A DNA stretch of 64,000 nucleotides from Candidatus Uhrbacteria bacterium CG_4_9_14_3_um_filter_41_35. Lineage in GTDB: Bacteria > Patescibacteriota > Patescibacteriia > UBA9934. This document shows, one piece after another, positions 1-64,000 of this stretch. The notes below the pieces were generated by a model. The model ran no database searches. It was given only the letters and a program-made list of their open reading frames with translations, and was not told the DNA's origin. The stretch covers positions 8,797 through 72,796 of the forward strand of contig PFWT01000009.1 of the NCBI GenBank assembly GCA_002791275.1, written 5' to 3'. Numbering within the stretch: the first letter of the stretch is position 1; every line of letters begins with the position of its first letter. A program made the translations under genes and the position numbers.

Positions 1-11
1 TGCTAAAAGAT

Positions 12-1211
12 TTACCACTGCGCGTCGATTTCGTCTTTTTGTTTTAAGAAATCAGCCATTTGATCTTCAGGTATTGGATCGCCTTCTGGGAAGTCAACTT
101 CGAGCGGGTTAACGAGAGTGCCGTTTACCCGAACTTGGTAGTGAAGATGCGGACCTGTGGAACAACCTGTGGTGCCAGTGTAGCCGATAATATCACCCTG
201 GTGAACTGTTTGCCCGGCAACCACACTGAACTTGCTTAAATGGGCATATTGGGTTTCGTAAACACTATTGTGCTTTAGATCAATATTATTTCCAAAACAA
301 CCATTCCATTTTGCAAAAGTAACAGTTCCATCCGCTACGGCCATAATTGGTGTGCCGATTGGTGCTGCGTAGTCAATCGCGCGGTGAGGCATGGTTCTTT
401 CAAGAGTGGGGTGGAAGCGACTGTCGGTGTAACCAGAAGTGATTCTAGTAAAAGAGAGTGGGGCTTTTAAGAATTGTTTTACAAGCGAACCGCCATTTTC
501 CGTGTAGTAACTCACCTTACCGTTTGCGTCAACGTACCGGTAAGCAAAATAATGTTCACCAGAATTTACAAACTCACCTTTGATAATATTACCAACTCCC
601 GCCGGAATTCCATCCCGTGTGCGTTTTTCGTACATTACTTTCAAAGTATCTCCTGGCTGAACCTGTACAGAAAAATCAACTTCCCAGGCAAAGACATCGG
701 CAAATTTAATCACAGCCATTTCTGGTAGATTAGCATTTAACCAGTCAACATACATTGATTTTGTGATGGTAATTTTATCGGTAACAACGGAAATATCGTA
801 AGGAATTTCTTGCTCTGTTGTTTGAAAATTATTCTGTAGATCAACCACAAAAAGTTGATCAGTGTTTGGCTCATATTCGAGTCGTTTACGCACGCCGTCT
901 TCTGAGATTAATTTGATTGTTTTACCAAGTTTTACTTTAGTAAAATCAAATATCGGTTCCGCTGTTTCAACAATTTTTAGGGCGTCGCTATAGTCTATGC
1001 CAAGAGCCTCCATGGCTACGGTGAAGGTATCACCATCACCAATCGTGTATTCTTCTGTTTGAATATTCGGTTTTTGCTCCTCTGGTTCTTGATTTTGATC
1101 GGCCGGATGCTCATCTCCACTTAAATCTTGAGCTTCTAGTTTAGTGTGAGAGACGTAGTAGATACCAGTAACAGAACCAATGAGTAGTATAAGTAATAAT
1201 ATCTTTTTCAT
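12..1211 (-). CDS. M23 family metallopeptidase (LytM-like) with N-terminal signal/TM anchor
   Basis: C-terminal region has the M23 LytM-domain signature (HxxxD-like, PHLHY motif: GTPIMAVADGTV...GCSTGPHLHYQV). Hydrophobic N-terminus MKKILLLILLIGSV. Confidence 0.8.
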   Translation of the reverse strand: MKKILLLILLIGSVTGIYYVSHTKLEAQDLSGDEHPADQNQEPEEQKPNIQTEEYTIGDGDTFTVAMEALGIDYSDALKIVETAEPIFDFTKVKLGKTIKLISEDGVRKRLEYEPNTDQLFVVDLQNNFQTTEQEIPYDISVVTDKITITKSMYVDWLNANLPEMAVIKFADVFAWEVDFSVQVQPGDTLKVMYEKRTRDGIPAGVGNIIKGEFVNSGEHYFAYRYVDANGKVSYYTENGGSLVKQFLKAPLSFTRITSGYTDSRFHPTLERTMPHRAIDYAAPIGTPIMAVADGTVTFAKWNGCFGNNIDLKHNSVYETQYAHLSKFSVVAGQTVHQGDIIGYTGTTGCSTGPHLHYQVRVNGTLVNPLEVDFPEGDPIPEDQMADFLKQKDEIDAQW

Positions 1212-1422
1212 GTATAACTAAGTTTAGCATAATTTGAAGTTGAGGAAAGGGCTTTATATATAATCTGTAAATATGAGGTTATGGCCAGGTATACAGAGAG
1301 TTTTGGCCAATATTTGTAGATAAACATTGACAAATCCTAAAAATAAGCTATTATTGCCTTTGTTAATCATCGAGTTAACGCAAAAAAATAAATACGCAAC
1401 TAAACCCTAAAACCCGACAATT

Positions 1423-2889
1423 ATGAGTGAACACGGAGACGTAATTTTAAGATTTGATGAAGTCAATTTTGGCTACACAGAAAAGAAGCTCTTAATGGAA
1501 GAAGCTAGTTTTTCGGTTCGCGAAAATATGAAACTGACACTAATGGGTCAGAACGGGGCAGGGAAGAGTACGATTTTTAAAATGATAACTGGTGATCTTG
1601 AACCACTAAAGGGAAAAATTCATATTAAAAACGGCACTACAATTGGTATTTCAAAGCAGGTTATGGATCGAAAATACGCTGAGATGTCGGTGTATCAATA
1701 CTTCGAAACAGCCTTTGTAGATGTGCCAAGAAATTTGCCAAAACTCATTGATGATGTTTTGGAAGTTGTAAATTATCAAGTACCACTTGATATGGTGGTA
1801 AAGAATTTGTCTGGTGGTCAGCAGGCTAGACTATTACTGGCTCATGCTTTGATTAGCAAACCTGATATTTTGTTGCTCGACGAGCCAACAAATAACCTCG
1901 ATGACGAAGGAATCGGTCATTTAATTAGTTTTCTGATGATGTATGAAAAAACTGTAATGGTTATTTCACATGACGCCGACTTCCTAAATACTTTTACAGA
2001 CGGCGTGGTTTATCTCGACGCTATGACAAAAGAGATTGATCAGTACGTTGGTGACTATTACGATGTTTCAGAAAAGATTGCTAAGCGAGTAGAAGCAGAA
2101 CAACGAAAGAACGCTCAGCTAAAAAAAGAGATTCAGGAAAAGAAAGACAAGGTGAACTTCTTCGCGCATAAGGGTGGAAAAATGCGTAAACTAGCATCTA
2201 AATTGCGAGACGATATTGAGTCTGCCGAAGCCAGTAAAGTGTTTGTGAAGGAGGATGATAAAACAATATCTTCATTTATAATTCCGGCGCTTGAGTACAC
2301 CAAACCCGTTGTAACCATTAGTTCAGTCGGTATTTGGGTGAACCACGAACAGGTGCAGAAAAAGGTGAATATTGAACTAAGACGCCGAAGTCGTCTTATC
2401 GTGAAAGGACCAAACGGAATTGGAAAAACAACACTGCTTGAACGGTTGGCTAACAGGCAAGAAGCTGGAGCGGTTATTCCAGCGGATGTAACGGTCGGTT
2501 ATTACAGACAGGACTTTTCAGGCCTTGATTTCAGTCAGAAAGCTTTTGATTCATTGCTCGAGGTAATGGAAAGTGGCAATAACGAAACAGTGTACGCAAT
2601 AGCAGCGAAATTTTTACTGCGCGGCGATGTTTTGAGCCAGGAGATTGGAATGTTGTCGGAAGGACAAAAAGCCTTACTTTCATTTGCTCGTTTCGTTTTG
2701 CAAAAGCCAAACCTACTTATTTTAGACGAGCCAACAAACCACGTAAACTTCAGACACCTGCCAGTTATTGCCAAGGCACTTGATGTCTACGATGGCGCAA
2801 TGATTATGGTTAGTCACGATGCCGAGTTTGTAAAGCAAATCAAATTCGACGACGAACTAGATCTTGGACGTCTTCGTGATCGAGAATAA
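1423..2889 (+). CDS. ABC-F family ATPase (two tandem ABC domains, no TM domain)
   Basis: Two Walker A motifs (GQNGAGKST, GPNGIGKTT), two signature motifs (LSGGQQAR, LSEGQKAL) and two Walker B (LLLDEPTNNLD, LILDEPTNH). Soluble ABC-F architecture with an inter-domain linker. Confidence 0.85.
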   Translation: MSEHGDVILRFDEVNFGYTEKKLLMEEASFSVRENMKLTLMGQNGAGKSTIFKMITGDLEPLKGKIHIKNGTTIGISKQVMDRKYAEMSVYQYFETAFVDVPRNLPKLIDDVLEVVNYQVPLDMVVKNLSGGQQARLLLAHALISKPDILLLDEPTNNLDDEGIGHLISFLMMYEKTVMVISHDADFLNTFTDGVVYLDAMTKEIDQYVGDYYDVSEKIAKRVEAEQRKNAQLKKEIQEKKDKVNFFAHKGGKMRKLASKLRDDIESAEASKVFVKEDDKTISSFIIPALEYTKPVVTISSVGIWVNHEQVQKKVNIELRRRSRLIVKGPNGIGKTTLLERLANRQEAGAVIPADVTVGYYRQDFSGLDFSQKAFDSLLEVMESGNNETVYAIAAKFLLRGDVLSQEIGMLSEGQKALLSFARFVLQKPNLLILDEPTNHVNFRHLPVIAKALDVYDGAMIMVSHDAEFVKQIKFDDELDLGRLRDRE

Positions 2890-2896
2890 ATAAAAC

Positions 2897-2926
2897 AAAA
2901 AAATATCAGCAATGATATTTTTTTGT
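2897..2926 (+). terminator. Rho-independent terminator after ABC-F gene
   Basis: 10-bp stem aaaaatatca/tgatattttt with gcaa loop, followed by a T-run. Confidence 0.55.
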
Positions 2927-2981
2927 TTGTTTAACTTCAAATTAATTATTCTGACTAGTGCGGACTAAAACAATTGAATAT

Positions 2982-3010
2982 AAAAAATACGCCCCGGAGG
3001 GCGTATTTTT
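2982..3010. terminator. Bidirectional rho-independent terminator (serves convergent ABC-F and csp genes)
   Basis: Stem tacgccc/gggcgta with a 4-nt loop, flanked by an A-run upstream and a T-run downstream. Confidence 0.6.
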
Positions 3011-3020
3011 AAAGCACCAA

Positions 3021-3218
3021 TTAGATGCGTGTAACGTTTACAGCTCGTGGTCCTTTTTCTGACTCCTCAATGTCGAATGACACTTTGTCATCAACGTTAA
3101 GTTCGTCATAGGTTACATTTACTAGTGAAGAAGAGTGGAAAAATGTATCTCCGCTCTGTCCTTCAACAGTGATGAAACCAAATCCCTTGTCTGTAAGAGT
3201 TTTGATTGTTCCTTCCAT
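3021..3218 (-). CDS. cspA: Cold-shock protein (CspA family, S1-like cold-shock domain)
   Basis: 65 aa. RNP1-like motif KGFGFI and the FFHSS motif typical of CspA-family proteins. Confidence 0.85.
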   Translation of the reverse strand: MEGTIKTLTDKGFGFITVEGQSGDTFFHSSSLVNVTYDELNVDDKVSFDIEESEKGPRAVNVTRI

Positions 3219-3358
3219 AGTATTGGTTAGAAGTGACTTAACTGCAAATTTTGCCTACTTGGAAAATCTACAGACTTTCACTTCGGTTACTTTTCACGGT
3301 ATAAATATACACCAGAACCGCTTTTTTGTCAAGCGGGGCTGTGGTAAGCTTATTTTGT

Positions 3359-3871
3359 ATGCAGATACCAAAACGTAAATCAGAAGAGGATAGACGCAAT
3401 TTGGCTGGTCCTGTTGATAACTATGTTACCAGGGCTAGGCTGGAAGGATGGAAAAAGGAGCTAATAAGGCTTAAAACGGTCGATCACAGGCCAGCGGCCG
3501 AGGAGGTGGCAAGAACCCAAGCAATGGGGGACCTGAGCGAAAATGCCGGTTATCAAGACGCAAAATGGCGTTTAAGAAAGATTAACGCCCGTATCCTCTC
3601 GTTAAATGAAATGATTAAAAATGCTGTAGTGATAGAGACTGGAACAAATCCAGACGGTAGTATAAAAGTCGGTTCAACGGTCATTTTGGAGCAAAATGGT
3701 CAGGAAAATACTTTTATAATTCTGGGAACTTCAGAGTCAAATCCACTGCAGGGGCGGATTTCATATTCCTCACCTCTTGGCTCGCTACTTTTAAATAAAC
3801 ACGCCGGCGATACAGTTCAGGTAAAAACCCTGAATGCAGAAATAAACTATAAAATTTTAAGAGTCAGTTAG
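3359..3871 (+). CDS. greA: Transcription elongation factor GreA
   Basis: N-terminal coiled-coil followed by GDLSENAGYQDAKWR, matching the GreA/GreB signature. Start moved to the internal MQIPKRK Met because the upstream ORF extension lacks homology; the true start is uncertain. Confidence 0.75.
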   Translation: MQIPKRKSEEDRRNLAGPVDNYVTRARLEGWKKELIRLKTVDHRPAAEEVARTQAMGDLSENAGYQDAKWRLRKINARILSLNEMIKNAVVIETGTNPDGSIKVGSTVILEQNGQENTFIILGTSESNPLQGRISYSSPLGSLLLNKHAGDTVQVKTLNAEINYKILRVS

Positions 3872-3875
3872 TATT

Positions 3876-4769
3876 ATGGCAATAAAAAAACAAATTAATT
3901 TATTCAATTCGGTCCAAAAATTTAGAGATGGTTTTATAGCTGGCTGTGAAAAAAATAATATTATTTTAAAACCACTAAAAACCTCACAGCTGATTATACA
4001 TTTAAAAAATACAGAGGCGGGTCATTTTATTTATAATAATGAAGAGATCGATATTGACAGTTCGTACAATTTTATTCAGTTAAGAGGCAAAGAATCTCAG
4101 ATCCCAACACTCCTTGCGATGTACGCGAAAGCCAGAAATATAAAATTTAACGATGAAATCAATACCGAGCACACCATGAATGCGAATAAAATTGCGCAGA
4201 TGATGATGCTCTGGTTATCAGATTTACCTATTCCAGAAACGATTATATGTTCCAGCTATTCATTTAAGGCAAACACAGAATATATTCAAAATAAACTTAA
4301 TTTTCCTGTTGTACTTAAGAAAAATGGCGATAGGGGAACTGAAGTCTGGAAGATTGAATCGTTTACTGAACTTAGTTTGAAGCTTGAAATAACTGATGCA
4401 GTTAAGGAATCATCAAAGACTGAAAAAAAGGTGGAGGTGTATGTAATTCAAGAATATATTCCAAATACTTTTGATTTTCGTGTGGCAATGTTTCAAGGTG
4501 AGGTGCTTAAGATTATTAAAAGAACGTCAAAAGACGGTTTCTATAACAACTGTTCACTCGGAGCGGACTGGGAGTTTTCGGAAATCGAAGCGGAGGAACT
4601 TGCGCTTTCAAAAAAAGCTTGCGAGGTAGCTCGCTTAGACCTTGCTGGAGTCGATTTTGTAAGAACGGAAAATGGCATCAAATTTTTTGAGATAAATCAA
4701 TCACCGCAACTAACAGCTGAATATGCTGAAAAGATTGTGGAGATTATTGATCGGAAGTATTTGGGGTGA
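3876..4769 (+). CDS. RimK-like ATP-grasp family ligase
   Basis: C-terminal ATP-grasp fold motifs (VYVIQEYIP, DFRVAMFQGEVL, GVDFVRTENGIKFFEINQSPQ) resembling RimK/glutathione-synthetase-type ligases. Confidence 0.6.
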   Translation: MAIKKQINLFNSVQKFRDGFIAGCEKNNIILKPLKTSQLIIHLKNTEAGHFIYNNEEIDIDSSYNFIQLRGKESQIPTLLAMYAKARNIKFNDEINTEHTMNANKIAQMMMLWLSDLPIPETIICSSYSFKANTEYIQNKLNFPVVLKKNGDRGTEVWKIESFTELSLKLEITDAVKESSKTEKKVEVYVIQEYIPNTFDFRVAMFQGEVLKIIKRTSKDGFYNNCSLGADWEFSEIEAEELALSKKACEVARLDLAGVDFVRTENGIKFFEINQSPQLTAEYAEKIVEIIDRKYLG

Positions 4770-4837
4770 TTCGTTTTGAATATGACTTAGAGCGGGGAGT
4801 GATTTTTCTCCCGCCGCCCTTTGTTATTCACAAAACC

Positions 4838-5014
4838 CGTCATTCTGAGGTGAACGTGGATCGTACCGAGGAATCTTATTGCCTCGTCATTCAGAGCCTA
4901 ACGTGAATCACGGCGAAGAATCTCAGTGTTGAATTACAGCGTAAACAAGTTTCTGTTTAGTAAAGAGCGAAGGAGATCCTTCAGCGTAATCTGGCGCTCG
5001 CTTCAGGATGACGG
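4838..5014. repeat. MITE-like composite repeat unit (locus A, copy 1: two head modules + body + tail)
   Basis: Begins CCGTCATTCTGAGGTGAACGTGGA and ends CTTCAGGATGACGG, an imperfect 14-bp terminal inverted repeat with 2 mismatches. Near-identical units recur at 23388-23560 and 36363-36950. Confidence 0.8.
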
Positions 5015-5079
5015 TATGGGTAAAGGGCGACTAATTAAAACAACGAAATAAAAAAAACACATCGCATTATCAAAACCAA

Positions 5080-5133
5080 ACCGTCATTCTGAGGTGAACG
5101 TGAACTACACCGAAGAATCTTAGTGCTGGATTA
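5080..5133. repeat. Partial head module of the same repeat family (locus A, copy 2), abutting the stop of the convergent ATP-grasp gene
   Basis: CCGTCATTCTGAGGTGAACGTGAACTACACCGAAGAATCT matches the head consensus. It is preceded by the conserved linker TATGGGTAAAGGGCGACTAATTAAAACAACG...AAAACCAAA. Confidence 0.7.
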
Positions 5134-6090
5134 CTTAGTCAGGTGTTCTAGTATTTTTTTCAAAACGTTCCTTGTTTTTCCGTAGGTTGGGTTGTAGTGA
5201 ATGAAATAATCTGGCTTGCCGTTAACTTCAAGTAGGTTGAATGTTCCCTTGGTTGGCTTGAGTGAAATATCTTCGCAAATAATGTCGATACCGATCAAAT
5301 TTTTACCAACAGCTTCGGTAGTTCTAACGCAGATTTTTTTTACATCTTCGTGTATTAAATCTGTAATATCTTTCGTTTCGCCACCTTCTGCGATACAGGA
5401 ATTCCCTTTAATATAAATAACCTCACCAGTTTTTGGAACGTTTGACAGCTTATAATTTTGCGAAGCAAGCATTTGTCTTAATAATTTGTCGAACTTTGTT
5501 TTACGTTTCGTTTCTTTTTGCTTGACCCTTATTAAGGTTTTAATATTTAAAATTCCATCACCAATAATATTCGGATGAATCATTTCAAGTCCAGCAATAA
5601 TTTCATTTTCGAGCACTAAGATTCTATATTCTTTACCACTAACCATTTCTTGCGCAACTAAACTGTCAAACCTTTTAATTTTTTGTTTTACAACCGCTAG
5701 CGCATCCTGGGGATTTTTGATATTAAGAACAATTCCAAGACTATTTGAACCTGTGGCGTCCTTAACAATGATCGGATAATGTAGTTTTTTTAGTTTCTTA
5801 AGAGCGGTGACTTTACTAAAACTACTTCTGTAAAAGCTCATTGTCTGTGGGGTTGGTAGATTTGATTTTTTTAAAAGTGTGTAGGTTAAATCCTTACATT
5901 TTGTTGTAGCAACGGTTGAGTAGGCGTTTTTTGGGATAGCAATATGGTACTCAAGAAACAGTTCTTGGTTATTGTACTCAACTAAATGACAGTCTCTTTC
6001 TTTTACAAAATTGGATATTTTTCCACCCGCTTTCGATATTACGCTCTGCATAATATCGAATTTACTATTCGTTGCTATTTTTTTAAACAT
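5131..6090 (-). CDS. ATP-grasp family protein (cyanophycin-synthetase/RimK-like fold), function unknown
   Basis: ATP-grasp-like motifs (KEYRILVLENEIIAG, GIDIICEDIS, LLEVNGKPD). Convergent with the RimK-like gene across the repeat locus. Confidence 0.5.
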   Translation of the reverse strand: MFKKIATNSKFDIMQSVISKAGGKISNFVKERDCHLVEYNNQELFLEYHIAIPKNAYSTVATTKCKDLTYTLLKKSNLPTPQTMSFYRSSFSKVTALKKLKKLHYPIIVKDATGSNSLGIVLNIKNPQDALAVVKQKIKRFDSLVAQEMVSGKEYRILVLENEIIAGLEMIHPNIIGDGILNIKTLIRVKQKETKRKTKFDKLLRQMLASQNYKLSNVPKTGEVIYIKGNSCIAEGGETKDITDLIHEDVKKICVRTTEAVGKNLIGIDIICEDISLKPTKGTFNLLEVNGKPDYFIHYNPTYGKTRNVLKKILEHLTK

Positions 6091-6252
6091 AATAGAAAAC
6101 TAGCAGAAAAATTAGCAAAAGTCAATTAATTTATAAAATAAATAATAGAGTCTAGTCTCTATTATTTATTTCTAGTTCCGAATTTAAATTCAAATTCCTT
6201 TCAGCACTCGTTATTTTTTTGAGTCTGTTGAACTAATGTGTCGAAAACTAAA

Positions 6253-6672
6253 TTAGCTAATTTCTTTTATAATTTCCAGAGTGCCGTCTTGAATATGTTT
6301 AAAACGGTCGTTATAAAGTGGGGTACCACCGAACCATCTTGTTACGACGATAACTACGTTGATTAAATTAGCTTTCCGAATCACTCTCAAAATTATCATC
6401 CCAGCTCCAGCTTCGCCATCGTCTGATTTTAACTCAATGACCTTGTTGTTAATTTTAAACTTTGCTGCAAAGCTGTTGTGGCTAGCCTGACGATAATGTT
6501 TATCTGCTTTTAGTTTCTTTAAAAACTTTTTGAGATCATCTTCATTTTCAACTAGGGAAGCGGTTACACTATATTTTGATCCGCGATCAATAATGATTTG
6601 ATGTAGTTGTAAGTAGTTTACTTTTGGTGGTTTTTCCAAATTCAAAAAAAAGCCGATTTGATCTGTATTCAT
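6253..6672 (-). CDS. IMPACT/YigZ family protein (UPF0029 N-terminal domain)
   Basis: Motifs DRGSKYS, SDDGEAGAGMIIL and VVTRWFGGTPL are characteristic of the YigZ/IMPACT N-terminal domain. Confidence 0.6.
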   Translation of the reverse strand: MNTDQIGFFLNLEKPPKVNYLQLHQIIIDRGSKYSVTASLVENEDDLKKFLKKLKADKHYRQASHNSFAAKFKINNKVIELKSDDGEAGAGMIILRVIRKANLINVVIVVTRWFGGTPLYNDRFKHIQDGTLEIIKEIS

Positions 6673-6673
6673 A

Positions 6674-7303
6674 TTATTTTTTCAGGTAGATGTAGATGAG
6701 TCCTGAAAGTACGGCAGAGAATAAACACCAAACGGAATAGGAAGCGTAGTTAAAAAATACCCAAGCAACCCCGGCGGAGATGAGGATTAGTAGGCCGAAG
6801 AATTTTATTCGTTTATCCGAGGCCACAAACATACTGCCGACCACCGCAGTGACGTAGATCAAAACACCAGTTGTGCGTAGATCGGTAATTGCTCCATAAA
6901 CAACATGGTGTTCAATTGCCTCGATGAACAGTTGACTGGTTGCTAGGGACAAGATACCGCCTAGTGTTGTTAAGAACCCTAAAAGTGCTAAGCCCTTGAG
7001 GATTTTTTTAGAATTTTTGTTTGTTTCCACACTGTAAACAGCAAGTGGAATGTAGGTTGGCCAAACCAGGAAAGCAAAGAATAGAAAGCCGTAGCCAAAA
7101 CATGCGTTTACTTCACCGGCATTTAAAAACAACCACTGCGAGCCTTCCAAAAACTGCTGGATTCCAAACATTATTGGAATAGCCGCAATCATTCTTTTAT
7201 CTTTTGCTGAATTTCGTAAGGTTATAGCTCCGGTTCCGAGGAGCCCAGCACTACTTATAAAACTAACAGGGGCAGAAAAACACATAATATTTATATTATA
7301 CAT
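6674..7303 (-). CDS. Hypothetical polytopic membrane protein
   Basis: About 6 predicted hydrophobic helices. No recognisable catalytic motif. Confidence 0.4.
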   Translation of the reverse strand: MYNINIMCFSAPVSFISSAGLLGTGAITLRNSAKDKRMIAAIPIMFGIQQFLEGSQWLFLNAGEVNACFGYGFLFFAFLVWPTYIPLAVYSVETNKNSKKILKGLALLGFLTTLGGILSLATSQLFIEAIEHHVVYGAITDLRTTGVLIYVTAVVGSMFVASDKRIKFFGLLILISAGVAWVFFNYASYSVWCLFSAVLSGLIYIYLKK

Positions 7304-7357
7304 TATGTTTTTATGTAGCTAAGCTTGATATTCACAAATGATTAAGCTTAGAAGAGC

Positions 7358-7948
7358 CTAATCATCAAAATCATCGTCATTGTCGTCGTTATCGTCATCG
7401 TAATCGTCGGAGTCAGAATTGTTTTCATTATTAATCAGATAGTCATCAAAATCATCTGTTTCATCTTCATCAGAGCTATCATTATCTAGATAATTTGTTT
7501 CGCCGTCGTTATCAATATCTTGATCAACTGCATCGCTTATACCATCACGATCAAGATCAGGTATATTCTGTTCAAGAGTGTCAACAAGACCGTTATTATT
7601 GTTATCAATATCAATGTCGTCGCTTAATCCGTCATTATCTTTATCGTAGTTTGCCTGATCAACAGTGTCTACAATTGTGTCTCCGTCCTCATCAGAATCG
7701 TCTATGTCATTAATTCCGTTGTTATTATGATCAAATGGATATTCATCATTTACGTCTAAGATATTGTCATTATCGTCGTCTTTATCAATTAAATCAATAA
7801 TTCCATCATGATCATTGTCGTGTGCAAACGCAGAATTACTATCTAATAACTGGCCAACTAAAAAGCCTAGTATAACAAAGCAAACCGAGGTAATAAGAAT
7901 GGTAATTTTTTTTGACATAGCTTTATGTAATGAATTAACGTATTTCAA
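7358..7948 (-). CDS. Membrane-anchored Asp-rich protein with five DxDxDG calcium-binding (thrombospondin type-3-like) repeats and a poly-D/N tail
   Basis: N-terminal TM helix ITILITSVCFVILGFLVG. Repeats DNDHDGIIDLID, DSDEDGDTIVD, DKDNDGLSDDID, DLDRDGISDAVD and DIDNDGETNYLD. The C-terminus is almost entirely D, N and S. Confidence 0.6.
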   Translation of the reverse strand: MKYVNSLHKAMSKKITILITSVCFVILGFLVGQLLDSNSAFAHDNDHDGIIDLIDKDDDNDNILDVNDEYPFDHNNNGINDIDDSDEDGDTIVDTVDQANYDKDNDGLSDDIDIDNNNNGLVDTLEQNIPDLDRDGISDAVDQDIDNDGETNYLDNDSSDEDETDDFDDYLINNENNSDSDDYDDDNDDNDDDFDD

Positions 7949-7987
7949 TTGACATATAACACGATTCTGTTATTATGATAACATTAT

Positions 7988-9190
7988 ATGAATAAAAAAA
8001 TCAATTCTGCACAGTATTTGACCGAGTTTGTGAAGAACTCAGGTTTTTTTATTACTCTATTGTTTATTTATGAGATAATTTTTCAGCCAGTTAATCTTTT
8101 TGAAATTAGCCATTTTGTAATTTTATTTTGTAGTATTTTTCAGGCATTTATTTTAGTTCGTTACAATTTTCGTGGCTATAAACTTTATTTAGCTAATTTG
8201 CTTGCGCCGTTTGCCTATCTCATTTTTGAATTTTTATTTGACCGCGGAGACTTTTTACTGGGTTACCATTTTATTTATTTTGCAGTGAGTTTATCTGTAG
8301 CTATTTTAATTGTATTTGAGAAAGAGTTTAATAAAGATAATTTGAAAATAAACATCATATTTTCAATTACTAGGAATATTATTAGAGTTTCGGCAATTCC
8401 GGCGTTGTCAGCAATTGGGGTTTCGAATAAATTATTTTTAGATGATAATTGGCAGGCTTTTAGCAGTGTAATTTTACAGCGAGAAAGCCTTTATATAACT
8501 GTAACATTATTTTTCCTTGCAACTTTACTTGGGATTGAGTCTGGGATTGTAGATTATCTGTTAGAAGAGTCAAATGCTGTAAAGGAAAAAATCAAAAATC
8601 TGTCGTTTAAAATGATTGGTCGAGGAATCGTGGAGGATGCGATGGATAAAGGTTTTCACGATCTCAAAAAAACTGAGCGGAGTGTGCTGTTTATGGATAT
8701 TCGTGGTTATACCGCGTTTAGTGATGCTTATGATCAGAAAACGCTCGGGGATGTTATGAATCAATATTACGACCTTGCTTCAAATATTGTGCACGCACAC
8801 AATCTTGAGCAAATAAAATTTGCTGGTGATGAAGTAATGGCAGTTTTTAAAAACCCGGCAGACTGCTTAGCGTCAGCTCTTACACTAGCTAAAGAAATAA
8901 ATGATTTTTTGGATGGTTATAAATTATCTGTGGGTATTGGAATAAATTCAGGTATTTGTCTTGAGGGATTTGTGGGTTCAAGTGAGGTAAAAAAATACGA
9001 TGTGTTTGGTGACATGATCAATGTATGTAAACGAATAGAAGGGAAGGCTGGTCAATATGAAATTACAACTACAAAAGAGGGAACAGAGATTTTTAAAGAT
9101 AAACGAATTACCTGGGAGCTAGATTCTTACGATCATGAATTAAAAGGAAAAACAAAACCAATTCAAATTTACAGATCTCAAATAAAATAA
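7988..9190 (+). CDS. Membrane-bound class III adenylate/guanylate cyclase
   Basis: N-terminal multi-TM region plus a C-terminal cyclase homology domain (VLFMDIRGYTAFS, KFAGDEVMAVF, GIGINSGICLEGFVGS). Confidence 0.75.
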   Translation: MNKKINSAQYLTEFVKNSGFFITLLFIYEIIFQPVNLFEISHFVILFCSIFQAFILVRYNFRGYKLYLANLLAPFAYLIFEFLFDRGDFLLGYHFIYFAVSLSVAILIVFEKEFNKDNLKINIIFSITRNIIRVSAIPALSAIGVSNKLFLDDNWQAFSSVILQRESLYITVTLFFLATLLGIESGIVDYLLEESNAVKEKIKNLSFKMIGRGIVEDAMDKGFHDLKKTERSVLFMDIRGYTAFSDAYDQKTLGDVMNQYYDLASNIVHAHNLEQIKFAGDEVMAVFKNPADCLASALTLAKEINDFLDGYKLSVGIGINSGICLEGFVGSSEVKKYDVFGDMINVCKRIEGKAGQYEITTTKEGTEIFKDKRITWELDSYDHELKGKTKPIQIYRSQIK

Positions 9191-9214
9191 GTGAGCCATT
9201 TTGACTCACTTATT

Positions 9215-9574
9215 TTATTGCTTAAATGTAGCGCTATCGACAATTTCGTTAAAAAACGGGACATTGTCTGTTAGTTTTGTGAAGGTTGGTTTAGTGTAGG
9301 AGTTTGAAACACTGATTAGTTTTGTACCGTCATCATTTCTTGAAACAATAATATTCATAGTTTCAAAATCTAGATCAGCTGTATATTCCGGTGGGTAGTG
9401 AAAAGTAAAACCGTGCTGAGTGTCTAGCCAGGTGCCCCAATCAGTAGGCGCTTCGTAGGTAGCGGTGGCACTGATTTTATTAGTATTTGAACTAACGTTT
9501 ATTGCATTAGTAGCATTACTGCACCCGACACCTGTAAAAAGTAGTAGTAAGACAAGCGTGAGAACAAATTTCAT
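9215..9574 (-). CDS. Small secreted/lipoprotein-like hypothetical protein
   Basis: Signal peptide with a lipobox-like FTGVGCS. No further homology recognised. Confidence 0.4.
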   Translation of the reverse strand: MKFVLTLVLLLLFTGVGCSNATNAINVSSNTNKISATATYEAPTDWGTWLDTQHGFTFHYPPEYTADLDFETMNIIVSRNDDGTKLISVSNSYTKPTFTKLTDNVPFFNEIVDSATFKQ

Positions 9575-9718
9575 ATTAAGATTGATTATTAAAACAGTTT
9601 GTTAATTCAACTAAGTAAGCATTATATTTGGAACGAATAAATTAAACTAATTAGTTTCTGATTTATTCCCAAAACCGTTTCTGTTTACTTGCGTAAAATT
9701 TGTTCTGTGAAAAGTTGA

Positions 9719-10612
9719 TCAATCTGAGTACTTTTGAACAGTGGTTAAAGACAGGTCTTTGATATGTTTCAAAGTTCCAGTTTCTTGCGCTCCAAGTGCG
9801 AGTGCTGAAAGGCTTAGAATAACAAGACCAAGCATAATTTTGGAAACTGAGAGAGATTGACGTTCTTCCAGTTTTGAATAAATAAACCATTCGCTAAAAC
9901 CAATAGTAACAAAGAGAGCAAAGAAACCAATTGCGTTACCGGCCAAGACATCACTCAAATAATGAACACCGAGGTATAGGCGACTGTAATCTATTATTGA
10001 AACGCCAGCGAGTACAGCTAGTGCAATTAAGAAGCGCATAGTTTTTGACCTGTACTGTTTAACGAGCAAATAGCCAATAAAACCGAAGAGAAAAGCCACG
10101 GTAGTCGCGTGACCGCTAGGAAGTGAGTAGGAAGTTTCGGGAAGGGCCTGCATTAAAAGATCGGGCCGTGGTCTTTGAATGAGTTTCTTTAGAATGTAGG
10201 CAAAGGCTTCACCTGAAAAGAAAATAAAAAATGTTGCAATGCCAGAATAGCGCTTTTTGTTGAAAACAAGTAAAACACTGAACACTAAAATAGCCAGTAC
10301 ACCAACCACAGGTTCGCCAAAGTAGGTGATTGTAGAGAAAAATTTTACGCCAAAGTCGGTTCTGAGCGTATAGAGCAGGTTCATTATGCGTACATCGGCC
10401 AAAATCAGGGGATCACTGGTAAAATAGTCGCGAATCGTTTCGAATAAAAACCAGAGACAGTAGGCGGAGCTGACTGCAAGAAGCGTGAGGTGGATGCCAA
10501 AAAAACTCTGTTTTGAAGTTCTGGCGTTTAGAAAATTTACTGCTTTAGGATGACGCTTTAGGAAAGCCTGAACATCCGGGTGTTTTTTAATAAAATCAAT
10601 TATTTTGCTCAT
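9719..10612 (-). CDS. PAP2 superfamily membrane phosphatase
   Basis: Three PAP2 motifs: KKLIQRPRP, PSGH and SRLYLGVHYLSDVLAG. Multi-TM. Confidence 0.7.
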   Translation of the reverse strand: MSKIIDFIKKHPDVQAFLKRHPKAVNFLNARTSKQSFFGIHLTLLAVSSAYCLWFLFETIRDYFTSDPLILADVRIMNLLYTLRTDFGVKFFSTITYFGEPVVGVLAILVFSVLLVFNKKRYSGIATFFIFFSGEAFAYILKKLIQRPRPDLLMQALPETSYSLPSGHATTVAFLFGFIGYLLVKQYRSKTMRFLIALAVLAGVSIIDYSRLYLGVHYLSDVLAGNAIGFFALFVTIGFSEWFIYSKLEERQSLSVSKIMLGLVILSLSALALGAQETGTLKHIKDLSLTTVQKYSD

Positions 10613-10724
10613 AAAATGAAACCATTAGGGTAAATATATCACTATTTAGAAAAAACTCATATTTTTGGCTAAAAACCAGACAAATTGAGTTATTTATATT
10701 TCTTTAGGACTTGATTATATTTAG

Positions 10725-10753
10725 ATAAGTTGCTAATATATTAAGCGACTTAT
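10725..10753. promoter_or_regulatory. Candidate MarR operator (imperfect inverted repeat) in the divergent promoter region upstream of marR
   Basis: ATAAGTTGCT-N9-AGCGACTTAT, 10-bp arms with 1 mismatch, 12 bp upstream of the marR start. Confidence 0.35.
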
Positions 10754-10764
10754 TTATATCCTTT

Positions 10765-11196
10765 ATGATCGATCGAAATTCACTTATCGATGAAGTTTTG
10801 CAAGATATCCGTACAATGCGCCACAGTTGCGCTGTGCGTTTTGGTTTAAATAAAGAAAGTTCAGTAACGCCATCTCAGAGCTTAGTTTTAAACTTTGTTG
10901 AAAAACACACAGATTCAAGTGTAAAAAATATCGCTAAAGCTCTACAGATTTCAAGTAGTGCGGTAACTCAACTTATTGATGGTTTGGTGCAAAATGAAAT
11001 GTTGATCAGAATTCAGAGCTCGGAGGATCGGAGAGTTATTAAATTGAGTTTATCGAGTAAAGCAAAAAAAATGCTGAAGACTTTTCGCAAGCACGGACTT
11101 GAAAAGTCAGTCGCAATTTTTTGTAACTTAACAGATTCAGAACTCAAACAGTACGCACAGTTAAATAAAAAAATAATTGAAGGAATGAGTAAATAG
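10765..11196 (+). CDS. MarR family transcriptional regulator
   Basis: 143 aa winged-HTH protein with MarR-like helix pattern (LVLNFVEKH...SVKNIAKALQISSSAVTQLIDGL). First gene of an operon with two ABC exporter genes. Confidence 0.75.
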   Translation: MIDRNSLIDEVLQDIRTMRHSCAVRFGLNKESSVTPSQSLVLNFVEKHTDSSVKNIAKALQISSSAVTQLIDGLVQNEMLIRIQSSEDRRVIKLSLSSKAKKMLKTFRKHGLEKSVAIFCNLTDSELKQYAQLNKKIIEGMSK

Positions 11197-11202
11197 GGGT
11201 TT

Positions 11203-12966
11203 ATGCATAAAACTGCTCCGGCAAAAAACATGAAAAAGAAGAAAACCGAAACACGTCCCAGTATTCATAGTCTACTCGGATCCTATAAAAAATTTATTAT
11301 CCCGCTAGTTTTTTTAGCGCTATTAAGTAATGGCTTAACACTCTGGTTGCCACGACTCACGTCTCACGTGATTGATAGTTTTTCAACCTCAGCTAATCCA
11401 AACAAAGCACTACTTGAATTTGCGGTTGCTTCTAGTTTTGTATTTCTTCTGACTTTTGGCCAAACAATTTTGCAGACGCTAGCTTCTGAAAAAGTAGCAA
11501 AAGATTTACGTGACAAGTTGTCAGATAAAATTTCAAATCAGAGTTACGCTACTATTCAAAAAATTACACCAGCCAAACTTTTAACAAATTTAACGTCGGA
11601 TATCGACGCCATAAAAAACTTTGTTTCACAGGCAGTGGTGAACACCGTGTCTTCTATTTTTCTGATTATTGGTGGTAGTATTTTGCTAATCAGTATTGAC
11701 TGGCGCCTGGGTTTAGCAGTGCTTACAGTATTACCAATCATTGCTGGAGCGTTTATTTATATTTTTAGCAAGGTAAAAACTCTGTTTACCGAAACGCGTG
11801 AAGTGATTGATGCGCTTAATAAAGTTATTAACGAAAGTGTTGTTGGTTCGGCTCTGATTAGAATTGTGAATTCACGAGGACTAGAATTTAAGAAATTTCG
11901 AAAGGTTAACACGCAGGCGAAGCATCTTGGGATTAAGATAGTTAAACTTTTTGCCTCAATGATTCCAATTATAACTTTTTCTTCAAACCTTGCAGTGCTA
12001 ATTATTTTACTGTTTGGTGGAAAGTTCGTAATCAACGGTTCAATGACCTTGGGTGATTTTGCGTCGTTCAACAGTTATATAGTGATTCTAATTTTCCCAA
12101 TATTAATTTTGGGATTTGTAAGTAACATTGTTGCGCAGGCGCAGGCATCTTATGGTCGAATTTCCGAAATTCTCGGCTTGTCAGTGGGTGAAAAACAGGG
12201 AACGATTAAAAAAGAACTCAAAGGGGAGATTGAACTAAACAATGTGAGCTTAATTTACGGTGAAAAAAGTGCTTTAAAAGAGGTGTCGCTTCGTATTCAG
12301 TCAAAGAGTCGAACGGCAATTATTGGACCAACGGCAGCGGGGAAGACGCAACTGCTTAACTTACTGATCGGTTTGGTCCTGCCAAATGTTGGAACTGTAA
12401 CTTACGATGGTACGGAACTCAAGGATTTTGATAAAGAAAATTTGTACAAGCAGGTTGGTTTGGTTTTTCAAGACAGCATTTTGTTTAACCTTAGCTTGAA
12501 GGAAAATATTGCTTTTAGTACAGCGGTTTCTGAAGAGGATTTACAAAAAGCTATTGAAACCGCTGAGCTTGATGAGTTCATTCATACATTACCAAACGGT
12601 CTTGAAACCATAGTTTCAGAACGTGGAACTAGTTTATCCGGTGGGCAAAAGCAACGTATTATGCTGGCCAGAGCTTTGTCTTTAAACCCACGAGTTCTAC
12701 TACTTGATGATTTTACGGCCCGAGTTGATTCCAAAACCGAAGCAAAAATTTTGCAGAATATCACAAATAATTATCCGGCAATTACACTAGTTTCGGTTAC
12801 ACAGAAAATTTCTTCAGTTGAACATTATGATCAGATTATCGTTTTAATGGAGGGTGAGGTGATCGCGAGTGGTTTACACGATGAATTATTAAAGACATCA
12901 CCAGAGTATAATCAGATTTTCAATTCACAAAAAAGTACAAATATTTATGAATTACAGTCTAAGTAG
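11203..12966 (+). CDS. ABC exporter, fused permease/ATPase (type I exporter half-transporter)
   Basis: Six-TM N-domain plus an NBD with Walker A GPTAAGKTQ, signature LSGGQKQR and Walker B LLLDD. Confidence 0.85.
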   Translation: MHKTAPAKNMKKKKTETRPSIHSLLGSYKKFIIPLVFLALLSNGLTLWLPRLTSHVIDSFSTSANPNKALLEFAVASSFVFLLTFGQTILQTLASEKVAKDLRDKLSDKISNQSYATIQKITPAKLLTNLTSDIDAIKNFVSQAVVNTVSSIFLIIGGSILLISIDWRLGLAVLTVLPIIAGAFIYIFSKVKTLFTETREVIDALNKVINESVVGSALIRIVNSRGLEFKKFRKVNTQAKHLGIKIVKLFASMIPIITFSSNLAVLIILLFGGKFVINGSMTLGDFASFNSYIVILIFPILILGFVSNIVAQAQASYGRISEILGLSVGEKQGTIKKELKGEIELNNVSLIYGEKSALKEVSLRIQSKSRTAIIGPTAAGKTQLLNLLIGLVLPNVGTVTYDGTELKDFDKENLYKQVGLVFQDSILFNLSLKENIAFSTAVSEEDLQKAIETAELDEFIHTLPNGLETIVSERGTSLSGGQKQRIMLARALSLNPRVLLLDDFTARVDSKTEAKILQNITNNYPAITLVSVTQKISSVEHYDQIIVLMEGEVIASGLHDELLKTSPEYNQIFNSQKSTNIYELQSK

Positions 12967-14704
12967 TGAAACTAGCAAAAAATCATTAACTCTCTGGCAA
13001 ACTATTTTGAAGATTTGGCCACTTTTGGTTGATGAAAAGAAAATATTGTTTTTGGCGTTAAGTTTTGTAATAACAACCTCACTACTTAGCTTAACCGCTC
13101 CGAGACTCATTGCCTACGCCATCGATACTTACATTTTGCAAAAAGATTATCACGGTGTTTTGGTTTACGGCGCGATTATCCTGGCGCTCTATTTAACGGC
13201 ACTGGTTACAAGTTATTTTCAAACTAGACTAATGGGAGAAGTTGGTCAGCGAGTTTTGTACAGACTCAGGAATCAAATTTTCGAAAAACTCCAGTCTTTG
13301 CCGGTTGCTTTTTTCAATCAAAACAAAACAGGTGATTTAATCTCGAGAATTAATAATGATACCGACAAAATAAGCGAATTTTTCTCGCGTTCAGTGGTGC
13401 AATTTTTTAGCAGTATTTTTTTAATGATAGGATCGGCAATATTTTTGCTGAGTTTAAATTTTAAATTAGGTCTAGCAACACTAACACCAGCGCTCGTATT
13501 ATTAGTGATCACAAAAGTACTTTCCGCTTGGATTAAGCAAAGAAATTTACTGAGCGCTAAGGCTTTAGGCGAGCTTAGTTCTGAAGTTCAAGAAAATATA
13601 AATAACTTCAAAGTAATCATTGCTTTTAATCGACGAGATTTTTTTAGACGGCGATTTTCTGAAGTTAACGCCCATAACTATAAGTCAGCGGTTGGTGCTG
13701 GAATAGCCAATATTTCACTGACGCCAGTCTATGGTTTGGCCTCAAATTTTGGCCAGCTTATCGTTTTAGCCTACGGAATTTCGCTTATATCTTCGCAAAA
13801 CTTTACGATTGGACTGCTGATCAGCTTCTTGGCTTATTCAAACAGTTTCTACAATCCACTTCGGCAAATTGCGGCGCTTTGGACGAGTTTACAAACGGCG
13901 CTTGCCAGTTGGGATCGCGTGTCTGAAATTCTATTGCTCGAAAATGATTTACCGATAATTAAGGATGTTGCTAAAAGAATTACGGACACTGTTCTTGAAT
14001 TTAAAGGCGTGAACTTTAGATATCCTGATGGCAAAGAAGTTTTGCATAACGTGAATTTGAATCTTGAAAAAGGAAAGACTTACGCGCTGGTTGGCCCAAC
14101 CGGGGGAGGTAAAACAACCACAGCGTCGCTAATGTCGCGACTGTATGATCCAACAAATGGTGAGGTTGTGCTCTGCGGAAAGGATATAAAAACCTATTCA
14201 GCAAAGGAACGAGCCGAAAAAATTGGCTTTATTTTGCAGGAACCGATTTTGTTTTCTGGTACAGTCTTTGATAATATCTTGTACGCAAACGAGGAGTACA
14301 AAAAATTTACAGTGGCGGAGCTTGAAGAAGTAATTAAGCAGAGTGGACTTCAAGAACTAATAAATCGATTCGATAAAGGCTTACTCACTGAAATTTCAGT
14401 TGGCGGAGAGGATATCAGTCTTGGTCAAAAACAGCTCATTGCCTTTATAAGAGCTGTTTTACGCAAGCCAGAGGTATTAATTCTGGACGAAGCAACGGCG
14501 AATATTGATACAGTTACTGAACAACTACTTGAAAATATTTTGGCAAAGCTACCAGACCAGACTACGAAAATTATTATTGCGCACCGATTAAATACAATCG
14601 AAAACGCAGATGAGATCTTTTTTGTAAACTCTGGTAATGTGATTAAGGCCGGATCTATGAAGCGCGCGGTGGAAATGCTACTTCATGGTAATATGAAAAG
14701 CTAA
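12947..14704 (+). CDS. ABC exporter, fused permease/ATPase (heterodimer partner)
   Basis: TM domain plus an NBD with Walker A GPTGGGKTT, signature ISLGQKQL and Walker B LILDEAT. Overlaps the upstream partner by 20 nt. Confidence 0.85.
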   Translation: MNYSLSSETSKKSLTLWQTILKIWPLLVDEKKILFLALSFVITTSLLSLTAPRLIAYAIDTYILQKDYHGVLVYGAIILALYLTALVTSYFQTRLMGEVGQRVLYRLRNQIFEKLQSLPVAFFNQNKTGDLISRINNDTDKISEFFSRSVVQFFSSIFLMIGSAIFLLSLNFKLGLATLTPALVLLVITKVLSAWIKQRNLLSAKALGELSSEVQENINNFKVIIAFNRRDFFRRRFSEVNAHNYKSAVGAGIANISLTPVYGLASNFGQLIVLAYGISLISSQNFTIGLLISFLAYSNSFYNPLRQIAALWTSLQTALASWDRVSEILLLENDLPIIKDVAKRITDTVLEFKGVNFRYPDGKEVLHNVNLNLEKGKTYALVGPTGGGKTTTASLMSRLYDPTNGEVVLCGKDIKTYSAKERAEKIGFILQEPILFSGTVFDNILYANEEYKKFTVAELEEVIKQSGLQELINRFDKGLLTEISVGGEDISLGQKQLIAFIRAVLRKPEVLILDEATANIDTVTEQLLENILAKLPDQTTKIIIAHRLNTIENADEIFFVNSGNVIKAGSMKRAVEMLLHGNMKS

Positions 14705-14709
14705 AATAT

Positions 14710-15594
14710 ATGGCGAAAAAAACATACAGATTACCTGAAGAATTTTTGGAAAGACTGAACGCTCAATTTGGTCCGTTTAAAGCTGGTCAGATTTTGAAAG
14801 CGTTTGAGACAGAACGACCAACGACTTTCAGAACCAATACCTTAAAATCAACCGACGAAAAAACCATGGATTTTTTGCGCAGTGGGAGTTACAGGTACGA
14901 AAGAATTAAAACTATCCCGCACGCTTTCAGGGCTCAGGTGGCAAAGGCTAAAGATCTGCTCGAAACTGAATACTTTAAAGAGGGGAACGCCTATATGCAG
15001 GGGGAGACTTCAATGTTACCTCCGCTCTACCTTGAACCAAAGCCAGGAGATACGGTTTTGGATCTCTGTGCGGCGCCGGGCGGTAAGACTTCACAAATTG
15101 CTGCACTTATGAAAAACGAAGGTGTGTTGGTTGCTTGTGAGGACGACGAAATAAGGTATCAAAAACTTGTTTATACTCTGCAAAATCAAGGAGTAAAAAT
15201 TGCTAAGGCCTTAAAGATGGATGCGGCGGTACTTTACAAAGAGATGCCTGAAACTTTTGATTTGGTATTGGCTGATGTGCCGTGCTCGGCCGAAGGTCGA
15301 ATTTCGGTTCATGATTTGCGAACGTTTAGTTATTGGTCGAAAAAAAATATTATTGCCCACGCAAAAATGCAACGCCGACTGTTGCGCGGAGCAGTAGCCT
15401 GTTTAAAACCTGGAGGAACCTTGGTTTATTCAACCTGTACCTTAGCGCCAGAGGAAAATGAATTAATGGTGGAGTGGTTACTTGAAACCTATCCTGAAAT
15501 GAAGCTTCTTGAGCCGGTTAACCTAACAATTCCAACTAAAGAACGCGAAGGTTTCTTTGTGGCCAAGGTTGGCAAGAAGAAAATAAAACAATAA
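14710..15594 (+). CDS. NOL1/NOP2/Sun (RsmB/RsmF-like) rRNA cytosine-C5 methyltransferase
   Basis: SAM-binding motif DLCAAPGGKT and catalytic motifs DVPCSAEG / TLVYSTCT. Confidence 0.75.
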   Translation: MAKKTYRLPEEFLERLNAQFGPFKAGQILKAFETERPTTFRTNTLKSTDEKTMDFLRSGSYRYERIKTIPHAFRAQVAKAKDLLETEYFKEGNAYMQGETSMLPPLYLEPKPGDTVLDLCAAPGGKTSQIAALMKNEGVLVACEDDEIRYQKLVYTLQNQGVKIAKALKMDAAVLYKEMPETFDLVLADVPCSAEGRISVHDLRTFSYWSKKNIIAHAKMQRRLLRGAVACLKPGGTLVYSTCTLAPEENELMVEWLLETYPEMKLLEPVNLTIPTKEREGFFVAKVGKKKIKQ

Positions 15595-15598
15595 AAAA

Positions 15599-15620
15599 TA
15601 GACATTGTGTCTATTTTTTA
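15599..15620 (+). terminator. Rho-independent terminator
   Basis: Stem tagaca/tgtcta with ttg loop, followed by TTTTTTA. Confidence 0.55.
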
Positions 15621-15670
15621 TTGTAACAAGCGAGATAGTTTTGTAATCAAACTATTTAAGGAAGTTTCGA

Positions 15671-16906
15671 TCATTCGTCAAAATCCTCTTCAAGTAATTC
15701 ACTTCCTGGAAGTTCGAGCGCTTGAATCGTTTGGAGTGAGGCTCCGATTAAGCCCTGGAGATCGCCGTACATACTCGAGGTATTGATGGTCACCCGTTCA
15801 ATTTCTTTTTCTCGCTTCTTCCAAATTCTTTGCATCGACCGCTTTTCTGAATCAAGATCTGACCGCATACTACTAAACGCCGAAACGATATTTTCAATAT
15901 GATGCCTAAACTCACTACCTGAGAGGTAACTGTAAAGCAGTTCCATCTTCTGGTCTTTACCAACGAGCGATTGTTTAACCTGGGCAACTTGCAAAATGTT
16001 AGCGCGTAAAACCGTCGCAAGTGATGGCGCGGATTGGTAGTTAGACACCCAAACACCATCAACCAAACCAAAGTCGGTAATACCTTCAGGTAAAGTTTGT
16101 GAGATCAAAATACAGACATCGGCTTTCGCAAGACCCTGATCATCGCGAAGTTTTTTAACCCAGTCGTTGCTCCAAGCCTTGGTATTTTTTGATTCCCAGA
16201 GCATTATTCCAGCTTCCTGACCAAACTTTGTGTGTACAGTTTGAATAAGATCAGCTCCTCGGATACCGGTTGGGACGTCGGCAATGTTGTCGACAGGGAA
16301 GATGTTTTGCAAAAGATCCCGTAAGTCATTTTCTTGCACATCACCTTGAATTTGCATTGACCCTTGCTCACCTTTACGTTTTAGATCCTCGATAGTTTTG
16401 TTCATCTGCGCAATCTGCTTATCTTTTTCAGCGACTTTCAGTCGAGCTTCCTCCGAAGCTTCTCTCTTGGTTTCTTCAACAATTTTTGCGCGTTCCTGAT
16501 CGATTTGACGTTCGAGTTCAAGCTTCATACTCTTTTCACGTTCCTCAATTTCTCGTTTCTGTCGGCGTAGATCGAGCTCGGCTTTTTCCATTTCTTTGAG
16601 CTTTTGGTCTTTTTCTGAATTTGCCTGCTGTAAATCTCTAAGTTCAAGTTCTACTTTTTTTGACGCTTCATTTTTTGCCTCAAGAGCAATTTTTTGGCGT
16701 TCACTTGCAATGCCGGTGTCAATAATTTTTTGAACATCCTGTTCTTTAAGTTTAAGATTTTTTTCAAGCTCCGCCATTTTTTCTTTTTCAGCCTGTAATT
16801 CTAAACTCATTTGCTTGCGAAGTTGCAACTGAATTTTTTCAGTAAGCGCTGTGTTTAGGGGAATTTCAGTATTACAGTTTGGACAGGTGATAATTTGATC
16901 GGTCAT
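15671..16906 (-). CDS. DUF2130-like protein: N-terminal CxxC zinc ribbon, long K/E-rich coiled coil, conserved C-terminal domain
   Basis: CPNCNTEIPL at the N-terminus, about 150 aa of heptad-rich KE repeats, and a C-terminal GDVQENDLRDLLQNIFPVDNIADVPTGIRGADLIQTV block resembling the DUF2130 family. Confidence 0.5.
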   Translation of the reverse strand: MTDQIITCPNCNTEIPLNTALTEKIQLQLRKQMSLELQAEKEKMAELEKNLKLKEQDVQKIIDTGIASERQKIALEAKNEASKKVELELRDLQQANSEKDQKLKEMEKAELDLRRQKREIEEREKSMKLELERQIDQERAKIVEETKREASEEARLKVAEKDKQIAQMNKTIEDLKRKGEQGSMQIQGDVQENDLRDLLQNIFPVDNIADVPTGIRGADLIQTVHTKFGQEAGIMLWESKNTKAWSNDWVKKLRDDQGLAKADVCILISQTLPEGITDFGLVDGVWVSNYQSAPSLATVLRANILQVAQVKQSLVGKDQKMELLYSYLSGSEFRHHIENIVSAFSSMRSDLDSEKRSMQRIWKKREKEIERVTINTSSMYGDLQGLIGASLQTIQALELPGSELLEEDFDE

Positions 16907-17028
16907 AGTTGAGGTTTATTTGTTTGAGCCCAGTTTATCACAAAAATGTGAATATGTTGCAAAGTGCATATATCTTTGACATTACCCGGGTTTAACGAGA
17001 TAATAACTATAATATTGATTGAATAAGT

Positions 17029-17487
17029 ATGAAAAAGGTTACAAAAAAACAGGTGCGGGAGTTTTTAAAGTCACACTACATTATGCAGATTGCAACCGTT
17101 TCCAGGAAAAAAATCCCCCGAGTTTCGGTACTGCTTTATGCAATAGACAACGATTTTAATTTTTACTGCGCCACGCACAGTGATAGTCTCAAAGCCAAAA
17201 ATATGGCGGTAAATAAGAATGTTAGTCTGGTTGTGTGGGAGAATAATAATTTGTCCGTGCAGGTCGACGGTAAGGTTGAGCCAATAAAAGATCAAAAGGA
17301 AAGGCTAAAGATTGTTGACAGGCTAGCACGAGCAGCCACAGCGGATAAGGATTTCTGGCCACCGGTATTAAGGATTAGCGGAGATGAATACGCAGTTTAC
17401 AAAATAGTGCCAAGTACAATTTTTGCGCTTGAAATAAAAAGTCACAGTATCAGAGAAACAGTTTCCCCGTTTACACAGATAAAATAA
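17029..17487 (+). CDS. Pyridoxamine 5'-phosphate oxidase-like FMN-binding protein
   Basis: Split-barrel PNPOx-like pattern (IMQIATVS...PRVSVLLYA...NVSLVVWEN). Confidence 0.55.
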   Translation: MKKVTKKQVREFLKSHYIMQIATVSRKKIPRVSVLLYAIDNDFNFYCATHSDSLKAKNMAVNKNVSLVVWENNNLSVQVDGKVEPIKDQKERLKIVDRLARAATADKDFWPPVLRISGDEYAVYKIVPSTIFALEIKSHSIRETVSPFTQIK

Positions 17488-17490
17488 AAT

Positions 17491-17886
17491 ATGACAACTG
17501 CTAAAAAAAATAAGGTCGTGATTCTACTGTCAGAAAAGGATGTTTTTTTGGTTAAAATATATAAGTATAAATTCAATAAAGAAGCTGGCTGGGAAACAAT
17601 GGTGGCAGACGATCCAAAAAGTTTGCTCGAACTGGTCTTAAAAGAAAAACCAAGTTTGGTTCTGACCGACATTATCTTAAAAAATGGCACAGCCTACGAT
17701 GTAATTGAGAAAATTACTCACAATAAAGATAAGAAAATTGCTTCGATTCCGATTGTGATTTTAACAGATTTAGCTCAGAATCAGGACGTTCAGAATATGA
17801 AAAAACTTGGCGTGACTGAATATCTTGTAAAAAGCGAAACAACTTTTGATGAGGTAATTAGTGTAGTAAAACAATTGCAAAAATAA
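17491..17886 (+). CDS. Single-domain response regulator receiver (CheY-like)
   Basis: Receiver fold with phospho-acceptor Asp in LVLTDIIL and the conserved Lys region (VTEYLVKS). No output domain. Confidence 0.55.
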   Translation: MTTAKKNKVVILLSEKDVFLVKIYKYKFNKEAGWETMVADDPKSLLELVLKEKPSLVLTDIILKNGTAYDVIEKITHNKDKKIASIPIVILTDLAQNQDVQNMKKLGVTEYLVKSETTFDEVISVVKQLQK

Positions 17887-17890
17887 TAAA

Positions 17891-17916
17891 ATAGCCACAT
17901 TACGTGGCTATTTTTG
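17891..17916 (+). terminator. Rho-independent terminator
   Basis: atagccac/gtggctat stem, attac loop, T-run. Confidence 0.6.
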
Positions 17917-17919
17917 TAT

Positions 17920-17942
17920 TAAAAAAAGGACCGAGGTCCTTT
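17920..17942 (-). terminator. Rho-independent terminator for minus-strand gene
   Basis: aggacc/ggtcct stem flanked by an A-run on the plus strand (a T-run on the minus strand). Confidence 0.5.
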
Positions 17943-17957
17943 GAGCTAAAGTCGTGC

Positions 17958-18497
17958 TTACCGCAGATGCTTTAATTGCCTGGCTTTCAGCCACTGTCTG
18001 AACTGTTCAACTCGCTTACTGTGCCAAGCAGCTTCTTCGAGCCAGAGGCGCCAAGTTGACTGTTTCAGTCTGTGCCAGACGTTCTTCTTGCGTTCATCGA
18101 ATTCGATTCCGTAGATAATGAACCTCTTAAAGAGCTTGCTCGCCAGGAAGTTCACAACATCCTTTAGCGAGTGCTCGCAGAAGATGACAACAGCAGTGTC
18201 GCCGACAGCTTCTTTGAAATTGATCAGGTTTTCCTTGGTAGTAACACCTTTTTCGAGGAGGCGCACCGTGCAGTAGTCTGGCAGACGGTAGTGGTCAAGC
18301 CAGATTTTCATAGCTTCAGCCTCGCTTAGATCTAGTCGGGTAGTGTGACCACCCGCCAGGTAAAGATCAACACTTGGTGGCTTCAAGCGCTCAAGAGTCT
18401 TCAACATCGCAAACAGATAGTGCCCGTTATTCCCGTCATAGAGCGGGTACTTTGGCGCACCGTATCCGAGCACACAAACCTTCAATTCTGTTTCCAT
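17958..18497 (-). CDS. DUF218 (YdcF/ElyC-like) domain protein; compositionally GC-rich relative to neighbours
   Basis: VCVLGYG...YLAGGHT...LSEAEAMKIW...EKGVTTKENL matches the DUF218 pattern. Local GC is about 50% against a roughly 37% background. Confidence 0.5.
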   Translation of the reverse strand: METELKVCVLGYGAPKYPLYDGNNGHYLFAMLKTLERLKPPSVDLYLAGGHTTRLDLSEAEAMKIWLDHYRLPDYCTVRLLEKGVTTKENLINFKEAVGDTAVVIFCEHSLKDVVNFLASKLFKRFIIYGIEFDERKKNVWHRLKQSTWRLWLEEAAWHSKRVEQFRQWLKARQLKHLR

Positions 18498-18529
18498 TTA
18501 AACCTCCCTGAAGTGATGCAATGGTGCTC

Positions 18530-18919
18530 CTAACTGAACATTTTGTCAATTTGGAAGGGGAAGATCTGGTTTGAAAACAGGTAGTAGATGAGTAAGAGAT
18601 GAACTAAAATTAACAGCCAAGCAATTAGTTGAAACTTACTTTTACTTGTTTTATGATGAAAAAAATTCATACTAAGAACAGCTCCCACAAGTCCGCCAAG
18701 GAGAATAGTGAAATATAAAATTTTTTCAGGAACTCGACGTTTACCTATTTTAGCTAAATATTTATCCAGGCCAAATAGTAAAAATGCTCCAATGTTTAAA
18801 GAGAGATAATAATTGTATAGAGGCGGGATGGCAAAATTTACGAATATTATAACAAAACTCACCAAACAAAAAATTAGCCAAACAATAAGGGAAGTTGAAT
18901 AAGGACTATTTTTTCTCAT
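18530..18919 (-). CDS. DUF1294 family membrane protein
   Basis: LFGLDKYLAKIGKRRVPEKIL...LLGGLVGAVLSMNFFHHKTSK matches the DUF1294 signature. Confidence 0.65.
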   Translation of the reverse strand: MRKNSPYSTSLIVWLIFCLVSFVIIFVNFAIPPLYNYYLSLNIGAFLLFGLDKYLAKIGKRRVPEKILYFTILLGGLVGAVLSMNFFHHKTSKSKFQLIAWLLILVHLLLIYYLFSNQIFPFQIDKMFS

Positions 18920-18957
18920 AGTGTAGGTGAGGGCTTGACTTATTTTACATGTTGAAC

Positions 18958-18985
18958 TACTATATCAATACAAATTGATATAGTA
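18958..18985. promoter_or_regulatory. 28-bp palindromic operator (12-4-12) abutting the arsR-family start codon
   Basis: TACTATATCAAT acaa ATTGATATAGTA with perfect 12-bp arms. A near-identical site lies upstream of gdhA at 28315-28342. Confidence 0.6.
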
Positions 18986-19248
18986 TGGACGAAAAAATTA
19001 TTATATTTACGAAAGCCTTGGCAGACCCAACAAGGCTAAAAATCCTAAATAGACTAAAACGCGAATGTTGCGTTGGGGAACTTTGGGAGAAATTAAGTTT
19101 ACCACAAAACCTAGTTTCACATCATTTACGGGTTTTGAAAGAGGCGGAATTAATTACCTCGGAAAAAAGAGGTATGAGGGTCGTTTATCGATTAAACGAT
19201 AAGTCAATCTTAAAAAACGTAAAAAATTTAGAAAAATATTTAACATAA
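18985..19248 (+). CDS. ArsR/SmtB family transcriptional regulator
   Basis: 87 aa winged-HTH protein (LKILNRLKRECCVGELWEKLSLPQNLVSHHLRVLKEAELI). Confidence 0.7.
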   Translation: MDEKIIIFTKALADPTRLKILNRLKRECCVGELWEKLSLPQNLVSHHLRVLKEAELITSEKRGMRVVYRLNDKSILKNVKNLEKYLT

Positions 19249-19252
19249 AAAT

Positions 19253-19588
19253 ATGAGCAAAGTAATTACACTCACAGATGCAACTTTTGAAGCTGAGGTT
19301 TTAAATTCAGAACTTCCGGTTTTGGTGGATTTTTGGGCACCATGGTGTGGTCCTTGTAGAATGATGGCGCCAGTTCTTGATGAACTTTCACTGGCTTTTG
19401 ACGGCAAATTAAAAATCGCTAAGCTCGACGTTGAAAATCCCGCTCACCAGGGGTTAGCGTCCACGTACCGAATTCAGTCAATTCCAGCACTTAAACTGTT
19501 CAAAGGTGGGCAAGTGGTTAAGGAATACCTAGGTTACAGAGAGAAAGCGATGCTGGGGGCTGAACTTGTTCAAGAATTAGATATTTAA
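19253..19588 (+). CDS. trxA: Thioredoxin
   Basis: WAPWCGPC active site. 111 aa. Confidence 0.9.
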   Translation: MSKVITLTDATFEAEVLNSELPVLVDFWAPWCGPCRMMAPVLDELSLAFDGKLKIAKLDVENPAHQGLASTYRIQSIPALKLFKGGQVVKEYLGYREKAMLGAELVQELDI

Positions 19589-19595
19589 ATAAGTT

Positions 19596-20873
19596 ATGGA
19601 AATCCAGTATATAAAATCGGCCGAGGAATTTGAACAGATAAAGAAAGAGAATGAGTTTTTGGTGGTTGATTTTTTCTCAGAAGACTGCCCGCCATGCGAA
19701 AAGCTCGCGCCTATTTACGAAAAAATGGCAACAATTTTTCCCACTGTAAAATTTACAAAGATCTTTAGACAAGGTTTGCGGCCACTTGCAGAATTACTTG
19801 GCGTGAGTGGTTCGCCAACCGTAGTTTTTTTTAAGTCGGGAGCTATACAAGAGGAGCGTTTGTCTGGTGAAATTAAAGAGAATGATCTTGTTTTTATTCT
19901 CGAAAAATTATCTGGTGCATCTGCTGAAGAAATTAAAACTGAAGATGGGGTGCGAAAAACGGATCTTTGCATTATCGGAAACGGTCCGGCTGGAATCACG
20001 GCTGCGATCTACGCAGCTAGATATAAAGTTGATCAGATTATGGTAGGTGATCTTGCTGGTGGACTAATGACCTCATCGCATAAAATTTGTAATTTCCCCT
20101 CACAGACTGAGATTTCAGGTATGGAACTTAGTCAGATGATGGCAGATCAGGTAAACGCACTTGAAGTTCCGCAAATTAATGCGCGAATTTCAAAAGTGGA
20201 AAAAAATTCAACGGGTTATTTACTTGAAACTACAAATGGTGATCAGATTCAGACAAAAACAGTTTTGTTAACTGCTGGCACAAAACATCGTCACCTTGGT
20301 TTACCAAACGAGGAAGATTTAGTCGGTCGCGGCGTTTCTTACTGCGCTACTTGCGACGGAGCTTTCTTTAATAACAAAACGGTTGCTGTTATTGGTGGTA
20401 GCGATACGGCAAATACTGCTTCGCTTTACTTAGCTCAAGTTGCTAACAAAGTTTATCAGGTTTACCGAAAAGGAGCTTTACGTGGGGAAACAGCTTGGAT
20501 AGATCAGATTAAAGAAAACAATAAAATTCAGGTTATCTATAACACTGAGGTGATTGGTTTGTCGGGTGAAAATCAACTCGAAGGTGTTGTGCTGAGCACT
20601 CCATTTGAAGGAAATACAGTACTTAAAGTTGACGGCGCCTTTGTGGAAATTGGCTCGGAGCCAGATTTAAGTCTAATTAATCAGTTAGGTTTGGCAACGG
20701 ACGAGGGCAATTATGTGATTACAGCTAAAGACCAGACAACGAATCAGTCAGGTGTTTGGGCAGCGGGTGATATAACAAACGGTTCAAATAATTTCCGTCA
20801 GATTATCACGGCCTGTTCGGAAGGCGCGATAGCTGCGCAAAATATCTTTGAGTATTTACAACGAAAAAAATAA
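19596..20873 (+). CDS. trxB: Thioredoxin-like domain (CPPC) fused N-terminally to a low-Mr thioredoxin-disulfide reductase
   Basis: N-terminal ~110 aa Trx-fold with a CPPC redox motif (FFSEDCPPCEK). TrxR portion has the FAD site CIIGNGPAGITAAIYAARY, redox-active CATCDGAFF, a Rossmann GGSDTANTAS and GDITNG. Confidence 0.8.
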   Translation: MEIQYIKSAEEFEQIKKENEFLVVDFFSEDCPPCEKLAPIYEKMATIFPTVKFTKIFRQGLRPLAELLGVSGSPTVVFFKSGAIQEERLSGEIKENDLVFILEKLSGASAEEIKTEDGVRKTDLCIIGNGPAGITAAIYAARYKVDQIMVGDLAGGLMTSSHKICNFPSQTEISGMELSQMMADQVNALEVPQINARISKVEKNSTGYLLETTNGDQIQTKTVLLTAGTKHRHLGLPNEEDLVGRGVSYCATCDGAFFNNKTVAVIGGSDTANTASLYLAQVANKVYQVYRKGALRGETAWIDQIKENNKIQVIYNTEVIGLSGENQLEGVVLSTPFEGNTVLKVDGAFVEIGSEPDLSLINQLGLATDEGNYVITAKDQTTNQSGVWAAGDITNGSNNFRQIITACSEGAIAAQNIFEYLQRKK

Positions 20874-20882
20874 AAGAAAAAA

Positions 20883-20910
20883 TAAACACGAAAGTGTTTA
20901 TTTTTTTATT
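20883..20910. terminator. Bidirectional rho-independent terminator
   Basis: aaacac/gtgttt stem, gaaa loop, then an 8-T run. Confidence 0.55.
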
Positions 20911-21509
20911 CAGCTGAAGTCTTGAACTAATATTTCTCGAGCCTGTTTTAGAGCCTTGCCTCGGTGACTGACTAAAGTTTTTTCAGCAATCGACATTTCT
21001 GCATTGGTTTTTTTGAGCTCACTGTTATAAAAAACCGGGTCAAAGCCAAAGCCTTCGGTGCCTCGGGGCTCATCAATAATCGAACCTCGGTAAATACCTT
21101 CGCAAGTTCTGATTTTTTTACTGATTGGATCGTAAATAGCAATTACCGCTCTAAACTGCGCCCCGCGATTTTCAGACAAAACACCGGTTAGTTCACCAAG
21201 CAGTTTATTATACCTATCTGCATCTGTCCCCGGAGCGTACCGCGCTGAAAAAACACCCGGTCGACCGTTCAAAGCATCAACCTCAAGCCCAGCGTCTTCC
21301 GACAAAGTTAGTAAACCAGTTTTGTCACCATAAGTAATGGCTTTGATAATTGCGTTTCCTTCCATTGTCATTGCTGGCTCTTCAACGTCGAAGTCTGGAG
21401 AAATGGCGGTATCTGCTAAACCAATAATCTCCCAATCAAAGTCTGCGAGTGCGTGCTGTATTTCCACGATCTTTCCTTTATTTCGCGTAGCTATCACCAG
21501 TTTTTGCAT
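20910..21509 (-). CDS. rdgB: Non-canonical purine NTP pyrophosphatase (RdgB/Ham1 family)
   Basis: N-terminal ATRNKGKIVE and C-terminal FGFDPVF motifs of the Ham1 family. Confidence 0.85.
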   Translation of the reverse strand: MQKLVIATRNKGKIVEIQHALADFDWEIIGLADTAISPDFDVEEPAMTMEGNAIIKAITYGDKTGLLTLSEDAGLEVDALNGRPGVFSARYAPGTDADRYNKLLGELTGVLSENRGAQFRAVIAIYDPISKKIRTCEGIYRGSIIDEPRGTEGFGFDPVFYNSELKKTNAEMSIAEKTLVSHRGKALKQAREILVQDFS

Positions 21510-21544
21510 AAGATATGTGTTCTTTAAAGATCTTAAATTTTAGT

Positions 21545-22213
21545 TTAATTCAAGATTTTTGTAACTTCATCTTCGGTTAGGTATTGCGCTGAATAATTGG
21601 CTCCGCGCATATTAAGTTGCTTCGTAAACGCACGCAGGTGATTTTCCGAACCGGCTATTAAATATGAATAGACCCGAAGGATGTCAGCGTTCTGTGTGTC
21701 TGCCGATAAATTTTGTAGGTCGTAGATATCTAAGTCCTCAATAGTAGCGCCAACAGTAAAGGCATCAACCAGGCTAGTGCTTCCTTTTTGCACTAACTGA
21801 TTGTAAAGATCGGTAAAGGCTGGATTTTGATAAACTCCTGGGGTTTCAGTTTGAATTGGATCGGGAATATTGAACTGCACTAAAAGATTTTTTATCGCCG
21901 TGGTGTGCGACTGTTCACTGCTTGAAATATTGATAAAGGTTTTTTGTTCCCATTTATCAAAAAGTGCATTGTAAACATCGCGCGCTAGCATTTCTTCTTC
22001 CCGCATTCTTATAAGCCCAGTAATCTCCGCTTCAGATAGCTGACCGCTAACTGGTACAGTAACTTGTGCAACTACCGGCTGGCTAACAGATGTGGCTTGC
22101 TCAGTATAGCTAACTTGATCGTCTTTTTCGTAAGTTTTAAATAGTACGATCAAGGTGAGGGTAATTAGGATAAGGAGGCCAAGGGCCATAGCTGGTTGGT
22201 ATATTTCTTTCAT
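21545..22213 (-). CDS. DUF2202 ferritin-like domain protein with N-terminal TM anchor
   Basis: EEEMLARDVYNALFDKW...SSEQSHTTAIKNLL resembles the DUF2202 ferritin-like family. Start set at MKEIYQ (the ORF could extend to 22327). Confidence 0.5.
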   Translation of the reverse strand: MKEIYQPAMALGLLILITLTLIVLFKTYEKDDQVSYTEQATSVSQPVVAQVTVPVSGQLSEAEITGLIRMREEEMLARDVYNALFDKWEQKTFINISSSEQSHTTAIKNLLVQFNIPDPIQTETPGVYQNPAFTDLYNQLVQKGSTSLVDAFTVGATIEDLDIYDLQNLSADTQNADILRVYSYLIAGSENHLRAFTKQLNMRGANYSAQYLTEDEVTKILN

Positions 22214-22407
22214 ATAATTGGTTATATCTATAATACAACGATTTTCAATAAATAATTCAATTTTTCCACATGATACAGATATTTTGGTCGAGGTACGCCC
22301 CACGTGTGATAATTTTGATATTGACAATTAATAAAATATCCTTTAGTCTAACCGTCTTATTCACATATTCCTGTGTTTTAAGACAACTGCTTGAATGCGG
22401 AGGAAAA

Positions 22408-23259
22408 ATGCTTCACAGACTATTCGCGGTGTCTAGTGTGTTGCCGATCGCTGATCCGGGGAGCTTAGCTCTCGTACCTATCAAAGGGTCAGAGAACCTG
22501 TACGTGGACTCGAGTTCTTTTTGCAATAACGAGGGCGATGCTATTCAAGTTATCGTTGAAGAGACTAATCTTGGCCTTGTGTTTAGACTACCGAGAGAAG
22601 CAGGATCTGTGCTACGAAATGTCCCACGCTCAGTTAAGAAGGCTATTCGCTACTGGCACGCAAGCTTAGTGGTTGAGGATCCAGATTTTGTTGATCAAAA
22701 CAAGATCGAAACTATGATCCATCCAAAGGGTCATACGGGCATTAAGGTCACAGTGTCGTATGATTCGGTCACTTTTCTTATTCGTGCACAGTCAGAACGA
22801 AAGGCACGGTTCCTTACAGAGCAGTGTTTACTAAATAAAGTAGAATATAGACTGCTTTATAACCGTCTTGAAGAGTTTGAAGCAAAGGCAAGCAAAACCT
22901 GGTCTAATAATCTAGCAAAAGATGCTAATCAATTGTGTCTGGCGTTAAATAGATGGACAAACGGACAGACTATCTACACAAAGTATTTCCCGGAGCTCAT
23001 TCAAACCCCGAACGGTGCACTGATCCAAACCGCCTACAAACATGAGGAATTGCTACTCGCAACAGTTTTGTATCAAGGAGAACCGTTAACTGTAATGTTT
23101 GGTCCAAGAGATTTTCGAACACAGTTTCTAAATATGGTCCTTTGTGGCTATTTAAAACAAGTCAGGCTAACCTCCGTTCAGGAGAAACTACTAAAGCGAT
23201 TGCTGGACGCTCTCTTTGCTAAGCAGTTTTTAGACAGAAGAAAAGAGCAGAGCCTGTAG
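22408..23259 (+). CDS. Hypothetical protein, no recognisable domain; compositionally GC-rich
   Basis: Long ORF with coding-like codon periodicity. GC about 48-50% against the background. Start inferred at MLHRLF. Confidence 0.4.
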   Translation: MLHRLFAVSSVLPIADPGSLALVPIKGSENLYVDSSSFCNNEGDAIQVIVEETNLGLVFRLPREAGSVLRNVPRSVKKAIRYWHASLVVEDPDFVDQNKIETMIHPKGHTGIKVTVSYDSVTFLIRAQSERKARFLTEQCLLNKVEYRLLYNRLEEFEAKASKTWSNNLAKDANQLCLALNRWTNGQTIYTKYFPELIQTPNGALIQTAYKHEELLLATVLYQGEPLTVMFGPRDFRTQFLNMVLCGYLKQVRLTSVQEKLLKRLLDALFAKQFLDRRKEQSL

Positions 23260-23304
23260 GTAAAAAGATAAATTCAAGGACGTGAGCAATCATTAGCCAA
23301 ATGT

Positions 23305-23328
23305 ACGACCGACAACGGTCGTTTTTTA
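23305..23328 (+). terminator. Rho-independent terminator
   Basis: acgaccg/cggtcgt stem, acaa loop, 6-T run. Confidence 0.65.
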
Positions 23329-23387
23329 TTTACGTATTAGGTTTTGGTCTTTTAAAATATTGACCAAGTTAGATGACGTACACTAAA

Positions 23388-23560
23388 CCGTTATTCTGAG
23401 CCTAACGTGAATTATGGCGGAAATCTCATCATCTCGTCATTCTGAGCCAAACGTGAATCACGGCGAAGAATCTTATTACTGGATTACTAAGCAAATGTCG
23501 GTTATACACAAAACGAAGGAGATCCTTCAGCATGAATCAGCGCCAACTTCTGGGTGATAA
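23388..23560. repeat. MITE-like composite repeat (locus B: two head modules + degenerate body/tail)
   Basis: CCGTTATTCTGAGCCTAACGTGAAT and CGTCATTCTGAGCCAAACGTGAATCACGGCGAAGAATCT heads, followed by the body segment ...AAGGAGATCCTTCAGC as at loci A and C. Confidence 0.7.
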
Positions 23561-23698
23561 AAATGTAGGTGAGTTGTCCACTATTACCCTTGACTGGGGG
23601 CTTGAAATAGCCTAACTTAAATATATAGCTTAAAGAATTCGCTGGATCCATTTTGGGAAAAGCGTCTTTTTTTATACAAACTTTTACCACCAAAAACT

Positions 23699-25837
23699 AT
23701 GCTCAACACTTTAAAAACTAACTTTGGCTACGATTCGTTTAGGCCTCTTCAGAAAGAGATTATTGACCACGTTGCCGGGAGAAATGACGCGCTAGTTTTG
23801 ATGCCAACAGGTGGTGGTAAGTCGCTCTGTTACCAACTGCCAGCGCTACTGTTTCCAGGTATAACTATCGTTGTTTCACCGCTCATTTCGCTTATGAAAG
23901 ATCAGGTGGATGCGCTAAAGGCAAACGGCATTTCAGCCGAGTTTTTAAACAGCACTCTGTCGCCAGAAGTTATCGAAGTTATTCAGGAAAGAGCCGTTCG
24001 CGGAGATATTAAACTCCTCTACATCGCCCCTGAAAGATTAGCGAACCCCTCATTTCGCCACTTTCTTTCTAGTCTGAACGTAAGCCTTATTGCTGTCGAC
24101 GAAGCGCACTGTATTTCGGAGTGGGGCCACGATTTTCGTCCAGATTATCGAAACTTCGGTGCTCTCCGCGAACTTTTTAAAGATGTGCCAGTTATTGCCC
24201 TAACCGCCACGGCAACTAAAAGAGTCAGGTTCGATATTTTAAATCAACTTGGTTTAAAAGAAGATCAAACATTTATTTCCAGCTTCAACCGGCCAAATTT
24301 ACAGTACGGAGTGGAGCCAAAGTACAAAACTTTTGATCAGCTCGTTACACTCTTAAATAAATATAAAGGTGAGCCAACGATTATATATTGTTTTTCAAGA
24401 AAACAAACTGAACAATTGGCCAGTGATCTCCGCAGTGCTGGTTATAGTGCCAAACCATATCACGCCGGGCTTTCGAAAGACGCTCGTCAAGAAACTCAGG
24501 AGCAGTTTATTACCGACGAAGTGCCAATTATCATCGCAACAATTGCCTTCGGTATGGGAATCGACAAACCAGATGTTCGTTTGGTGGTGCATTATGATTT
24601 ACCAAAAACGCTCGAATCCTACTATCAGGAAACAGGGCGTGCAGGCAGGGACGGTTTGCCGGCAGAGTGTGTTTTGTTTTACTCACTTGGAGATAAGCGC
24701 AAGCAGGATTACTTTATTAATATGATGGCAAACGCGGAGGAGCAGGAAAATGCTCGGCAGAAACTGGGGCAGGTAATTGAGTATTGCAACCTCGGTGTGT
24801 GTAGACGCAAGTATATTTTAGGTTATTTTGACGAATTGGTGAGTGAAAACAGCTGCGCAAACTGCGACAACTGCCTGGCTCCAGCTCATGATCACAATAT
24901 CACCGCACTCGCTCAAAGTATTATCCGCGCGGTTATTGAAACAGGTGAGCGTTTTGGCGCTGGCCATGTGATTAAGGTATTAAGAGGTTCAAAAACTAAA
25001 CGGCTCGAAGATTTTGGCCACAACGCACTTTCAACGTTTGGGCTTGAAAAGAAAACTTCAGAAGCAGAACTAAAACACGCTGTTGATCAACTTATTAAGC
25101 AGGGTATTGTCAAAAAAGACACTGGCGAATATCCAACTCTAAGTATCGACAGCGAAGGTCGGAATCTGCTGCAAAGCGGGGCACAGATTTATATTCAAAA
25201 GCCAAAGACGGAAATGCTTAAACTCAGCACCCCGCAGGTAGCGGATCTAGAATATAGCACTGAGCTATTTGAAAGCTTAAGAAACCTTAGGAAACAAGTT
25301 GCCGATCAAAAATCAGTTCCACCTTTTGTGATTTTTGGCAATAAATCGCTAATAGAAATGGCGCATTATTTGCCAAAAAATAGGGAAGAGTTTGCTAAAA
25401 TTTCAGGGGTAGGGAATCAAAAACTCGAGCAGTTTGCGGACATTTTTACAGAACTTATCCAGACTTATGCCATTCAAAACAACTTAGAAAGTAAGGCGAT
25501 CCCCACCCGAGCCAAAGCCGAACAAAAACGTTTGGTCAGCAGAGAAGGCTCTACCTACGCAGAAACTAAACGGTTAATTGATCAAAAACTAACACTTCAG
25601 GAAATCGCTAATGAGCGGAATATCAAAGAGGGGACAGTTATTAGCCATATTGAACAGCTGGTTATCTCGGACAGCGACCTAGATATAACCTACTTAAAAC
25701 CAGTAGAAAGTCGGCTAAAACCAATCTTGGCAGCTTTCTATAAATCTGGCCAAACAAGCTTATCACCAGTCCGCAGTCTGCTTGGCGATACATACTCATT
25801 CGACGAAATTCGCCTGGCTAGGTTATTTTTAGGGTAA
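23699..25837 (+). CDS. recQ: ATP-dependent DNA helicase RecQ
   Basis: Q-motif/Walker A LMPTGGGKSLCYQLPAL, DEAH box VDEAHCISEWGHDFRPDY, zinc-binding Cys cluster (CRRK...CANCDNC) and a C-terminal HRDC-like region. Confidence 0.9.
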   Translation: MLNTLKTNFGYDSFRPLQKEIIDHVAGRNDALVLMPTGGGKSLCYQLPALLFPGITIVVSPLISLMKDQVDALKANGISAEFLNSTLSPEVIEVIQERAVRGDIKLLYIAPERLANPSFRHFLSSLNVSLIAVDEAHCISEWGHDFRPDYRNFGALRELFKDVPVIALTATATKRVRFDILNQLGLKEDQTFISSFNRPNLQYGVEPKYKTFDQLVTLLNKYKGEPTIIYCFSRKQTEQLASDLRSAGYSAKPYHAGLSKDARQETQEQFITDEVPIIIATIAFGMGIDKPDVRLVVHYDLPKTLESYYQETGRAGRDGLPAECVLFYSLGDKRKQDYFINMMANAEEQENARQKLGQVIEYCNLGVCRRKYILGYFDELVSENSCANCDNCLAPAHDHNITALAQSIIRAVIETGERFGAGHVIKVLRGSKTKRLEDFGHNALSTFGLEKKTSEAELKHAVDQLIKQGIVKKDTGEYPTLSIDSEGRNLLQSGAQIYIQKPKTEMLKLSTPQVADLEYSTELFESLRNLRKQVADQKSVPPFVIFGNKSLIEMAHYLPKNREEFAKISGVGNQKLEQFADIFTELIQTYAIQNNLESKAIPTRAKAEQKRLVSREGSTYAETKRLIDQKLTLQEIANERNIKEGTVISHIEQLVISDSDLDITYLKPVESRLKPILAAFYKSGQTSLSPVRSLLGDTYSFDEIRLARLFLG

Positions 25838-25939
25838 GCTAAAATAGCTCAAGTTAGGGGTAAAACATTGTTTTAGAAAACACTTGATCATATTTTCTGT
25901 TTATGTTATCCTGTGCTCACAATTAAATGAGCAAAACAT

Positions 25940-26014
25940 TCGGGGGTAGCTCAGCGGCAGAGCAGGAGACTGTTAATCTCTTGGTCGTGGGTTCGATCCC
26001 CACCCCCCGAGCCA
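25940..26014 (+). tRNA. tRNA-Asn (anticodon GTT)
   Basis: Cloverleaf folded by hand: acceptor TCGGGGG/CCCCCGA, D-arm GCTC...GAGC, anticodon loop CTGTTAA (U33, GUU, A37), T-arm GTGGG-TTCGATC-CCCAC, encoded CCA. Confidence 0.8.
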
Positions 26015-26017
26015 ATA

Positions 26018-26046
26018 AAAAAACACCCTTTGGGTGGTTTTTTATT
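26018..26046 (+). terminator. Rho-independent terminator after tRNA
   Basis: caccc/gggtg stem followed by a T-run. Confidence 0.5.
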
Positions 26047-26248
26047 GGCATCAACTTGGCGATTTATAAGAGCATAATATACAATGTCACAAGTAACGAC
26101 TTGACCCCTATTTCATACCAAAAGAAATTGCAAGTCATCTTAATTTACACTACTTTACAATTAGTAAAATAATTGCAAATTCAAGATTCAAGATCAAGAC
26201 CTGACCCCTAAGTAATAGAAAAATCACGAACTAGAATTAGTTCGTGAT

Positions 26249-26848
26249 TTGTTTTATAGTGTAAGTAAAATTAGCTTTGCTTTTATGAGAGAAAAAATGG
26301 GTTATAATCCAGAAGGTCAAAGGGCGCAATTGGAGATGTCGCTTGATGAAAAGAAGGTCTATGAACAGATGCAGAGTGAGGTTTCGGCGCTTAGAGTGGA
26401 TTTATTAGTAAATTTGCCAAGAAAAAAACGACTTCATATAGAAAGACGACTTCGACTCTTGGAATCGAAACTGAAAATGTTAGAAGATGGCGATTTTGGT
26501 CGTACAATTCCGGAGGTTATTTTGAAGGATGTTATTGAGCGAGATACGGGCCGTAATTTTGGGCGCCCAAGTCATAGTTGTGAAAGACCTGGTCCACCTC
26601 ATCACATACGTTTTTTCGAAACATTTACGGGTAATCAAACACGGGAAAACCCACATACTGTCGATAATTTAGAAGCGCCCTGCAAGGAGTGTCATGAATT
26701 GGCCCATAATTTAAGTATACCTAGCGGTGTCTCAATTGAAACATTATTCAAATCATTTAATGATAGCAAGTGGCAGACGATTGAAGAGCTTTGGCATAAT
26801 AAAAACACTTTTCAACTAAAGAAAATCGGGCAGTCGTACAGTCTGTAA
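26249..26848 (+). CDS. Hypothetical protein with N-terminal coiled coil and C-terminal Cys/His cluster (possible HNH-like zinc finger)
   Basis: C-terminal HSCERPGPPHH...PCKECHELAHN motif. The true start may be the internal MREKMGYNPEG. Confidence 0.35.
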   Translation: MFYSVSKISFAFMREKMGYNPEGQRAQLEMSLDEKKVYEQMQSEVSALRVDLLVNLPRKKRLHIERRLRLLESKLKMLEDGDFGRTIPEVILKDVIERDTGRNFGRPSHSCERPGPPHHIRFFETFTGNQTRENPHTVDNLEAPCKECHELAHNLSIPSGVSIETLFKSFNDSKWQTIEELWHNKNTFQLKKIGQSYSL

Positions 26849-26931
26849 AAACTGTGCCGTAAATCAAGTTACGACTCGCTGTTTTTAGATAAAATCAATC
26901 TCGTAGCATAGCTATATCCATTCTATAAAAT

Positions 26932-27159
26932 ATGAACAGTCAAAATATAATCCCACAGCCAAACGATCCTTTGCACGGCATCACTCTTAAAGTAATCCTT
27001 GAGGCTTTGGTTGAGAAGTATGGGTGGCAAGAGCTCGGTCAAATGATACGAATAAAATGTTTTAATGAAAATCCAAGTATTAATTCCAGTTTAACTTTTC
27101 TACGCAAAACACCTTGGGCTCGCGAAAAAATCGAGGATTTATATCTCAGCAGTGTTTAA
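26932..27159 (+). CDS. DUF2132 (VF530-like) small protein
   Basis: [29 protein letters not shown]...[17 protein letters not shown] resembles the DUF2132 family. Confidence 0.5.
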
Positions 27160-27197
27160 ATATTTAGAAGCATTTTACATATTTTTACCAAATAAAT

Positions 27198-27719
27198 ATG
27201 CCACGTAAAAATCCTATTACGGTTGAAGTTACGGATAAGTTTCAGAAAAAATATACATACGAATTAGTGGAACCGATTGGTAGGAATTTTGATGTAGACT
27301 TTCAGCCAGATCTAACACCAAAACAAATGTTAGCTTTGGGAATTTTTGGTGGTAAATATATGACTGATTGCAAAAAGGAGTATCCTGAAAATTGGTTTAC
27401 AAAAGCAAAATTATCGCCTAAAAAACATAATGATACTTTGAATTATTTTCACATCCATGCAAGTCAGTCGCTTGGTGTTTGGCTGGAAAAAGGTTGGATA
27501 AATGAAAAACACGATCCACGAGGTTGGTTTCAGTGGTATTGCAGATACTATATGGGCCGAAGACTTCAGGTGGAAGATGACAGGCAAATAAAGCGTTGGA
27601 AAGCTATGAAACGCCACGTTGCTCAAATTAGGAAGAACTGTAAAAAAGGTGATCTTGCTTGTAGAACGAAACAACGTCAGGCACTTCTGCATTGGGGTTA
27701 TAATAGTTTAGAAATGTGA
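27198..27719 (+). CDS. Hypothetical protein
   Basis: 173 aa ORF with W/Y/R-rich GWFQWYCRYYMGRR motif. No family recognised. Confidence 0.4.
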   Translation: MPRKNPITVEVTDKFQKKYTYELVEPIGRNFDVDFQPDLTPKQMLALGIFGGKYMTDCKKEYPENWFTKAKLSPKKHNDTLNYFHIHASQSLGVWLEKGWINEKHDPRGWFQWYCRYYMGRRLQVEDDRQIKRWKAMKRHVAQIRKNCKKGDLACRTKQRQALLHWGYNSLEM

Positions 27720-27800
27720 AAATTTGGTTTATTTAAAGTATTAAAAATATAACACCCATCGATATTTACCGATGGGTTAGAATTAGGACGAAAGTGATAA

Positions 27801-27998
27801 CTAAGTTTTCGCCTTATTGTCCTTACGCGATACCAGCAGAATGAAGAGCACACCCATTGACCAGTAGAGGATGACGATGTAGGCCAAGAACCAGACGCCG
27901 ATCTGCTCGCTTCGGGACAAGAGAGTGATCAGTCCGACTGGTGGGTTCACGTACAGGGTTACGAAATGGGTGAAATCGAAAACACTTTTTGGAGTCAT
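27801..27998 (-). CDS. Small hypothetical membrane protein (65 aa from MTPKSVFDF)
   Basis: Two hydrophobic helices. GC-rich relative to surroundings. Start chosen at the internal Met with better context. Confidence 0.3.
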   Translation of the reverse strand: MTPKSVFDFTHFVTLYVNPPVGLITLLSRSEQIGVWFLAYIVILYWSMGVLFILLVSRKDNKAKT

Positions 27999-28314
27999 TT
28001 TTGACCTCCTTGCTAGTAATATTTTTGCATACATTAGCCATTTTGTCAATCGTATTAGTAAAGTCAATGTCTGATCAAGAAAAAATCAAAACCTCTATAA
28101 CGAGGTTTTTAATGATTTAAATTCAGATTAGTTAGTTATCAGTAGCAAATTTTCAGACTCACTTTTAGCCTCTATGAAGAGTTAATTATTTGGAGCGTCA
28201 CACGTTAGTAATCGAAACAATTAGATTTTTTTGTTTTTTTAGCGGTTTAGTTGGCTTTGATATACGATGTTGTTGGTGATAAACTATCCCCTTGAATGAT
28301 TTTTGAACATAAGA

Positions 28315-28342
28315 TAGTATATCAATATAGATTGATATACTA
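28315..28342. promoter_or_regulatory. 28-bp palindromic operator (12-4-12) upstream of gdhA, same motif as at the arsR operon
   Basis: TAGTATATCAAT atag ATTGATATACTA. It differs from the arsR site only at the central s position and the spacer. Confidence 0.55.
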
Positions 28343-28373
28343 CGGCGAAAGTTTGTCAGTTTATAAGTAATAA

Positions 28374-29747
<1,374 letters not shown>

Positions 29748-30204
29748 GTGAAAAATATGAAGGGTTGGTCTAGTAACGGTATTTAAAATATTATCGTAAG
29801 ACCAACCTTTTTAATATTCTATTTATATTTAACATAATTACAGGGTTAATGTACAAATAGTGATAAACAAGTAGCACAACAAGAATACGCCAAATTTATT
29901 CTTGACGGAATTGGAAAATAGAGCCCATTAACAAATATAGAAGAAGGTATCGTCCTCGGTTTTCCTTAATATGTAAATTGGGTTCGTGAACTAAAAAATA
30001 ATAATTAAAAAACAAGGAAATACCAAGAGAACAAAGGCTGGTAGGGCGTCCACAACTTGAAGATTTATTTTCAAGTGAGATCAAACAAGACAACAAATTA
30101 AGAAATGATATGATTCGTATTGCTCATATTAGAGCTGGATATTCTCAAAAAAAATTGCGGAGCATTTGCGGAATATTTATTACATTTGGGTAAGTAAAAT
30201 AATA

Positions 30205-30483
30205 AATTAAAAACTCAACTTCGGGTGATCAACCTCGAAGTCGCCGAAGTGGTGGAAACCGAGGTTTTGGTCGAGGTGCTCGATCAGGCGGACCTGGTCG
30301 AAATAAGCCAAGCCACCGAAGAAGTGGTGGCGGTAGAAATGCCGACCGTTCAGGTGGAGCTCGAACTTCAGAGCGACCAGCCGGAGATCGAAGAACAAGC
30401 GGTGGAAATTCAAGTAGCCGACCAGCCGGGCAAAGTGCACCAAGATTTGGTGCTCGCAAGTCAGGAACTGGCGGAGCTCGAAA
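30205..30483 (+). pseudogene. 279-bp duplicated fragment of the DEAD-box helicase 3-prime coding end (RGG tail), no start codon; inverted repeat partner of 40042-40320
   Basis: Identical (1 mismatch) to the reverse complement of 40042-40320. The helicase reading frame is open but preceded by an in-frame TAA with no ATG. Confidence 0.8.
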
Positions 30484-30856
30484 AACTTCTACACCGAGCG
30501 GATGTTCTCGCCTACACCTCACCGGGAGGCATCGAGGTACTCGATGCCTCCCACCCATCTTGGGAGGATTTCGAGCGAAAAATAATAAAAAAAATCCTCA
30601 AACACAACATTATGCGCTTTTTTTGTTTCTTAAAAATTCAGTCATCTTTATCGTCAAAAAAATATCTTGGTATGTGTTACCGCGACTCATGACGTCGTAA
30701 CGGGCACCCAGGTATTTAATATGGAGTGTTCTTACGATACAAATTCATTATAAAAAAACACACCTCTCGACCTGACTCCATTTTTATTGACAAAATACCA
30801 TAGCAGATGTAAGTTAACGCGTTGTAATTTTACAACAGATCAAAAAAGAGGCTCAA

Positions 30857-32314
30857 ATGAACCCACGTACCGTTTTTTCAGTTGGCTCACCTCCGGAGTT
30901 TTTTGCTGACCTTGCCTTGAGAATTGCGAAAAATCGAGGCGTGAAACAAAAATCGTGTATCAATAGGGTTGAACTTAGCATCCTCATTCGTGATTTCTAT
31001 TCTGAACGTCATTTTGAAAAGGCGAAGGAAAAGGCTGGTCATGTGATTAGGTTTTTACTAGGAGAGGAAATCTTGATCACAGGCGAGAAGTCTGATGGGA
31101 AAAGTATGTTTTGGGTTGATTCTGATCAGCTGGTTAAGCTACGAAAGAAGATACTTGATCAGACTCAGACGTACACAGTTTCAACTCTTGATCAGAGTGA
31201 GCGAATCGCTAGACTTAGGCAGAGCGCTTCTGATCGAAAGCAGAGCGATCGTGAATATCCTCAGAAAACTCAGAATCAGGTAACGAAAGTGAAGCCACAA
31301 ATTTTAAATATCTCGGAAGTGGTGCCTCAACCCAGTCAGTCAGGAGACGCAATGACCGGGATTCCGTGTAAGTGGCGGTTGTACCTCACGCCAGTAGAAT
31401 TCGTCTGCTGGACCATTATCCAGCGGCAAGAGTATCCACCTGATTCGAATATGCCTGAGATTAGATTTTCTCTGGGCATGAACGGAAACATCACAGATCG
31501 GGAAGTGGCGGACTACAATATTTCCCTTGAAGATTTGAGTGTGTTTTTGTCTCGATGCGAGGCGGCAGGACTCATTCAGTTTTCTACGCGAAACATGGAG
31601 TTCGTTACTTATAAAGTTTTGGAAGATTTTGCTATTTTCGAACCCTTTGAAATTCCTGATCGTCCAATAGTTTCGTATAAGCACGATATTGAACAGATTG
31701 CCGATTGGATTGTGGCTGCGCACCGAGCGGGTCATTTTGATGAGGCAGGTGAGTTCGCGTGCAACGGCGATTATCTTAAGCCGATTCGTCTGTGGCTGAG
31801 GGAAAACTTCAAAACGGATAGCTATGAGCTGATTAGAATCATCCGGGATTACACAGAGAATAAACAGATAAATTCTCGATATATTGGTATTGTGAATACT
31901 GATATGGATGGGCGATTGCTGGTGGCTTGGCCACTTTTCGAATCAGTCTGGTTCAGAAAAAACCATCTAGCCGGTAAACTGACGAAAAACAAAACTCCGG
32001 CAGTTGTCGTTGGTAAGACGTCTGAAGTGGTAGAAGAGAAGCTACCTGAGCCTGTAAAGGTTAGTGGTATGGCTTTGGAAGTACTGAGTGAGGAAGTGGC
32101 TCTTTGCGAGGAGCAGGTTGAATCGCTAAAGAGGTGTCAGGAGGACCTGAAAGCACAGCTGGAGGCGATCGATCAAGAGATTGACGCTGCAGAAAGCTTG
32201 TTGTGTGAAGCCTCTAAGCGAAAAGAGGAAATGACCGGGCGCATTGCTGCACTCCAGCGTTTGCAGAGTCTCGAACAAGAGGCTGCTGCAATTCGTAAGC
32301 AGTTCAATCTGTAG
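30857..32314 (+). CDS. Hypothetical 485-aa protein with C-terminal coiled coil; compositionally GC-rich
   Basis: Long ORF with no recognisable catalytic motif. GC about 48%. C-terminal heptad repeats (EEQVESLKRCQEDLKAQLEAIDQEIDAAESL). Confidence 0.5.
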   Translation: MNPRTVFSVGSPPEFFADLALRIAKNRGVKQKSCINRVELSILIRDFYSERHFEKAKEKAGHVIRFLLGEEILITGEKSDGKSMFWVDSDQLVKLRKKILDQTQTYTVSTLDQSERIARLRQSASDRKQSDREYPQKTQNQVTKVKPQILNISEVVPQPSQSGDAMTGIPCKWRLYLTPVEFVCWTIIQRQEYPPDSNMPEIRFSLGMNGNITDREVADYNISLEDLSVFLSRCEAAGLIQFSTRNMEFVTYKVLEDFAIFEPFEIPDRPIVSYKHDIEQIADWIVAAHRAGHFDEAGEFACNGDYLKPIRLWLRENFKTDSYELIRIIRDYTENKQINSRYIGIVNTDMDGRLLVAWPLFESVWFRKNHLAGKLTKNKTPAVVVGKTSEVVEEKLPEPVKVSGMALEVLSEEVALCEEQVESLKRCQEDLKAQLEAIDQEIDAAESLLCEASKRKEEMTGRIAALQRLQSLEQEAAAIRKQFNL

Positions 32315-32443
32315 CCCCATAACCTAGAGTGTCAGCAATAGTTGGCACTCTTTTTATATTCAAAATATTGTAGTTAGTAAACGGTTGGCAGGAACTGTAG
32401 GGGGACGTACAATGAAAGGGCGTTTCACTAACCCCAATATTTT

Positions 32444-32989
32444 ATGAAGAAATCTTTACTTTTACTTTTGATTGTTGTACTAATTGGGGTGGCTGCTGGA
32501 ATTTGGTGGCTACCAAAAAATAAGGTGCAAAAGCCTTGGGCAACTAATTTTGCTGAATGTGTTGCGCTTGGAAATCCGTTAATGGAGTCATACCCACGGC
32601 AGTGCCGTAGTGGAGATATTACTTTTACTGAGGATATTGGTGATCAGCTAAATAAAATGGACTCAGTTATACTTGAAAACCCGCTACCAAACCAAACTGT
32701 TACAAGTCCGCTAGTTGTAAAAGGGCAAGCGCGAGGTAGCTGGTTTTTTGAAGGTAGTTTCCCAGTTATACTCGTGAATTGGGATGGCCTGATTATTGCG
32801 GAGGGTATTGCGACAGCTAAGACCGACTGGATGACCACAGATTTTGTTGAGTTTGAAGGAGAGCTAACGTTTGTAGTTGACGAAAATGTTTACAGTAACC
32901 GCGGGGCTTTGATATTGAAAAAAGATAATCCCTCAGGTCTACCAGAAAATGATGATGCGCTCGAGATTCCGGTAATACTGGTAGAATAA
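32444..32989 (+). CDS. Secreted/anchored protein with possible Gmad2-type Ig-like domain
   Basis: Signal/anchor MKKSLLLLLIVVLIGVAAGIWWL. C-terminal NPLPNQTVTSPLVVKGQARGSWFFEGSFPVILVNWDG pattern similar to Gmad2 domains. Confidence 0.35.
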   Translation: MKKSLLLLLIVVLIGVAAGIWWLPKNKVQKPWATNFAECVALGNPLMESYPRQCRSGDITFTEDIGDQLNKMDSVILENPLPNQTVTSPLVVKGQARGSWFFEGSFPVILVNWDGLIIAEGIATAKTDWMTTDFVEFEGELTFVVDENVYSNRGALILKKDNPSGLPENDDALEIPVILVE

Positions 32990-33024
32990 TAACAGACAAT
33001 TTATTATATTTTACTCACCAGGTT

Positions 33025-33288
33025 TTGAGTAAAAATTTAACATTACATAAACATATGTTTGGCAAGAAAGGGCCTAAAACAGAAACAGGAGCAGATCACG
33101 TAGATGTTGGAAAAGTTTTGCAAGAGATTGCAGGGGTTCGAGCGCAGTTATACGCAACAGGAGCTGTTGATAGTGAGCCTGAGGTACTTAATCAAATTGA
33201 GCGTGATGTGATTGCAGTCAAGATTTCACCTAGCGAAGCGCTTGCTAGAGTGAGAGGCGTTTTAGCTGGACGTCAGGATTATCATTAG
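33025..33288 (+). CDS. Small hypothetical protein
   Basis: 87-aa ORF between annotated genes. No homology recognised. Confidence 0.3.
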   Translation: MSKNLTLHKHMFGKKGPKTETGADHVDVGKVLQEIAGVRAQLYATGAVDSEPEVLNQIERDVIAVKISPSEALARVRGVLAGRQDYH

Positions 33289-33319
33289 GTAGCTTGTTTT
33301 AAAAGTTAAACTGGAAGTT

Positions 33320-34123
33320 ATGAAGAAAAAACTTAAAATAATCTCCTGGAACGTGAATGGAATTCGGGCGGTGATTCGGAAAGATGCTTTTTTGCCGTTT
33401 GTCCAGAAGTCTGAACCGGATATTCTTTGCGTGCAGGAAACTAAGGCAACAAAGGGGCAGGCGGAAATTGATTTACCCGAGTATGAGGAGATTTGGAATT
33501 CAGCTCAAAAAAAGGGTTACGCTGGCACGGCAATTTTCACGAAAATAAAACCGCTGTCAATAATCTATGACATCCAAGGGACGAAAAGTGAGCGGTTTGC
33601 AGATACTTTTGGAAACACGTTAACCGAAGGTCGGGTGATTACGGCAGAATTTGAAAAGTTTTATTTAGTTACGGTGTACACACCAAACTCCAAGTGTGAT
33701 CTCGAACGTTTAAAATATCGGCATGAAGTTTGGGACCCAGAATTTTTGTCATTCATTAAAAAACTTGAAGAAACTAAACCAGTTATTTTTTGCGGGGATT
33801 TAAATGCGGCCCATAAAGAAATTGATCTTGCTCGGCCAAAAGACAATAAAAAGAACGCTGGCTTTACTGCGCAAGAAAGAGAAGGAATAGACAAAATAGT
33901 TTCGGCAGGTTTTGTGGATACTTTTAGACACTTTTTTCCAGAAAAAACGGGTGTTTATTCTTGGTGGAGTAATTTTCGGCAAGCACGCGAGCGGAATGTC
34001 GGTTGGCGGATTGATTATTTCTTTGTTAGTGAAAAATTGAAAAAAAATTTAGTTAGTGCTGAAATTCACGATAAAATTATGGGTTCAGACCACTGCCCAG
34101 TTGAAATTGTGATTGAAATATAA
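33320..34123 (+). CDS. xth: Exodeoxyribonuclease III (AP endonuclease, Xth family)
   Basis: N-terminal ISWNVNGIRA, the catalytic DxN/H residues and C-terminal GSDHCPV. Confidence 0.9.
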   Translation: MKKKLKIISWNVNGIRAVIRKDAFLPFVQKSEPDILCVQETKATKGQAEIDLPEYEEIWNSAQKKGYAGTAIFTKIKPLSIIYDIQGTKSERFADTFGNTLTEGRVITAEFEKFYLVTVYTPNSKCDLERLKYRHEVWDPEFLSFIKKLEETKPVIFCGDLNAAHKEIDLARPKDNKKNAGFTAQEREGIDKIVSAGFVDTFRHFFPEKTGVYSWWSNFRQARERNVGWRIDYFFVSEKLKKNLVSAEIHDKIMGSDHCPVEIVIEI

Positions 34124-34186
34124 GACTGTTATTGACTAACCCTAGATGATTTTGGTACTATATTAAAAATTATTATTATCAATAAT

Positions 34187-34282
34187 ATGGCTAAAGGCTT
34201 AAACTCAAGAAAAAACGTAAAAAAACCTAAAAAAGACGCGGTAAAAAAAGGTGAGAAGAAACAGACAGGCGGAATTCTGTAA
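34187..34282 (+). CDS. Tiny lysine-rich ORF (31 aa, MAKGLNSRKNVKKPKKDAVKKGEKKQTGGIL)
   Basis: Not in the ORF track because of its length. Followed immediately by a strong terminator hairpin (aatgagtcc/ggactcatt). Confidence 0.3.
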   Translation: MAKGLNSRKNVKKPKKDAVKKGEKKQTGGIL

Positions 34283-34287
34283 AAACA

Positions 34288-34315
34288 AATGAGTCCACTC
34301 GGACTCATTTTTGTT
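34288..34315 (+). terminator. Rho-independent terminator
   Basis: 9-bp stem aatgagtcc/ggactcatt with actc loop, followed by TTTTGTT. Confidence 0.65.
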
Positions 34316-34393
34316 ACCTTGTGAATGTTGAGTTTGGGGTATACTATGTAAGTATTCTAATATTTAGTTGGTTTAAATTATCTAAACAATAAT

Positions 34394-34780
34394 ATGAATG
34401 GTTTTATTGTAAACATTGAAAAGGAGACTCTGGATAATTCAGACTACCGCCGAGTGCTTTACACCGCAAAAAATTCTCAGCTTGTACTTATGAATATTCA
34501 GCCAGGCGGAGAGATTGGTATGGAAGTGCATCATCTTGATCAGTTTTTACGAATCGAACAGGGTGAGGCAGAAGTGAGTTTAGATGGAGTTTTACATAAA
34601 ATCGGAACTGATTTTGCGGTGGTTGTACCAGCGGGTACGGCACATAACTTTGTAAACACGGGTGATATTGAACTGAAGCTTTACTCTATCTATTCACCAC
34701 CAGAACATAAGGACGGAATAGTTGAACATAACAAAGCGGACGAAATTGAAGAACATTTTGACGGTAAAACGACGGAGTAA
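34394..34780 (+). CDS. Cupin-domain protein
   Basis: Cupin_2 motifs G(x)5HxH (MEVHHLDQ) and AHNFVNTGD. Confidence 0.6.
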   Translation: MNGFIVNIEKETLDNSDYRRVLYTAKNSQLVLMNIQPGGEIGMEVHHLDQFLRIEQGEAEVSLDGVLHKIGTDFAVVVPAGTAHNFVNTGDIELKLYSIYSPPEHKDGIVEHNKADEIEEHFDGKTTE

Positions 34781-34792
34781 AATAAAAAGTAT

Positions 34793-35761
34793 ATGGCAAA
34801 ACAAGAATCAAAAAAATCAGATAGTCGAAGTTCGGCGAAGGATGTCTTCTCCTACCTGCTCATGGTGAGTATGCTGTATGTAGGGGTAGTAAGCTTCATC
34901 ACAATGCTGTGGCAATATACCAACGTACAGTTCCCCGATCCATTAGAGCTGTACTATAATGGTTCGCTTGAAATGATCAGGGGTGCGATCTCGGCTCTAG
35001 TGATTGTTTGGCCGGTGATGATGGGTATGTCTTGGCTGATCAATAAGGATATTAAAAATGATAAGCATAAAAAGAATTTGTGGATCCGTAAATGGTTACT
35101 TTACTTAACGCTGTTTATTTCTGCGCTTACGATCATTGTAGATCTAATCTCGGTTACGAATAATTTTTTAAGTGGTGAGTTAACGACTAGATTTGCGCTT
35201 AAGATTGTTATTGTTTTAGTGGTTGCGCTTGCAGTTTTTAGTTACTATATGTGGGAACTGCAACGAGATGTCCAAGAAAAGACGCTCATTCCAAAAATTT
35301 CGGCAACAGTTACTTCGGTTTTGATTGTTGCTTTTGTGATTATCGGTTTCTTTATTGTGGGCTCGCCAAAGTCTCAACGTGCGGTACGTATGGATAATCA
35401 GAGAGTTTCTGATTTGCAATCGATCCAATACCAAATCTTAAATCATTGGCAACAAAAAGAAATATTGCCGACAAATATTGAGGCGCTAAAGGATCCACTT
35501 TATGGAGTCGAGATGCAAAAGGATCCAATAACTGGCACGGCTTATGAATATGTAGTGACTGGTGAGTTAAGCTTCAAACTCTGTGCAACGTTCAGTGCAA
35601 GTAGTCAGATGCCAGGCGCGTCTTATAGTACAGCTCCAGTAATGATTGATTATAGTGGTTATGGTCGAGATATGATGAACGAAAGTTGGTTTCATGATAA
35701 TGGGTATACCTGTTTTGACAGAGCTATTGATCCAGAACTTTACAAACCAATTAAAAATTAA
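34793..35761 (+). CDS. Hypothetical membrane protein
   Basis: About 5 TM helices in the N-terminal two-thirds. Soluble C-terminal domain with no recognised family. Confidence 0.45.
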   Translation: MAKQESKKSDSRSSAKDVFSYLLMVSMLYVGVVSFITMLWQYTNVQFPDPLELYYNGSLEMIRGAISALVIVWPVMMGMSWLINKDIKNDKHKKNLWIRKWLLYLTLFISALTIIVDLISVTNNFLSGELTTRFALKIVIVLVVALAVFSYYMWELQRDVQEKTLIPKISATVTSVLIVAFVIIGFFIVGSPKSQRAVRMDNQRVSDLQSIQYQILNHWQQKEILPTNIEALKDPLYGVEMQKDPITGTAYEYVVTGELSFKLCATFSASSQMPGASYSTAPVMIDYSGYGRDMMNESWFHDNGYTCFDRAIDPELYKPIKN

Positions 35762-35768
35762 GAAAATA

Positions 35769-35798
35769 AAAAAGATCATCGCGCGATGATCTTTTTTT
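35769..35798. terminator. Bidirectional rho-independent terminator (perfect palindrome)
   Basis: agatcatcgc/gcgatgatct perfect 10-bp arms flanked by A- and T-runs, between convergent genes. Confidence 0.7.
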
Positions 35799-35803
35799 GA
35801 AAA

Positions 35804-36109
35804 TTATATTTTTTTATCGCGATTAATTTTTGCGTCTCGTGCTCTAGTTACCAAGAAGATAAAGACAATATACGCAACTGCGTAAATTAAGTATTCCGTG
35901 ATTTCAGCCCAATCTTTTCCCTCGAGCAACGTAAAACTTTCGCGCGCAACGTGCCAAAGTCTAGACACTGCAATGAATCCAAGAGTCCAAACGGTCGCTC
36001 GCATAGCGCTATAAGTTAAACCTTTGCGCATTGAGTATTCCGCTGCCACAGTTGCCGCGATTGCAAGAACGGCAGTTAGAACCGAGATTACGAAATAAAA
36101 TGAGAACAT
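35804..36109 (-). CDS. Small hypothetical membrane protein
   Basis: Three hydrophobic helices. Confidence 0.4.
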   Translation of the reverse strand: MFSFYFVISVLTAVLAIAATVAAEYSMRKGLTYSAMRATVWTLGFIAVSRLWHVARESFTLLEGKDWAEITEYLIYAVAYIVFIFLVTRARDAKINRDKKI

Positions 36110-36236
36110 ATATTTATTGAAATTGTTATAGCTTAAGTATACACCGATATTAAATTTATGCGAAGAAGATCAACCCCAGGTTAAGCCTGGGGTTATTATT
36201 TGATTTAATTTGATTTGCAAGTTTTTTATTTATTAT

Positions 36237-36287
36237 CTAAGACTGAGTTGCAGATGCGACTTAGTCGCATCTGCAACTCAGTCTTAG
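36237..36287. repeat. 24-bp perfect inverted repeat (palindrome) with 3-nt loop
   Basis: CTAAGACTGAGTTGCAGATGCGAC tta GTCGCATCTGCAACTCAGTCTTAG, with no T-run following. It lies between a 9-bp-stem hairpin (36170-36192) and the repeat cluster. Confidence 0.85.
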
Positions 36288-36362
36288 TTTGTGAGCATTT
36301 TATACTTACAAGGATTGTGTTTTATTTTTTCCAACATCGGACAAATTAGACAACGCACCAAA

Positions 36363-36950
36363 CTGTTATTCAGATCCTGGCGTGAACCACGGCGAAGAAT
36401 CTCATTACTGAATCACCAAATAAATGTCGGTTTAGTAAAGGGCGAAGGAGATCCTTCAGCGTGAATCGGCGCTCGCTTCAGGATGACGGTATGAGTGAGG
36501 GACAACTAATTATAACAACGACATAAAAAATTACATCGCATCATTAAAACCAAATCGTCATTCTGCGCCTAGTGTGAATCACGGCGAAGAATCTCATCAT
36601 CTCCTCATTCAGAGCCTAGCGTTTGGCACTTTGAAGAATCTAACCAAATCGTCATTCTGAGGTGAACGTGGATCACACCGAAGAATCTCATTACTGAATC
36701 ACCAAGCAAATGTCTGTTTAGTAAAGGGCGAAGGAGATCCTTCAGCGTAACCTGGCGCTCGCTTCAGGATGACGGTATGAGTGCGGGTCAAAATAATACA
36801 ATTACACCAAACAAACCAAACCGTCATTCTGAGGTGAACGTGGACCACACCGAAGAATCTCAGTGTTGAATTACAGCGTAAACAAGTCTCGATTCAGCAC
36901 AAACGAAGGAGATCCTTCAGTGTGAATCGTCGTCAGCTTCAGGATGACGG
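36363..36950. repeat. Cluster of three tandem MITE-like composite repeat units with conserved linkers (locus C)
   Basis: Units 36363-36489, 36555-36774 (three head modules) and 36821-36950. Each ends CTTCAGGATGACGG and is followed by a TATGAGTG...AAAACCAAA linker. Unit identity above 85%. Confidence 0.85.
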
Positions 36951-37045
36951 TTTGAGTGAAGGATTACAAATTTCTTTAAAAATTTAACAATCGACCAGTC
37001 AATTAAGTTGCTACAACTGTAAAAAAATGATAGATTCTGTCTATT

Positions 37046-38842
37046 ATGGCGAAGCCGTTACTTGAAGCTAAAAACATTTATAAAAAATACGGTCTCCAGC
37101 TTGTTCTTGACGACCTTTCTTTTCAGGTATCCGAGGGTTCAAAAATTGCTTTGATTGGCCGAAATGGAGCTGGGAAGTCAACACTTCTTAAGATTCTACT
37201 CGGAGATATTGAAATGGATAGGGGTAGTGTTAATATTTTTGAGTGGACGCGGGTTGGGGTTATTCATCAAAATGAGGTACTGCCAAACGATAGATCAACG
37301 CTCACTTATCTTGAAGAGAAAAGTGCGAAGCCATCTTGGGAGGTGAAAAAAATGGGTTCAAAATTTGGTCTGCACGAAGATCATATGTCAAAAGCGCCGG
37401 CTGAACTTTCAGGTGGTTACCAGATGCGAATTAAATTAGTGGTAATGTTTTTAGATGAGCCAAATTTATTATTTCTTGATGAGCCGGTTAACTATTTGGA
37501 TCTACAAACATTACTTCTACTCGAAGCTGTATTAGCTGACTATCGCGGCAGTTTTATCGTGGTAGCTCACGATATGACGTTTTTGCAAAACACTTGTGAT
37601 TCAGTTTTTGAAATTGAAAGAGGGGTGCTTACAACTTATAAGGGCAGAGTGCAGGAATATTTGGACTGGAAGGCGGAGCAAATGGAGTACGCTAAACGGA
37701 TGAATAAAAAACTTTCGAAAGAAATTCAACATAACCAAAAATTCGTGGATAGGTTTAGCGCCAAGGCAAGTTTGGCAAGTAGAGCTCAGAATAAAGCAAA
37801 ACACATTACTAAATTGCGCTCAAAAATAATGAAGATTAATGCAGATTTAGCAACTACGCGAATAAAGATTGCTTCACCACAGGTTCATTCTGGGCTGGCT
37901 ATGCGGACTCAGGATCTGGCAATTGGCTATGGCGAAAATGTTATCGCAAAAAATATTAGTTTTGATATTATGCGCGGTGAAAAAGTTGTGATCGCTGGAG
38001 AGAACGGGCGCGGTAAATCAACATTACTAAAAACTCTTATCCATAAAATTGAGCCAATTGAGGGTTCGGTGAAGTGGTGGAAACATGCGGATATTGGCTA
38101 TTACGACCAGATGACGAGCAGCTCACTTAATGATAGAGATACTGTTATGACTCATCTAACAAGTTGCGCACCAAGTACTACGCCAGCAGAACAGATCTTG
38201 ATGATGGCCGGAAATTTTTTGTTTAAAGGTGATGATCTAGATAAGCGGGTAACGGTTTTATCGGGAGGTGAAAGGGCTCGGCTAGCTTTAGCTGGCGTGT
38301 TGCTTCGGACTCACAATATGCTTATACTTGACGAGCCCACTAACCATATGGATGTGCAAACAGCTGAAGGTTTGGCGCTGGCGCTTAAGTCGTATACCGG
38401 AACAATTATTTTCGTTTCACATGCTCGAACTTTTGTTAGCGCATTGGTTGATCGGATTTTAGAAGTGAGAAATGGTTCTGTTCGCGAGTATAATGGTTCT
38501 TACGATGATTATGTTGAGGATTTAGCGGAGTTAATGGAATCTGAATCAATGCTCGATGATCAACAAGCGGTTAAAGACCGAACTAAACGTCTTGAAAATA
38601 ATGCAGAAAGGCTTGAAAGGAATACACGCTTGCGTGAGTTGAGCCGAAGTATTAAAAAAATAGATCTAAAAATATCTGAACTGGAAAAGGAAAAGAGTAA
38701 GATTTTGAAATTCTTTTTTGATAACCCAACTGACTACGCTCCTGAAAAAGCTCAGCGTTTAGCAGAGCTTGGTGATGAACTCGCTCATCTTGAACAAGAC
38801 TGGCTTAAATTTTCAGAAGATGTTGAAAGACTTAGAAAGTAG
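37046..38842 (+). CDS. ABC-F family ATPase with C-terminal coiled-coil extension
   Basis: Walker A GRNGAGKST / GENGRGKST, signatures LSGGYQMR / LSGGERAR, and about 100 aa of K/E-rich coiled coil at the C-terminus. Confidence 0.85.
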   Translation: MAKPLLEAKNIYKKYGLQLVLDDLSFQVSEGSKIALIGRNGAGKSTLLKILLGDIEMDRGSVNIFEWTRVGVIHQNEVLPNDRSTLTYLEEKSAKPSWEVKKMGSKFGLHEDHMSKAPAELSGGYQMRIKLVVMFLDEPNLLFLDEPVNYLDLQTLLLLEAVLADYRGSFIVVAHDMTFLQNTCDSVFEIERGVLTTYKGRVQEYLDWKAEQMEYAKRMNKKLSKEIQHNQKFVDRFSAKASLASRAQNKAKHITKLRSKIMKINADLATTRIKIASPQVHSGLAMRTQDLAIGYGENVIAKNISFDIMRGEKVVIAGENGRGKSTLLKTLIHKIEPIEGSVKWWKHADIGYYDQMTSSSLNDRDTVMTHLTSCAPSTTPAEQILMMAGNFLFKGDDLDKRVTVLSGGERARLALAGVLLRTHNMLILDEPTNHMDVQTAEGLALALKSYTGTIIFVSHARTFVSALVDRILEVRNGSVREYNGSYDDYVEDLAELMESESMLDDQQAVKDRTKRLENNAERLERNTRLRELSRSIKKIDLKISELEKEKSKILKFFFDNPTDYAPEKAQRLAELGDELAHLEQDWLKFSEDVERLRK

Positions 38843-38889
38843 ATACCTGAACTATTTTACTAAAGAAAAAATGAGGTATAATATTTATT

Positions 38890-39102
38890 ATGAATATAGA
38901 AAAAAATATTAATGTTATCCTTGGAATTTTTCTCGGTATTATTCTGGCCGTAGTTATCTGGAATCTGGTTTTTATTCACAAACTTACAGACGACGCTACT
39001 AGTCTGATTGAAGCAGAGCATCAAAGTTTATCGCCAGATAAGGGTGATGCAATTCTCGAAAGCACAAGTGTAGCAACGGAAGTTTTAATTTCTGTAGAAT
39101 AA
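38890..39102 (+). CDS. Small membrane protein (hypothetical)
   Basis: Single TM helix INVILGIFLGIILAVVIWNLVFI. Confidence 0.3.
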   Translation: MNIEKNINVILGIFLGIILAVVIWNLVFIHKLTDDATSLIEAEHQSLSPDKGDAILESTSVATEVLISVE

Positions 39103-39131
39103 AATAACTACACTTTGTAGTTATTTTTTTG
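39102..39131. terminator. Bidirectional rho-independent terminator
   Basis: ataactaca/tgtagttat stem with a T-run. Confidence 0.55.
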
Positions 39132-39132
39132 T

Positions 39133-39474
39133 TTAGCTAACAACTTTTATCCCTCTGAGACCAAAAACAATAAGAAAAAGAATGAAGATTTTTAAAAGAT
39201 AATAGCCATTTAAATCAAGAAAATGCTCGGTCATCGGTGTCATAGAACCAACGAGAAGGTGTACAGAGATCCCCAGGGGAAGTGCCCAGATTACCCAACT
39301 TATTTCCGGAATAATTACACCTGCACGTAGTGCTAGTTTTGAAAGCCAAGGTGCGAGTAGCCACATCGCCAAAAAGGTGAGCGCCAGATCGAAAATCGCA
39401 TAACTAAAAATTCGTGGCTGACGTAGAGTGGAGATGATATTCATATATAAAAATAATAGCACAAAACAAAACAA
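39133..39474 (-). CDS. Hypothetical membrane protein
   Basis: Three to four TM helices. Confidence 0.4.
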   Translation of the reverse strand: MFCFVLLFLYMNIISTLRQPRIFSYAIFDLALTFLAMWLLAPWLSKLALRAGVIIPEISWVIWALPLGISVHLLVGSMTPMTEHFLDLNGYYLLKIFILFLIVFGLRGIKVVS

Positions 39475-39496
39475 CCACCCTTGGGTGGTTGTTCAT
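39462..39496 (-). terminator. Rho-independent terminator of the Gly/Arg-rich zinc-ribbon gene
   Basis: aacaaccaccc/gggtggttgtt stem followed on the minus strand by TTTTGTTTTG. Confidence 0.6.
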
Positions 39497-39504
39497 ACTT
39501 CTGT

Positions 39505-39945
39505 TTAGATGTGCAGAGCTTTAATAATTCTGTCCATTTTTTCGTTTAACATTGCGATTTCTCGGCCAACATTTCCAGCGCCACCGCCACCAATTCGAGG
39601 AACTGATGCGTGATCTGGGTTTTGTGTTCGGTTAAATCTGCTTGTTCCTTTGTAGCCTTTTTCACCATTGCCGTCGGCTTCAAAACAAGCGCTACACTTT
39701 ACTGGCTTTGCACCAGTTGGTTTAAAAGGTACTCGACACTGAGCTCCACAGTCTGAACAAATGGCTTTGTGCATTTCTTTTTGAGCTCCGAAGTCGTAAG
39801 CACCACCTCGTCCGCCAGCTGATCGACCACCACTTGGGCGCCGTGCACCTGGTTTTGAACCTCCACTATTTCGACCACCGAACCCTGGTTTACCCCCTGA
39901 TTTTTTGTTGTTGAACATATTTTTACTTTGTAGACTGGTTATCAA
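39505..39945 (-). CDS. Gly/Arg-rich protein with central CxxC...CxxC zinc ribbon
   Basis: N-terminal GGKPGFGGRNSGGSKPGARRPSGGRSAGGRGG, ribbon CSDCGAQC...CSAC and GGGGAGNVGR. Lies immediately downstream of the DEAD-box helicase gene. Confidence 0.5.
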   Translation of the reverse strand: MITSLQSKNMFNNKKSGGKPGFGGRNSGGSKPGARRPSGGRSAGGRGGAYDFGAQKEMHKAICSDCGAQCRVPFKPTGAKPVKCSACFEADGNGEKGYKGTSRFNRTQNPDHASVPRIGGGGAGNVGREIAMLNEKMDRIIKALHI

Positions 39946-40010
39946 GTTGTTCAGTTGCTGAGCTGAATATTAGTTCAGCAACCTGCAACTTGAAAACTTA
40001 TTTATAATTA

Positions 40011-41456
40011 TTATCGGTCAGATGTACGTCTGCCGTACTTGTTTCGAGCTCCGCCAGTTCCTGACTTGCGAGCACCAAATCTTGGTGCACCTTGCCCGGC
40101 TGGTCGGCTACTTGAATTTCCACCGCTTGTTCTTCGATCTCCGGCTGGTCGCTCTGAAGTTCGAGCTCCACCTGAACGGTCGGCATTTCTACCGCCACCA
40201 CTTCTTCGGTGGCTTGGCTTATTTCGACCAGGTCCGCCTGATCGAGCACCTCGACCAAAACCTCGGTTTCCACCACTTCGGCGACTTCGAGGTTGATCAC
40301 CCGAAGTTGAGTTTTTAATTGGTTCAAGTGGCTGACCAGTGTAAGACCGAATTGGTAGTGTTATTTTAATCAGCTGTTGAATTTTGGCAATATCACCTTT
40401 TTGATCTGGGGCAGCAAATGAAATAGCTTTTCCATCTTTACCTGCTCGACCAGTTCGACCAATTCGGTGAACATAGTCATCTAACTGATCAGGTAGGTCG
40501 TAGTTAATTACGAGCTCAATATTATCAACGTCGATTCCTCGGGCTGCAATATCGGTAGCAACTAGAACTCTGTAGGTTCCGTTTGAGAAACCTTTAAGCG
40601 CGTGCTGTCTTTGCGCCTGTGATCGATTTGAGTGAATTTCGTCGGACTTAACCCCCATTTTTTTAAGAGTTTGCGCAATCTTTGCAGCTCCGTGCTTAGT
40701 TCGACTGAAAATTAGAACGGAACCAGTGTACTCCTTTAGAAGCCTTACAAGCAGTCCCATCTTTTCAGATTTTGGTGTAATGAAAACCTCTTGATCGATC
40801 TTATCTGCTGTTTGACCTGGGCGAGCGACTTCAACTCGAAGTGGCTTTTTCATATATTGTGCAGCAATGTTTGCAATTTCGGGTGGCATTGTTGCTGAAA
40901 ACAGCATTGTCTGGCGATCGTCCGGTACTGTTTCCAAGATTTGCTTTAGCTGTGGGGCAAATCCCATGTCCAGCATTCTGTCTGCCTCATCGAGAACTAG
41001 AATACCAACCTTTGTTAAGTTGGCATTTTTATGCTCAACGTGATCAATAAGTCGACCTGGTGTAGCCACAATAATGTGCGGTTTATTCTTTAACTGCTTA
41101 ATTTGTGGTCTTGGGTTAGTTCCACCAATCACAATCGCTGTCCGTAGTCCTACTGGACCTGCAACTTTTCGGAGAGTTTCCTCAACCTGGATAGCAAGTT
41201 CGCGAGTAGGGAGTAAGATTAGCCCAATTTTGTCTGATGAGGCTACTTTTTGTAATGTTGGGATGGCAAACGCTAATGTTTTTCCTGACCCGGTCTGTGC
41301 GATTCCGACAACGTCTTCACCTGAGGTGGCAATTGGAATTGCCTTGTACTGAATTGGCGTTGGGTGCACAAAACCGAGCTGAGTTAGTCGCTCGAGTAGT
41401 TCTGGCGCAATGCCTAGATTATTAAAATCCTGTTCCTTATATTCTTCTCTATTCAT
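40011..41456 (-). CDS. DEAD-box ATP-dependent RNA helicase with C-terminal RGG-rich tail
   Basis: Q motif, AQTGSGKT, DEAD (VLDEADRM), SAT, HRIGRTGRAG and about 100 aa of RGG/RSGG tail. Confidence 0.9.
   Translation of the reverse strand: MNREEYKEQDFNNLGIAPELLERLTQLGFVHPTPIQYKAIPIATSGEDVVGIAQTGSGKTLAFAIPTLQKVASSDKIGLILLPTRELAIQVEETLRKVAGPVGLRTAIVIGGTNPRPQIKQLKNKPHIIVATPGRLIDHVEHKNANLTKVGILVLDEADRMLDMGFAPQLKQILETVPDDRQTMLFSATMPPEIANIAAQYMKKPLRVEVARPGQTADKIDQEVFITPKSEKMGLLVRLLKEYTGSVLIFSRTKHGAAKIAQTLKKMGVKSDEIHSNRSQAQRQHALKGFSNGTYRVLVATDIAARGIDVDNIELVINYDLPDQLDDYVHRIGRTGRAGKDGKAISFAAPDQKGDIAKIQQLIKITLPIRSYTGQPLEPIKNSTSGDQPRSRRSGGNRGFGRGARSGGPGRNKPSHRRSGGGRNADRSGGARTSERPAGDRRTSGGNSSSRPAGQGAPRFGARKSGTGGARNKYGRRTSDR
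40042..40320 (-). repeat. Inverted-repeat partner (within the helicase CDS) of the 30205-30483 fragment
   Basis: 279 bp, with 1 mismatch to the reverse complement of 30205-30483. Confidence 0.85.
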
Positions 41457-41766
41457 AATTGTCTAAGGATAGCGGAAAATCTCGATTCTGTCAATGGTTG
41501 ACCATAAATATCCAATAATAGCCAGGATTCAGACAAAAAAGACTTAAATATGAAATAAAAGTAGAAAATAGATTAATAAATAATGAAGAAAATAGCTGCT
41601 AATATCAGAGTTGTCGCTCAATTAAAAAATAGTAAGTTAACCCTGATTTGAGGAGATTGAAGAAACAATATTAATATAATTCACAATTAAAATCGAACTT
41701 TATCAAATGGTTGATCTTACGTATCCAAAATGGTGTGTTTTATGATTGCTGTGTTAAAATAGGTTT

Positions 41767-42504
41767 ATGTCAATCCTTAATATTTATAAAAAGCTGGGGC
41801 AAACGCCATTTGAGGCCTTGAGTGAACTCCGAAAATCTAACTTAGAATTCAAAGATAGCAAAATGGTCTATGCTGGTAGACTAGACCCGATGGCTGAAGG
41901 GGTGCTGATCGTACTGACTGACGAAGATCGATTCAAACTGGATGAGTACCTTGGTTTTGATAAAATTTACGAAGCAACTTTTTTGTTTGGCGCCGAAACC
42001 GACACATACGATACGCTTGGTTTAGTAAAGAAGCTTCACGATGATTTTTACAAAACTAATGAAGGGGAAGTTATTGATCAGCTTCAGAAACTTACTGGTA
42101 TTCATAGACTGCCATTTCCTGCTTACTCGTCTTATAAAGTCAAGGGTCAACCATTGCATGTGTGGGCAAGAGAGGGGCGACTTCACGAGATCGAAATTCC
42201 AATTAAGGAGATGGAGGTTTTGTCTGTTTCCGGCGTGACTACTTCACTCATTTTATCTGAAGAATTACTGAGTCAGATTGAAGACCGCGTTTCTAAAGTT
42301 GCTGGTAATTTTAGGCAGACCACAACTGTTGAAAAGTGGCGTGAAGTCTTGTCAAAAGACGCAAAATTTCTTATTGCTTCAATGACCCTGCACGTTACAA
42401 GCGGAACTTACATTCGCTCACTAGCTCATGAGCTTGGTCAGAAGCTTGGAGGTGGAGCGATACTACTCGAACTTAAACGGACTCAGGTTGTAGGTGTGAA
42501 ATAA
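41767..42504 (+). CDS. truB: TruB-family tRNA pseudouridine synthase
   Basis: Catalytic-Asp motif YAGRLDPMAEGVLIV and N-terminal KKLGQTPFEALSELRK typical of TruB. Confidence 0.65.
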   Translation: MSILNIYKKLGQTPFEALSELRKSNLEFKDSKMVYAGRLDPMAEGVLIVLTDEDRFKLDEYLGFDKIYEATFLFGAETDTYDTLGLVKKLHDDFYKTNEGEVIDQLQKLTGIHRLPFPAYSSYKVKGQPLHVWAREGRLHEIEIPIKEMEVLSVSGVTTSLILSEELLSQIEDRVSKVAGNFRQTTTVEKWREVLSKDAKFLIASMTLHVTSGTYIRSLAHELGQKLGGGAILLELKRTQVVGVK

Positions 42505-42521
42505 TATTTAAAATTTTTGAG

Positions 42522-43610
42522 ATGACAATTTACAAAACTCTTAGAAATTTTGCAGAAAAATACGAACGCGTTCTGTTGCCAGGTACGCTAATTTTAGGTT
42601 TAATTGTCGATGTTTTTACATTCAGATCTATTAGTATTAAAAGCGCCTTCATTTTGCTGGCACTACACGCAATTTCGGTTGGCTTCATGATTGCTTTTAT
42701 AAATATTTTTGATCTGAAGCCAAGAGAAAACCGTAAAGGTATTCTAAGATATTTAAGAATAGCTGGTCCGTTTTTAATACAGTTCGATTTTGGGGCGCTA
42801 CTTAGTGCAACTCTGATATTTTATTGGTTTAGTGGCTCAATCGCGGTTAGTTGGCCATTTATTATTATCGTTGCTGTTTTAATGGCATCAAACGATGTGT
42901 TGCGCCATCATTTTACAAAACCAGCTGTTCAATTAAGTGTATATTTCTTTGTTCTATTTTCTTTATTCTCAATCACTTTACCTTTCATTTTTAACTCAAT
43001 CTCCGTCTGGTTATTTATTTTAAGTTCAGTTTTAAGTTCGTTATTTATAGCGATTTACGCACAAGTGCTGGCAAAATACGTGCCTGAGGTTAAAAGCCGT
43101 TTACCGGTTATTACTTCGGTTATAATGACTATAATCTTAGTATTGAACACCTTTTATTTCTTGAATTTTATCCCACCAGTTCCACTTTCTTTAAGAGAAG
43201 TAGGGGTTTACCATAATGTGGAACGAACTGGTGGCGATTACAAAGTGCTGACTGAAAAAGAGTCGTTTATAAACAAAATTTTACCCGGGCGAGTTATTTT
43301 AATTATGCCAGGAGAAAGAGTATATTTTTACACCTCAATATTTGCGCCAGCAGATTTAAATACGGAGATAACCCACAATTGGCAATTTTATAATACTGAA
43401 ACGAAAAAATGGGAGGATAGGAATCAACTTTCTTTTACAGTCACTGGCGGTCGACAAGAGGGTTATCGCGGGTTTTCTTACAAAACAAATACAGAAGCTG
43501 GTGCTTGGCGAGTGAGTGTGGAAACAAAACGTGGGCAAGTACTTGGACAAATCAATTTTAAAATCGGTTACGTGAATGATTTGCCAGAATTAATTACTGA
43601 ATTTAAATAG
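42522..43610 (+). CDS. Hypothetical polytopic membrane protein with soluble C-terminal domain
   Basis: About 7 TM helices followed by a roughly 150-aa domain. Confidence 0.4.
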   Translation: MTIYKTLRNFAEKYERVLLPGTLILGLIVDVFTFRSISIKSAFILLALHAISVGFMIAFINIFDLKPRENRKGILRYLRIAGPFLIQFDFGALLSATLIFYWFSGSIAVSWPFIIIVAVLMASNDVLRHHFTKPAVQLSVYFFVLFSLFSITLPFIFNSISVWLFILSSVLSSLFIAIYAQVLAKYVPEVKSRLPVITSVIMTIILVLNTFYFLNFIPPVPLSLREVGVYHNVERTGGDYKVLTEKESFINKILPGRVILIMPGERVYFYTSIFAPADLNTEITHNWQFYNTETKKWEDRNQLSFTVTGGRQEGYRGFSYKTNTEAGAWRVSVETKRGQVLGQINFKIGYVNDLPELITEFK

Positions 43611-43713
43611 TTTTCCGATTGTAGGGTATTTTCTATCGAAGTGCATATATTATATTGTTTTCAGATTTCTTCTGGTATAATTTAGATATTGGTTCAAAGT
43701 CAATTTTAGACTC

Positions 43714-45114
43714 ATGAAAAGTCTGACTAAAAAAAATAAAATAAGAATTACAAAAAGATTTATTAAAGCATATTTAATAATATCTTTGGTTTTAGTTTTT
43801 AGTTTTTCAACGGCTGTCTACTTTATTTTTTCAAATATTATTTTGCAAGATGTTCGAACAACAGCTAAAAATACAGCTAAAGTTATTGCAGAAGAAGTAA
43901 ATTTTATAGGGCACGAAAATTTGCAGAATTTGAACAACGAAACTGATCCGAACTATATTCGAATATTCAACGAATTAAACACGGCGCAACGCTTGAACCA
44001 TGATATTGAATATATTTACACAATGAGACCACGAATAAATGGTAAGTGGGAGTTCGTTGTTGATGCGACAATTGAGGTTGATTCAAACAAAAATGGTGTC
44101 ATTGATCCTGAAGAAGCAAAGGCTAATATTGGAGATATTTACGATATTTCCTGCTGTGAAGAGATTCCGAAAGGTTTAATAGAACCAACTGCGGATAAAA
44201 AAGTAACCATTGATGATTGGGGAAGCTGGATTTCAGGTTATGCGCCAATTACAAACAATAAAGGCCAAGTGATTGGTATTGTTGGCGTGGATATTTCAGC
44301 AGATACAATGTTTAGTAATTTACAGGCTCTACGCGTAATGATGCTAATAGTCATTGCAATTACTTTGTTTATTGCTGGTTTGTTTGGTTTTGTTGTTTAC
44401 TATTTACTTAAAAAAGAATCAGAAATAATTCAAGACGGTTTGCAAACAAAAAACTACGAACTTGAGGAAAAAATTAACGAAAGAAGTAAAGAATTGGCAG
44501 AATACAACACCTCTTTATCAAAACAGCTTATTCAGTGCGCTACCATAATAGACGATAACCGTGACGCTATAAAAGTTGGGGGTATTCAGGACCCAAATCA
44601 GGTTGATTTAATTTTGATTAATATCTTCAAGGACACTGAGCTTTTCAAAACTGTTGGTGAAATTAGAAGTAGAAAATTAACTATCGACAGGCAGTTAACG
44701 GATTTTGATTTAATGATGAAGTTTGTTTTCCTTTCTTTTAAGGAAAAACTTGCGGAAAAAAATATTAAGCTGGTTACTAACATTGCAAACTGGGTCGGAG
44801 TATTTAATTTTGACAAGAGGAAAATTGAAAATATAGTTTCAATGATGCTCGAGGAAGCAATTTTAAGAGAAGGTACGACCGAAATTACAGTTAATGCAGA
44901 GGTGGATACGGATTCTGAAACAGTCAAACTTGAGGTTATAGATAACGGCAATATGATCGTTATAGGTGCACTAGACGACAAGGAAGTTATAAAAAATAAA
45001 ATGAACGACATTATTAAGCAGGGGATTGTTGAATTGCACGGGGGTGAATTTGGTCAGGAGATGTTAGGAAAGAACAAAAATGTGGAGTGGTTACGTTTAC
45101 CGCAAGACTTTTAG
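43714..45114 (+). CDS. Membrane sensor protein: Cache-like extracytoplasmic domain between two TM helices, coiled coil, HATPase_c-like C-terminus without clear H-box
   Basis: TM1 at residues about 18-40. Cache-like motifs (YIYTMRPRINGKWEFVVD, WISGYAPITNNKGQVIGIVGVDIS). TM2. C-terminal N-box/G-box-like VIDNGNMIV, GGEFGQ. Confidence 0.45.
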   Translation: MKSLTKKNKIRITKRFIKAYLIISLVLVFSFSTAVYFIFSNIILQDVRTTAKNTAKVIAEEVNFIGHENLQNLNNETDPNYIRIFNELNTAQRLNHDIEYIYTMRPRINGKWEFVVDATIEVDSNKNGVIDPEEAKANIGDIYDISCCEEIPKGLIEPTADKKVTIDDWGSWISGYAPITNNKGQVIGIVGVDISADTMFSNLQALRVMMLIVIAITLFIAGLFGFVVYYLLKKESEIIQDGLQTKNYELEEKINERSKELAEYNTSLSKQLIQCATIIDDNRDAIKVGGIQDPNQVDLILINIFKDTELFKTVGEIRSRKLTIDRQLTDFDLMMKFVFLSFKEKLAEKNIKLVTNIANWVGVFNFDKRKIENIVSMMLEEAILREGTTEITVNAEVDTDSETVKLEVIDNGNMIVIGALDDKEVIKNKMNDIIKQGIVELHGGEFGQEMLGKNKNVEWLRLPQDF

Positions 45115-45147
45115 ATTAATAGCTGGATTGGGGTGTAACTGTGAATT

Positions 45148-45600
45148 ATGTTAATTAAGTTGTTAAAAAATCCTCGAGTTCAGCATCACGGGAATAGATT
45201 TGCTAAATTTGTTACGGTTGGCCTTGTATCAGCTTGTTTTGATTTGGGCATTCTAACTTTTTTAGTTGAGGTTTTTTCTTTTAATCTCTATTTTGCAAAC
45301 AGTATTTCTTTTTTTGTTGCGGTTAATGTTAGTTACAACTTGAATAAAAACTGGACTTTTAACAGTGTAAGTACATCAAAGCCTCGGCAAATCTATAAAT
45401 TTTTCACGATTGCGATTATTGGTTTTATGTTTAACCAAACCTCACTGTTTATTCTGACAAATTTGGGTATTTGGTACGTTTTTGCTAAGATAATGATGGT
45501 TAGCATGGTAGCTATTTGGAACTATTCAGCAAATTATTTATGGACTTTTAGCACTCGAGAAAAATATGAAAAAACTATCCATAATAATTCCAGTTTTTAA
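45148..45600 (+). CDS. GtrA-family membrane protein
   Basis: Four TM helices and the GtrA-like N-terminal KFVTVGLVSACFDLGILTFLVE. Confidence 0.65.
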   Translation: MLIKLLKNPRVQHHGNRFAKFVTVGLVSACFDLGILTFLVEVFSFNLYFANSISFFVAVNVSYNLNKNWTFNSVSTSKPRQIYKFFTIAIIGFMFNQTSLFILTNLGIWYVFAKIMMVSMVAIWNYSANYLWTFSTREKYEKTIHNNSSF

Positions 45601-46243
45601 CGAGGAATCGACGATTTTGGGCATTCTTAATAAGATTGAGGATGTGGATTTGGGTATTAAAAAAGAGATCATTTTTGTAGACGATGCCTCAACCGATGGT
45701 AGTGCTGAAATATTAAAATCAATTAGTTCAAAGTACAAAGTGATTTTCAAAATACATAATACCGGCAAGGGTTCTGCTATTCGCTCTGGCTTAGAGGCTG
45801 TGACTGGTGATTATGTGATAATTCAAGATGCTGACCTTGAATATGATCCGAATGATTATAAAAAATTACTAAATGTAGTAAATGCTGACCACGAGGTGGT
45901 TTACGGTTCGCGAAATCTAGAAAAAAACCTTCGAATAAATAATAAATATTATTGGGGTGGTCGGTTGATTACTTTTTTCACTAACTTACTTTACGGCAGT
46001 AGCTTAACGGACGTAAATACCTGTTATAAACTGTTTTCAACAGATTTACTTCGCTCGCTCGAGCTCGAACAGGATCGGTTTTCATTTTGTGAAGAATCAA
46101 CAGCTAAAGTATTAAAGAAAAACAAAACAATTATTGAAGTTCCGATCCAATATTATCCTCGGCACTTTTCTGAAGGAAAAAAAATTAGAGCAAAGGATGG
46201 ACTTATAGCAATATATACACTACTCAAATATCGGATTTTATGA
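45566..46243 (+). CDS. GT2 polyprenol-phosphate glycosyltransferase (Dpm1/GtrB-like)
   Basis: LSIIIPVFNEES, FVDDASTDGS and the DAD-containing IIQDADLEYDP. Confidence 0.8.
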   Translation: MKKLSIIIPVFNEESTILGILNKIEDVDLGIKKEIIFVDDASTDGSAEILKSISSKYKVIFKIHNTGKGSAIRSGLEAVTGDYVIIQDADLEYDPNDYKKLLNVVNADHEVVYGSRNLEKNLRINNKYYWGGRLITFFTNLLYGSSLTDVNTCYKLFSTDLLRSLELEQDRFSFCEESTAKVLKKNKTIIEVPIQYYPRHFSEGKKIRAKDGLIAIYTLLKYRIL

Positions 46244-47787
46244 TTACTTTTGAAAAAATTATCAATCAGTTCAGCAGTAAAATAACACGAAAACTTCAAA
46301 AAAAATTGTTCACCGGTTTGGTATTAGCTAGTGTCGTTGTACTGCACATCTTCCTCATTACGCAAAATATTTCAGATCTATTTTTAAGATACAATGAAGA
46401 TAACAACGCACTTTACTCAATCGCAGCGCAGAATTTGGTCAGCGACGGCGCCCTCCACTTAAAGTTTGGTTTAGTAACCGGAAAAATTATCGAAGGAGCG
46501 GAACTGCAGTACTATACACATCACCCAAGTTTTTTTGTTTTACCAACCGCGCTAGTGTACGCAATTTTTGGTGTAAGTGAACTCACAACTCGTTTAGCAC
46601 CGATTATTTTTTCTGTGATGTCGGTTGTCCTAATGTTTTTACTGGTACTTGAAACTCGAAAAAAACTTTTGCTCGCTTTTTTTGCTGGTTTTGTAATGGC
46701 TACGGCTCCAGCCCTGGCGTTTTATGGCAAGATGCTTGACCCTGAAATATTCGTAATCTTTTTTTCGCTCCTTTCAATCTATTTATTCTACTTAAGAAAA
46801 CGGATTGAAAATCAATATCTCAGCTACGCGTTACTCGGCGTAATTTTACTTGGCACGACCATGGGTTGGCATTTTTATTTCACTGGATTTGTGATTTGGC
46901 TAGCTATTATCAGTGAAAAACAATACCCCAACCGCAAATTGTTCACGTTTGGACTACCGCTTCTAGTGCTTGTTACGGTTACTTTACAGGTTGGCCAGTT
47001 TTGGTTGTTAGGTGGAGAGAGTGGCGTTGCGGGATTTTTAGATGCTGGTGCTCTTAGAACCGAAGGGGTTGCCTGGTCAGTATGGTCCCGTAAAATGCTC
47101 ACGATTGGTCAATATGAGTATTCGGCTGTTGCAATCTTTGTTGCGTCTGCTTGGGCGATATTTTCAGCCTCACTATCAATTAAGCGCCGAGAATTTAGCA
47201 TATCTGCAATACTCCTCTTAATACCTCTACTTATAATGGTGATCTTTAGAGAATGGATGATGCACTTTTACTCACTAATGTACTTCGCGCCCTTTATCGC
47301 ACTAGCTTTAGCGGAGGTACTGAATATTTCATACGAAGTGTTAAAGAAGATCTCGGGTTCTAAACTAATTGCAGGACTAGTCGTGTTCTATCTTCTGCTT
47401 GGTCAGTATTTTTTCACGACTCAAGCCTTGGCTTTCTTTAAAACAGCTTTTTCAGTAGACGAAAGTACTGTGGAAACTCTCAAGTCTCTAAAATCTGCAA
47501 AAACTCAGGATATAATTTGCTACGGAGAGAGTAGCTCTGGGCAAGTAGTTGATGCGATTTATGGATTTTATTTAGATGCGAGAATGTACAATTTTAAGAA
47601 TTGTGTAAATGAAAATAAAGCAAATTTAGCAGTGATAGGAAATCCGCAAATTAGTAATTTTGAAAACAGGGTCTATGAAGAATACCAGAAAATAGGTTAT
47701 ACTATGTTAGGGTGCGGAGGAAAAATATGTGTGCTTGGCTTAACTCCGCTTGAGACACTTCAAAATAATCAAGAAAATGAACAATAA
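46240..47787 (+). CDS. GT-C family membrane glycosyltransferase (ArnT/PMT-like)
   Basis: More than 10 TM helices. N-terminal loop motif YSIAAQNLVSDG...ELTTRLAPIIFSV typical of ArnT/PMT_2. Translationally coupled to the upstream GT2. Confidence 0.6.
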   Translation: MITFEKIINQFSSKITRKLQKKLFTGLVLASVVVLHIFLITQNISDLFLRYNEDNNALYSIAAQNLVSDGALHLKFGLVTGKIIEGAELQYYTHHPSFFVLPTALVYAIFGVSELTTRLAPIIFSVMSVVLMFLLVLETRKKLLLAFFAGFVMATAPALAFYGKMLDPEIFVIFFSLLSIYLFYLRKRIENQYLSYALLGVILLGTTMGWHFYFTGFVIWLAIISEKQYPNRKLFTFGLPLLVLVTVTLQVGQFWLLGGESGVAGFLDAGALRTEGVAWSVWSRKMLTIGQYEYSAVAIFVASAWAIFSASLSIKRREFSISAILLLIPLLIMVIFREWMMHFYSLMYFAPFIALALAEVLNISYEVLKKISGSKLIAGLVVFYLLLGQYFFTTQALAFFKTAFSVDESTVETLKSLKSAKTQDIICYGESSSGQVVDAIYGFYLDARMYNFKNCVNENKANLAVIGNPQISNFENRVYEEYQKIGYTMLGCGGKICVLGLTPLETLQNNQENEQ

Positions 47788-48628
47788 AATTGCAATAATC
47801 GGTGAGGGAGGCGGTATGCGTAACGCAATTACGGCGGGTTTTATTGTTGGAACAGGTTTAAATCCGTCAGATGTTGACGCTTATTATGGCACGTCATCAG
47901 CAATTGGAAATGGCCTTTACTTTGCAACCGGTCAATCGGATCACGCGCTTGAAATGTGGGTTCATAAACTTACCACAACCGAGGTTATGGACTACAAAAA
48001 CGCTTTTCGGGGCAGATATATGGCGGATATTGATCATATGGTCGATAACGTCTGCTCCTCGCTCGATGTTGAAAAATTACAACATTCAAAAATGAAAATT
48101 GTGGCTAGTGTTGTAAAAAAACAAAGTGGCGAAATTGAATATTTAGAATTGAGTGATCATAATTTTAGAAATGTTTTCAAAGCAACCTGTTCGATTCCGT
48201 ACATCTCACGACCGATTATAATTGATGAAAACGAATATGTAGACGGCGGCATTGGTGATAATTTCGTGATCTTGAAGGCATACGAAGATGGTTATCGGAA
48301 TTTCATAGTCCTTAATAATCAGCCAAAAATTGTTGGTTATACAGCGGAATTTGCTAAAGCAGTGGTGGATAAAATGTCTGAAAAAGGGATGCGAAACGCT
48401 ATGAAACTCCTTATAAAAAATTACGAAACCGCCTGGGAGTTTACGCAGAACCCACCAGAGGGCGTTAATATTTATCAGTTTGTGCCAACGCACAGTCAAA
48501 CGATTTCAAAGTTTGAGCGTGATCCGGATAAGGTAAAAAGTATTTATCTGCAAGGAGTTGGTCTTGGTAAACTAGCGGAAAAAGAGGTAGCTGAATTTAT
48601 TCAACAAGCAAAAATGTCTCAGAATTAA
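47777..48628 (+). CDS. Patatin-like phospholipase
   Basis: GGGMRNAITAG (GxGxxG), nucleophile elbow GTSSA and catalytic-Asp motif VDGGIGDN. Confidence 0.7.
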   Translation: MNNKIAIIGEGGGMRNAITAGFIVGTGLNPSDVDAYYGTSSAIGNGLYFATGQSDHALEMWVHKLTTTEVMDYKNAFRGRYMADIDHMVDNVCSSLDVEKLQHSKMKIVASVVKKQSGEIEYLELSDHNFRNVFKATCSIPYISRPIIIDENEYVDGGIGDNFVILKAYEDGYRNFIVLNNQPKIVGYTAEFAKAVVDKMSEKGMRNAMKLLIKNYETAWEFTQNPPEGVNIYQFVPTHSQTISKFERDPDKVKSIYLQGVGLGKLAEKEVAEFIQQAKMSQN

Positions 48629-48864
48629 TTCTGAGACATTTTCACAACTTCTTCGAGTCTACGGTCTAAATCATCGCTTCCGCCGATGAAAACATCGCCA
48701 ACAAATATTTGTGGCACAGTCATATGGCCACTTCTAGCTTTAAGTTCATCAAATTCTTCTGAAGACGTTAGTACGTGCTCTTCATACTTTAGACCAGCGT
48801 TTTCAAGGGTCATTTTTGCTTTTGTGCAGTACGGACAGTGACTTTTTGTGTAAATTTTGATCAT
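48625..48864 (-). CDS. Glutaredoxin
   Basis: CPYC active site, 79 aa, the TVPQIF motif and the GG/DD motif. Confidence 0.75.
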   Translation of the reverse strand: MIKIYTKSHCPYCTKAKMTLENAGLKYEEHVLTSSEEFDELKARSGHMTVPQIFVGDVFIGGSDDLDRRLEEVVKMSQN

Positions 48865-49631
48865 ATTTTGAATGATTTAAGATTATTAGTGGCGATAAAA
48901 CCCGGGTTCAGCAGATCCTCTTTATTATAACTCAGAGGTTTATTTTCAAGGTCATTAATGTACCCACCAGCTGCTTCTAGCACTGCGTGCGCAGCCGCCG
49001 TATCCCATTCCATACAAGATGGCCTGAGTCTAGGATAGATATCGGCTGTACCTTCAGCAATGGCGAGAATCTTGAGCGAACTCCCAATATTTTTAATATC
49101 TGGGTTTCTAAACTGTTCAATAAATCGGGCAGTTGCGTCGTCCAAATGATTTTTTGAAGCCACGACTCTGAGGGGCTCCGCGGTTTCTGAAACGTGAATC
49201 TGTTTTTGCACACCAGCCTCTTTGATAAATGCTCCTCCACCGACCGAGCCCCAATATAATTTTTGGGTGGCTGGCACGTAAACTACACCAAGCACAGGTG
49301 TATCATTTTCAATGAGGGCGATGTTAACTGTAAAGTCAGGTTCGCGGCGAACAAAAGATTTGGTGCCGTCAAGCGGATCAACGAGCCAATATTTTGTGAA
49401 AGATTGGCGGCCACTAAACGGTATTTGTATATTTTCTTCGGAAAGAACAGGTAGTCCGGTTGATTCTAAAACGGAATTGATAATATCGTTTGCGGTTTTG
49501 TCAGCCTTGGTGACTGGTGAATCGTCAGCCTTGTATTCGGTAGCGAAGTCCTCGGATACAAAAACATCCATAATGGCCAGTCCAGCTTTAATAGCTACCT
49601 CTTTGGCAATACTTAGTAATTCAGAATTCAT
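48861..49631 (-). CDS. cysQ: 3'(2'),5'-bisphosphate nucleotidase (CysQ, inositol monophosphatase family)
   Basis: WLVDPLDGT metal-binding motif. Lies directly downstream of cysNDC. Confidence 0.75.
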   Translation of the reverse strand: MNSELLSIAKEVAIKAGLAIMDVFVSEDFATEYKADDSPVTKADKTANDIINSVLESTGLPVLSEENIQIPFSGRQSFTKYWLVDPLDGTKSFVRREPDFTVNIALIENDTPVLGVVYVPATQKLYWGSVGGGAFIKEAGVQKQIHVSETAEPLRVVASKNHLDDATARFIEQFRNPDIKNIGSSLKILAIAEGTADIYPRLRPSCMEWDTAAAHAVLEAAGGYINDLENKPLSYNKEDLLNPGFIATNNLKSFKI

Positions 49632-49632
49632 A

Positions 49633-50883
49633 TTAAATTATCATACCAGACGCCACGGTTTCGTTAGTGGCTTCGTCGATCAGAATTATACTGCCTGTTT
49701 GTCTGTTGCGCCTGTAACTATCGCAAAAAATCGGTTGAGCGGTGCGTAGTTTGACGCGAGCGATATCGTTCATTTGAATATTTTTATCCAATTTTTTACG
49801 TGAAAGCGTGTTCACGTCTACCTTGTAAATAACCTCTTTAATAATCGCCTTTACCTCGTTTGTGGTGTGGCGGAGGTAATATTTCGCTCGGTCTTTTGGC
49901 GGGGTGCCAGAGAGCCAGCATAACATTAAATCAACATCCTGCGTAACCGTAGGTTGATTGTTAACGCGCGCTAGCATATTGCCCCGGCTAATATCCACGT
50001 CATCAGCTAAAGTAATCGTGACTGAATCGCCAGCTTCGGCGCTCTCCAATTTTTCAGTATAACTCTCGATTGTTTCGATTGTGGTTGAAAGACCAGAAGG
50101 CAAAACAATAATTTCTTCGCCTGGTTTCAAAATACCACCAGCTACTTTACCCGTATAACCGCGGTAATCATGAAACTCATCCGTGTGCGGCCTGATAACG
50201 CTCTGAACAGGGAAGCGGGCGTCGATTTTGTTAAGGTCAGAACCAATGTGAATAGTTTCAAGCAGATAAAGGAGAGTTGACCCCTCGTACCAAGGCATAG
50301 CGCTCGAACGATCTACAACGTTATCGCCGTGCAGAGCAGAAACTGGAATAAATTGTACGTCAGTCACTTCGAGTTTATGCGAAAAAGCTTTAAACTCATC
50401 GACAATATTTTGAAAAACAGATTCGCTGTAATCCACTAAATCCATTTTGTTTACACAGATAATAATGTGCGGGATCTGCAATAGACTGGCAATAAAAGCG
50501 TGGCGCTTGGTTTGCTCAACAATCCCGTGACGCGCATCCACCAGAATAAGCGCCAAGTTAGCGGTTGAAGCCCCGGTGACCATATTGCGTGTGTATTCAA
50601 TATGGCCTGGAGTATCGGCGATGATAAATTTGCGCTTTTTAGTTTTGAAATAACGGTAAGCAACGTCAATAGTAATACCTTGCTCACGTTCACTTTTTAA
50701 GCCGTCAGTGAGAAGTGCGAGCTCAACACGATCAAGACCACGCTGTTTGCTCGAGAACTCAATCGCGTCGAGCTGATCCTGATAAATTGATTTTGTATCA
50801 TAAAGCAGGCGACCAATCAGGGTACTCTTGCCATCGTCTACACTACCTGCGGTGGTGAATCTTAAGAGATCAATATTTTTCAT
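49633..50883 (-). CDS. cysN: Sulfate adenylyltransferase subunit 1 (CysN GTPase)
   Basis: G1 motif GSVDDGKSTLIGRLL, the DTPGH motif (IIADTPGHIEY) and the NKMD motif (ICVNKMDL). Start set at MKNIDLL; the longer ORF overlaps cysD. Confidence 0.85.
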   Translation of the reverse strand: MKNIDLLRFTTAGSVDDGKSTLIGRLLYDTKSIYQDQLDAIEFSSKQRGLDRVELALLTDGLKSEREQGITIDVAYRYFKTKKRKFIIADTPGHIEYTRNMVTGASTANLALILVDARHGIVEQTKRHAFIASLLQIPHIIICVNKMDLVDYSESVFQNIVDEFKAFSHKLEVTDVQFIPVSALHGDNVVDRSSAMPWYEGSTLLYLLETIHIGSDLNKIDARFPVQSVIRPHTDEFHDYRGYTGKVAGGILKPGEEIIVLPSGLSTTIETIESYTEKLESAEAGDSVTITLADDVDISRGNMLARVNNQPTVTQDVDLMLCWLSGTPPKDRAKYYLRHTTNEVKAIIKEVIYKVDVNTLSRKKLDKNIQMNDIARVKLRTAQPIFCDSYRRNRQTGSIILIDEATNETVASGMII

Positions 50884-50884
50884 A

Positions 50885-51832
50885 CTAAAAATAACCAGAT
50901 TTTTTCCTATCTTCCATTGCAGTTTCGGTGCGTTTGTCGTCTGATCGTGTGCCACGTTCTGAGGTTAGACTGCCGGCGATTTCAAGGATCACCTCGTCCA
51001 CTGTGGTTGCACTTGAAATCATAGCTCCGGTGCAGGTAATGTCGCCAATGGTTCGAAAACGGACGGTCATTATTTTTGACTGTTCGTTGTCTTTCATCTG
51101 AATTAAACCGGCGTCGGCGAGTAATTGACCGTCGCGCTCAAAAACTTTTCGCTCATGACTGAAATATAATCCTGGCAAGTTAATATTTTCAGCTTTAATA
51201 TAATTCCAAACGTCTTCCTCAGTCCAATTACTGATCGGAAACGCCCGAAAATGTTCGCCAGGTTGTTTGTGACCGTTTAATAAATTCCAAAGTTCCGGCC
51301 GTTGATTTTTCGGGTTCCACTCACCGAACTCGTTCCGATGTGAAAAAATCCGTTCTTTGGCCCGCGCCTTTTCCTCGTCGCGCCGAGCCCCACCAATTGC
51401 GCAGTCGAATTGGTTTTTTTCTAAAACATCGAGCAAGGTTGTGGTCTGTAACTTATTCCGACTGGCGTAAAAGCCTAATTCCTCTTGTACACGTCCATTT
51501 TTTATCGACTCTTCAACCGAACCGATGATTAGTGTAGTACCGAGCTCGGCATTTAGTGCATCGCGAAAAGCTATCGTTTCTGGAAAATTATGACCAGTAT
51601 CGATGTGGAGTAGGGGGAAGGGGATCTTACCTGGATAAAAAGCTTTTTTAGCCAAGTGCACCAAGGTGATTGAGTCTTTACCGCCTGAAAATAACAAAAC
51701 TGGCCGCTCAAATTGAGCAACTATTTCTCGAAATATATAAATAGAGTCTGACTCTAATTCTTTGAGGTAGGTATCCACATTTTCAGTTACAAAATCCTCG
51801 GCAGAATATAGCCAAGAATTATTTCTAAACAT
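50885..51832 (-). CDS. cysD: Sulfate adenylyltransferase subunit 2 (CysD)
   Basis: PAPS-reductase-fold PP-loop LLFSGGKDS and the CysD-like region YLKELESDSIYIFREIV. Confidence 0.85.
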   Translation of the reverse strand: MFRNNSWLYSAEDFVTENVDTYLKELESDSIYIFREIVAQFERPVLLFSGGKDSITLVHLAKKAFYPGKIPFPLLHIDTGHNFPETIAFRDALNAELGTTLIIGSVEESIKNGRVQEELGFYASRNKLQTTTLLDVLEKNQFDCAIGGARRDEEKARAKERIFSHRNEFGEWNPKNQRPELWNLLNGHKQPGEHFRAFPISNWTEEDVWNYIKAENINLPGLYFSHERKVFERDGQLLADAGLIQMKDNEQSKIMTVRFRTIGDITCTGAMISSATTVDEVILEIAGSLTSERGTRSDDKRTETAMEDRKKSGYF

Positions 51833-52311
51833 TCCTCCTCTGACTGCTCACTCGTGTTTACGATTATATCAGGATTTTGCGGTTTTTCGTAGGGTGATGT
51901 GATTCCGGTAAAATTCTCAATCTCACCATTTCGAGATCTTTTGTAGAGACCTTTGATATCGCGCGCCTCGCAAACTTCGAGCGGGCAATCAACATGAACT
52001 TCTATAAAACGATCCGCTCCCACGGTTGCTCTGATGTTTTGCCTAGCTTGTTCAAACGGAGCGATGAATGAGGCGATCACGGTTTGACCCGAATCCGCTA
52101 AAATCTTGGCAACCGCACCCGCCCGACGTAAATTCTCAGTTCTGTCAATTTCAGAAAAATTTAAATCGCTACACAGATGTTCACGTAGAACATCGCCATC
52201 TAGTTGGTAGGCACTAACTGATCGCTCGCGTAACTCAGTGTGAAGTGCTTTAGCTAAAGTAGATTTTCCAGAGCCAGAAAGTCCGGTTAATAAAATAACG
52301 ACACTGTTCAT
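51787..52311 (-). CDS. cysC: Adenylyl-sulfate kinase (APS kinase)
   Basis: P-loop LTGLSGSGKSTLA, and 174 aa typical of CysC. Confidence 0.85.
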   Translation of the reverse strand: MNSVVILLTGLSGSGKSTLAKALHTELRERSVSAYQLDGDVLREHLCSDLNFSEIDRTENLRRAGAVAKILADSGQTVIASFIAPFEQARQNIRATVGADRFIEVHVDCPLEVCEARDIKGLYKRSRNGEIENFTGITSPYEKPQNPDIIVNTSEQSEEECLEIILGYILPRIL

Positions 52312-52312
52312 A

Positions 52313-53239
52313 TTAAACTTTCCAGTGAGTAAGATCTCGATTTAACAGTTGTTCAATAAATTCGGTGTCTTCAAGAAATTTTGGCAATATTTCCTTTCGT
52401 AAATCTTGACTAAGCGGTTCGTATTTCACTACTACTGGATGCAACCTGAAAACATCAAAAATCAATTTTTTAGCTTTGAATATAGGTCGTTTTAAAGAAA
52501 GGGGTAAGTTATAAAAAATATGATTATTTGAAAAAAGAGCGCTAATTCTTGTGATTATTTTCGATCTTGGAATTGTATGCGGATTAAAATTTATATCTCC
52601 TTTTTTTACTGTAAAATTTGGATCAATATCTAAAAACTCAAAAACACGCTTCAACTCTCGTTCCTGATTAGTCTTAAAATCATCAAACAAAATAAATATA
52701 AATTGCTCTCGATTAAAAAGTTCAAATAACTCTAAAATTCGCGCTTTATAGTGACTGCTTTTTGCAAAATAGTTAAATCGTGGATGATTTTTTTTATATA
52801 AATCCTCAAAACTATTAATAGTTTTGTGTGCAATATTAACCTTAACCTCTTGTTGATAATGGGAATAAAGTCGATCTACAGGATCTCGAAGCATTACAAT
52901 GAAACGAGCATCACTAAAATACTCCTTTAATAATTTGTGTGATGACTTTTCAAAAAAATATGAAACCGAGGCATCACCGATCGCTTTCTCGGTTGCAACC
53001 TCACGATAACACGTTTCATACCATTTCCAGCCTCGGTAAAACGAACCACAATAATGATTTTTATCCGTAATTTTTTTAAATCCATTTAAAGCCAGATAAG
53101 ATTCCGCCTCACAAGCTAATAGAAAGTTCAGTTCTTTATCTTTTGGAATAAAGGCCTCCGGGTGTTGCATAAGGATTTGCGCTAGTGCGGTTGTCCCTGC
53201 TTTAGCAGCACCGAGAATGAAAAAATTAGGTTTGACCAT
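52313..53239 (-). CDS. PAPS-dependent sulfotransferase
   Basis: 5'-PSB motif FFILGAAKAGTTAL and 3'-PB motif VMLRDPVDRLYSHY. First gene of the minus-strand operon, immediately upstream of cysC. Confidence 0.75.
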   Translation of the reverse strand: MVKPNFFILGAAKAGTTALAQILMQHPEAFIPKDKELNFLLACEAESYLALNGFKKITDKNHYCGSFYRGWKWYETCYREVATEKAIGDASVSYFFEKSSHKLLKEYFSDARFIVMLRDPVDRLYSHYQQEVKVNIAHKTINSFEDLYKKNHPRFNYFAKSSHYKARILELFELFNREQFIFILFDDFKTNQERELKRVFEFLDIDPNFTVKKGDINFNPHTIPRSKIITRISALFSNNHIFYNLPLSLKRPIFKAKKLIFDVFRLHPVVVKYEPLSQDLRKEILPKFLEDTEFIEQLLNRDLTHWKV

Positions 53240-53351
53240 ATTTAACGATTACGCTCCTATACTATCATTACCGTGCAAATATATGAAATATTAGTTTTGT
53301 TCTACAAATAGTTGTATGCTAAAATGACTTTAAAATTATTAATCTTGAAAT

Positions 53352-54281
53352 ATGCAAGAACTTGTTGAAAAAAGGGCTGAATTAAGAAAGGCGTTTGATC
53401 GTGTAATGCCAGATATTCAAGAATTTAACAATGTTTACGTCGGGGCTGGAGTAATGAAATTACTCAAAAAGATTTTGAAGTACAAAATGAAGTACGTGCG
53501 TTATTTACTGGCGCGGTTTGGGATTTACCGAAGCGATGTAAAAGTTGAGTTATTCTGGGGGCCAACAATTAAACTACCGATCCACGACGCTGAAGTAATG
53601 CCAGTGTTTATTTTAAAAGCTTTACCTTCGAGTGAATATAAATTAACGCGATATTTAATCAATTCACTACAACCAAATGACGTTTTTTACGACGTTGGAG
53701 CCAATTATGGTTTGTATAGTGGTTTAGCTGGTGAAATCATTAGTAGTGGTGAAATCCACGCGTTTGAACCTAATCCGGAGATCTTTAAATATTTAATTGG
53801 TGGTCTTGGCTCAAAATATAAGAAAATCAGTTGTGTAAAAAAAGCCTTATCAAATCAGGTTGATAAACTCACTTTTTACGTTAAACGAAACTCAAGCGGT
53901 GGAAGTACTTTAAACGGTGAGGTGGCCTCTACGCTGAAGAGTAATTTTGATGCGATCAATGTACCATGTATCACACTCGATTCATACATCAAAAATCACC
54001 GTTTGCCAACCTTTATGAAGTTAGACGTTGAAGGGGCTGAGCATTTCGTGATTGAAGGCGCAACTGAGTTATTTAAACGAACAAAACCAGTAATTTCACT
54101 TGAAGTTTGGGGGGCTGAAACTGGTGACCGTTTTTCAAGAAAAGCCTCTGAAATGCTCATCAAACTTGGCTACGCACCACATAGAATTAACGATAATGGG
54201 GAACTGAATGAAATTGAAAGTATTGATTCAATGAATTTAGCTAGTAACGAGGTTGAAAATGTTATTTTCAAAGCAAAATAA
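53352..54281 (+). CDS. FkbM-family SAM-dependent methyltransferase
   Basis: Methyltransf_21 motif FYDVGANYGLYS and downstream conserved acidic residues. Confidence 0.7.
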   Translation: MQELVEKRAELRKAFDRVMPDIQEFNNVYVGAGVMKLLKKILKYKMKYVRYLLARFGIYRSDVKVELFWGPTIKLPIHDAEVMPVFILKALPSSEYKLTRYLINSLQPNDVFYDVGANYGLYSGLAGEIISSGEIHAFEPNPEIFKYLIGGLGSKYKKISCVKKALSNQVDKLTFYVKRNSSGGSTLNGEVASTLKSNFDAINVPCITLDSYIKNHRLPTFMKLDVEGAEHFVIEGATELFKRTKPVISLEVWGAETGDRFSRKASEMLIKLGYAPHRINDNGELNEIESIDSMNLASNEVENVIFKAK

Positions 54282-55413
54282 GTCTAACTCCAAACAAACC
54301 TCCTTTATGAAAGTTGCTGTAAATTTATTACCGTATTCTAGTTATCAAGGGATCGAAACCTACACTCGAAATCTCATCAACGAGATGATCAAAATCGATG
54401 GTGTTGAACTTATCCTAATCAAACATCAGGAAACACCGGACTTTTTTGATTTTGGAGATAAGGTGACAGAAGTTATTGTCCCTTTTAAAAAAGTTTTAAA
54501 AGCTGGTGTTGCAATTTATTTGCAAACAGGAATTTATTTTCTACTGCTGAAGTTAAAACCAGATGTTTTGCTTTCCACATCGCCAGCCTCGCCGTATTTC
54601 TACTCGAAGAATGTGATTACTTTTCACGACTGTGCCTACGATAGATTTAGGGAGTTTGCAAATATTTTTTCAAAATATTATTTCAAATCAATGTATATTG
54701 CGGCGAAATATTTTGCCAGAAAAATTATTACAATTTCGGAATTTTCAAAACGTGAGCTAATCGATGTTTACAAAATCAAGCCGTCAAAAATCGCGGTAGT
54801 TCTCGAAGGCCCACCAGCCCTGCCTAAGGTTACAATAACGGCAGTTGATGAGGTAAAACAAGATTTCAATATTCACGGAAAATATTTCTTTTATGTTGGA
54901 AATTCCCGGCCACGTAAAAATCTGAAGAGATTAATAGAAGCTTTTGGGGCCTTTCAGAAAGAAAATAGTAGTTACAAACTTATAATTGCTGGCAAGATCG
55001 ATAATCGCTTCGAAGATATTGACGGAATAATTGCAAAATTTCAGCTGGCGGACTCTGTGGTGCGGACAGGTTTTGTGACGGACGAACAAAAAGTGGCCCT
55101 GCTAAAAGGAGCAGTAGCGCTTGTGTTTCCAAGCTTGTACGAAGGTTTTGGCTTACCAGTGCTTGAAGCGCAAACCTTGGGAGTCCCGGTCATCACCTCG
55201 CACACCTCTTCACTACCCGAAGTTGGTGGAAACTCGGTTTATTACGTGGATCCTTACAGTGAAAAAAGTATTACGGAGGCATTAAGTGTTTTGGTAGCCG
55301 ATAAAGAGCTTTGTAGCAGACTGGTTGAAAAAGGGTTTGAAAATATAAAAAGTTTTTCTTGGAAACAGACAGCTTTTCAGACTTTAGCTGTTCTTGAAAA
55401 ATCAGAAAAATAA
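54253..55413 (+). CDS. GT4 (GT1-superfamily) glycosyltransferase
   Basis: C-terminal EX7E region EGFGLPVLEAQTLGVPVITS. Confidence 0.8.
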   Translation: MKMLFSKQNKSNSKQTSFMKVAVNLLPYSSYQGIETYTRNLINEMIKIDGVELILIKHQETPDFFDFGDKVTEVIVPFKKVLKAGVAIYLQTGIYFLLLKLKPDVLLSTSPASPYFYSKNVITFHDCAYDRFREFANIFSKYYFKSMYIAAKYFARKIITISEFSKRELIDVYKIKPSKIAVVLEGPPALPKVTITAVDEVKQDFNIHGKYFFYVGNSRPRKNLKRLIEAFGAFQKENSSYKLIIAGKIDNRFEDIDGIIAKFQLADSVVRTGFVTDEQKVALLKGAVALVFPSLYEGFGLPVLEAQTLGVPVITSHTSSLPEVGGNSVYYVDPYSEKSITEALSVLVADKELCSRLVEKGFENIKSFSWKQTAFQTLAVLEKSEK

Positions 55414-55479
55414 CTTGGTCTCAACATTCTAGTGCAATTTAGTGATAGGATCACTGAGTATGCAAAATAGTCAATATAA

Positions 55480-55799
55480 ACGGCTTTCAATAGAGGATCG
55501 GGAAGAAAATGAGTCAGCACAAGTAATTTGTTATCTCAACTGGTATGACGGCATATTTTGCACACCCTGCTAGCCCTTGGGAGCGGGGAACGAAAGACTT
55601 TAACCTACGACCAAGGAAAAGAAACGAAAATACTAACGGACTTATCCGTCAGTATTTTCCAAAAGGTACAGAATTCGATAAGGTGTCTACACGGGAACTC
55701 AAACGCGTCTAGTGCGAACTAAACGACCGTCCAAGAGCAGTTCTTGAATATTACAAACCAGATGAAGTATTTAATAATTTAGTTGCACTAAAAGTTTGA
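55480..55799 (+). pseudogene. Degraded C-terminal remnant of an IS30-family transposase
   Basis: Frame reading [13 protein letters not shown]...[21 protein letters not shown]...(TAG)...ELNDRPRAVLEYYKPDEVF matches the IS30 transposase C-terminus. It is interrupted by an in-frame stop and an upstream frameshift. No intact N-terminal or DDE region. Confidence 0.6.
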
Positions 55800-56135
55800 G
55801 ACCAAGTTAAATACCTTGGTCTTCCACCAGGCTGGAGATTTTATATAGACAATGAAGGTCATGAAGATGTTTGGTATGACCCCAAGTTGCTGCAAATTCA
55901 TGACTAAATGATTTGAGCAAAACTCAGGGGCTAAGCCTCGCCTAACACGCGATATCCAAAATTTGTTTCGTTTCATTTAAACAAACTTCGGATATCGCGG
56001 ATACGTTGTACGACATATTTTTCAATATTTTTTCTCAAATAGAAATTTTGTTGAAGAATTTAAAAAGGAATGGAATTTTTATTTTTTTATTATAATGAGG
56101 GGGATAAGAGGTTGATTTAGAAAATATCATCGATT

Positions 56136-57218
56136 ATGAAATCTCTACAAATTGTAAAACTGTATGCTCCGGTAATAGGTGGGGTGGAGAAAATTGCTCA
56201 GGATGTTGCTGAAGGACTGGGCTCAGATGTTTTGTGTTGTCGGAAGACAGGTCGGCGTGCAGTTGAGGGAATAAATGGTGTGAAAGTTATCCGTACAGCG
56301 AGTTTTGGGATGTATTTTGCTATGCCAGTTTCTTTTGATTTTCTACGAGTTTGGCGGAAGATTAAAAATAACTATGCTGTTATTGATTTGCACGCACCTT
56401 TTCCGCTAGCTGATTTAGCTTTATTTATTTTTCAGCCAAAAGGTAAATTGATTGTGCACTATCATTCAGACATCGTGCGTCAAAAATTGCTCAGTTTGTT
56501 ACTTAAGCCAATTTTGCTCTCAACCTTACGCCGAGCCGATAAAATCCTTGTTTCCAGCCCAAATTTGAAAAGCAGTTCGTTTGTTTTACAAAAATTTCAG
56601 AACAAAGTTGAGGTTGTACCTTTTGGATTAGATATAAACCAGTACGATAAATTTAACGCTGATTTTGTAACCGAACTGAAAAATAAATATGGAAAATTTG
56701 CGCTGTACATTGGTCGCTTTGGTTACTACAAGGGGCTAGATTATTTAGTAAGGGCAATGCAGAGGGTTGATTATAAATTAATAATGATTGGTGACGGTAA
56801 AGAACGGTTCAAGATTGAAAAACTGATTGTGAATTTGGGACTTACCGAGAAAATAATTTTGTTACCGTTTCAAACAGCTGAAAAATTACGCGACTATTTC
56901 CACGCCTCTTCGGTATTTGTACTACCGTCAATCTATCGAAGTGAGGCTTTTGGTATAGTTTTAATGGAAGCATTAGCTTGTGGAACTCCGCTAGTTTCGA
57001 CGGAGCTCGAAACAGGCACCTCTTTTGTTAATGAGCATAAAAAAACCGGCCTTGTTGTAAAAAAAGCAGATGCATTTGAATTAGGTGAGGCGATAAATAC
57101 CATATTATCAGACGATTTTCTGCAAGCTGAATACTCAAAACATGCACTAGAACGAGCAAAAAAAGTTTTTGACATAGAAATAATGCTTGATAAAATCCGA
57201 GAAAGTTATAAGATATAA
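56136..57218 (+). CDS. GT4 (GT1-superfamily) glycosyltransferase
   Basis: EAFGIVLMEALACGTPLVST. Confidence 0.8.
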   Translation: MKSLQIVKLYAPVIGGVEKIAQDVAEGLGSDVLCCRKTGRRAVEGINGVKVIRTASFGMYFAMPVSFDFLRVWRKIKNNYAVIDLHAPFPLADLALFIFQPKGKLIVHYHSDIVRQKLLSLLLKPILLSTLRRADKILVSSPNLKSSSFVLQKFQNKVEVVPFGLDINQYDKFNADFVTELKNKYGKFALYIGRFGYYKGLDYLVRAMQRVDYKLIMIGDGKERFKIEKLIVNLGLTEKIILLPFQTAEKLRDYFHASSVFVLPSIYRSEAFGIVLMEALACGTPLVSTELETGTSFVNEHKKTGLVVKKADAFELGEAINTILSDDFLQAEYSKHALERAKKVFDIEIMLDKIRESYKI

Positions 57219-57220
57219 AT

Positions 57221-58495
57221 ATGAAATTTAAAGCCTTGTTACTGCTGCTTGGGGACATTGGGGTTCTTTACGGTTCGCTGGCTTCAACGCTCTATTTAAG
57301 GCACCGCTTGGTGCCTTTTGACGATTATTGGGCGCACCACGTGGTTCCGTTTTCAATCATATTTGTAATTTGGCTAGCAGTATTTTACTTTCACGATCTG
57401 TACTCAGTTGAGGCTTTTCGAATAAATACCAAATTCTTTACAGTGCTCGTGCAGGCGACCATTTTTAATGGACTGATTGCTATTTCTTTTTTCTATTTAA
57501 CTGGCGCTTTCAGCATTACGCCAAAAACTAATTTGGTAATATTCTCAGCTTTCTTTTTCTTGTTGTTTATTGCCTTCAGAGCACTTTCAGCCGACGTTAT
57601 CCGCGGTAAAGAACACTGTAAACGTCTGGCATTTTTAGGTTTATCAGACTTTGAGGAGAATCTTGTTCGGGAGGCGATTTCAGAATCAGTGCTACCAATG
57701 ATCGAAGTTCCATTTAATGATTATTATTTTGACGCCTTGATAGCTGGACAAAAGGCTTACACCGCGGATCAAAAAGATTTGTATGAATCAGTGGTTCGCG
57801 GGCGGGAAGTAACGGATTTAGTTTCATTCCTCGAGGCTATTACAAACAAGATCCCGATTACTTTGGCTAGCACTGACTGGTTTATTAATAAATTTGCTTT
57901 AGTTCAGGATCGTGAATATGTTCTTGTGAAACGGATATTTGATGTGTTTTTGAGTGTCGGTTTTTTGATTTTTTTCGCGCTTCCGATGCTCATAATTAGC
58001 ACAATAATAAAGTTGAGCAGTCATGGACCAGTTCTTTATAAGCAGACTCGTACTGGTAAGAACGGTATTTCGTACGTATTGTACAAATTCAGATCAATGA
58101 CCATAGACGCCGAAATAAATGGCGCGCAGTGGAGTCAGAAAAATGACAATCGAGTAACTAAAATCGGAAAAATATTACGCCACACGCATCTTGATGAGCT
58201 TCCACAACTTTGGAATATTTTAGTAGGTGAGATGTCGTTCGTTGGGCCAAGACCCGAGCGTCCTGAAATGATCAGCTTGTTAAACACCGAAATCCCGTTT
58301 TATTCACTGAGACACCTAGTAAAACCCGGTGTGACAGGTTGGGCGCAAATTAACTATCCTTATGGCGCTAGCGTTGAAGACGCAAAGAACAAATTGGCGT
58401 ATGATTTATACTATGTGAAGCACCGAGCATTTTTTTGGGATATTCGGATTATTGTTAAAACCCTAGCAACTATGGTAAGAGGAGAGGGTCGTTAG
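57221..58495 (+). CDS. Polyprenyl-phosphate sugar phosphotransferase (WbaP/CpsE-like initiating transferase)
   Basis: Bacterial sugar transferase domain (KRIFDVFLSVGFLIFFALPM, GPVLYKQTRTGKNG, LYKFRSM, DELPQLWNILVGEMSFVGPRPERP). Confidence 0.8.
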   Translation: MKFKALLLLLGDIGVLYGSLASTLYLRHRLVPFDDYWAHHVVPFSIIFVIWLAVFYFHDLYSVEAFRINTKFFTVLVQATIFNGLIAISFFYLTGAFSITPKTNLVIFSAFFFLLFIAFRALSADVIRGKEHCKRLAFLGLSDFEENLVREAISESVLPMIEVPFNDYYFDALIAGQKAYTADQKDLYESVVRGREVTDLVSFLEAITNKIPITLASTDWFINKFALVQDREYVLVKRIFDVFLSVGFLIFFALPMLIISTIIKLSSHGPVLYKQTRTGKNGISYVLYKFRSMTIDAEINGAQWSQKNDNRVTKIGKILRHTHLDELPQLWNILVGEMSFVGPRPERPEMISLLNTEIPFYSLRHLVKPGVTGWAQINYPYGASVEDAKNKLAYDLYYVKHRAFFWDIRIIVKTLATMVRGEGR

Positions 58496-58528
58496 GTAAA
58501 AGATATTAATTCGTTTGAATAATTTTAT

Positions 58529-59620
58529 ATGTATAAACTATTTGTTAAAATCAGAAATTGGAAAATAAGAACCGCATATCGGTATATTTTAAAACCGATT
58601 CTGTTTAAAATGGATCCTGAGTTTGTGCACGATCGGTTTATGATCGCCGGTCGGCTAATTGGCGGAAACGCAGTAACTCGAGCTTTAAACAGTTTAATGT
58701 TCAACTACCAAAGTAAAATGCTAGAACAAGAGATCTTGGGAATAAATTTCAGGAATCCAATCGGTCTATCGGCTGGTTTTGATAAAAATGCGATTCTAAC
58801 AGACGTAATGCCAACAGTTGGTTTTGGTTTTGAAGAAGTTGGATCGATCACGGGTTTAGAGTGTGCTGGAAACCCAAAGCCGAGGCTATGGCGTCATATA
58901 GACAAGCAAAGTTTGCGAGTTTACTATGGTTTAAAAAATGACGGAGCTGAGGTCATTGCTAAACGACTTAAAAACAAAAAATTTAAATTTCCAATTGGTA
59001 TTAGTATCGCAAAAACAAATTGCGCCGAAACCGTGGATACGGCCGCGGCAATTGCAGATTACAAAAAAGCTATGTTAGCTTTCGATGACATTGGTGATTA
59101 CCTTACGATTAATATTAGTTGTCCAAACACTTTTGGCGGTCAACCGTTCACAGATCCAGTGCGATTTGAAGCACTGTTAAAAGGTCTTCTGACTTCAATT
59201 GACCACAAACCGGTTTTTATCAAACTTTCACCGGATCTTAGTAAGAATGAACTTCTGAAGTTGTTAGATATTGCCGAGCGCTACACGGTTGACGGTGTTA
59301 TTTGTAGCAATTTAACAAAAGAACATTCAGAAGGGCAGGGTGGACTTTCAGGTAAAGTTGTCGCTGAAAAATCTCTAAAAATAATTAAAATAATCCGTAA
59401 ATACTACGGAGATCGGTTCGTAATTGTGGCCGTGGGTGGTATCTTTAACGCAGACGACGCCTACCGCGCCATTAAAGCTGGAGCGTCACTCATCCAACTG
59501 ATCACTGGTATGATCTTTGGTGGACCGCAAACAATTAGTGAGATTAACGTTGGTTTAGTGGAAAGATTGAAAGCAGACGGTTATTTAAACATTTCAGAGG
59601 CAGTGGGTAAAAGTAGATAA
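58529..59620 (+). CDS. pyrD: Class 2 (quinone-dependent) dihydroorotate dehydrogenase-like flavoprotein
   Basis: Membrane-association N-terminal extension. GLSAGFDKN, GFGFEEVGSIT, PRLWRH, the catalytic region, GISIAKTN and the C-terminal FMN-phosphate binding motif GG. Confidence 0.7.
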   Translation: MYKLFVKIRNWKIRTAYRYILKPILFKMDPEFVHDRFMIAGRLIGGNAVTRALNSLMFNYQSKMLEQEILGINFRNPIGLSAGFDKNAILTDVMPTVGFGFEEVGSITGLECAGNPKPRLWRHIDKQSLRVYYGLKNDGAEVIAKRLKNKKFKFPIGISIAKTNCAETVDTAAAIADYKKAMLAFDDIGDYLTINISCPNTFGGQPFTDPVRFEALLKGLLTSIDHKPVFIKLSPDLSKNELLKLLDIAERYTVDGVICSNLTKEHSEGQGGLSGKVVAEKSLKIIKIIRKYYGDRFVIVAVGGIFNADDAYRAIKAGASLIQLITGMIFGGPQTISEINVGLVERLKADGYLNISEAVGKSR

Positions 59621-59622
59621 AC

Positions 59623-59655
59623 AAAAAATCCTCGAATTAATCGAGGATTTTTTAT
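59623..59655. terminator. Bidirectional rho-independent terminator
   Basis: aatcctcga/tcgaggatt 9-bp stem flanked by A- and T-runs between convergent genes. Confidence 0.65.
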
Positions 59656-60659
59656 AACGCTGTTTTTAAATTTGATTTTTTGTTTTTTGCCATTTTTCGA
59701 AGATCAGCCACTCTGTCACTCTCGTCCATAATCTCCTGACCAACAATTTCCTCCAAAATATCCTCAACTGTAATCACTCCTTCAACATTCTTAAATTCAT
59801 CAATCGCAACAAACATATGATTTCGCGTATTGATAAAGGCATTTAGTACGTCATCGAGTTTACTTTTAGACGAGACAGAATAGACGGTGTTATTCATGAG
59901 CTCGCCAACATGTTTACCAATTATTTCGCGACCAACTAAGTTTTTTATGTATAACAAACCAACTATATTATTTTGTTGTCCGTTATAGACTGGAAATCTG
60001 GAGTGACCAGTTTTTCTTAATTTAATTATTAGGGTAGTTGTAAATTTTTGGTTTTGATCGAGCATCATAGCAACAGAAGCTGGCGTCATAACCTCCTCTA
60101 CACGACGATCAGAAAATGTAAGCGCACCTTTTAAAATTCTTTCTTCATCGGCATCAATATTAGATTCAACCGAGTCTTCGTGTTCCTCGATAAATTCGAT
60201 GAGCTCATGTTTTGAATAAATTGTTGGCATTTCTGAACCTAACATCTTATTAAGTACCCAAGCAATGGGGTAGGTGAGCGGGAAAAGAAGTGCTAAAAAT
60301 ATCCAAACGAGCCAAGTAGTTTGAGCCCCGAATTTCAAAGCGTGCCTTGAAATAACCGCCTGTGGAATAATTTCTCCAAAGAGAAAAATTAAGGCTGTGG
60401 CCACTATACCTGCAACAACGCCGGTTGCGATACTGCCTAAAAAGACAGAAAGAGCAGAATTAACCCCAACGTTGCCGAGCAAGAGAGTTGCGAGCAAGAG
60501 GTTACCGTGTTTACGAATTGGGTAGATTTTAATTGCGTTTTTATCTCCTAGTTTGGCTTTTCGCTTTAATTCGTGAACATCGAGACCCATTAAACCAAGG
60601 GTGAGTCCAGAAAAAAGTGCTGAAAAACCAATGAGGAGAAGCGTTATGACATATTCCAT
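59652..60659 (-). CDS. CNNM/CorC-HlyC family transporter (DUF21 + tandem CBS + CorC_HlyC)
   Basis: N-terminal 4-TM DUF21, a CBS pair and a C-terminal transporter-associated domain (VEGVITVEDILEEIVG). Confidence 0.8.
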   Translation of the reverse strand: MEYVITLLLIGFSALFSGLTLGLMGLDVHELKRKAKLGDKNAIKIYPIRKHGNLLLATLLLGNVGVNSALSVFLGSIATGVVAGIVATALIFLFGEIIPQAVISRHALKFGAQTTWLVWIFLALLFPLTYPIAWVLNKMLGSEMPTIYSKHELIEFIEEHEDSVESNIDADEERILKGALTFSDRRVEEVMTPASVAMMLDQNQKFTTTLIIKLRKTGHSRFPVYNGQQNNIVGLLYIKNLVGREIIGKHVGELMNNTVYSVSSKSKLDDVLNAFINTRNHMFVAIDEFKNVEGVITVEDILEEIVGQEIMDESDRVADLRKMAKNKKSNLKTAL

Positions 60660-60713
60660 GTAGCCGGAGTATAGCAGGAAGACGGATAAAAATAAAGATG
60701 GTAAAATATAGGT

Positions 60714-60944
60714 ATGACAAACCTCAATCTAGAACATCCGTTATTTACTACACTGGTCACAAATTTTACCGTGCCCGATCTTGAACTTGGAATCTCGAAA
60801 TTAAAAGAACTTATAGCATCTGAACAAGATAAAAATTCAGCTTTAACAAGCAGATTACTAGAACTTGAAAAAGAAAAAGCAGAACGTCAGAAAAACATCG
60901 ACTTGGCTACAGCCAATAAATTACGCGTAGATTTAAAACTTTAA
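60714..60944 (+). CDS. Small coiled-coil hypothetical protein
   Basis: 76-aa ORF with heptad repeats. Confidence 0.3.
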   Translation: MTNLNLEHPLFTTLVTNFTVPDLELGISKLKELIASEQDKNSALTSRLLELEKEKAERQKNIDLATANKLRVDLKL

Positions 60945-60945
60945 T

Positions 60946-61164
60946 ATGGCAAATGTTCAAAATAACGACGTAATAGTTCAAAATGAAGCAAGTTCTGGTA
61001 CCACTTCAGAGAAAAGTCTAGAATCTAATCTAGTAGATCCTGAAAAATTAAAGACACTTCAAGATGAAATGACTAGTCTTCGGGGAGAGCTAGAAGGTGT
61101 TTTGCGAGCTAATAGTGATCTTGAAGAAATGGTTGCTATGGCAGAAAGTGAACTGGGGCGCTAA
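60946..61164 (+). CDS. Small coiled-coil hypothetical protein
   Basis: 72-aa ORF starting 2 nt after the previous one. Confidence 0.3.
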   Translation: MANVQNNDVIVQNEASSGTTSEKSLESNLVDPEKLKTLQDEMTSLRGELEGVLRANSDLEEMVAMAESELGR

Positions 61165-61165
61165 T

Positions 61166-61570
61166 ATGAAAAAACCTCACTACACCGACGAATATTTCAA
61201 AAAACGGCTAACTGAAGAACAGTATAAAATTTTAAGAGCGCACGAAACCGAACCGGCTTTTAGCGGTGAGTATCTGAATTTTGATGCCAGTGGTCGCTAT
61301 AACTGTGCCGGTTGCGGACAGCCGGTGTTTGAATCTACAACAAAATTCCACTCCGGCTCCGGCTGGCCAAGTTTTTATGATGTTTTTCAAGCAGGTAATA
61401 TTGGGTTTAGAAAAGACACCGCGCTCGGCATTGAGCGAGTAGAAGCTTTTTGCAACCACTGCGGTTCGCACTTAGGCCACGTTTTCGATGACGGCCCAAA
61501 ACCCACTGGTAAACGTTACTGCGTAAACTCACTTGCACTCAAATTTGAGCCTAGAAAAACTAAAATCTAA
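61166..61570 (+). CDS. msrB: Peptide-methionine (R)-S-oxide reductase MsrB
   Basis: Two CxxC zinc-binding pairs (CAGCGQPVF, CNHCGSHLGH) and catalytic WPSF/RYC motifs. Start set at MKKPHYT. Confidence 0.85.
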   Translation: MKKPHYTDEYFKKRLTEEQYKILRAHETEPAFSGEYLNFDASGRYNCAGCGQPVFESTTKFHSGSGWPSFYDVFQAGNIGFRKDTALGIERVEAFCNHCGSHLGHVFDDGPKPTGKRYCVNSLALKFEPRKTKI

Positions 61571-61619
61571 TTTCTATACGTAATTTAATTTTAAATAATT
61601 CAGTCACCAAAAAAACTAA

Positions 61620-61645
61620 AATAATCCCGAAAGGGATTTTTATAG
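61620..61645. terminator. Rho-independent terminator between convergent msrB and RRM genes
   Basis: aatccc/gggatt stem, gaaa loop, TTTTTAT. Confidence 0.55.
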
Positions 61646-61663
61646 TTTTATTAAATAGAAAAT

Positions 61664-61921
61664 CTAGACTGCTTCTTTTGGCCGTGCAATATTCACGTTG
61701 ATTTTTCGACCATCAAGTTCGTTGCCGTCTAACATTTTAATTGCGTTTTGTGCTTCGTCTTCGGTAAGCATAGTCACAAAACCGTAACCTTTACTTCGTT
61801 TTGTTGCGTTGTCCATAATGATATGAACATCCTCTACCTCACCAGCCGATTGAAAAAGGTCCTTAAGCGAGTCGTTATTTACTGAAAACGGTAAATTACC
61901 GATAAATAGTTTATTTGTCAT
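61664..61921 (-). CDS. RRM-domain RNA-binding protein
   Basis: RNP2 LFIGNL and RNP1 KGYGFVTM. Start set at MTNKLF. Confidence 0.75.
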   Translation of the reverse strand: MTNKLFIGNLPFSVNNDSLKDLFQSAGEVEDVHIIMDNATKRSKGYGFVTMLTEDEAQNAIKMLDGNELDGRKINVNIARPKEAV

Positions 61922-62055
61922 ACCATAAAATATGGGTTTTAGGTTAAATAAAAGCAACCTAATCACACCTAAAACACATTACCTAAGTTAATTTTTGATT
62001 ATGGTTATATTATATTCAATAATTTCACCAATTATTGTGATATTATATAATCGTA

Positions 62056-63402
62056 ATGATATTGTATCACAAAAATATGAACCAGAGCACAAAAATACAG
62101 CTAAAATCAGAGTCAGTCCTGCTGGATAAAAATGAAATTGCTAGAACGGCTGATTTGCTATCTGATTACATTCAATATTTGAATTCTGTTGCTGAATCTC
62201 AAAAATATGAAGCCCCAGAATCGAGCATTAATTTACCCACTGATAATAAAATGCTTGAAGTTATCGAACAGGTTTTGCTTAAATTCAAAAATGCTCAGCT
62301 TAAATATGTAGTCGTGGTCGGTATTGGTGGTTCAAATTTAGGAACAATGGCAGTGTATGACGCTGTTTTAAAAGATCAAAATCAACAAACCAACCCCTTA
62401 CCTCAAATTCTATTCGCCGATACCGTTTCTGCAAAATCCTTACAGAATTTAATAAATATTTTGCTAACCTGCTCAAAAGCAAATGAGTTTGCAATAAACG
62501 TAATTAGTAAGTCTGGTGGAACTACGGAAACAATTGCGAATTTTGAGATTATATATTCTGCACTTAGGGAAAAGTTTATAGACATTGATCGCCGAATAAT
62601 TGTCACAACTGAAATTGATTCAAAACTCTGGCTGGAATCAACCGCAAAAAAATGGAGTACTGTTTCTTTGCCAAATATTGTTGGTGGTAGGTACTCGGTT
62701 TTTTCAACGGTTGGCCTAATTCCGCTAGCTCTAGCTGGCTTGAACATTCAGGAATTGCTAGGTGGTGCCTTACAAATGCGAAACGCTTGTCTTCAATCAG
62801 ATAATCAGTTTAATCCAGCCTTATTGAGTGCTGTTGTTACTTTTTTACATTATAAAAATGGCGTTAAAATCAACAATAGTTTTTTCTTCAATCCAGAACT
62901 CGAGTCACTAGGGAAGTGGTGCAGGCAACTGATGGGTGAGAGTTTAGGTAAGCAGTTTGATAGTGTTGGCACCGAGGTTCGCGCTGGCATTACACCTATT
63001 GTTTCAATCGGTTCAACTGATCTGCATTCAATGGCACAGCTGTATTTTGGTGGACCTAAAGATAAACTAACAACTATCATTTATCACTCTGAAACAGAGT
63101 CTAAGCTAACTGTACCAAACGAGCGTATGTTGCCAAGTTTGATAGTTGGCATTAACGGCAAGTCTCCAGCAAAACTTATGGACGCTATTGTTGGCGGTGT
63201 CGCCGAAGCCTATAAAATGAATGGTCTACCTTATGTAACGCTACAACTACCAACTATTTCTGCAGAAACTCTGGGTGAATTGTTACAATTTAAAATGCTT
63301 GAAACGATGTTCCTGGCTCACTTAATGAACCTAAACGCCTTTGATCAACCAAATGTTGAGGATTACAAGAGTGGCACAAAGAAATTGCTCGAGTCTACTT
63401 AA
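62056..63402 (+). CDS. pgi: Glucose-6-phosphate isomerase
   Basis: PGI signature VVVGIGGSNLGTMAV, the sugar-isomerase fold and the C-terminal conserved region. The start could be the MNQSTK Met at 62077. Confidence 0.75.
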   Translation: MILYHKNMNQSTKIQLKSESVLLDKNEIARTADLLSDYIQYLNSVAESQKYEAPESSINLPTDNKMLEVIEQVLLKFKNAQLKYVVVVGIGGSNLGTMAVYDAVLKDQNQQTNPLPQILFADTVSAKSLQNLINILLTCSKANEFAINVISKSGGTTETIANFEIIYSALREKFIDIDRRIIVTTEIDSKLWLESTAKKWSTVSLPNIVGGRYSVFSTVGLIPLALAGLNIQELLGGALQMRNACLQSDNQFNPALLSAVVTFLHYKNGVKINNSFFFNPELESLGKWCRQLMGESLGKQFDSVGTEVRAGITPIVSIGSTDLHSMAQLYFGGPKDKLTTIIYHSETESKLTVPNERMLPSLIVGINGKSPAKLMDAIVGGVAEAYKMNGLPYVTLQLPTISAETLGELLQFKMLETMFLAHLMNLNAFDQPNVEDYKSGTKKLLEST

Positions 63403-63452
63403 AGACGAATTCCCTGGAGTACCTTGATTTTTCCTTATAATTTGCTAGGCTA

Positions 63453-63863
63453 GTGCCGGAGGTGAGTGTGAGGGTCATTTCTAAAAAAATACATCCAGAT
63501 CTTAGTAGGAGTGCACTTCATCGGGAGTTTAAGCAAATACTACCAGTTCCTGAGATATATAAGGAGACCGTTTCGGTGTTCCCAGGTGAACGCATTGGTC
63601 ACCATTTTCACCTTTTGAAACGTTGCATTCTGATCTGCACAAAAGGTAAACTGACTCTCTACAGACAGAGAAAAGGAGGTGGAGTAGTTTGCACAACCAT
63701 GTCTGCCAACCCTGCAGACGGAAACCATTACTGCTACGCGATCATAGATCCCGAGACAACGTATCTGGTTACGAATTCGACCACGACAGCGTCGGAACTC
63801 GAAATCTGGTCAGATCAACCTAAAAACCCGTCCGATAACCACGAATTGAGAATCGTCCTATAA
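63453..63863 (+). CDS. Cupin-like protein resembling FdtA/WxcM C-terminal sugar 3,4-ketoisomerase domain
   Basis: PGERIGHHFHLLKRCILICTKGKLTL resembles the RGxHAH...L(x)Q(x)LIALSG core of FdtA-like isomerases. Weak. Confidence 0.35.
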   Translation: MPEVSVRVISKKIHPDLSRSALHREFKQILPVPEIYKETVSVFPGERIGHHFHLLKRCILICTKGKLTLYRQRKGGGVVCTTMSANPADGNHYCYAIIDPETTYLVTNSTTTASELEIWSDQPKNPSDNHELRIVL

Positions 63864-63865
63864 CA

Positions 63866-63898
63866 AAAACCGCCCGGAGTAGGGCGGTATTTTTTTAC
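63866..63898 (+). terminator. Rho-independent terminator
   Basis: accgccc/gggcggt stem with an 8-T run. Confidence 0.7.
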
Positions 63899-64000
63899 TT
63901 GCAGTTGCTATTATCGAGCTGAGCGATAAAGGCAAGTAAAAAGACGGTGATCATACTATACTTTAGAATTGAAGGAGCATCGTGCCTCGTGATTACAAAG

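Follow-up and report, generated by a model that had tools for sequence, protein, structure and literature searches.

Why a bacterium of the Candidate Phyla Radiation (CPR) should carry a complete set of genes for making PAPS, with a sulfotransferase in front of them and glycosyltransferases on either side, is the question raised by a 14.5-kb block (positions 45148 to 59620) of the 64-kb stretch of DNA analyzed here (the window). The window comes from Candidatus Uhrbacteria bacterium CG_4_9_14_3_um_filter_41_35, in which it lies on a contig of 325 kb, and the original prediction's guess at a reduced genome was right in that the host is a CPR bacterium, a groundwater organism with a tiny genome. 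Profile searches recovered all of the genes that had been named there, at the positions and in the families proposed, with their catalytic motifs intact. Because the complete PAPS gene set shares an operon with a carbohydrate-type sulfotransferase (ST), inside a glycan assembly cluster, the most likely use of the sulfate is the modification of a cell-surface glycan rather than nutrition; methyl groups are probably added to the same glycan.

The minus-strand operon and the region upstream of it consist of the following features:

53240..53351, no strand: divergent ST/FkbM intergenic region, 112 bp, AT rich, presumed shared promoter region
52313..53239, minus strand: soluble PAPS-dependent sulfotransferase of 308 aa, opening the operon (Sulfotransfer_3, E = 3e-19; Sulfotransfer_1, E = 4.5e-19)
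51787..52311, minus strand: cysC, APS kinase, 174 aa (PF01583, E = 2e-61; TIGR00455, 223 bits versus a cut-off of 138.7)
50885..51832, minus strand: cysD, ATP sulfurylase small subunit, 315 aa (TIGR02039, 407.7 bits versus 396.6; NF003587, 433 versus 195)
49633..50883, minus strand: cysN, ATP sulfurylase GTPase subunit, 416 aa, without a cysC fusion (TIGR02034, 557.6 bits versus 336)
48861..49631, minus strand: cysQ, 3'(2'),5'-bisphosphate nucleotidase (PAP removal), 256 aa (TIGR01331, 263.3 bits versus 228.8)
48625..48864, minus strand: dithiol glutaredoxin (grx), 79 aa, with a CPYC active site, TVP and GGSDD (PF00462, E = 6e-19)

The first gene thus matches sulfotransferase families significantly, and no transmembrane (TM) segment was predicted in its product. 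The 5'-PSB (K13-A-G-T-T) and 3'-PB (R118-D-P-V-D-R-L-Y-S126) motifs by which it had originally been recognized are both conserved across 47 homologues; the acidic residue D89 corresponds in the alignment to the catalytic Glu of 3-OST-3, and each of the 47 has either Glu or Asp there. Sequence searches against the PDB recovered 3rnl (E = 3e-29) and the heparan-sulfate (HS) 3-OSTs (about 4e-6). Foldseek searches with an AF2 model of the protein (pLDDT 87) gave 3rnl as the best match (1e-15), followed at about 1e-9 by HS 3-OST-1/3/5 and NDST (heparan-sulfate 3-O-/N-sulfotransferases); polyketide, tyrosyl-protein and cytosolic SULT folds ranked below the heparan-sulfate enzymes, the cytosolic steroid/phenol SULTs at E values of at least 1e-4. 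Structure 3rnl is an uncharacterized bacterial sulfotransferase whose substrate is not known. Among solved folds with known substrates, the modeled fold is nearest to the carbohydrate sulfotransferases.

The six genes are tightly packed, with 1-nt gaps or overlaps of 4 to 46 nt: cysC starts 1 nt past the ST stop and overlaps cysD by 46 nt, and the glutaredoxin gene closes the operon with a 4-nt overlap with cysQ, a position that it also holds in a sister species (L015). CysC has the P-loop GLSGSGKS and LDGD, CysD the PP-loop SGGKDS, CysN the GTPase motifs G1 (GSVDDGKST), G3 (DTPGH) and G4 (NKMD), and CysQ the motifs DPLDGT and WDTAAA. CysD belongs to the PF01507 family, and its identification as CysH was rejected, the cysH models scoring at most 53 bits, far under their cut-offs. 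In a 141- to 142-base alignment with L015 that spans the ST/FkbM intergenic region, column identity averages 90%; a promoter scan of this region gave a signal no higher than that of shuffled sequences.

Divergently from the operon, on the plus strand, lie the glycan genes:

53352..54281, plus strand: FkbM-family SAM methyltransferase, 309 aa (PF05050, E = 7e-20; TIGR01444, 95 bits versus 37.7)
54253..55413, plus strand: GT4 glycosyltransferase a, 384 to 386 aa (PF00534, E = 3e-32; PF13439)
55414..56135, plus strand: noncoding spacer, 722 bp, with a decayed C-terminal fragment of an IS30-family transposase (about 55545 to 55712)
56136..57218, plus strand: GT4 glycosyltransferase b, 360 aa (PF00534, E = 1e-38)
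57221..58495, plus strand: polyprenyl-phosphate glycosylphosphotransferase (PGT; WbaP/WcaJ type), 424 aa, with predicted N-terminal TM segments (Bac_transf PF02397, E = 8e-65; TIGR03025, 304 bits versus 295.6)
58529..59620, plus strand: pyrD, class 2 quinone-dependent dihydroorotate dehydrogenase (NF003652, 318.7 bits versus 267; TIGR01036, 284 versus 200)

The block therefore reads ST-cysC-cysD-cysN-cysQ-grx on one strand and FkbM-GT4-[IS30 remnant]-GT4-PGT-PyrD on the other. The last gene had been taken for a PyrD-like flavoprotein belonging to the island; its product is instead a bona fide class 2 enzyme, housekeeping by sequence, and we do not count it in the sulfation system, although it is a conserved neighbor that adjoins the glycan genes in L015 and again in a more remote relative. 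Nor did the IS30 remnant, which matches annotated IS30 family transposases at 56% identity over 52 aa (tblastn, E = 1e-10), prove to be the hint of horizontal assembly that it had seemed. Other contigs of this population (L002 and L007) share its spacer, which is missing in L015, the two GT4 genes there being separated by 6 nt; we therefore regard the remnant as a late, lineage-specific insertion and not as a trace of island assembly. A horizontal origin is better indicated, at the level of protein similarity, by CysN, which shares 70 to 72% identity with Bacteroidota CysN; the 119 nonself matches listed range from 68 to 72%, all of the named ones being from Bacteroidota.

The plus-strand genes on the other side of the operon are as follows:

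45148..45600, plus strand: GtrA/DPMS-TM family membrane protein, 150 aa (PF04138, E = 9e-21)
45566..46243, plus strand: GT2 of 225 aa without a TM segment, probable polyprenol-phosphate hexose synthase (PF00535, E = 6e-32)
46240..47787, plus strand: GT-C fold glycosyltransferase, PMT/ArnT-like, 515 aa, about 10 predicted TM segments (PMT PF02366, 23.3 bits versus 22.7; PMT_2 PF13231, 24.7 versus 26.1)
47777..48628 (alternative start 47750), plus strand: patatin-like phospholipase with DUF6363, 283 aa (PF01734, E = 2e-14; PF19890, E = 8e-11)

The first three had been likened to a GtrABC trio. The GtrA, GT2 and GT-C families all hold, but GtrB has C-terminal TM helices that this GT2 does not; its best NCBIfam similarities, all under the cut-off, are to polyprenol-phosphate glycosyltransferases (AglJ, ArnC, PgfS, dolichyl-P hexose transferase and PpgS). 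Only four homologues of the GT-C protein were found, one of them encoded directly between PGT-GtrA and PyrD in a distant relative. The patatin gene is convergent with grx and overlaps its stop by 4 nt, with the same position in the sister-species contig L101; its link to the sulfation system is unproven.

The comparison with related genomes showed that the association of ST, cys, GT4 and PGT genes is conserved across Uhrbacteria lineages. The identical ST sequence occurs on 23 metagenome contigs of JGI and ENA origin, and since the layout also recurs in related lineages, starting with the sister-species contigs L015 and L101, the locus is not an assembly artifact. A divergent Uhrbacteria MAG (L104; GCA_030688135.1) has the rearranged order Wzy_C<-PGT<-GT4, divergent from cysC-cysD-cysN-cysQ-ST, with identities to the window proteins of 47% for PGT, 47.5% for GT4 (GT4 b of the window), 60% for CysC and 36% for ST. 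In a third lineage (L102 and L103), FkbM and ST-cysC form a divergent pair. For distant ST homologues in other bacteria, 35 loci of at least 8 kb were compared: cys genes occur within 10 kb at 6 of them, and GT4 or PGT genes at 13. Locus L090 reads cysN-cysD-cysC, then cysQ-Wzx-ST-Wzy-?-ST-ST. The lineages that contribute to this comparison are few, and mostly Uhrbacteria. The GT4-PGT pairing in L104, the FkbM/ST-cysC pair in L102, the ST fold and the Wzx/Wzy loci elsewhere all support the core of the original prediction, a PAPS module wired to a sulfotransferase that serves a polyprenol-linked glycan.

Our preferred reading, which we hold to be somewhat better than an even bet, is that the locus directs the biosynthesis of a surface glycan in this CPR bacterium and has its own sulfation module. 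In the order of steps that we envisage, CysD/CysN would convert ATP and sulfate to APS in a GTP-driven reaction, and CysC would phosphorylate APS to PAPS. The soluble sulfotransferase would then place the sulfo group on a hydroxyl of a sugar in an oligosaccharide linked to polyprenyl diphosphate, an acceptor that we infer from gene neighborhood and fold class and that the PGT and the two GT4 enzymes of the divergent genes would assemble at the cytoplasmic face. The FkbM enzyme would probably O-methylate the same lipid-linked intermediate, and CysQ would hydrolyze the inhibitory by-product PAP. GtrA, GT2 and GT-C would also serve this glycan system: GT2, for which GtrA is perhaps the membrane part, would make a polyprenyl-phosphate sugar, and GT-C would use it at the outer face. 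Since neither Wzx, Wzy, an ABC exporter nor a ligase that could handle the PGT-built glycan was found in the block, display on the cell surface is a point that we infer.

The sulfotransferase, fed by the module, might instead act on lipids, small metabolites or host-derived molecules, with the glycosyltransferase genes as chance neighbors. We think this unlikely, though it has precedents: the closest characterized cluster, in which cysC, cysD and cysN again follow one another next to an ST gene, sulfates steroids (cholesterol) (PMC9417993), and gut bacterial SULTs also act on hydroxy fatty acids (ErSULT; PMC13449962). The closeness of CysN to the Bacteroidota proteins among the matches listed, the patatin-like lipase abutting the operon and a nearest solved structure without a known substrate fit it as well. 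Chance adjacency, however, accounts poorly for an ST/cys module that keeps homologous GT4-PGT genes in L104 despite rearrangement and FkbM in the third lineage, or for ST family members inside Wzx/Wzy loci, and the known-substrate fold neighbors are glycan sulfotransferases first, with the cytosolic steroid/phenol SULTs far lower.

Assimilatory sulfate reduction by cysDNCQ (with glutaredoxin), the reductases and cysteine synthase being encoded elsewhere in the genome and the ST a minor side user, strikes us as less probable still. Glutaredoxin, which ends the operon, is a reductant for PAPS reductase in E. coli, but the operon opens with a translationally coupled ST, and in three further lineages the cys genes accompany ST and glycan genes, not reductases. 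CPR bacteria generally lack amino acid biosynthesis. PAPS would presumably not serve assimilation in addition. As originally predicted, no PAPS reductase or sulfite reductase gene lies beside the operon: cysH, sulfite reductase and cysteine synthase (cysK) are all absent from the 64-kb window and about 10 kb to its right, which covers about 45 kb to the left and 14 kb to the right of the block. He et al. (2021) interpreted the cysC/cysN/sat genes of dozens of CPR and DPANN genomes as serving sulfate reduction (PMC7906910), with which the assimilatory reading agrees. There is hardly any room for foreign DNA misjoined to a CPR contig (a chimeric assembly with Bacteroidota cys genes) or a decaying, nonfunctional acquisition. 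The CysN identities, the IS30 remnant and the GC content of cysQNDC (0.43 to 0.44, versus 0.31 to 0.40 in the neighbors) could be so read, but other genes of the window span such GC values too (RecQ, 0.433), no reading frame is broken, catalytic motifs are present and scores lie over curated cut-offs, and this explanation is effectively refuted because JGI/ENA contigs that were assembled independently (L001-L009, L099, L100) and the sister species have the same junctions on either side.

A dedicated PAPS cluster also adjoins a sulfotransferase in Bacteroides (BT_0411-0416; PMC9417993), where the acceptor of BtSULT is a steroid, whereas that of the Uhrbacteria enzyme would be a glycan. Bacteroidota cys clusters also carry a sulfate transporter, which the Uhrbacteria locus lacks. 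A dedicated PAPS module with a sulfotransferase in a glycan cluster is a known kind of system, and what is new here is its occurrence in the CPR.

An ORF map combined with profile searches recovered every gene that the original prediction had listed for a sulfated, methylated surface-glycan island, in the following arrangement.

Gene layout of the locus, with coordinates or spacing, strand, and identity
45148-48628, plus strand: GtrA/DPMS-TM protein, GT2 glycosyltransferase, GT-C glycosyltransferase, and patatin-like lipase (4 genes, overlapping or abutting)
Six-gene operon, minus strand, convergent with the patatin block, with a 4-nt overlap at the patatin stop: ST-cysC-cysD-cysN-cysQ-glutaredoxin
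52313-53239, minus strand: PAPS-dependent sulfotransferase (ST), gene 1 of the operon
1 nt after ST, minus strand: cysC
46-nt overlap with cysC, minus strand: cysD
1-nt gap from cysD, minus strand: cysN (416 aa)
1-nt gap from cysN, minus strand: cysQ
4-nt overlap with cysQ, minus strand: glutaredoxin with a CPYC motif, end of the operon
Divergent from the operon: FkbM methyltransferase, GT4 glycosyltransferase, 722-bp spacer, second GT4, WbaP/WcaJ-type polyprenyl-phosphate glycosylphosphotransferase (PGT), and pyrD

The ST and FkbM genes are separated by an AT-rich spacer of 112 bp. A scan for promoters and terminators across 45-60.8 kb was uninformative on transcription units because the count of promoter-like sites (40) is no higher than that in shuffled sequences (39.7). 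The identical ST was read with unchanged neighbors on 23 contigs from JGI and ENA samples, so the block is not a chimeric assembly; the junctions recur both in these contigs and in the sister species. DUF5671 and further small-genome features of the window fit membership of the Candidate Phyla Radiation (CPR). The window additionally encodes an NADP-specific glutamate dehydrogenase (28410-29747), a metabolic enzyme that is noteworthy in a CPR genome, and a 400-aa protein with a class III adenylate/guanylate cyclase domain (7988-9190), which points to cyclic-nucleotide signaling in a reduced genome. No Pfam match at an E value of ≤1e-3 or 1e-4 was obtained for the ORFs at 22270-23259, 30857-32314, 7358-7948, 26249-26848, and 27198-27719 (173 to 485 aa).

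The products of cysC, cysD, cysN, and cysQ, as well as the PGT, all exceed their NCBIfam cut-offs and retain their catalytic motifs. CysD displays the PP-loop SGGKDS (TIGR02039, 407.7 bits versus a cut-off of 396.6), CysN the GTPase motifs GSVDDGKST, DTPGH, and NKMD (TIGR02034, 557.6 versus 336.1 bits), CysC the P-loop GLSGSGKS (TIGR00455, 223.2 versus 138.7 bits), and CysQ the metal-site motifs DPLDGT and WDTAAA of the inositol-monophosphatase family (TIGR01331, 263.3 versus 228.8 bits). Although CysD falls in the Pfam PAPS_reduct family, it is clearly CysD, with the cysH models scoring far under their cut-offs. The original prediction held that this module stands apart from assimilatory reduction; consistent with that, the Pfam-scanned ORFs of the 64-kb window yielded no PAPS/APS reductase, sulfite reductase, or cysteine synthase, and none was seen over the ~10 kb to its right. 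No sulfate transporter was found in the block. The glutaredoxin of the operon is compatible both with a sulfation-only use and with a dual use of PAPS, and the genome has at least one other: a second glutaredoxin, adjoining a peroxiredoxin, lies ~6 kb beyond the end of the window (10296-11105 of the contig that extends it, L100). Elsewhere in the window, two RimK-like ATP-grasp proteins on opposite strands (3876-4769 and 5131-6090) may bear on whether the organism makes a glutathione-like thiol for its glutaredoxins, and a 425-aa protein (19596-20873) has a thioredoxin domain fused N-terminally to a thioredoxin-reductase-like flavoprotein.

Profiles, motifs, and the predicted fold all place the ST in the PAPS-dependent sulfotransferase superfamily. 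As had been predicted, it gives significant matches to the sulfotransferase profiles, namely, PF13469 (Sulfotransfer_3; 70.6 bits, GA 27) and PF00685 (Sulfotransfer_1; 69.3 bits, GA 22). The 5'-phosphosulfate-binding (5'-PSB) loop, of the PKxGTTxL-like type, reads G10-A-A-K13-A-G15-T16-T17, and across 47 homologs G10 and T16 are invariant while K13, G15, and T17 are at least 96% conserved. The 3'-phosphate-binding (3'-PB) motif (RxxxxRxxS type, after a beta-strand) reads R118-D-P120-V-D-R123-L-Y-S126, with R118 and P120 invariant and S126 present in 41/47 homologs. Residue D89 aligns with the catalytic Glu184 of 3-OST-3, in a column occupied by Glu in 33 and by Asp in 14 of the 47. The protein is predicted to be soluble by transmembrane (TM) prediction, and the best 50 PDB fold matches listed for its AlphaFold model (pLDDT 87, pTM 0.85) are all sulfotransferases. 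Foldseek ranks 3rnl first, followed by 3-OST-1/3/5 and the NDST sulfotransferase domains (E of ~1e-9) and thereafter by the CurM/OLS, tyrosyl-protein, and cytosolic SULT folds; by sequence, too, the closest solved relative is 3rnl, an uncharacterized Alicyclobacillus enzyme (E = 3e-29), and the heparan-sulfate 3-O-sulfotransferases come next. The family comprises 9,721 representative clusters at an E value of ≤1e-10, within which the ST is a divergent member, its nearest nonorthologous representative being 35 to 36% identical. A profile search of the ST against NCBIfam matched no model (NodH models included, if NCBIfam holds any). A search of genome contigs recovered relatives only 27 to 29% identical, from cyanobacteria, Chloroflexota, and Bacteroidota MAGs, none of which has cys genes within 10 kb.

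Among the glycan genes, the PGT is a firm assignment (PF02397, 218 bits; TIGR03025, 304.2 bits versus 295.55), as is the small membrane protein of the GtrA family (PF04138, 74.7 bits versus a GA of 26.1). The GT2 protein (225 aa) has a clear GT2 domain and no predicted TM segment, whereas the GtrB enzymes of GtrABC-type extracytoplasmic glycosylation trios have C-terminal TM helices; it most resembles polyprenol-phosphate glycosyltransferases (AglJ, ArnC, dolichyl-P hexose transferase, and PpgS), with every score under the curated cut-off. Together with the GtrA/DPMS_TM protein, it may constitute a split DPMS-like enzyme. The GT-C protein, with ~10 predicted TM segments, scores at the margin of PMT (23.3 versus 22.7 bits) and PMT_2 (24.7 versus 26.1 bits), and only four homologs of it were found. 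No Wzx flippase, Wzy polymerase, ABC exporter, or ligase was recognized in the block (Polysacc_synt/MatE and Wzy_C being absent), and the Wzy_C protein of a divergent Uhrbacteria MAG (L104; GCA_030688135.1) has no tblastn match in the window. With one PGT and two GT4 enzymes, the glycan is probably short. Directly upstream of the GtrA gene lies a 466-aa protein (43714-45114) with 2 TM segments and no significant Pfam match, which is kept in the sister species (L101). We rejected a PiT-type sulfate permease for this ORF: the PHO4 match is weak (E = 0.006), there are only those 2 TM segments, and Cache, HATPase, and AtoS match equally weakly. It may instead be a diverged sensor kinase that controls the glycan genes.

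The coupling of the ST and cys genes with the glycan genes is supported by comparison with related genomes. In the sister species (contigs L015 and L101), the gene order is identical on both sides, with identities of 81% for the ST, 92% for CysN, and 90% for FkbM. In the divergent Uhrbacteria MAG L104, the set Wzy_C<-PGT<-GT4 is divergent from cysC-cysD-cysN-cysQ-ST, with identities to the window of 47% (PGT), 47.5% (GT4), 60% (CysC), 62% (CysD), 54% (CysN), 50% (CysQ), and 36% (ST); therefore, the association of these partners has outlasted both rearrangement and deep divergence. The same ENA and JGI accession series yielded a third lineage with the arrangement FkbM / ST-cysC, its ST being 35% and its CysC 57 to 61% identical to those of the window. 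Outside the CPR, we collected 35 loci of at least 8 kb with distant ST homologs; of these, 6 carry cys genes no more than 10 kb away, and a GT4 or PGT is present in 13. One of the loci (L090) reads cysN-cysD-cysC / cysQ-Wzx-ST-Wzy-?-ST-ST. A distant relative has a contiguous PGT-GtrA-GT-C-PyrD set with no sulfation module, its GT-C being 38% identical to that of the window. This contiguity suggests that the halves flanking the cys operon in the window are parts of a single variable glycan locus and that the sulfation module sits between them.

Within the cys module, CysN points toward the Bacteroidota. At least 119 nonself CysN matches were listed at 68 to 72% identity, every named one of them from Bacteroidota, and Bacteroidota loci share the cysC-cysD-cysN(-cysQ) order. 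When positions 49633-52311 of the window were compared with 5030-8489 of L104 and with three Bacteroidota cys loci (L016 to L018), CysN was found to be ~72% identical to the Bacteroidota proteins versus 54% to L104, whereas CysC shows the opposite pattern (~50% versus 60%). These opposite patterns hint at a mosaic history, and the sequences suggest gene-by-gene replacement within the module. The ST and the four cys genes probably differ in origin. Base composition offers only a weak hint of transfer: cysQ/N/D/C have a GC content of 0.43 to 0.44 (48861-52311) and the ST one of 0.326, with the lowest GC3 (0.249) among the genes measured, but these GC values are near or within the spread of other genes in the window. 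The IS30 remnant, which had been taken as a hint of horizontal assembly, does not serve as a marker of island acquisition. The fragment is real, with a recognizable 52-aa C-terminal piece bearing an internal 10-aa insertion, and neither a long ORF nor an intact DDE transposase was found in 55414-56135; however, it is absent from the sister species and thus entered later, between the two GT4 genes.

The gene originally described as a PyrD-like flavoprotein of the block is indeed present, but a role as an island enzyme was rejected because of its sequence, which is that of a class 2 dihydroorotate dehydrogenase (NF003652, 318.7 bits versus 267; TIGR01036, 284.3 versus 200). It nevertheless lies immediately downstream of glycan genes in three lineages: the window (58529-59620, 33 nt after the PGT), the sister contig L015 (3147-4244), and the distant relative (JGI 3300072015 contig, 1 nt after the GT-C). 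CPR bacteria are generally described as lacking a respiratory chain, and a quinone-dependent PyrD seems odd in one of them.

The core of the original interpretation, which was drawn from gene content, is supported, with its details corrected as described here. In the pathway that we infer, CysDN and CysC would make PAPS. On the cytoplasmic face of the membrane, the PGT and both GT4 enzymes would build a polyprenyl-PP-linked oligosaccharide, a sugar of which the ST would sulfate with this PAPS. FkbM would methylate the same lipid-linked intermediate, and CysQ would remove PAP. After presumed export, GtrA, GT2, and GT-C would either attach one more sugar on the outer side of the membrane or pass the glycan on to its acceptor, for display at the surface.

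Sulfation costs two ATP and one GTP per sulfate, and sulfated glycans are rare in bacteria; to our knowledge, the surface chemistry of the CPR is essentially unknown. Retention of so costly a module within a variable glycan locus would indicate a negatively charged, sulfated surface glycan. CPR bacteria are ultra-small, and most are thought to live as episymbionts (PMC7906910, PMC9698310); their surface is presumably the interface with their hosts. The cysC, cysN, and sat genes of CPR and DPANN lineages have been read as contributions to sulfate reduction (PMC7906910), and the locus offers a concrete alternative to that reading. We put forward as a tentative proposal, possible but somewhat short of probable, that Uhrbacteria, and possibly many CPR and DPANN lineages bearing cysC/cysN/sat, put activated sulfate into sulfated, O-methylated surface glycoconjugates, made by an ST related in fold to the heparan-sulfate sulfotransferases, rather than into assimilation or "sulfate reduction"; the polyanionic coat would vary between lineages and help to determine what they attach to, whether host cells or minerals. 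If true, the CPR would gain its first sulfated glycoconjugate, and the reading of CPR "sulfur-cycle" genes would change. The synechan paper called sulfated polysaccharides exclusive to cyanobacteria (PMC8205485), and our literature search for CPR or Patescibacteria together with sulfotransferase found, among the papers that could be searched, none linking the two. The gene set is small (PGT, two GT4, FkbM, ST, and cysCDNQ) and could be reconstituted in Escherichia coli.

Several known systems resemble parts of this design. In rhizobia, an extra ATP sulfurylase/APS kinase (NodP/NodQ) feeds PAPS to a carbohydrate sulfotransferase (NodH) acting on a lipid-linked oligosaccharide, and in strain NGR234 the NoeE sulfotransferase and the FkbM-type methyltransferase NoeI sulfate and methylate the same sugar. 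The likeness to NodPQ-NodH that had been proposed holds for the logic of an extra PAPS supply to a carbohydrate sulfotransferase but does not extend to the gene structure, as NodQ is a CysN-CysC fusion whereas the cysN (416 aa) and cysC (174 aa) of the window are separate. Moreover, the Nod acceptor is a secreted lipochitooligosaccharide made by NodABC, whereas here a PGT-initiated, polyprenol-linked glycan is predicted. The halobacterial S-layer glycoprotein reportedly carries oligosaccharides that are sulfated and transiently O-methylated while dolichol linked (Lechner, Wieland, and Sumper, 1985), and the chemistry predicted here likewise places both modifications at the lipid-linked stage, before transfer to a surface protein. 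That system is archaeal, with a dolichol carrier and N-linkage via an AglB-type oligosaccharyltransferase, and the comparison is confined to the chemistry.

The BT_0411-BT_0416 cluster of Bacteroides thetaiotaomicron, in which PAPS-synthesis genes adjoin the sulfotransferase BtSULT (PMC9417993, PMC13449962), resembles the window locus in pairing a dedicated cysC-cysD-cysN(-cysQ) module with an immediately adjacent PAPS-dependent sulfotransferase. The cysC-cysD-cysN order is common to the window and the Bacteroidota loci L016 and L018, with CysN 70 to 72% and CysD 64 to 66% identical to Bacteroidota proteins. BtSULT differs in sulfating steroids outside a glycan cluster, and the Bacteroides cluster includes a sulfate transporter that is lacking from the window locus, in which the ST is the first gene of an operon that also carries a glutaredoxin. 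The Synechocystis xss (synechan) cluster and other cyanobacterial sulfated-exopolysaccharide clusters place Sulfotransfer_1/3-family enzymes among glycosyltransferases and a priming transferase (PMC8205485, which also mentions rhizobial Nod-factor sulfation), similarly in a polyprenol-dependent pathway, and distant ST homologs occur in cyanobacterial GT/PGT loci (L010 and L014). The xss cluster has Wzx, Wzy, and a PCP but no PAPS genes, because its host makes PAPS/APS for assimilation, whereas the window has cysCDNQ but no Wzx/Wzy. Xanthomonas RaxST, supplied by RaxP/RaxQ, sulfates a peptide tyrosine (PMC4216712) and is comparable as a bacterial sulfotransferase relying on a cysD/cysN-cysC-type PAPS supply; unlike RaxST, the window ST has no peptide or type I secretion context, and tyrosyl-protein sulfotransferases fall below glycan sulfotransferases as its fold matches (E of ~1e-6 versus 1e-9). 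The best characterized structural neighbors are the heparan-sulfate 3-O-sulfotransferases and NDST domains (1t8t, 3uan, 1vkj, and 1nst; E of ~1e-9, TM score of ~0.63 to 0.66), which have the 5'-PSB and 3'-PB motifs in common with the ST, along with an acidic catalytic residue at the aligned position. These animal Golgi enzymes, which modify a polymer, are only 16 to 22% identical to the ST, and this similarity indicates the enzyme class of the ST rather than its acceptor.

The design matches both the dedicated PAPS-plus-sulfotransferase clusters (BT_0411-0416, NodPQ/NodH, and RaxPQ/RaxST) and the sulfotransferase-containing polysaccharide clusters (xss). It differs from the known systems in having no recognizable flippase or polymerase, in its separate cysN and cysC genes, in its occurrence in a CPR lineage, and in the joining of a self-contained cysCDNQ module to a PGT-initiated glycan cluster.
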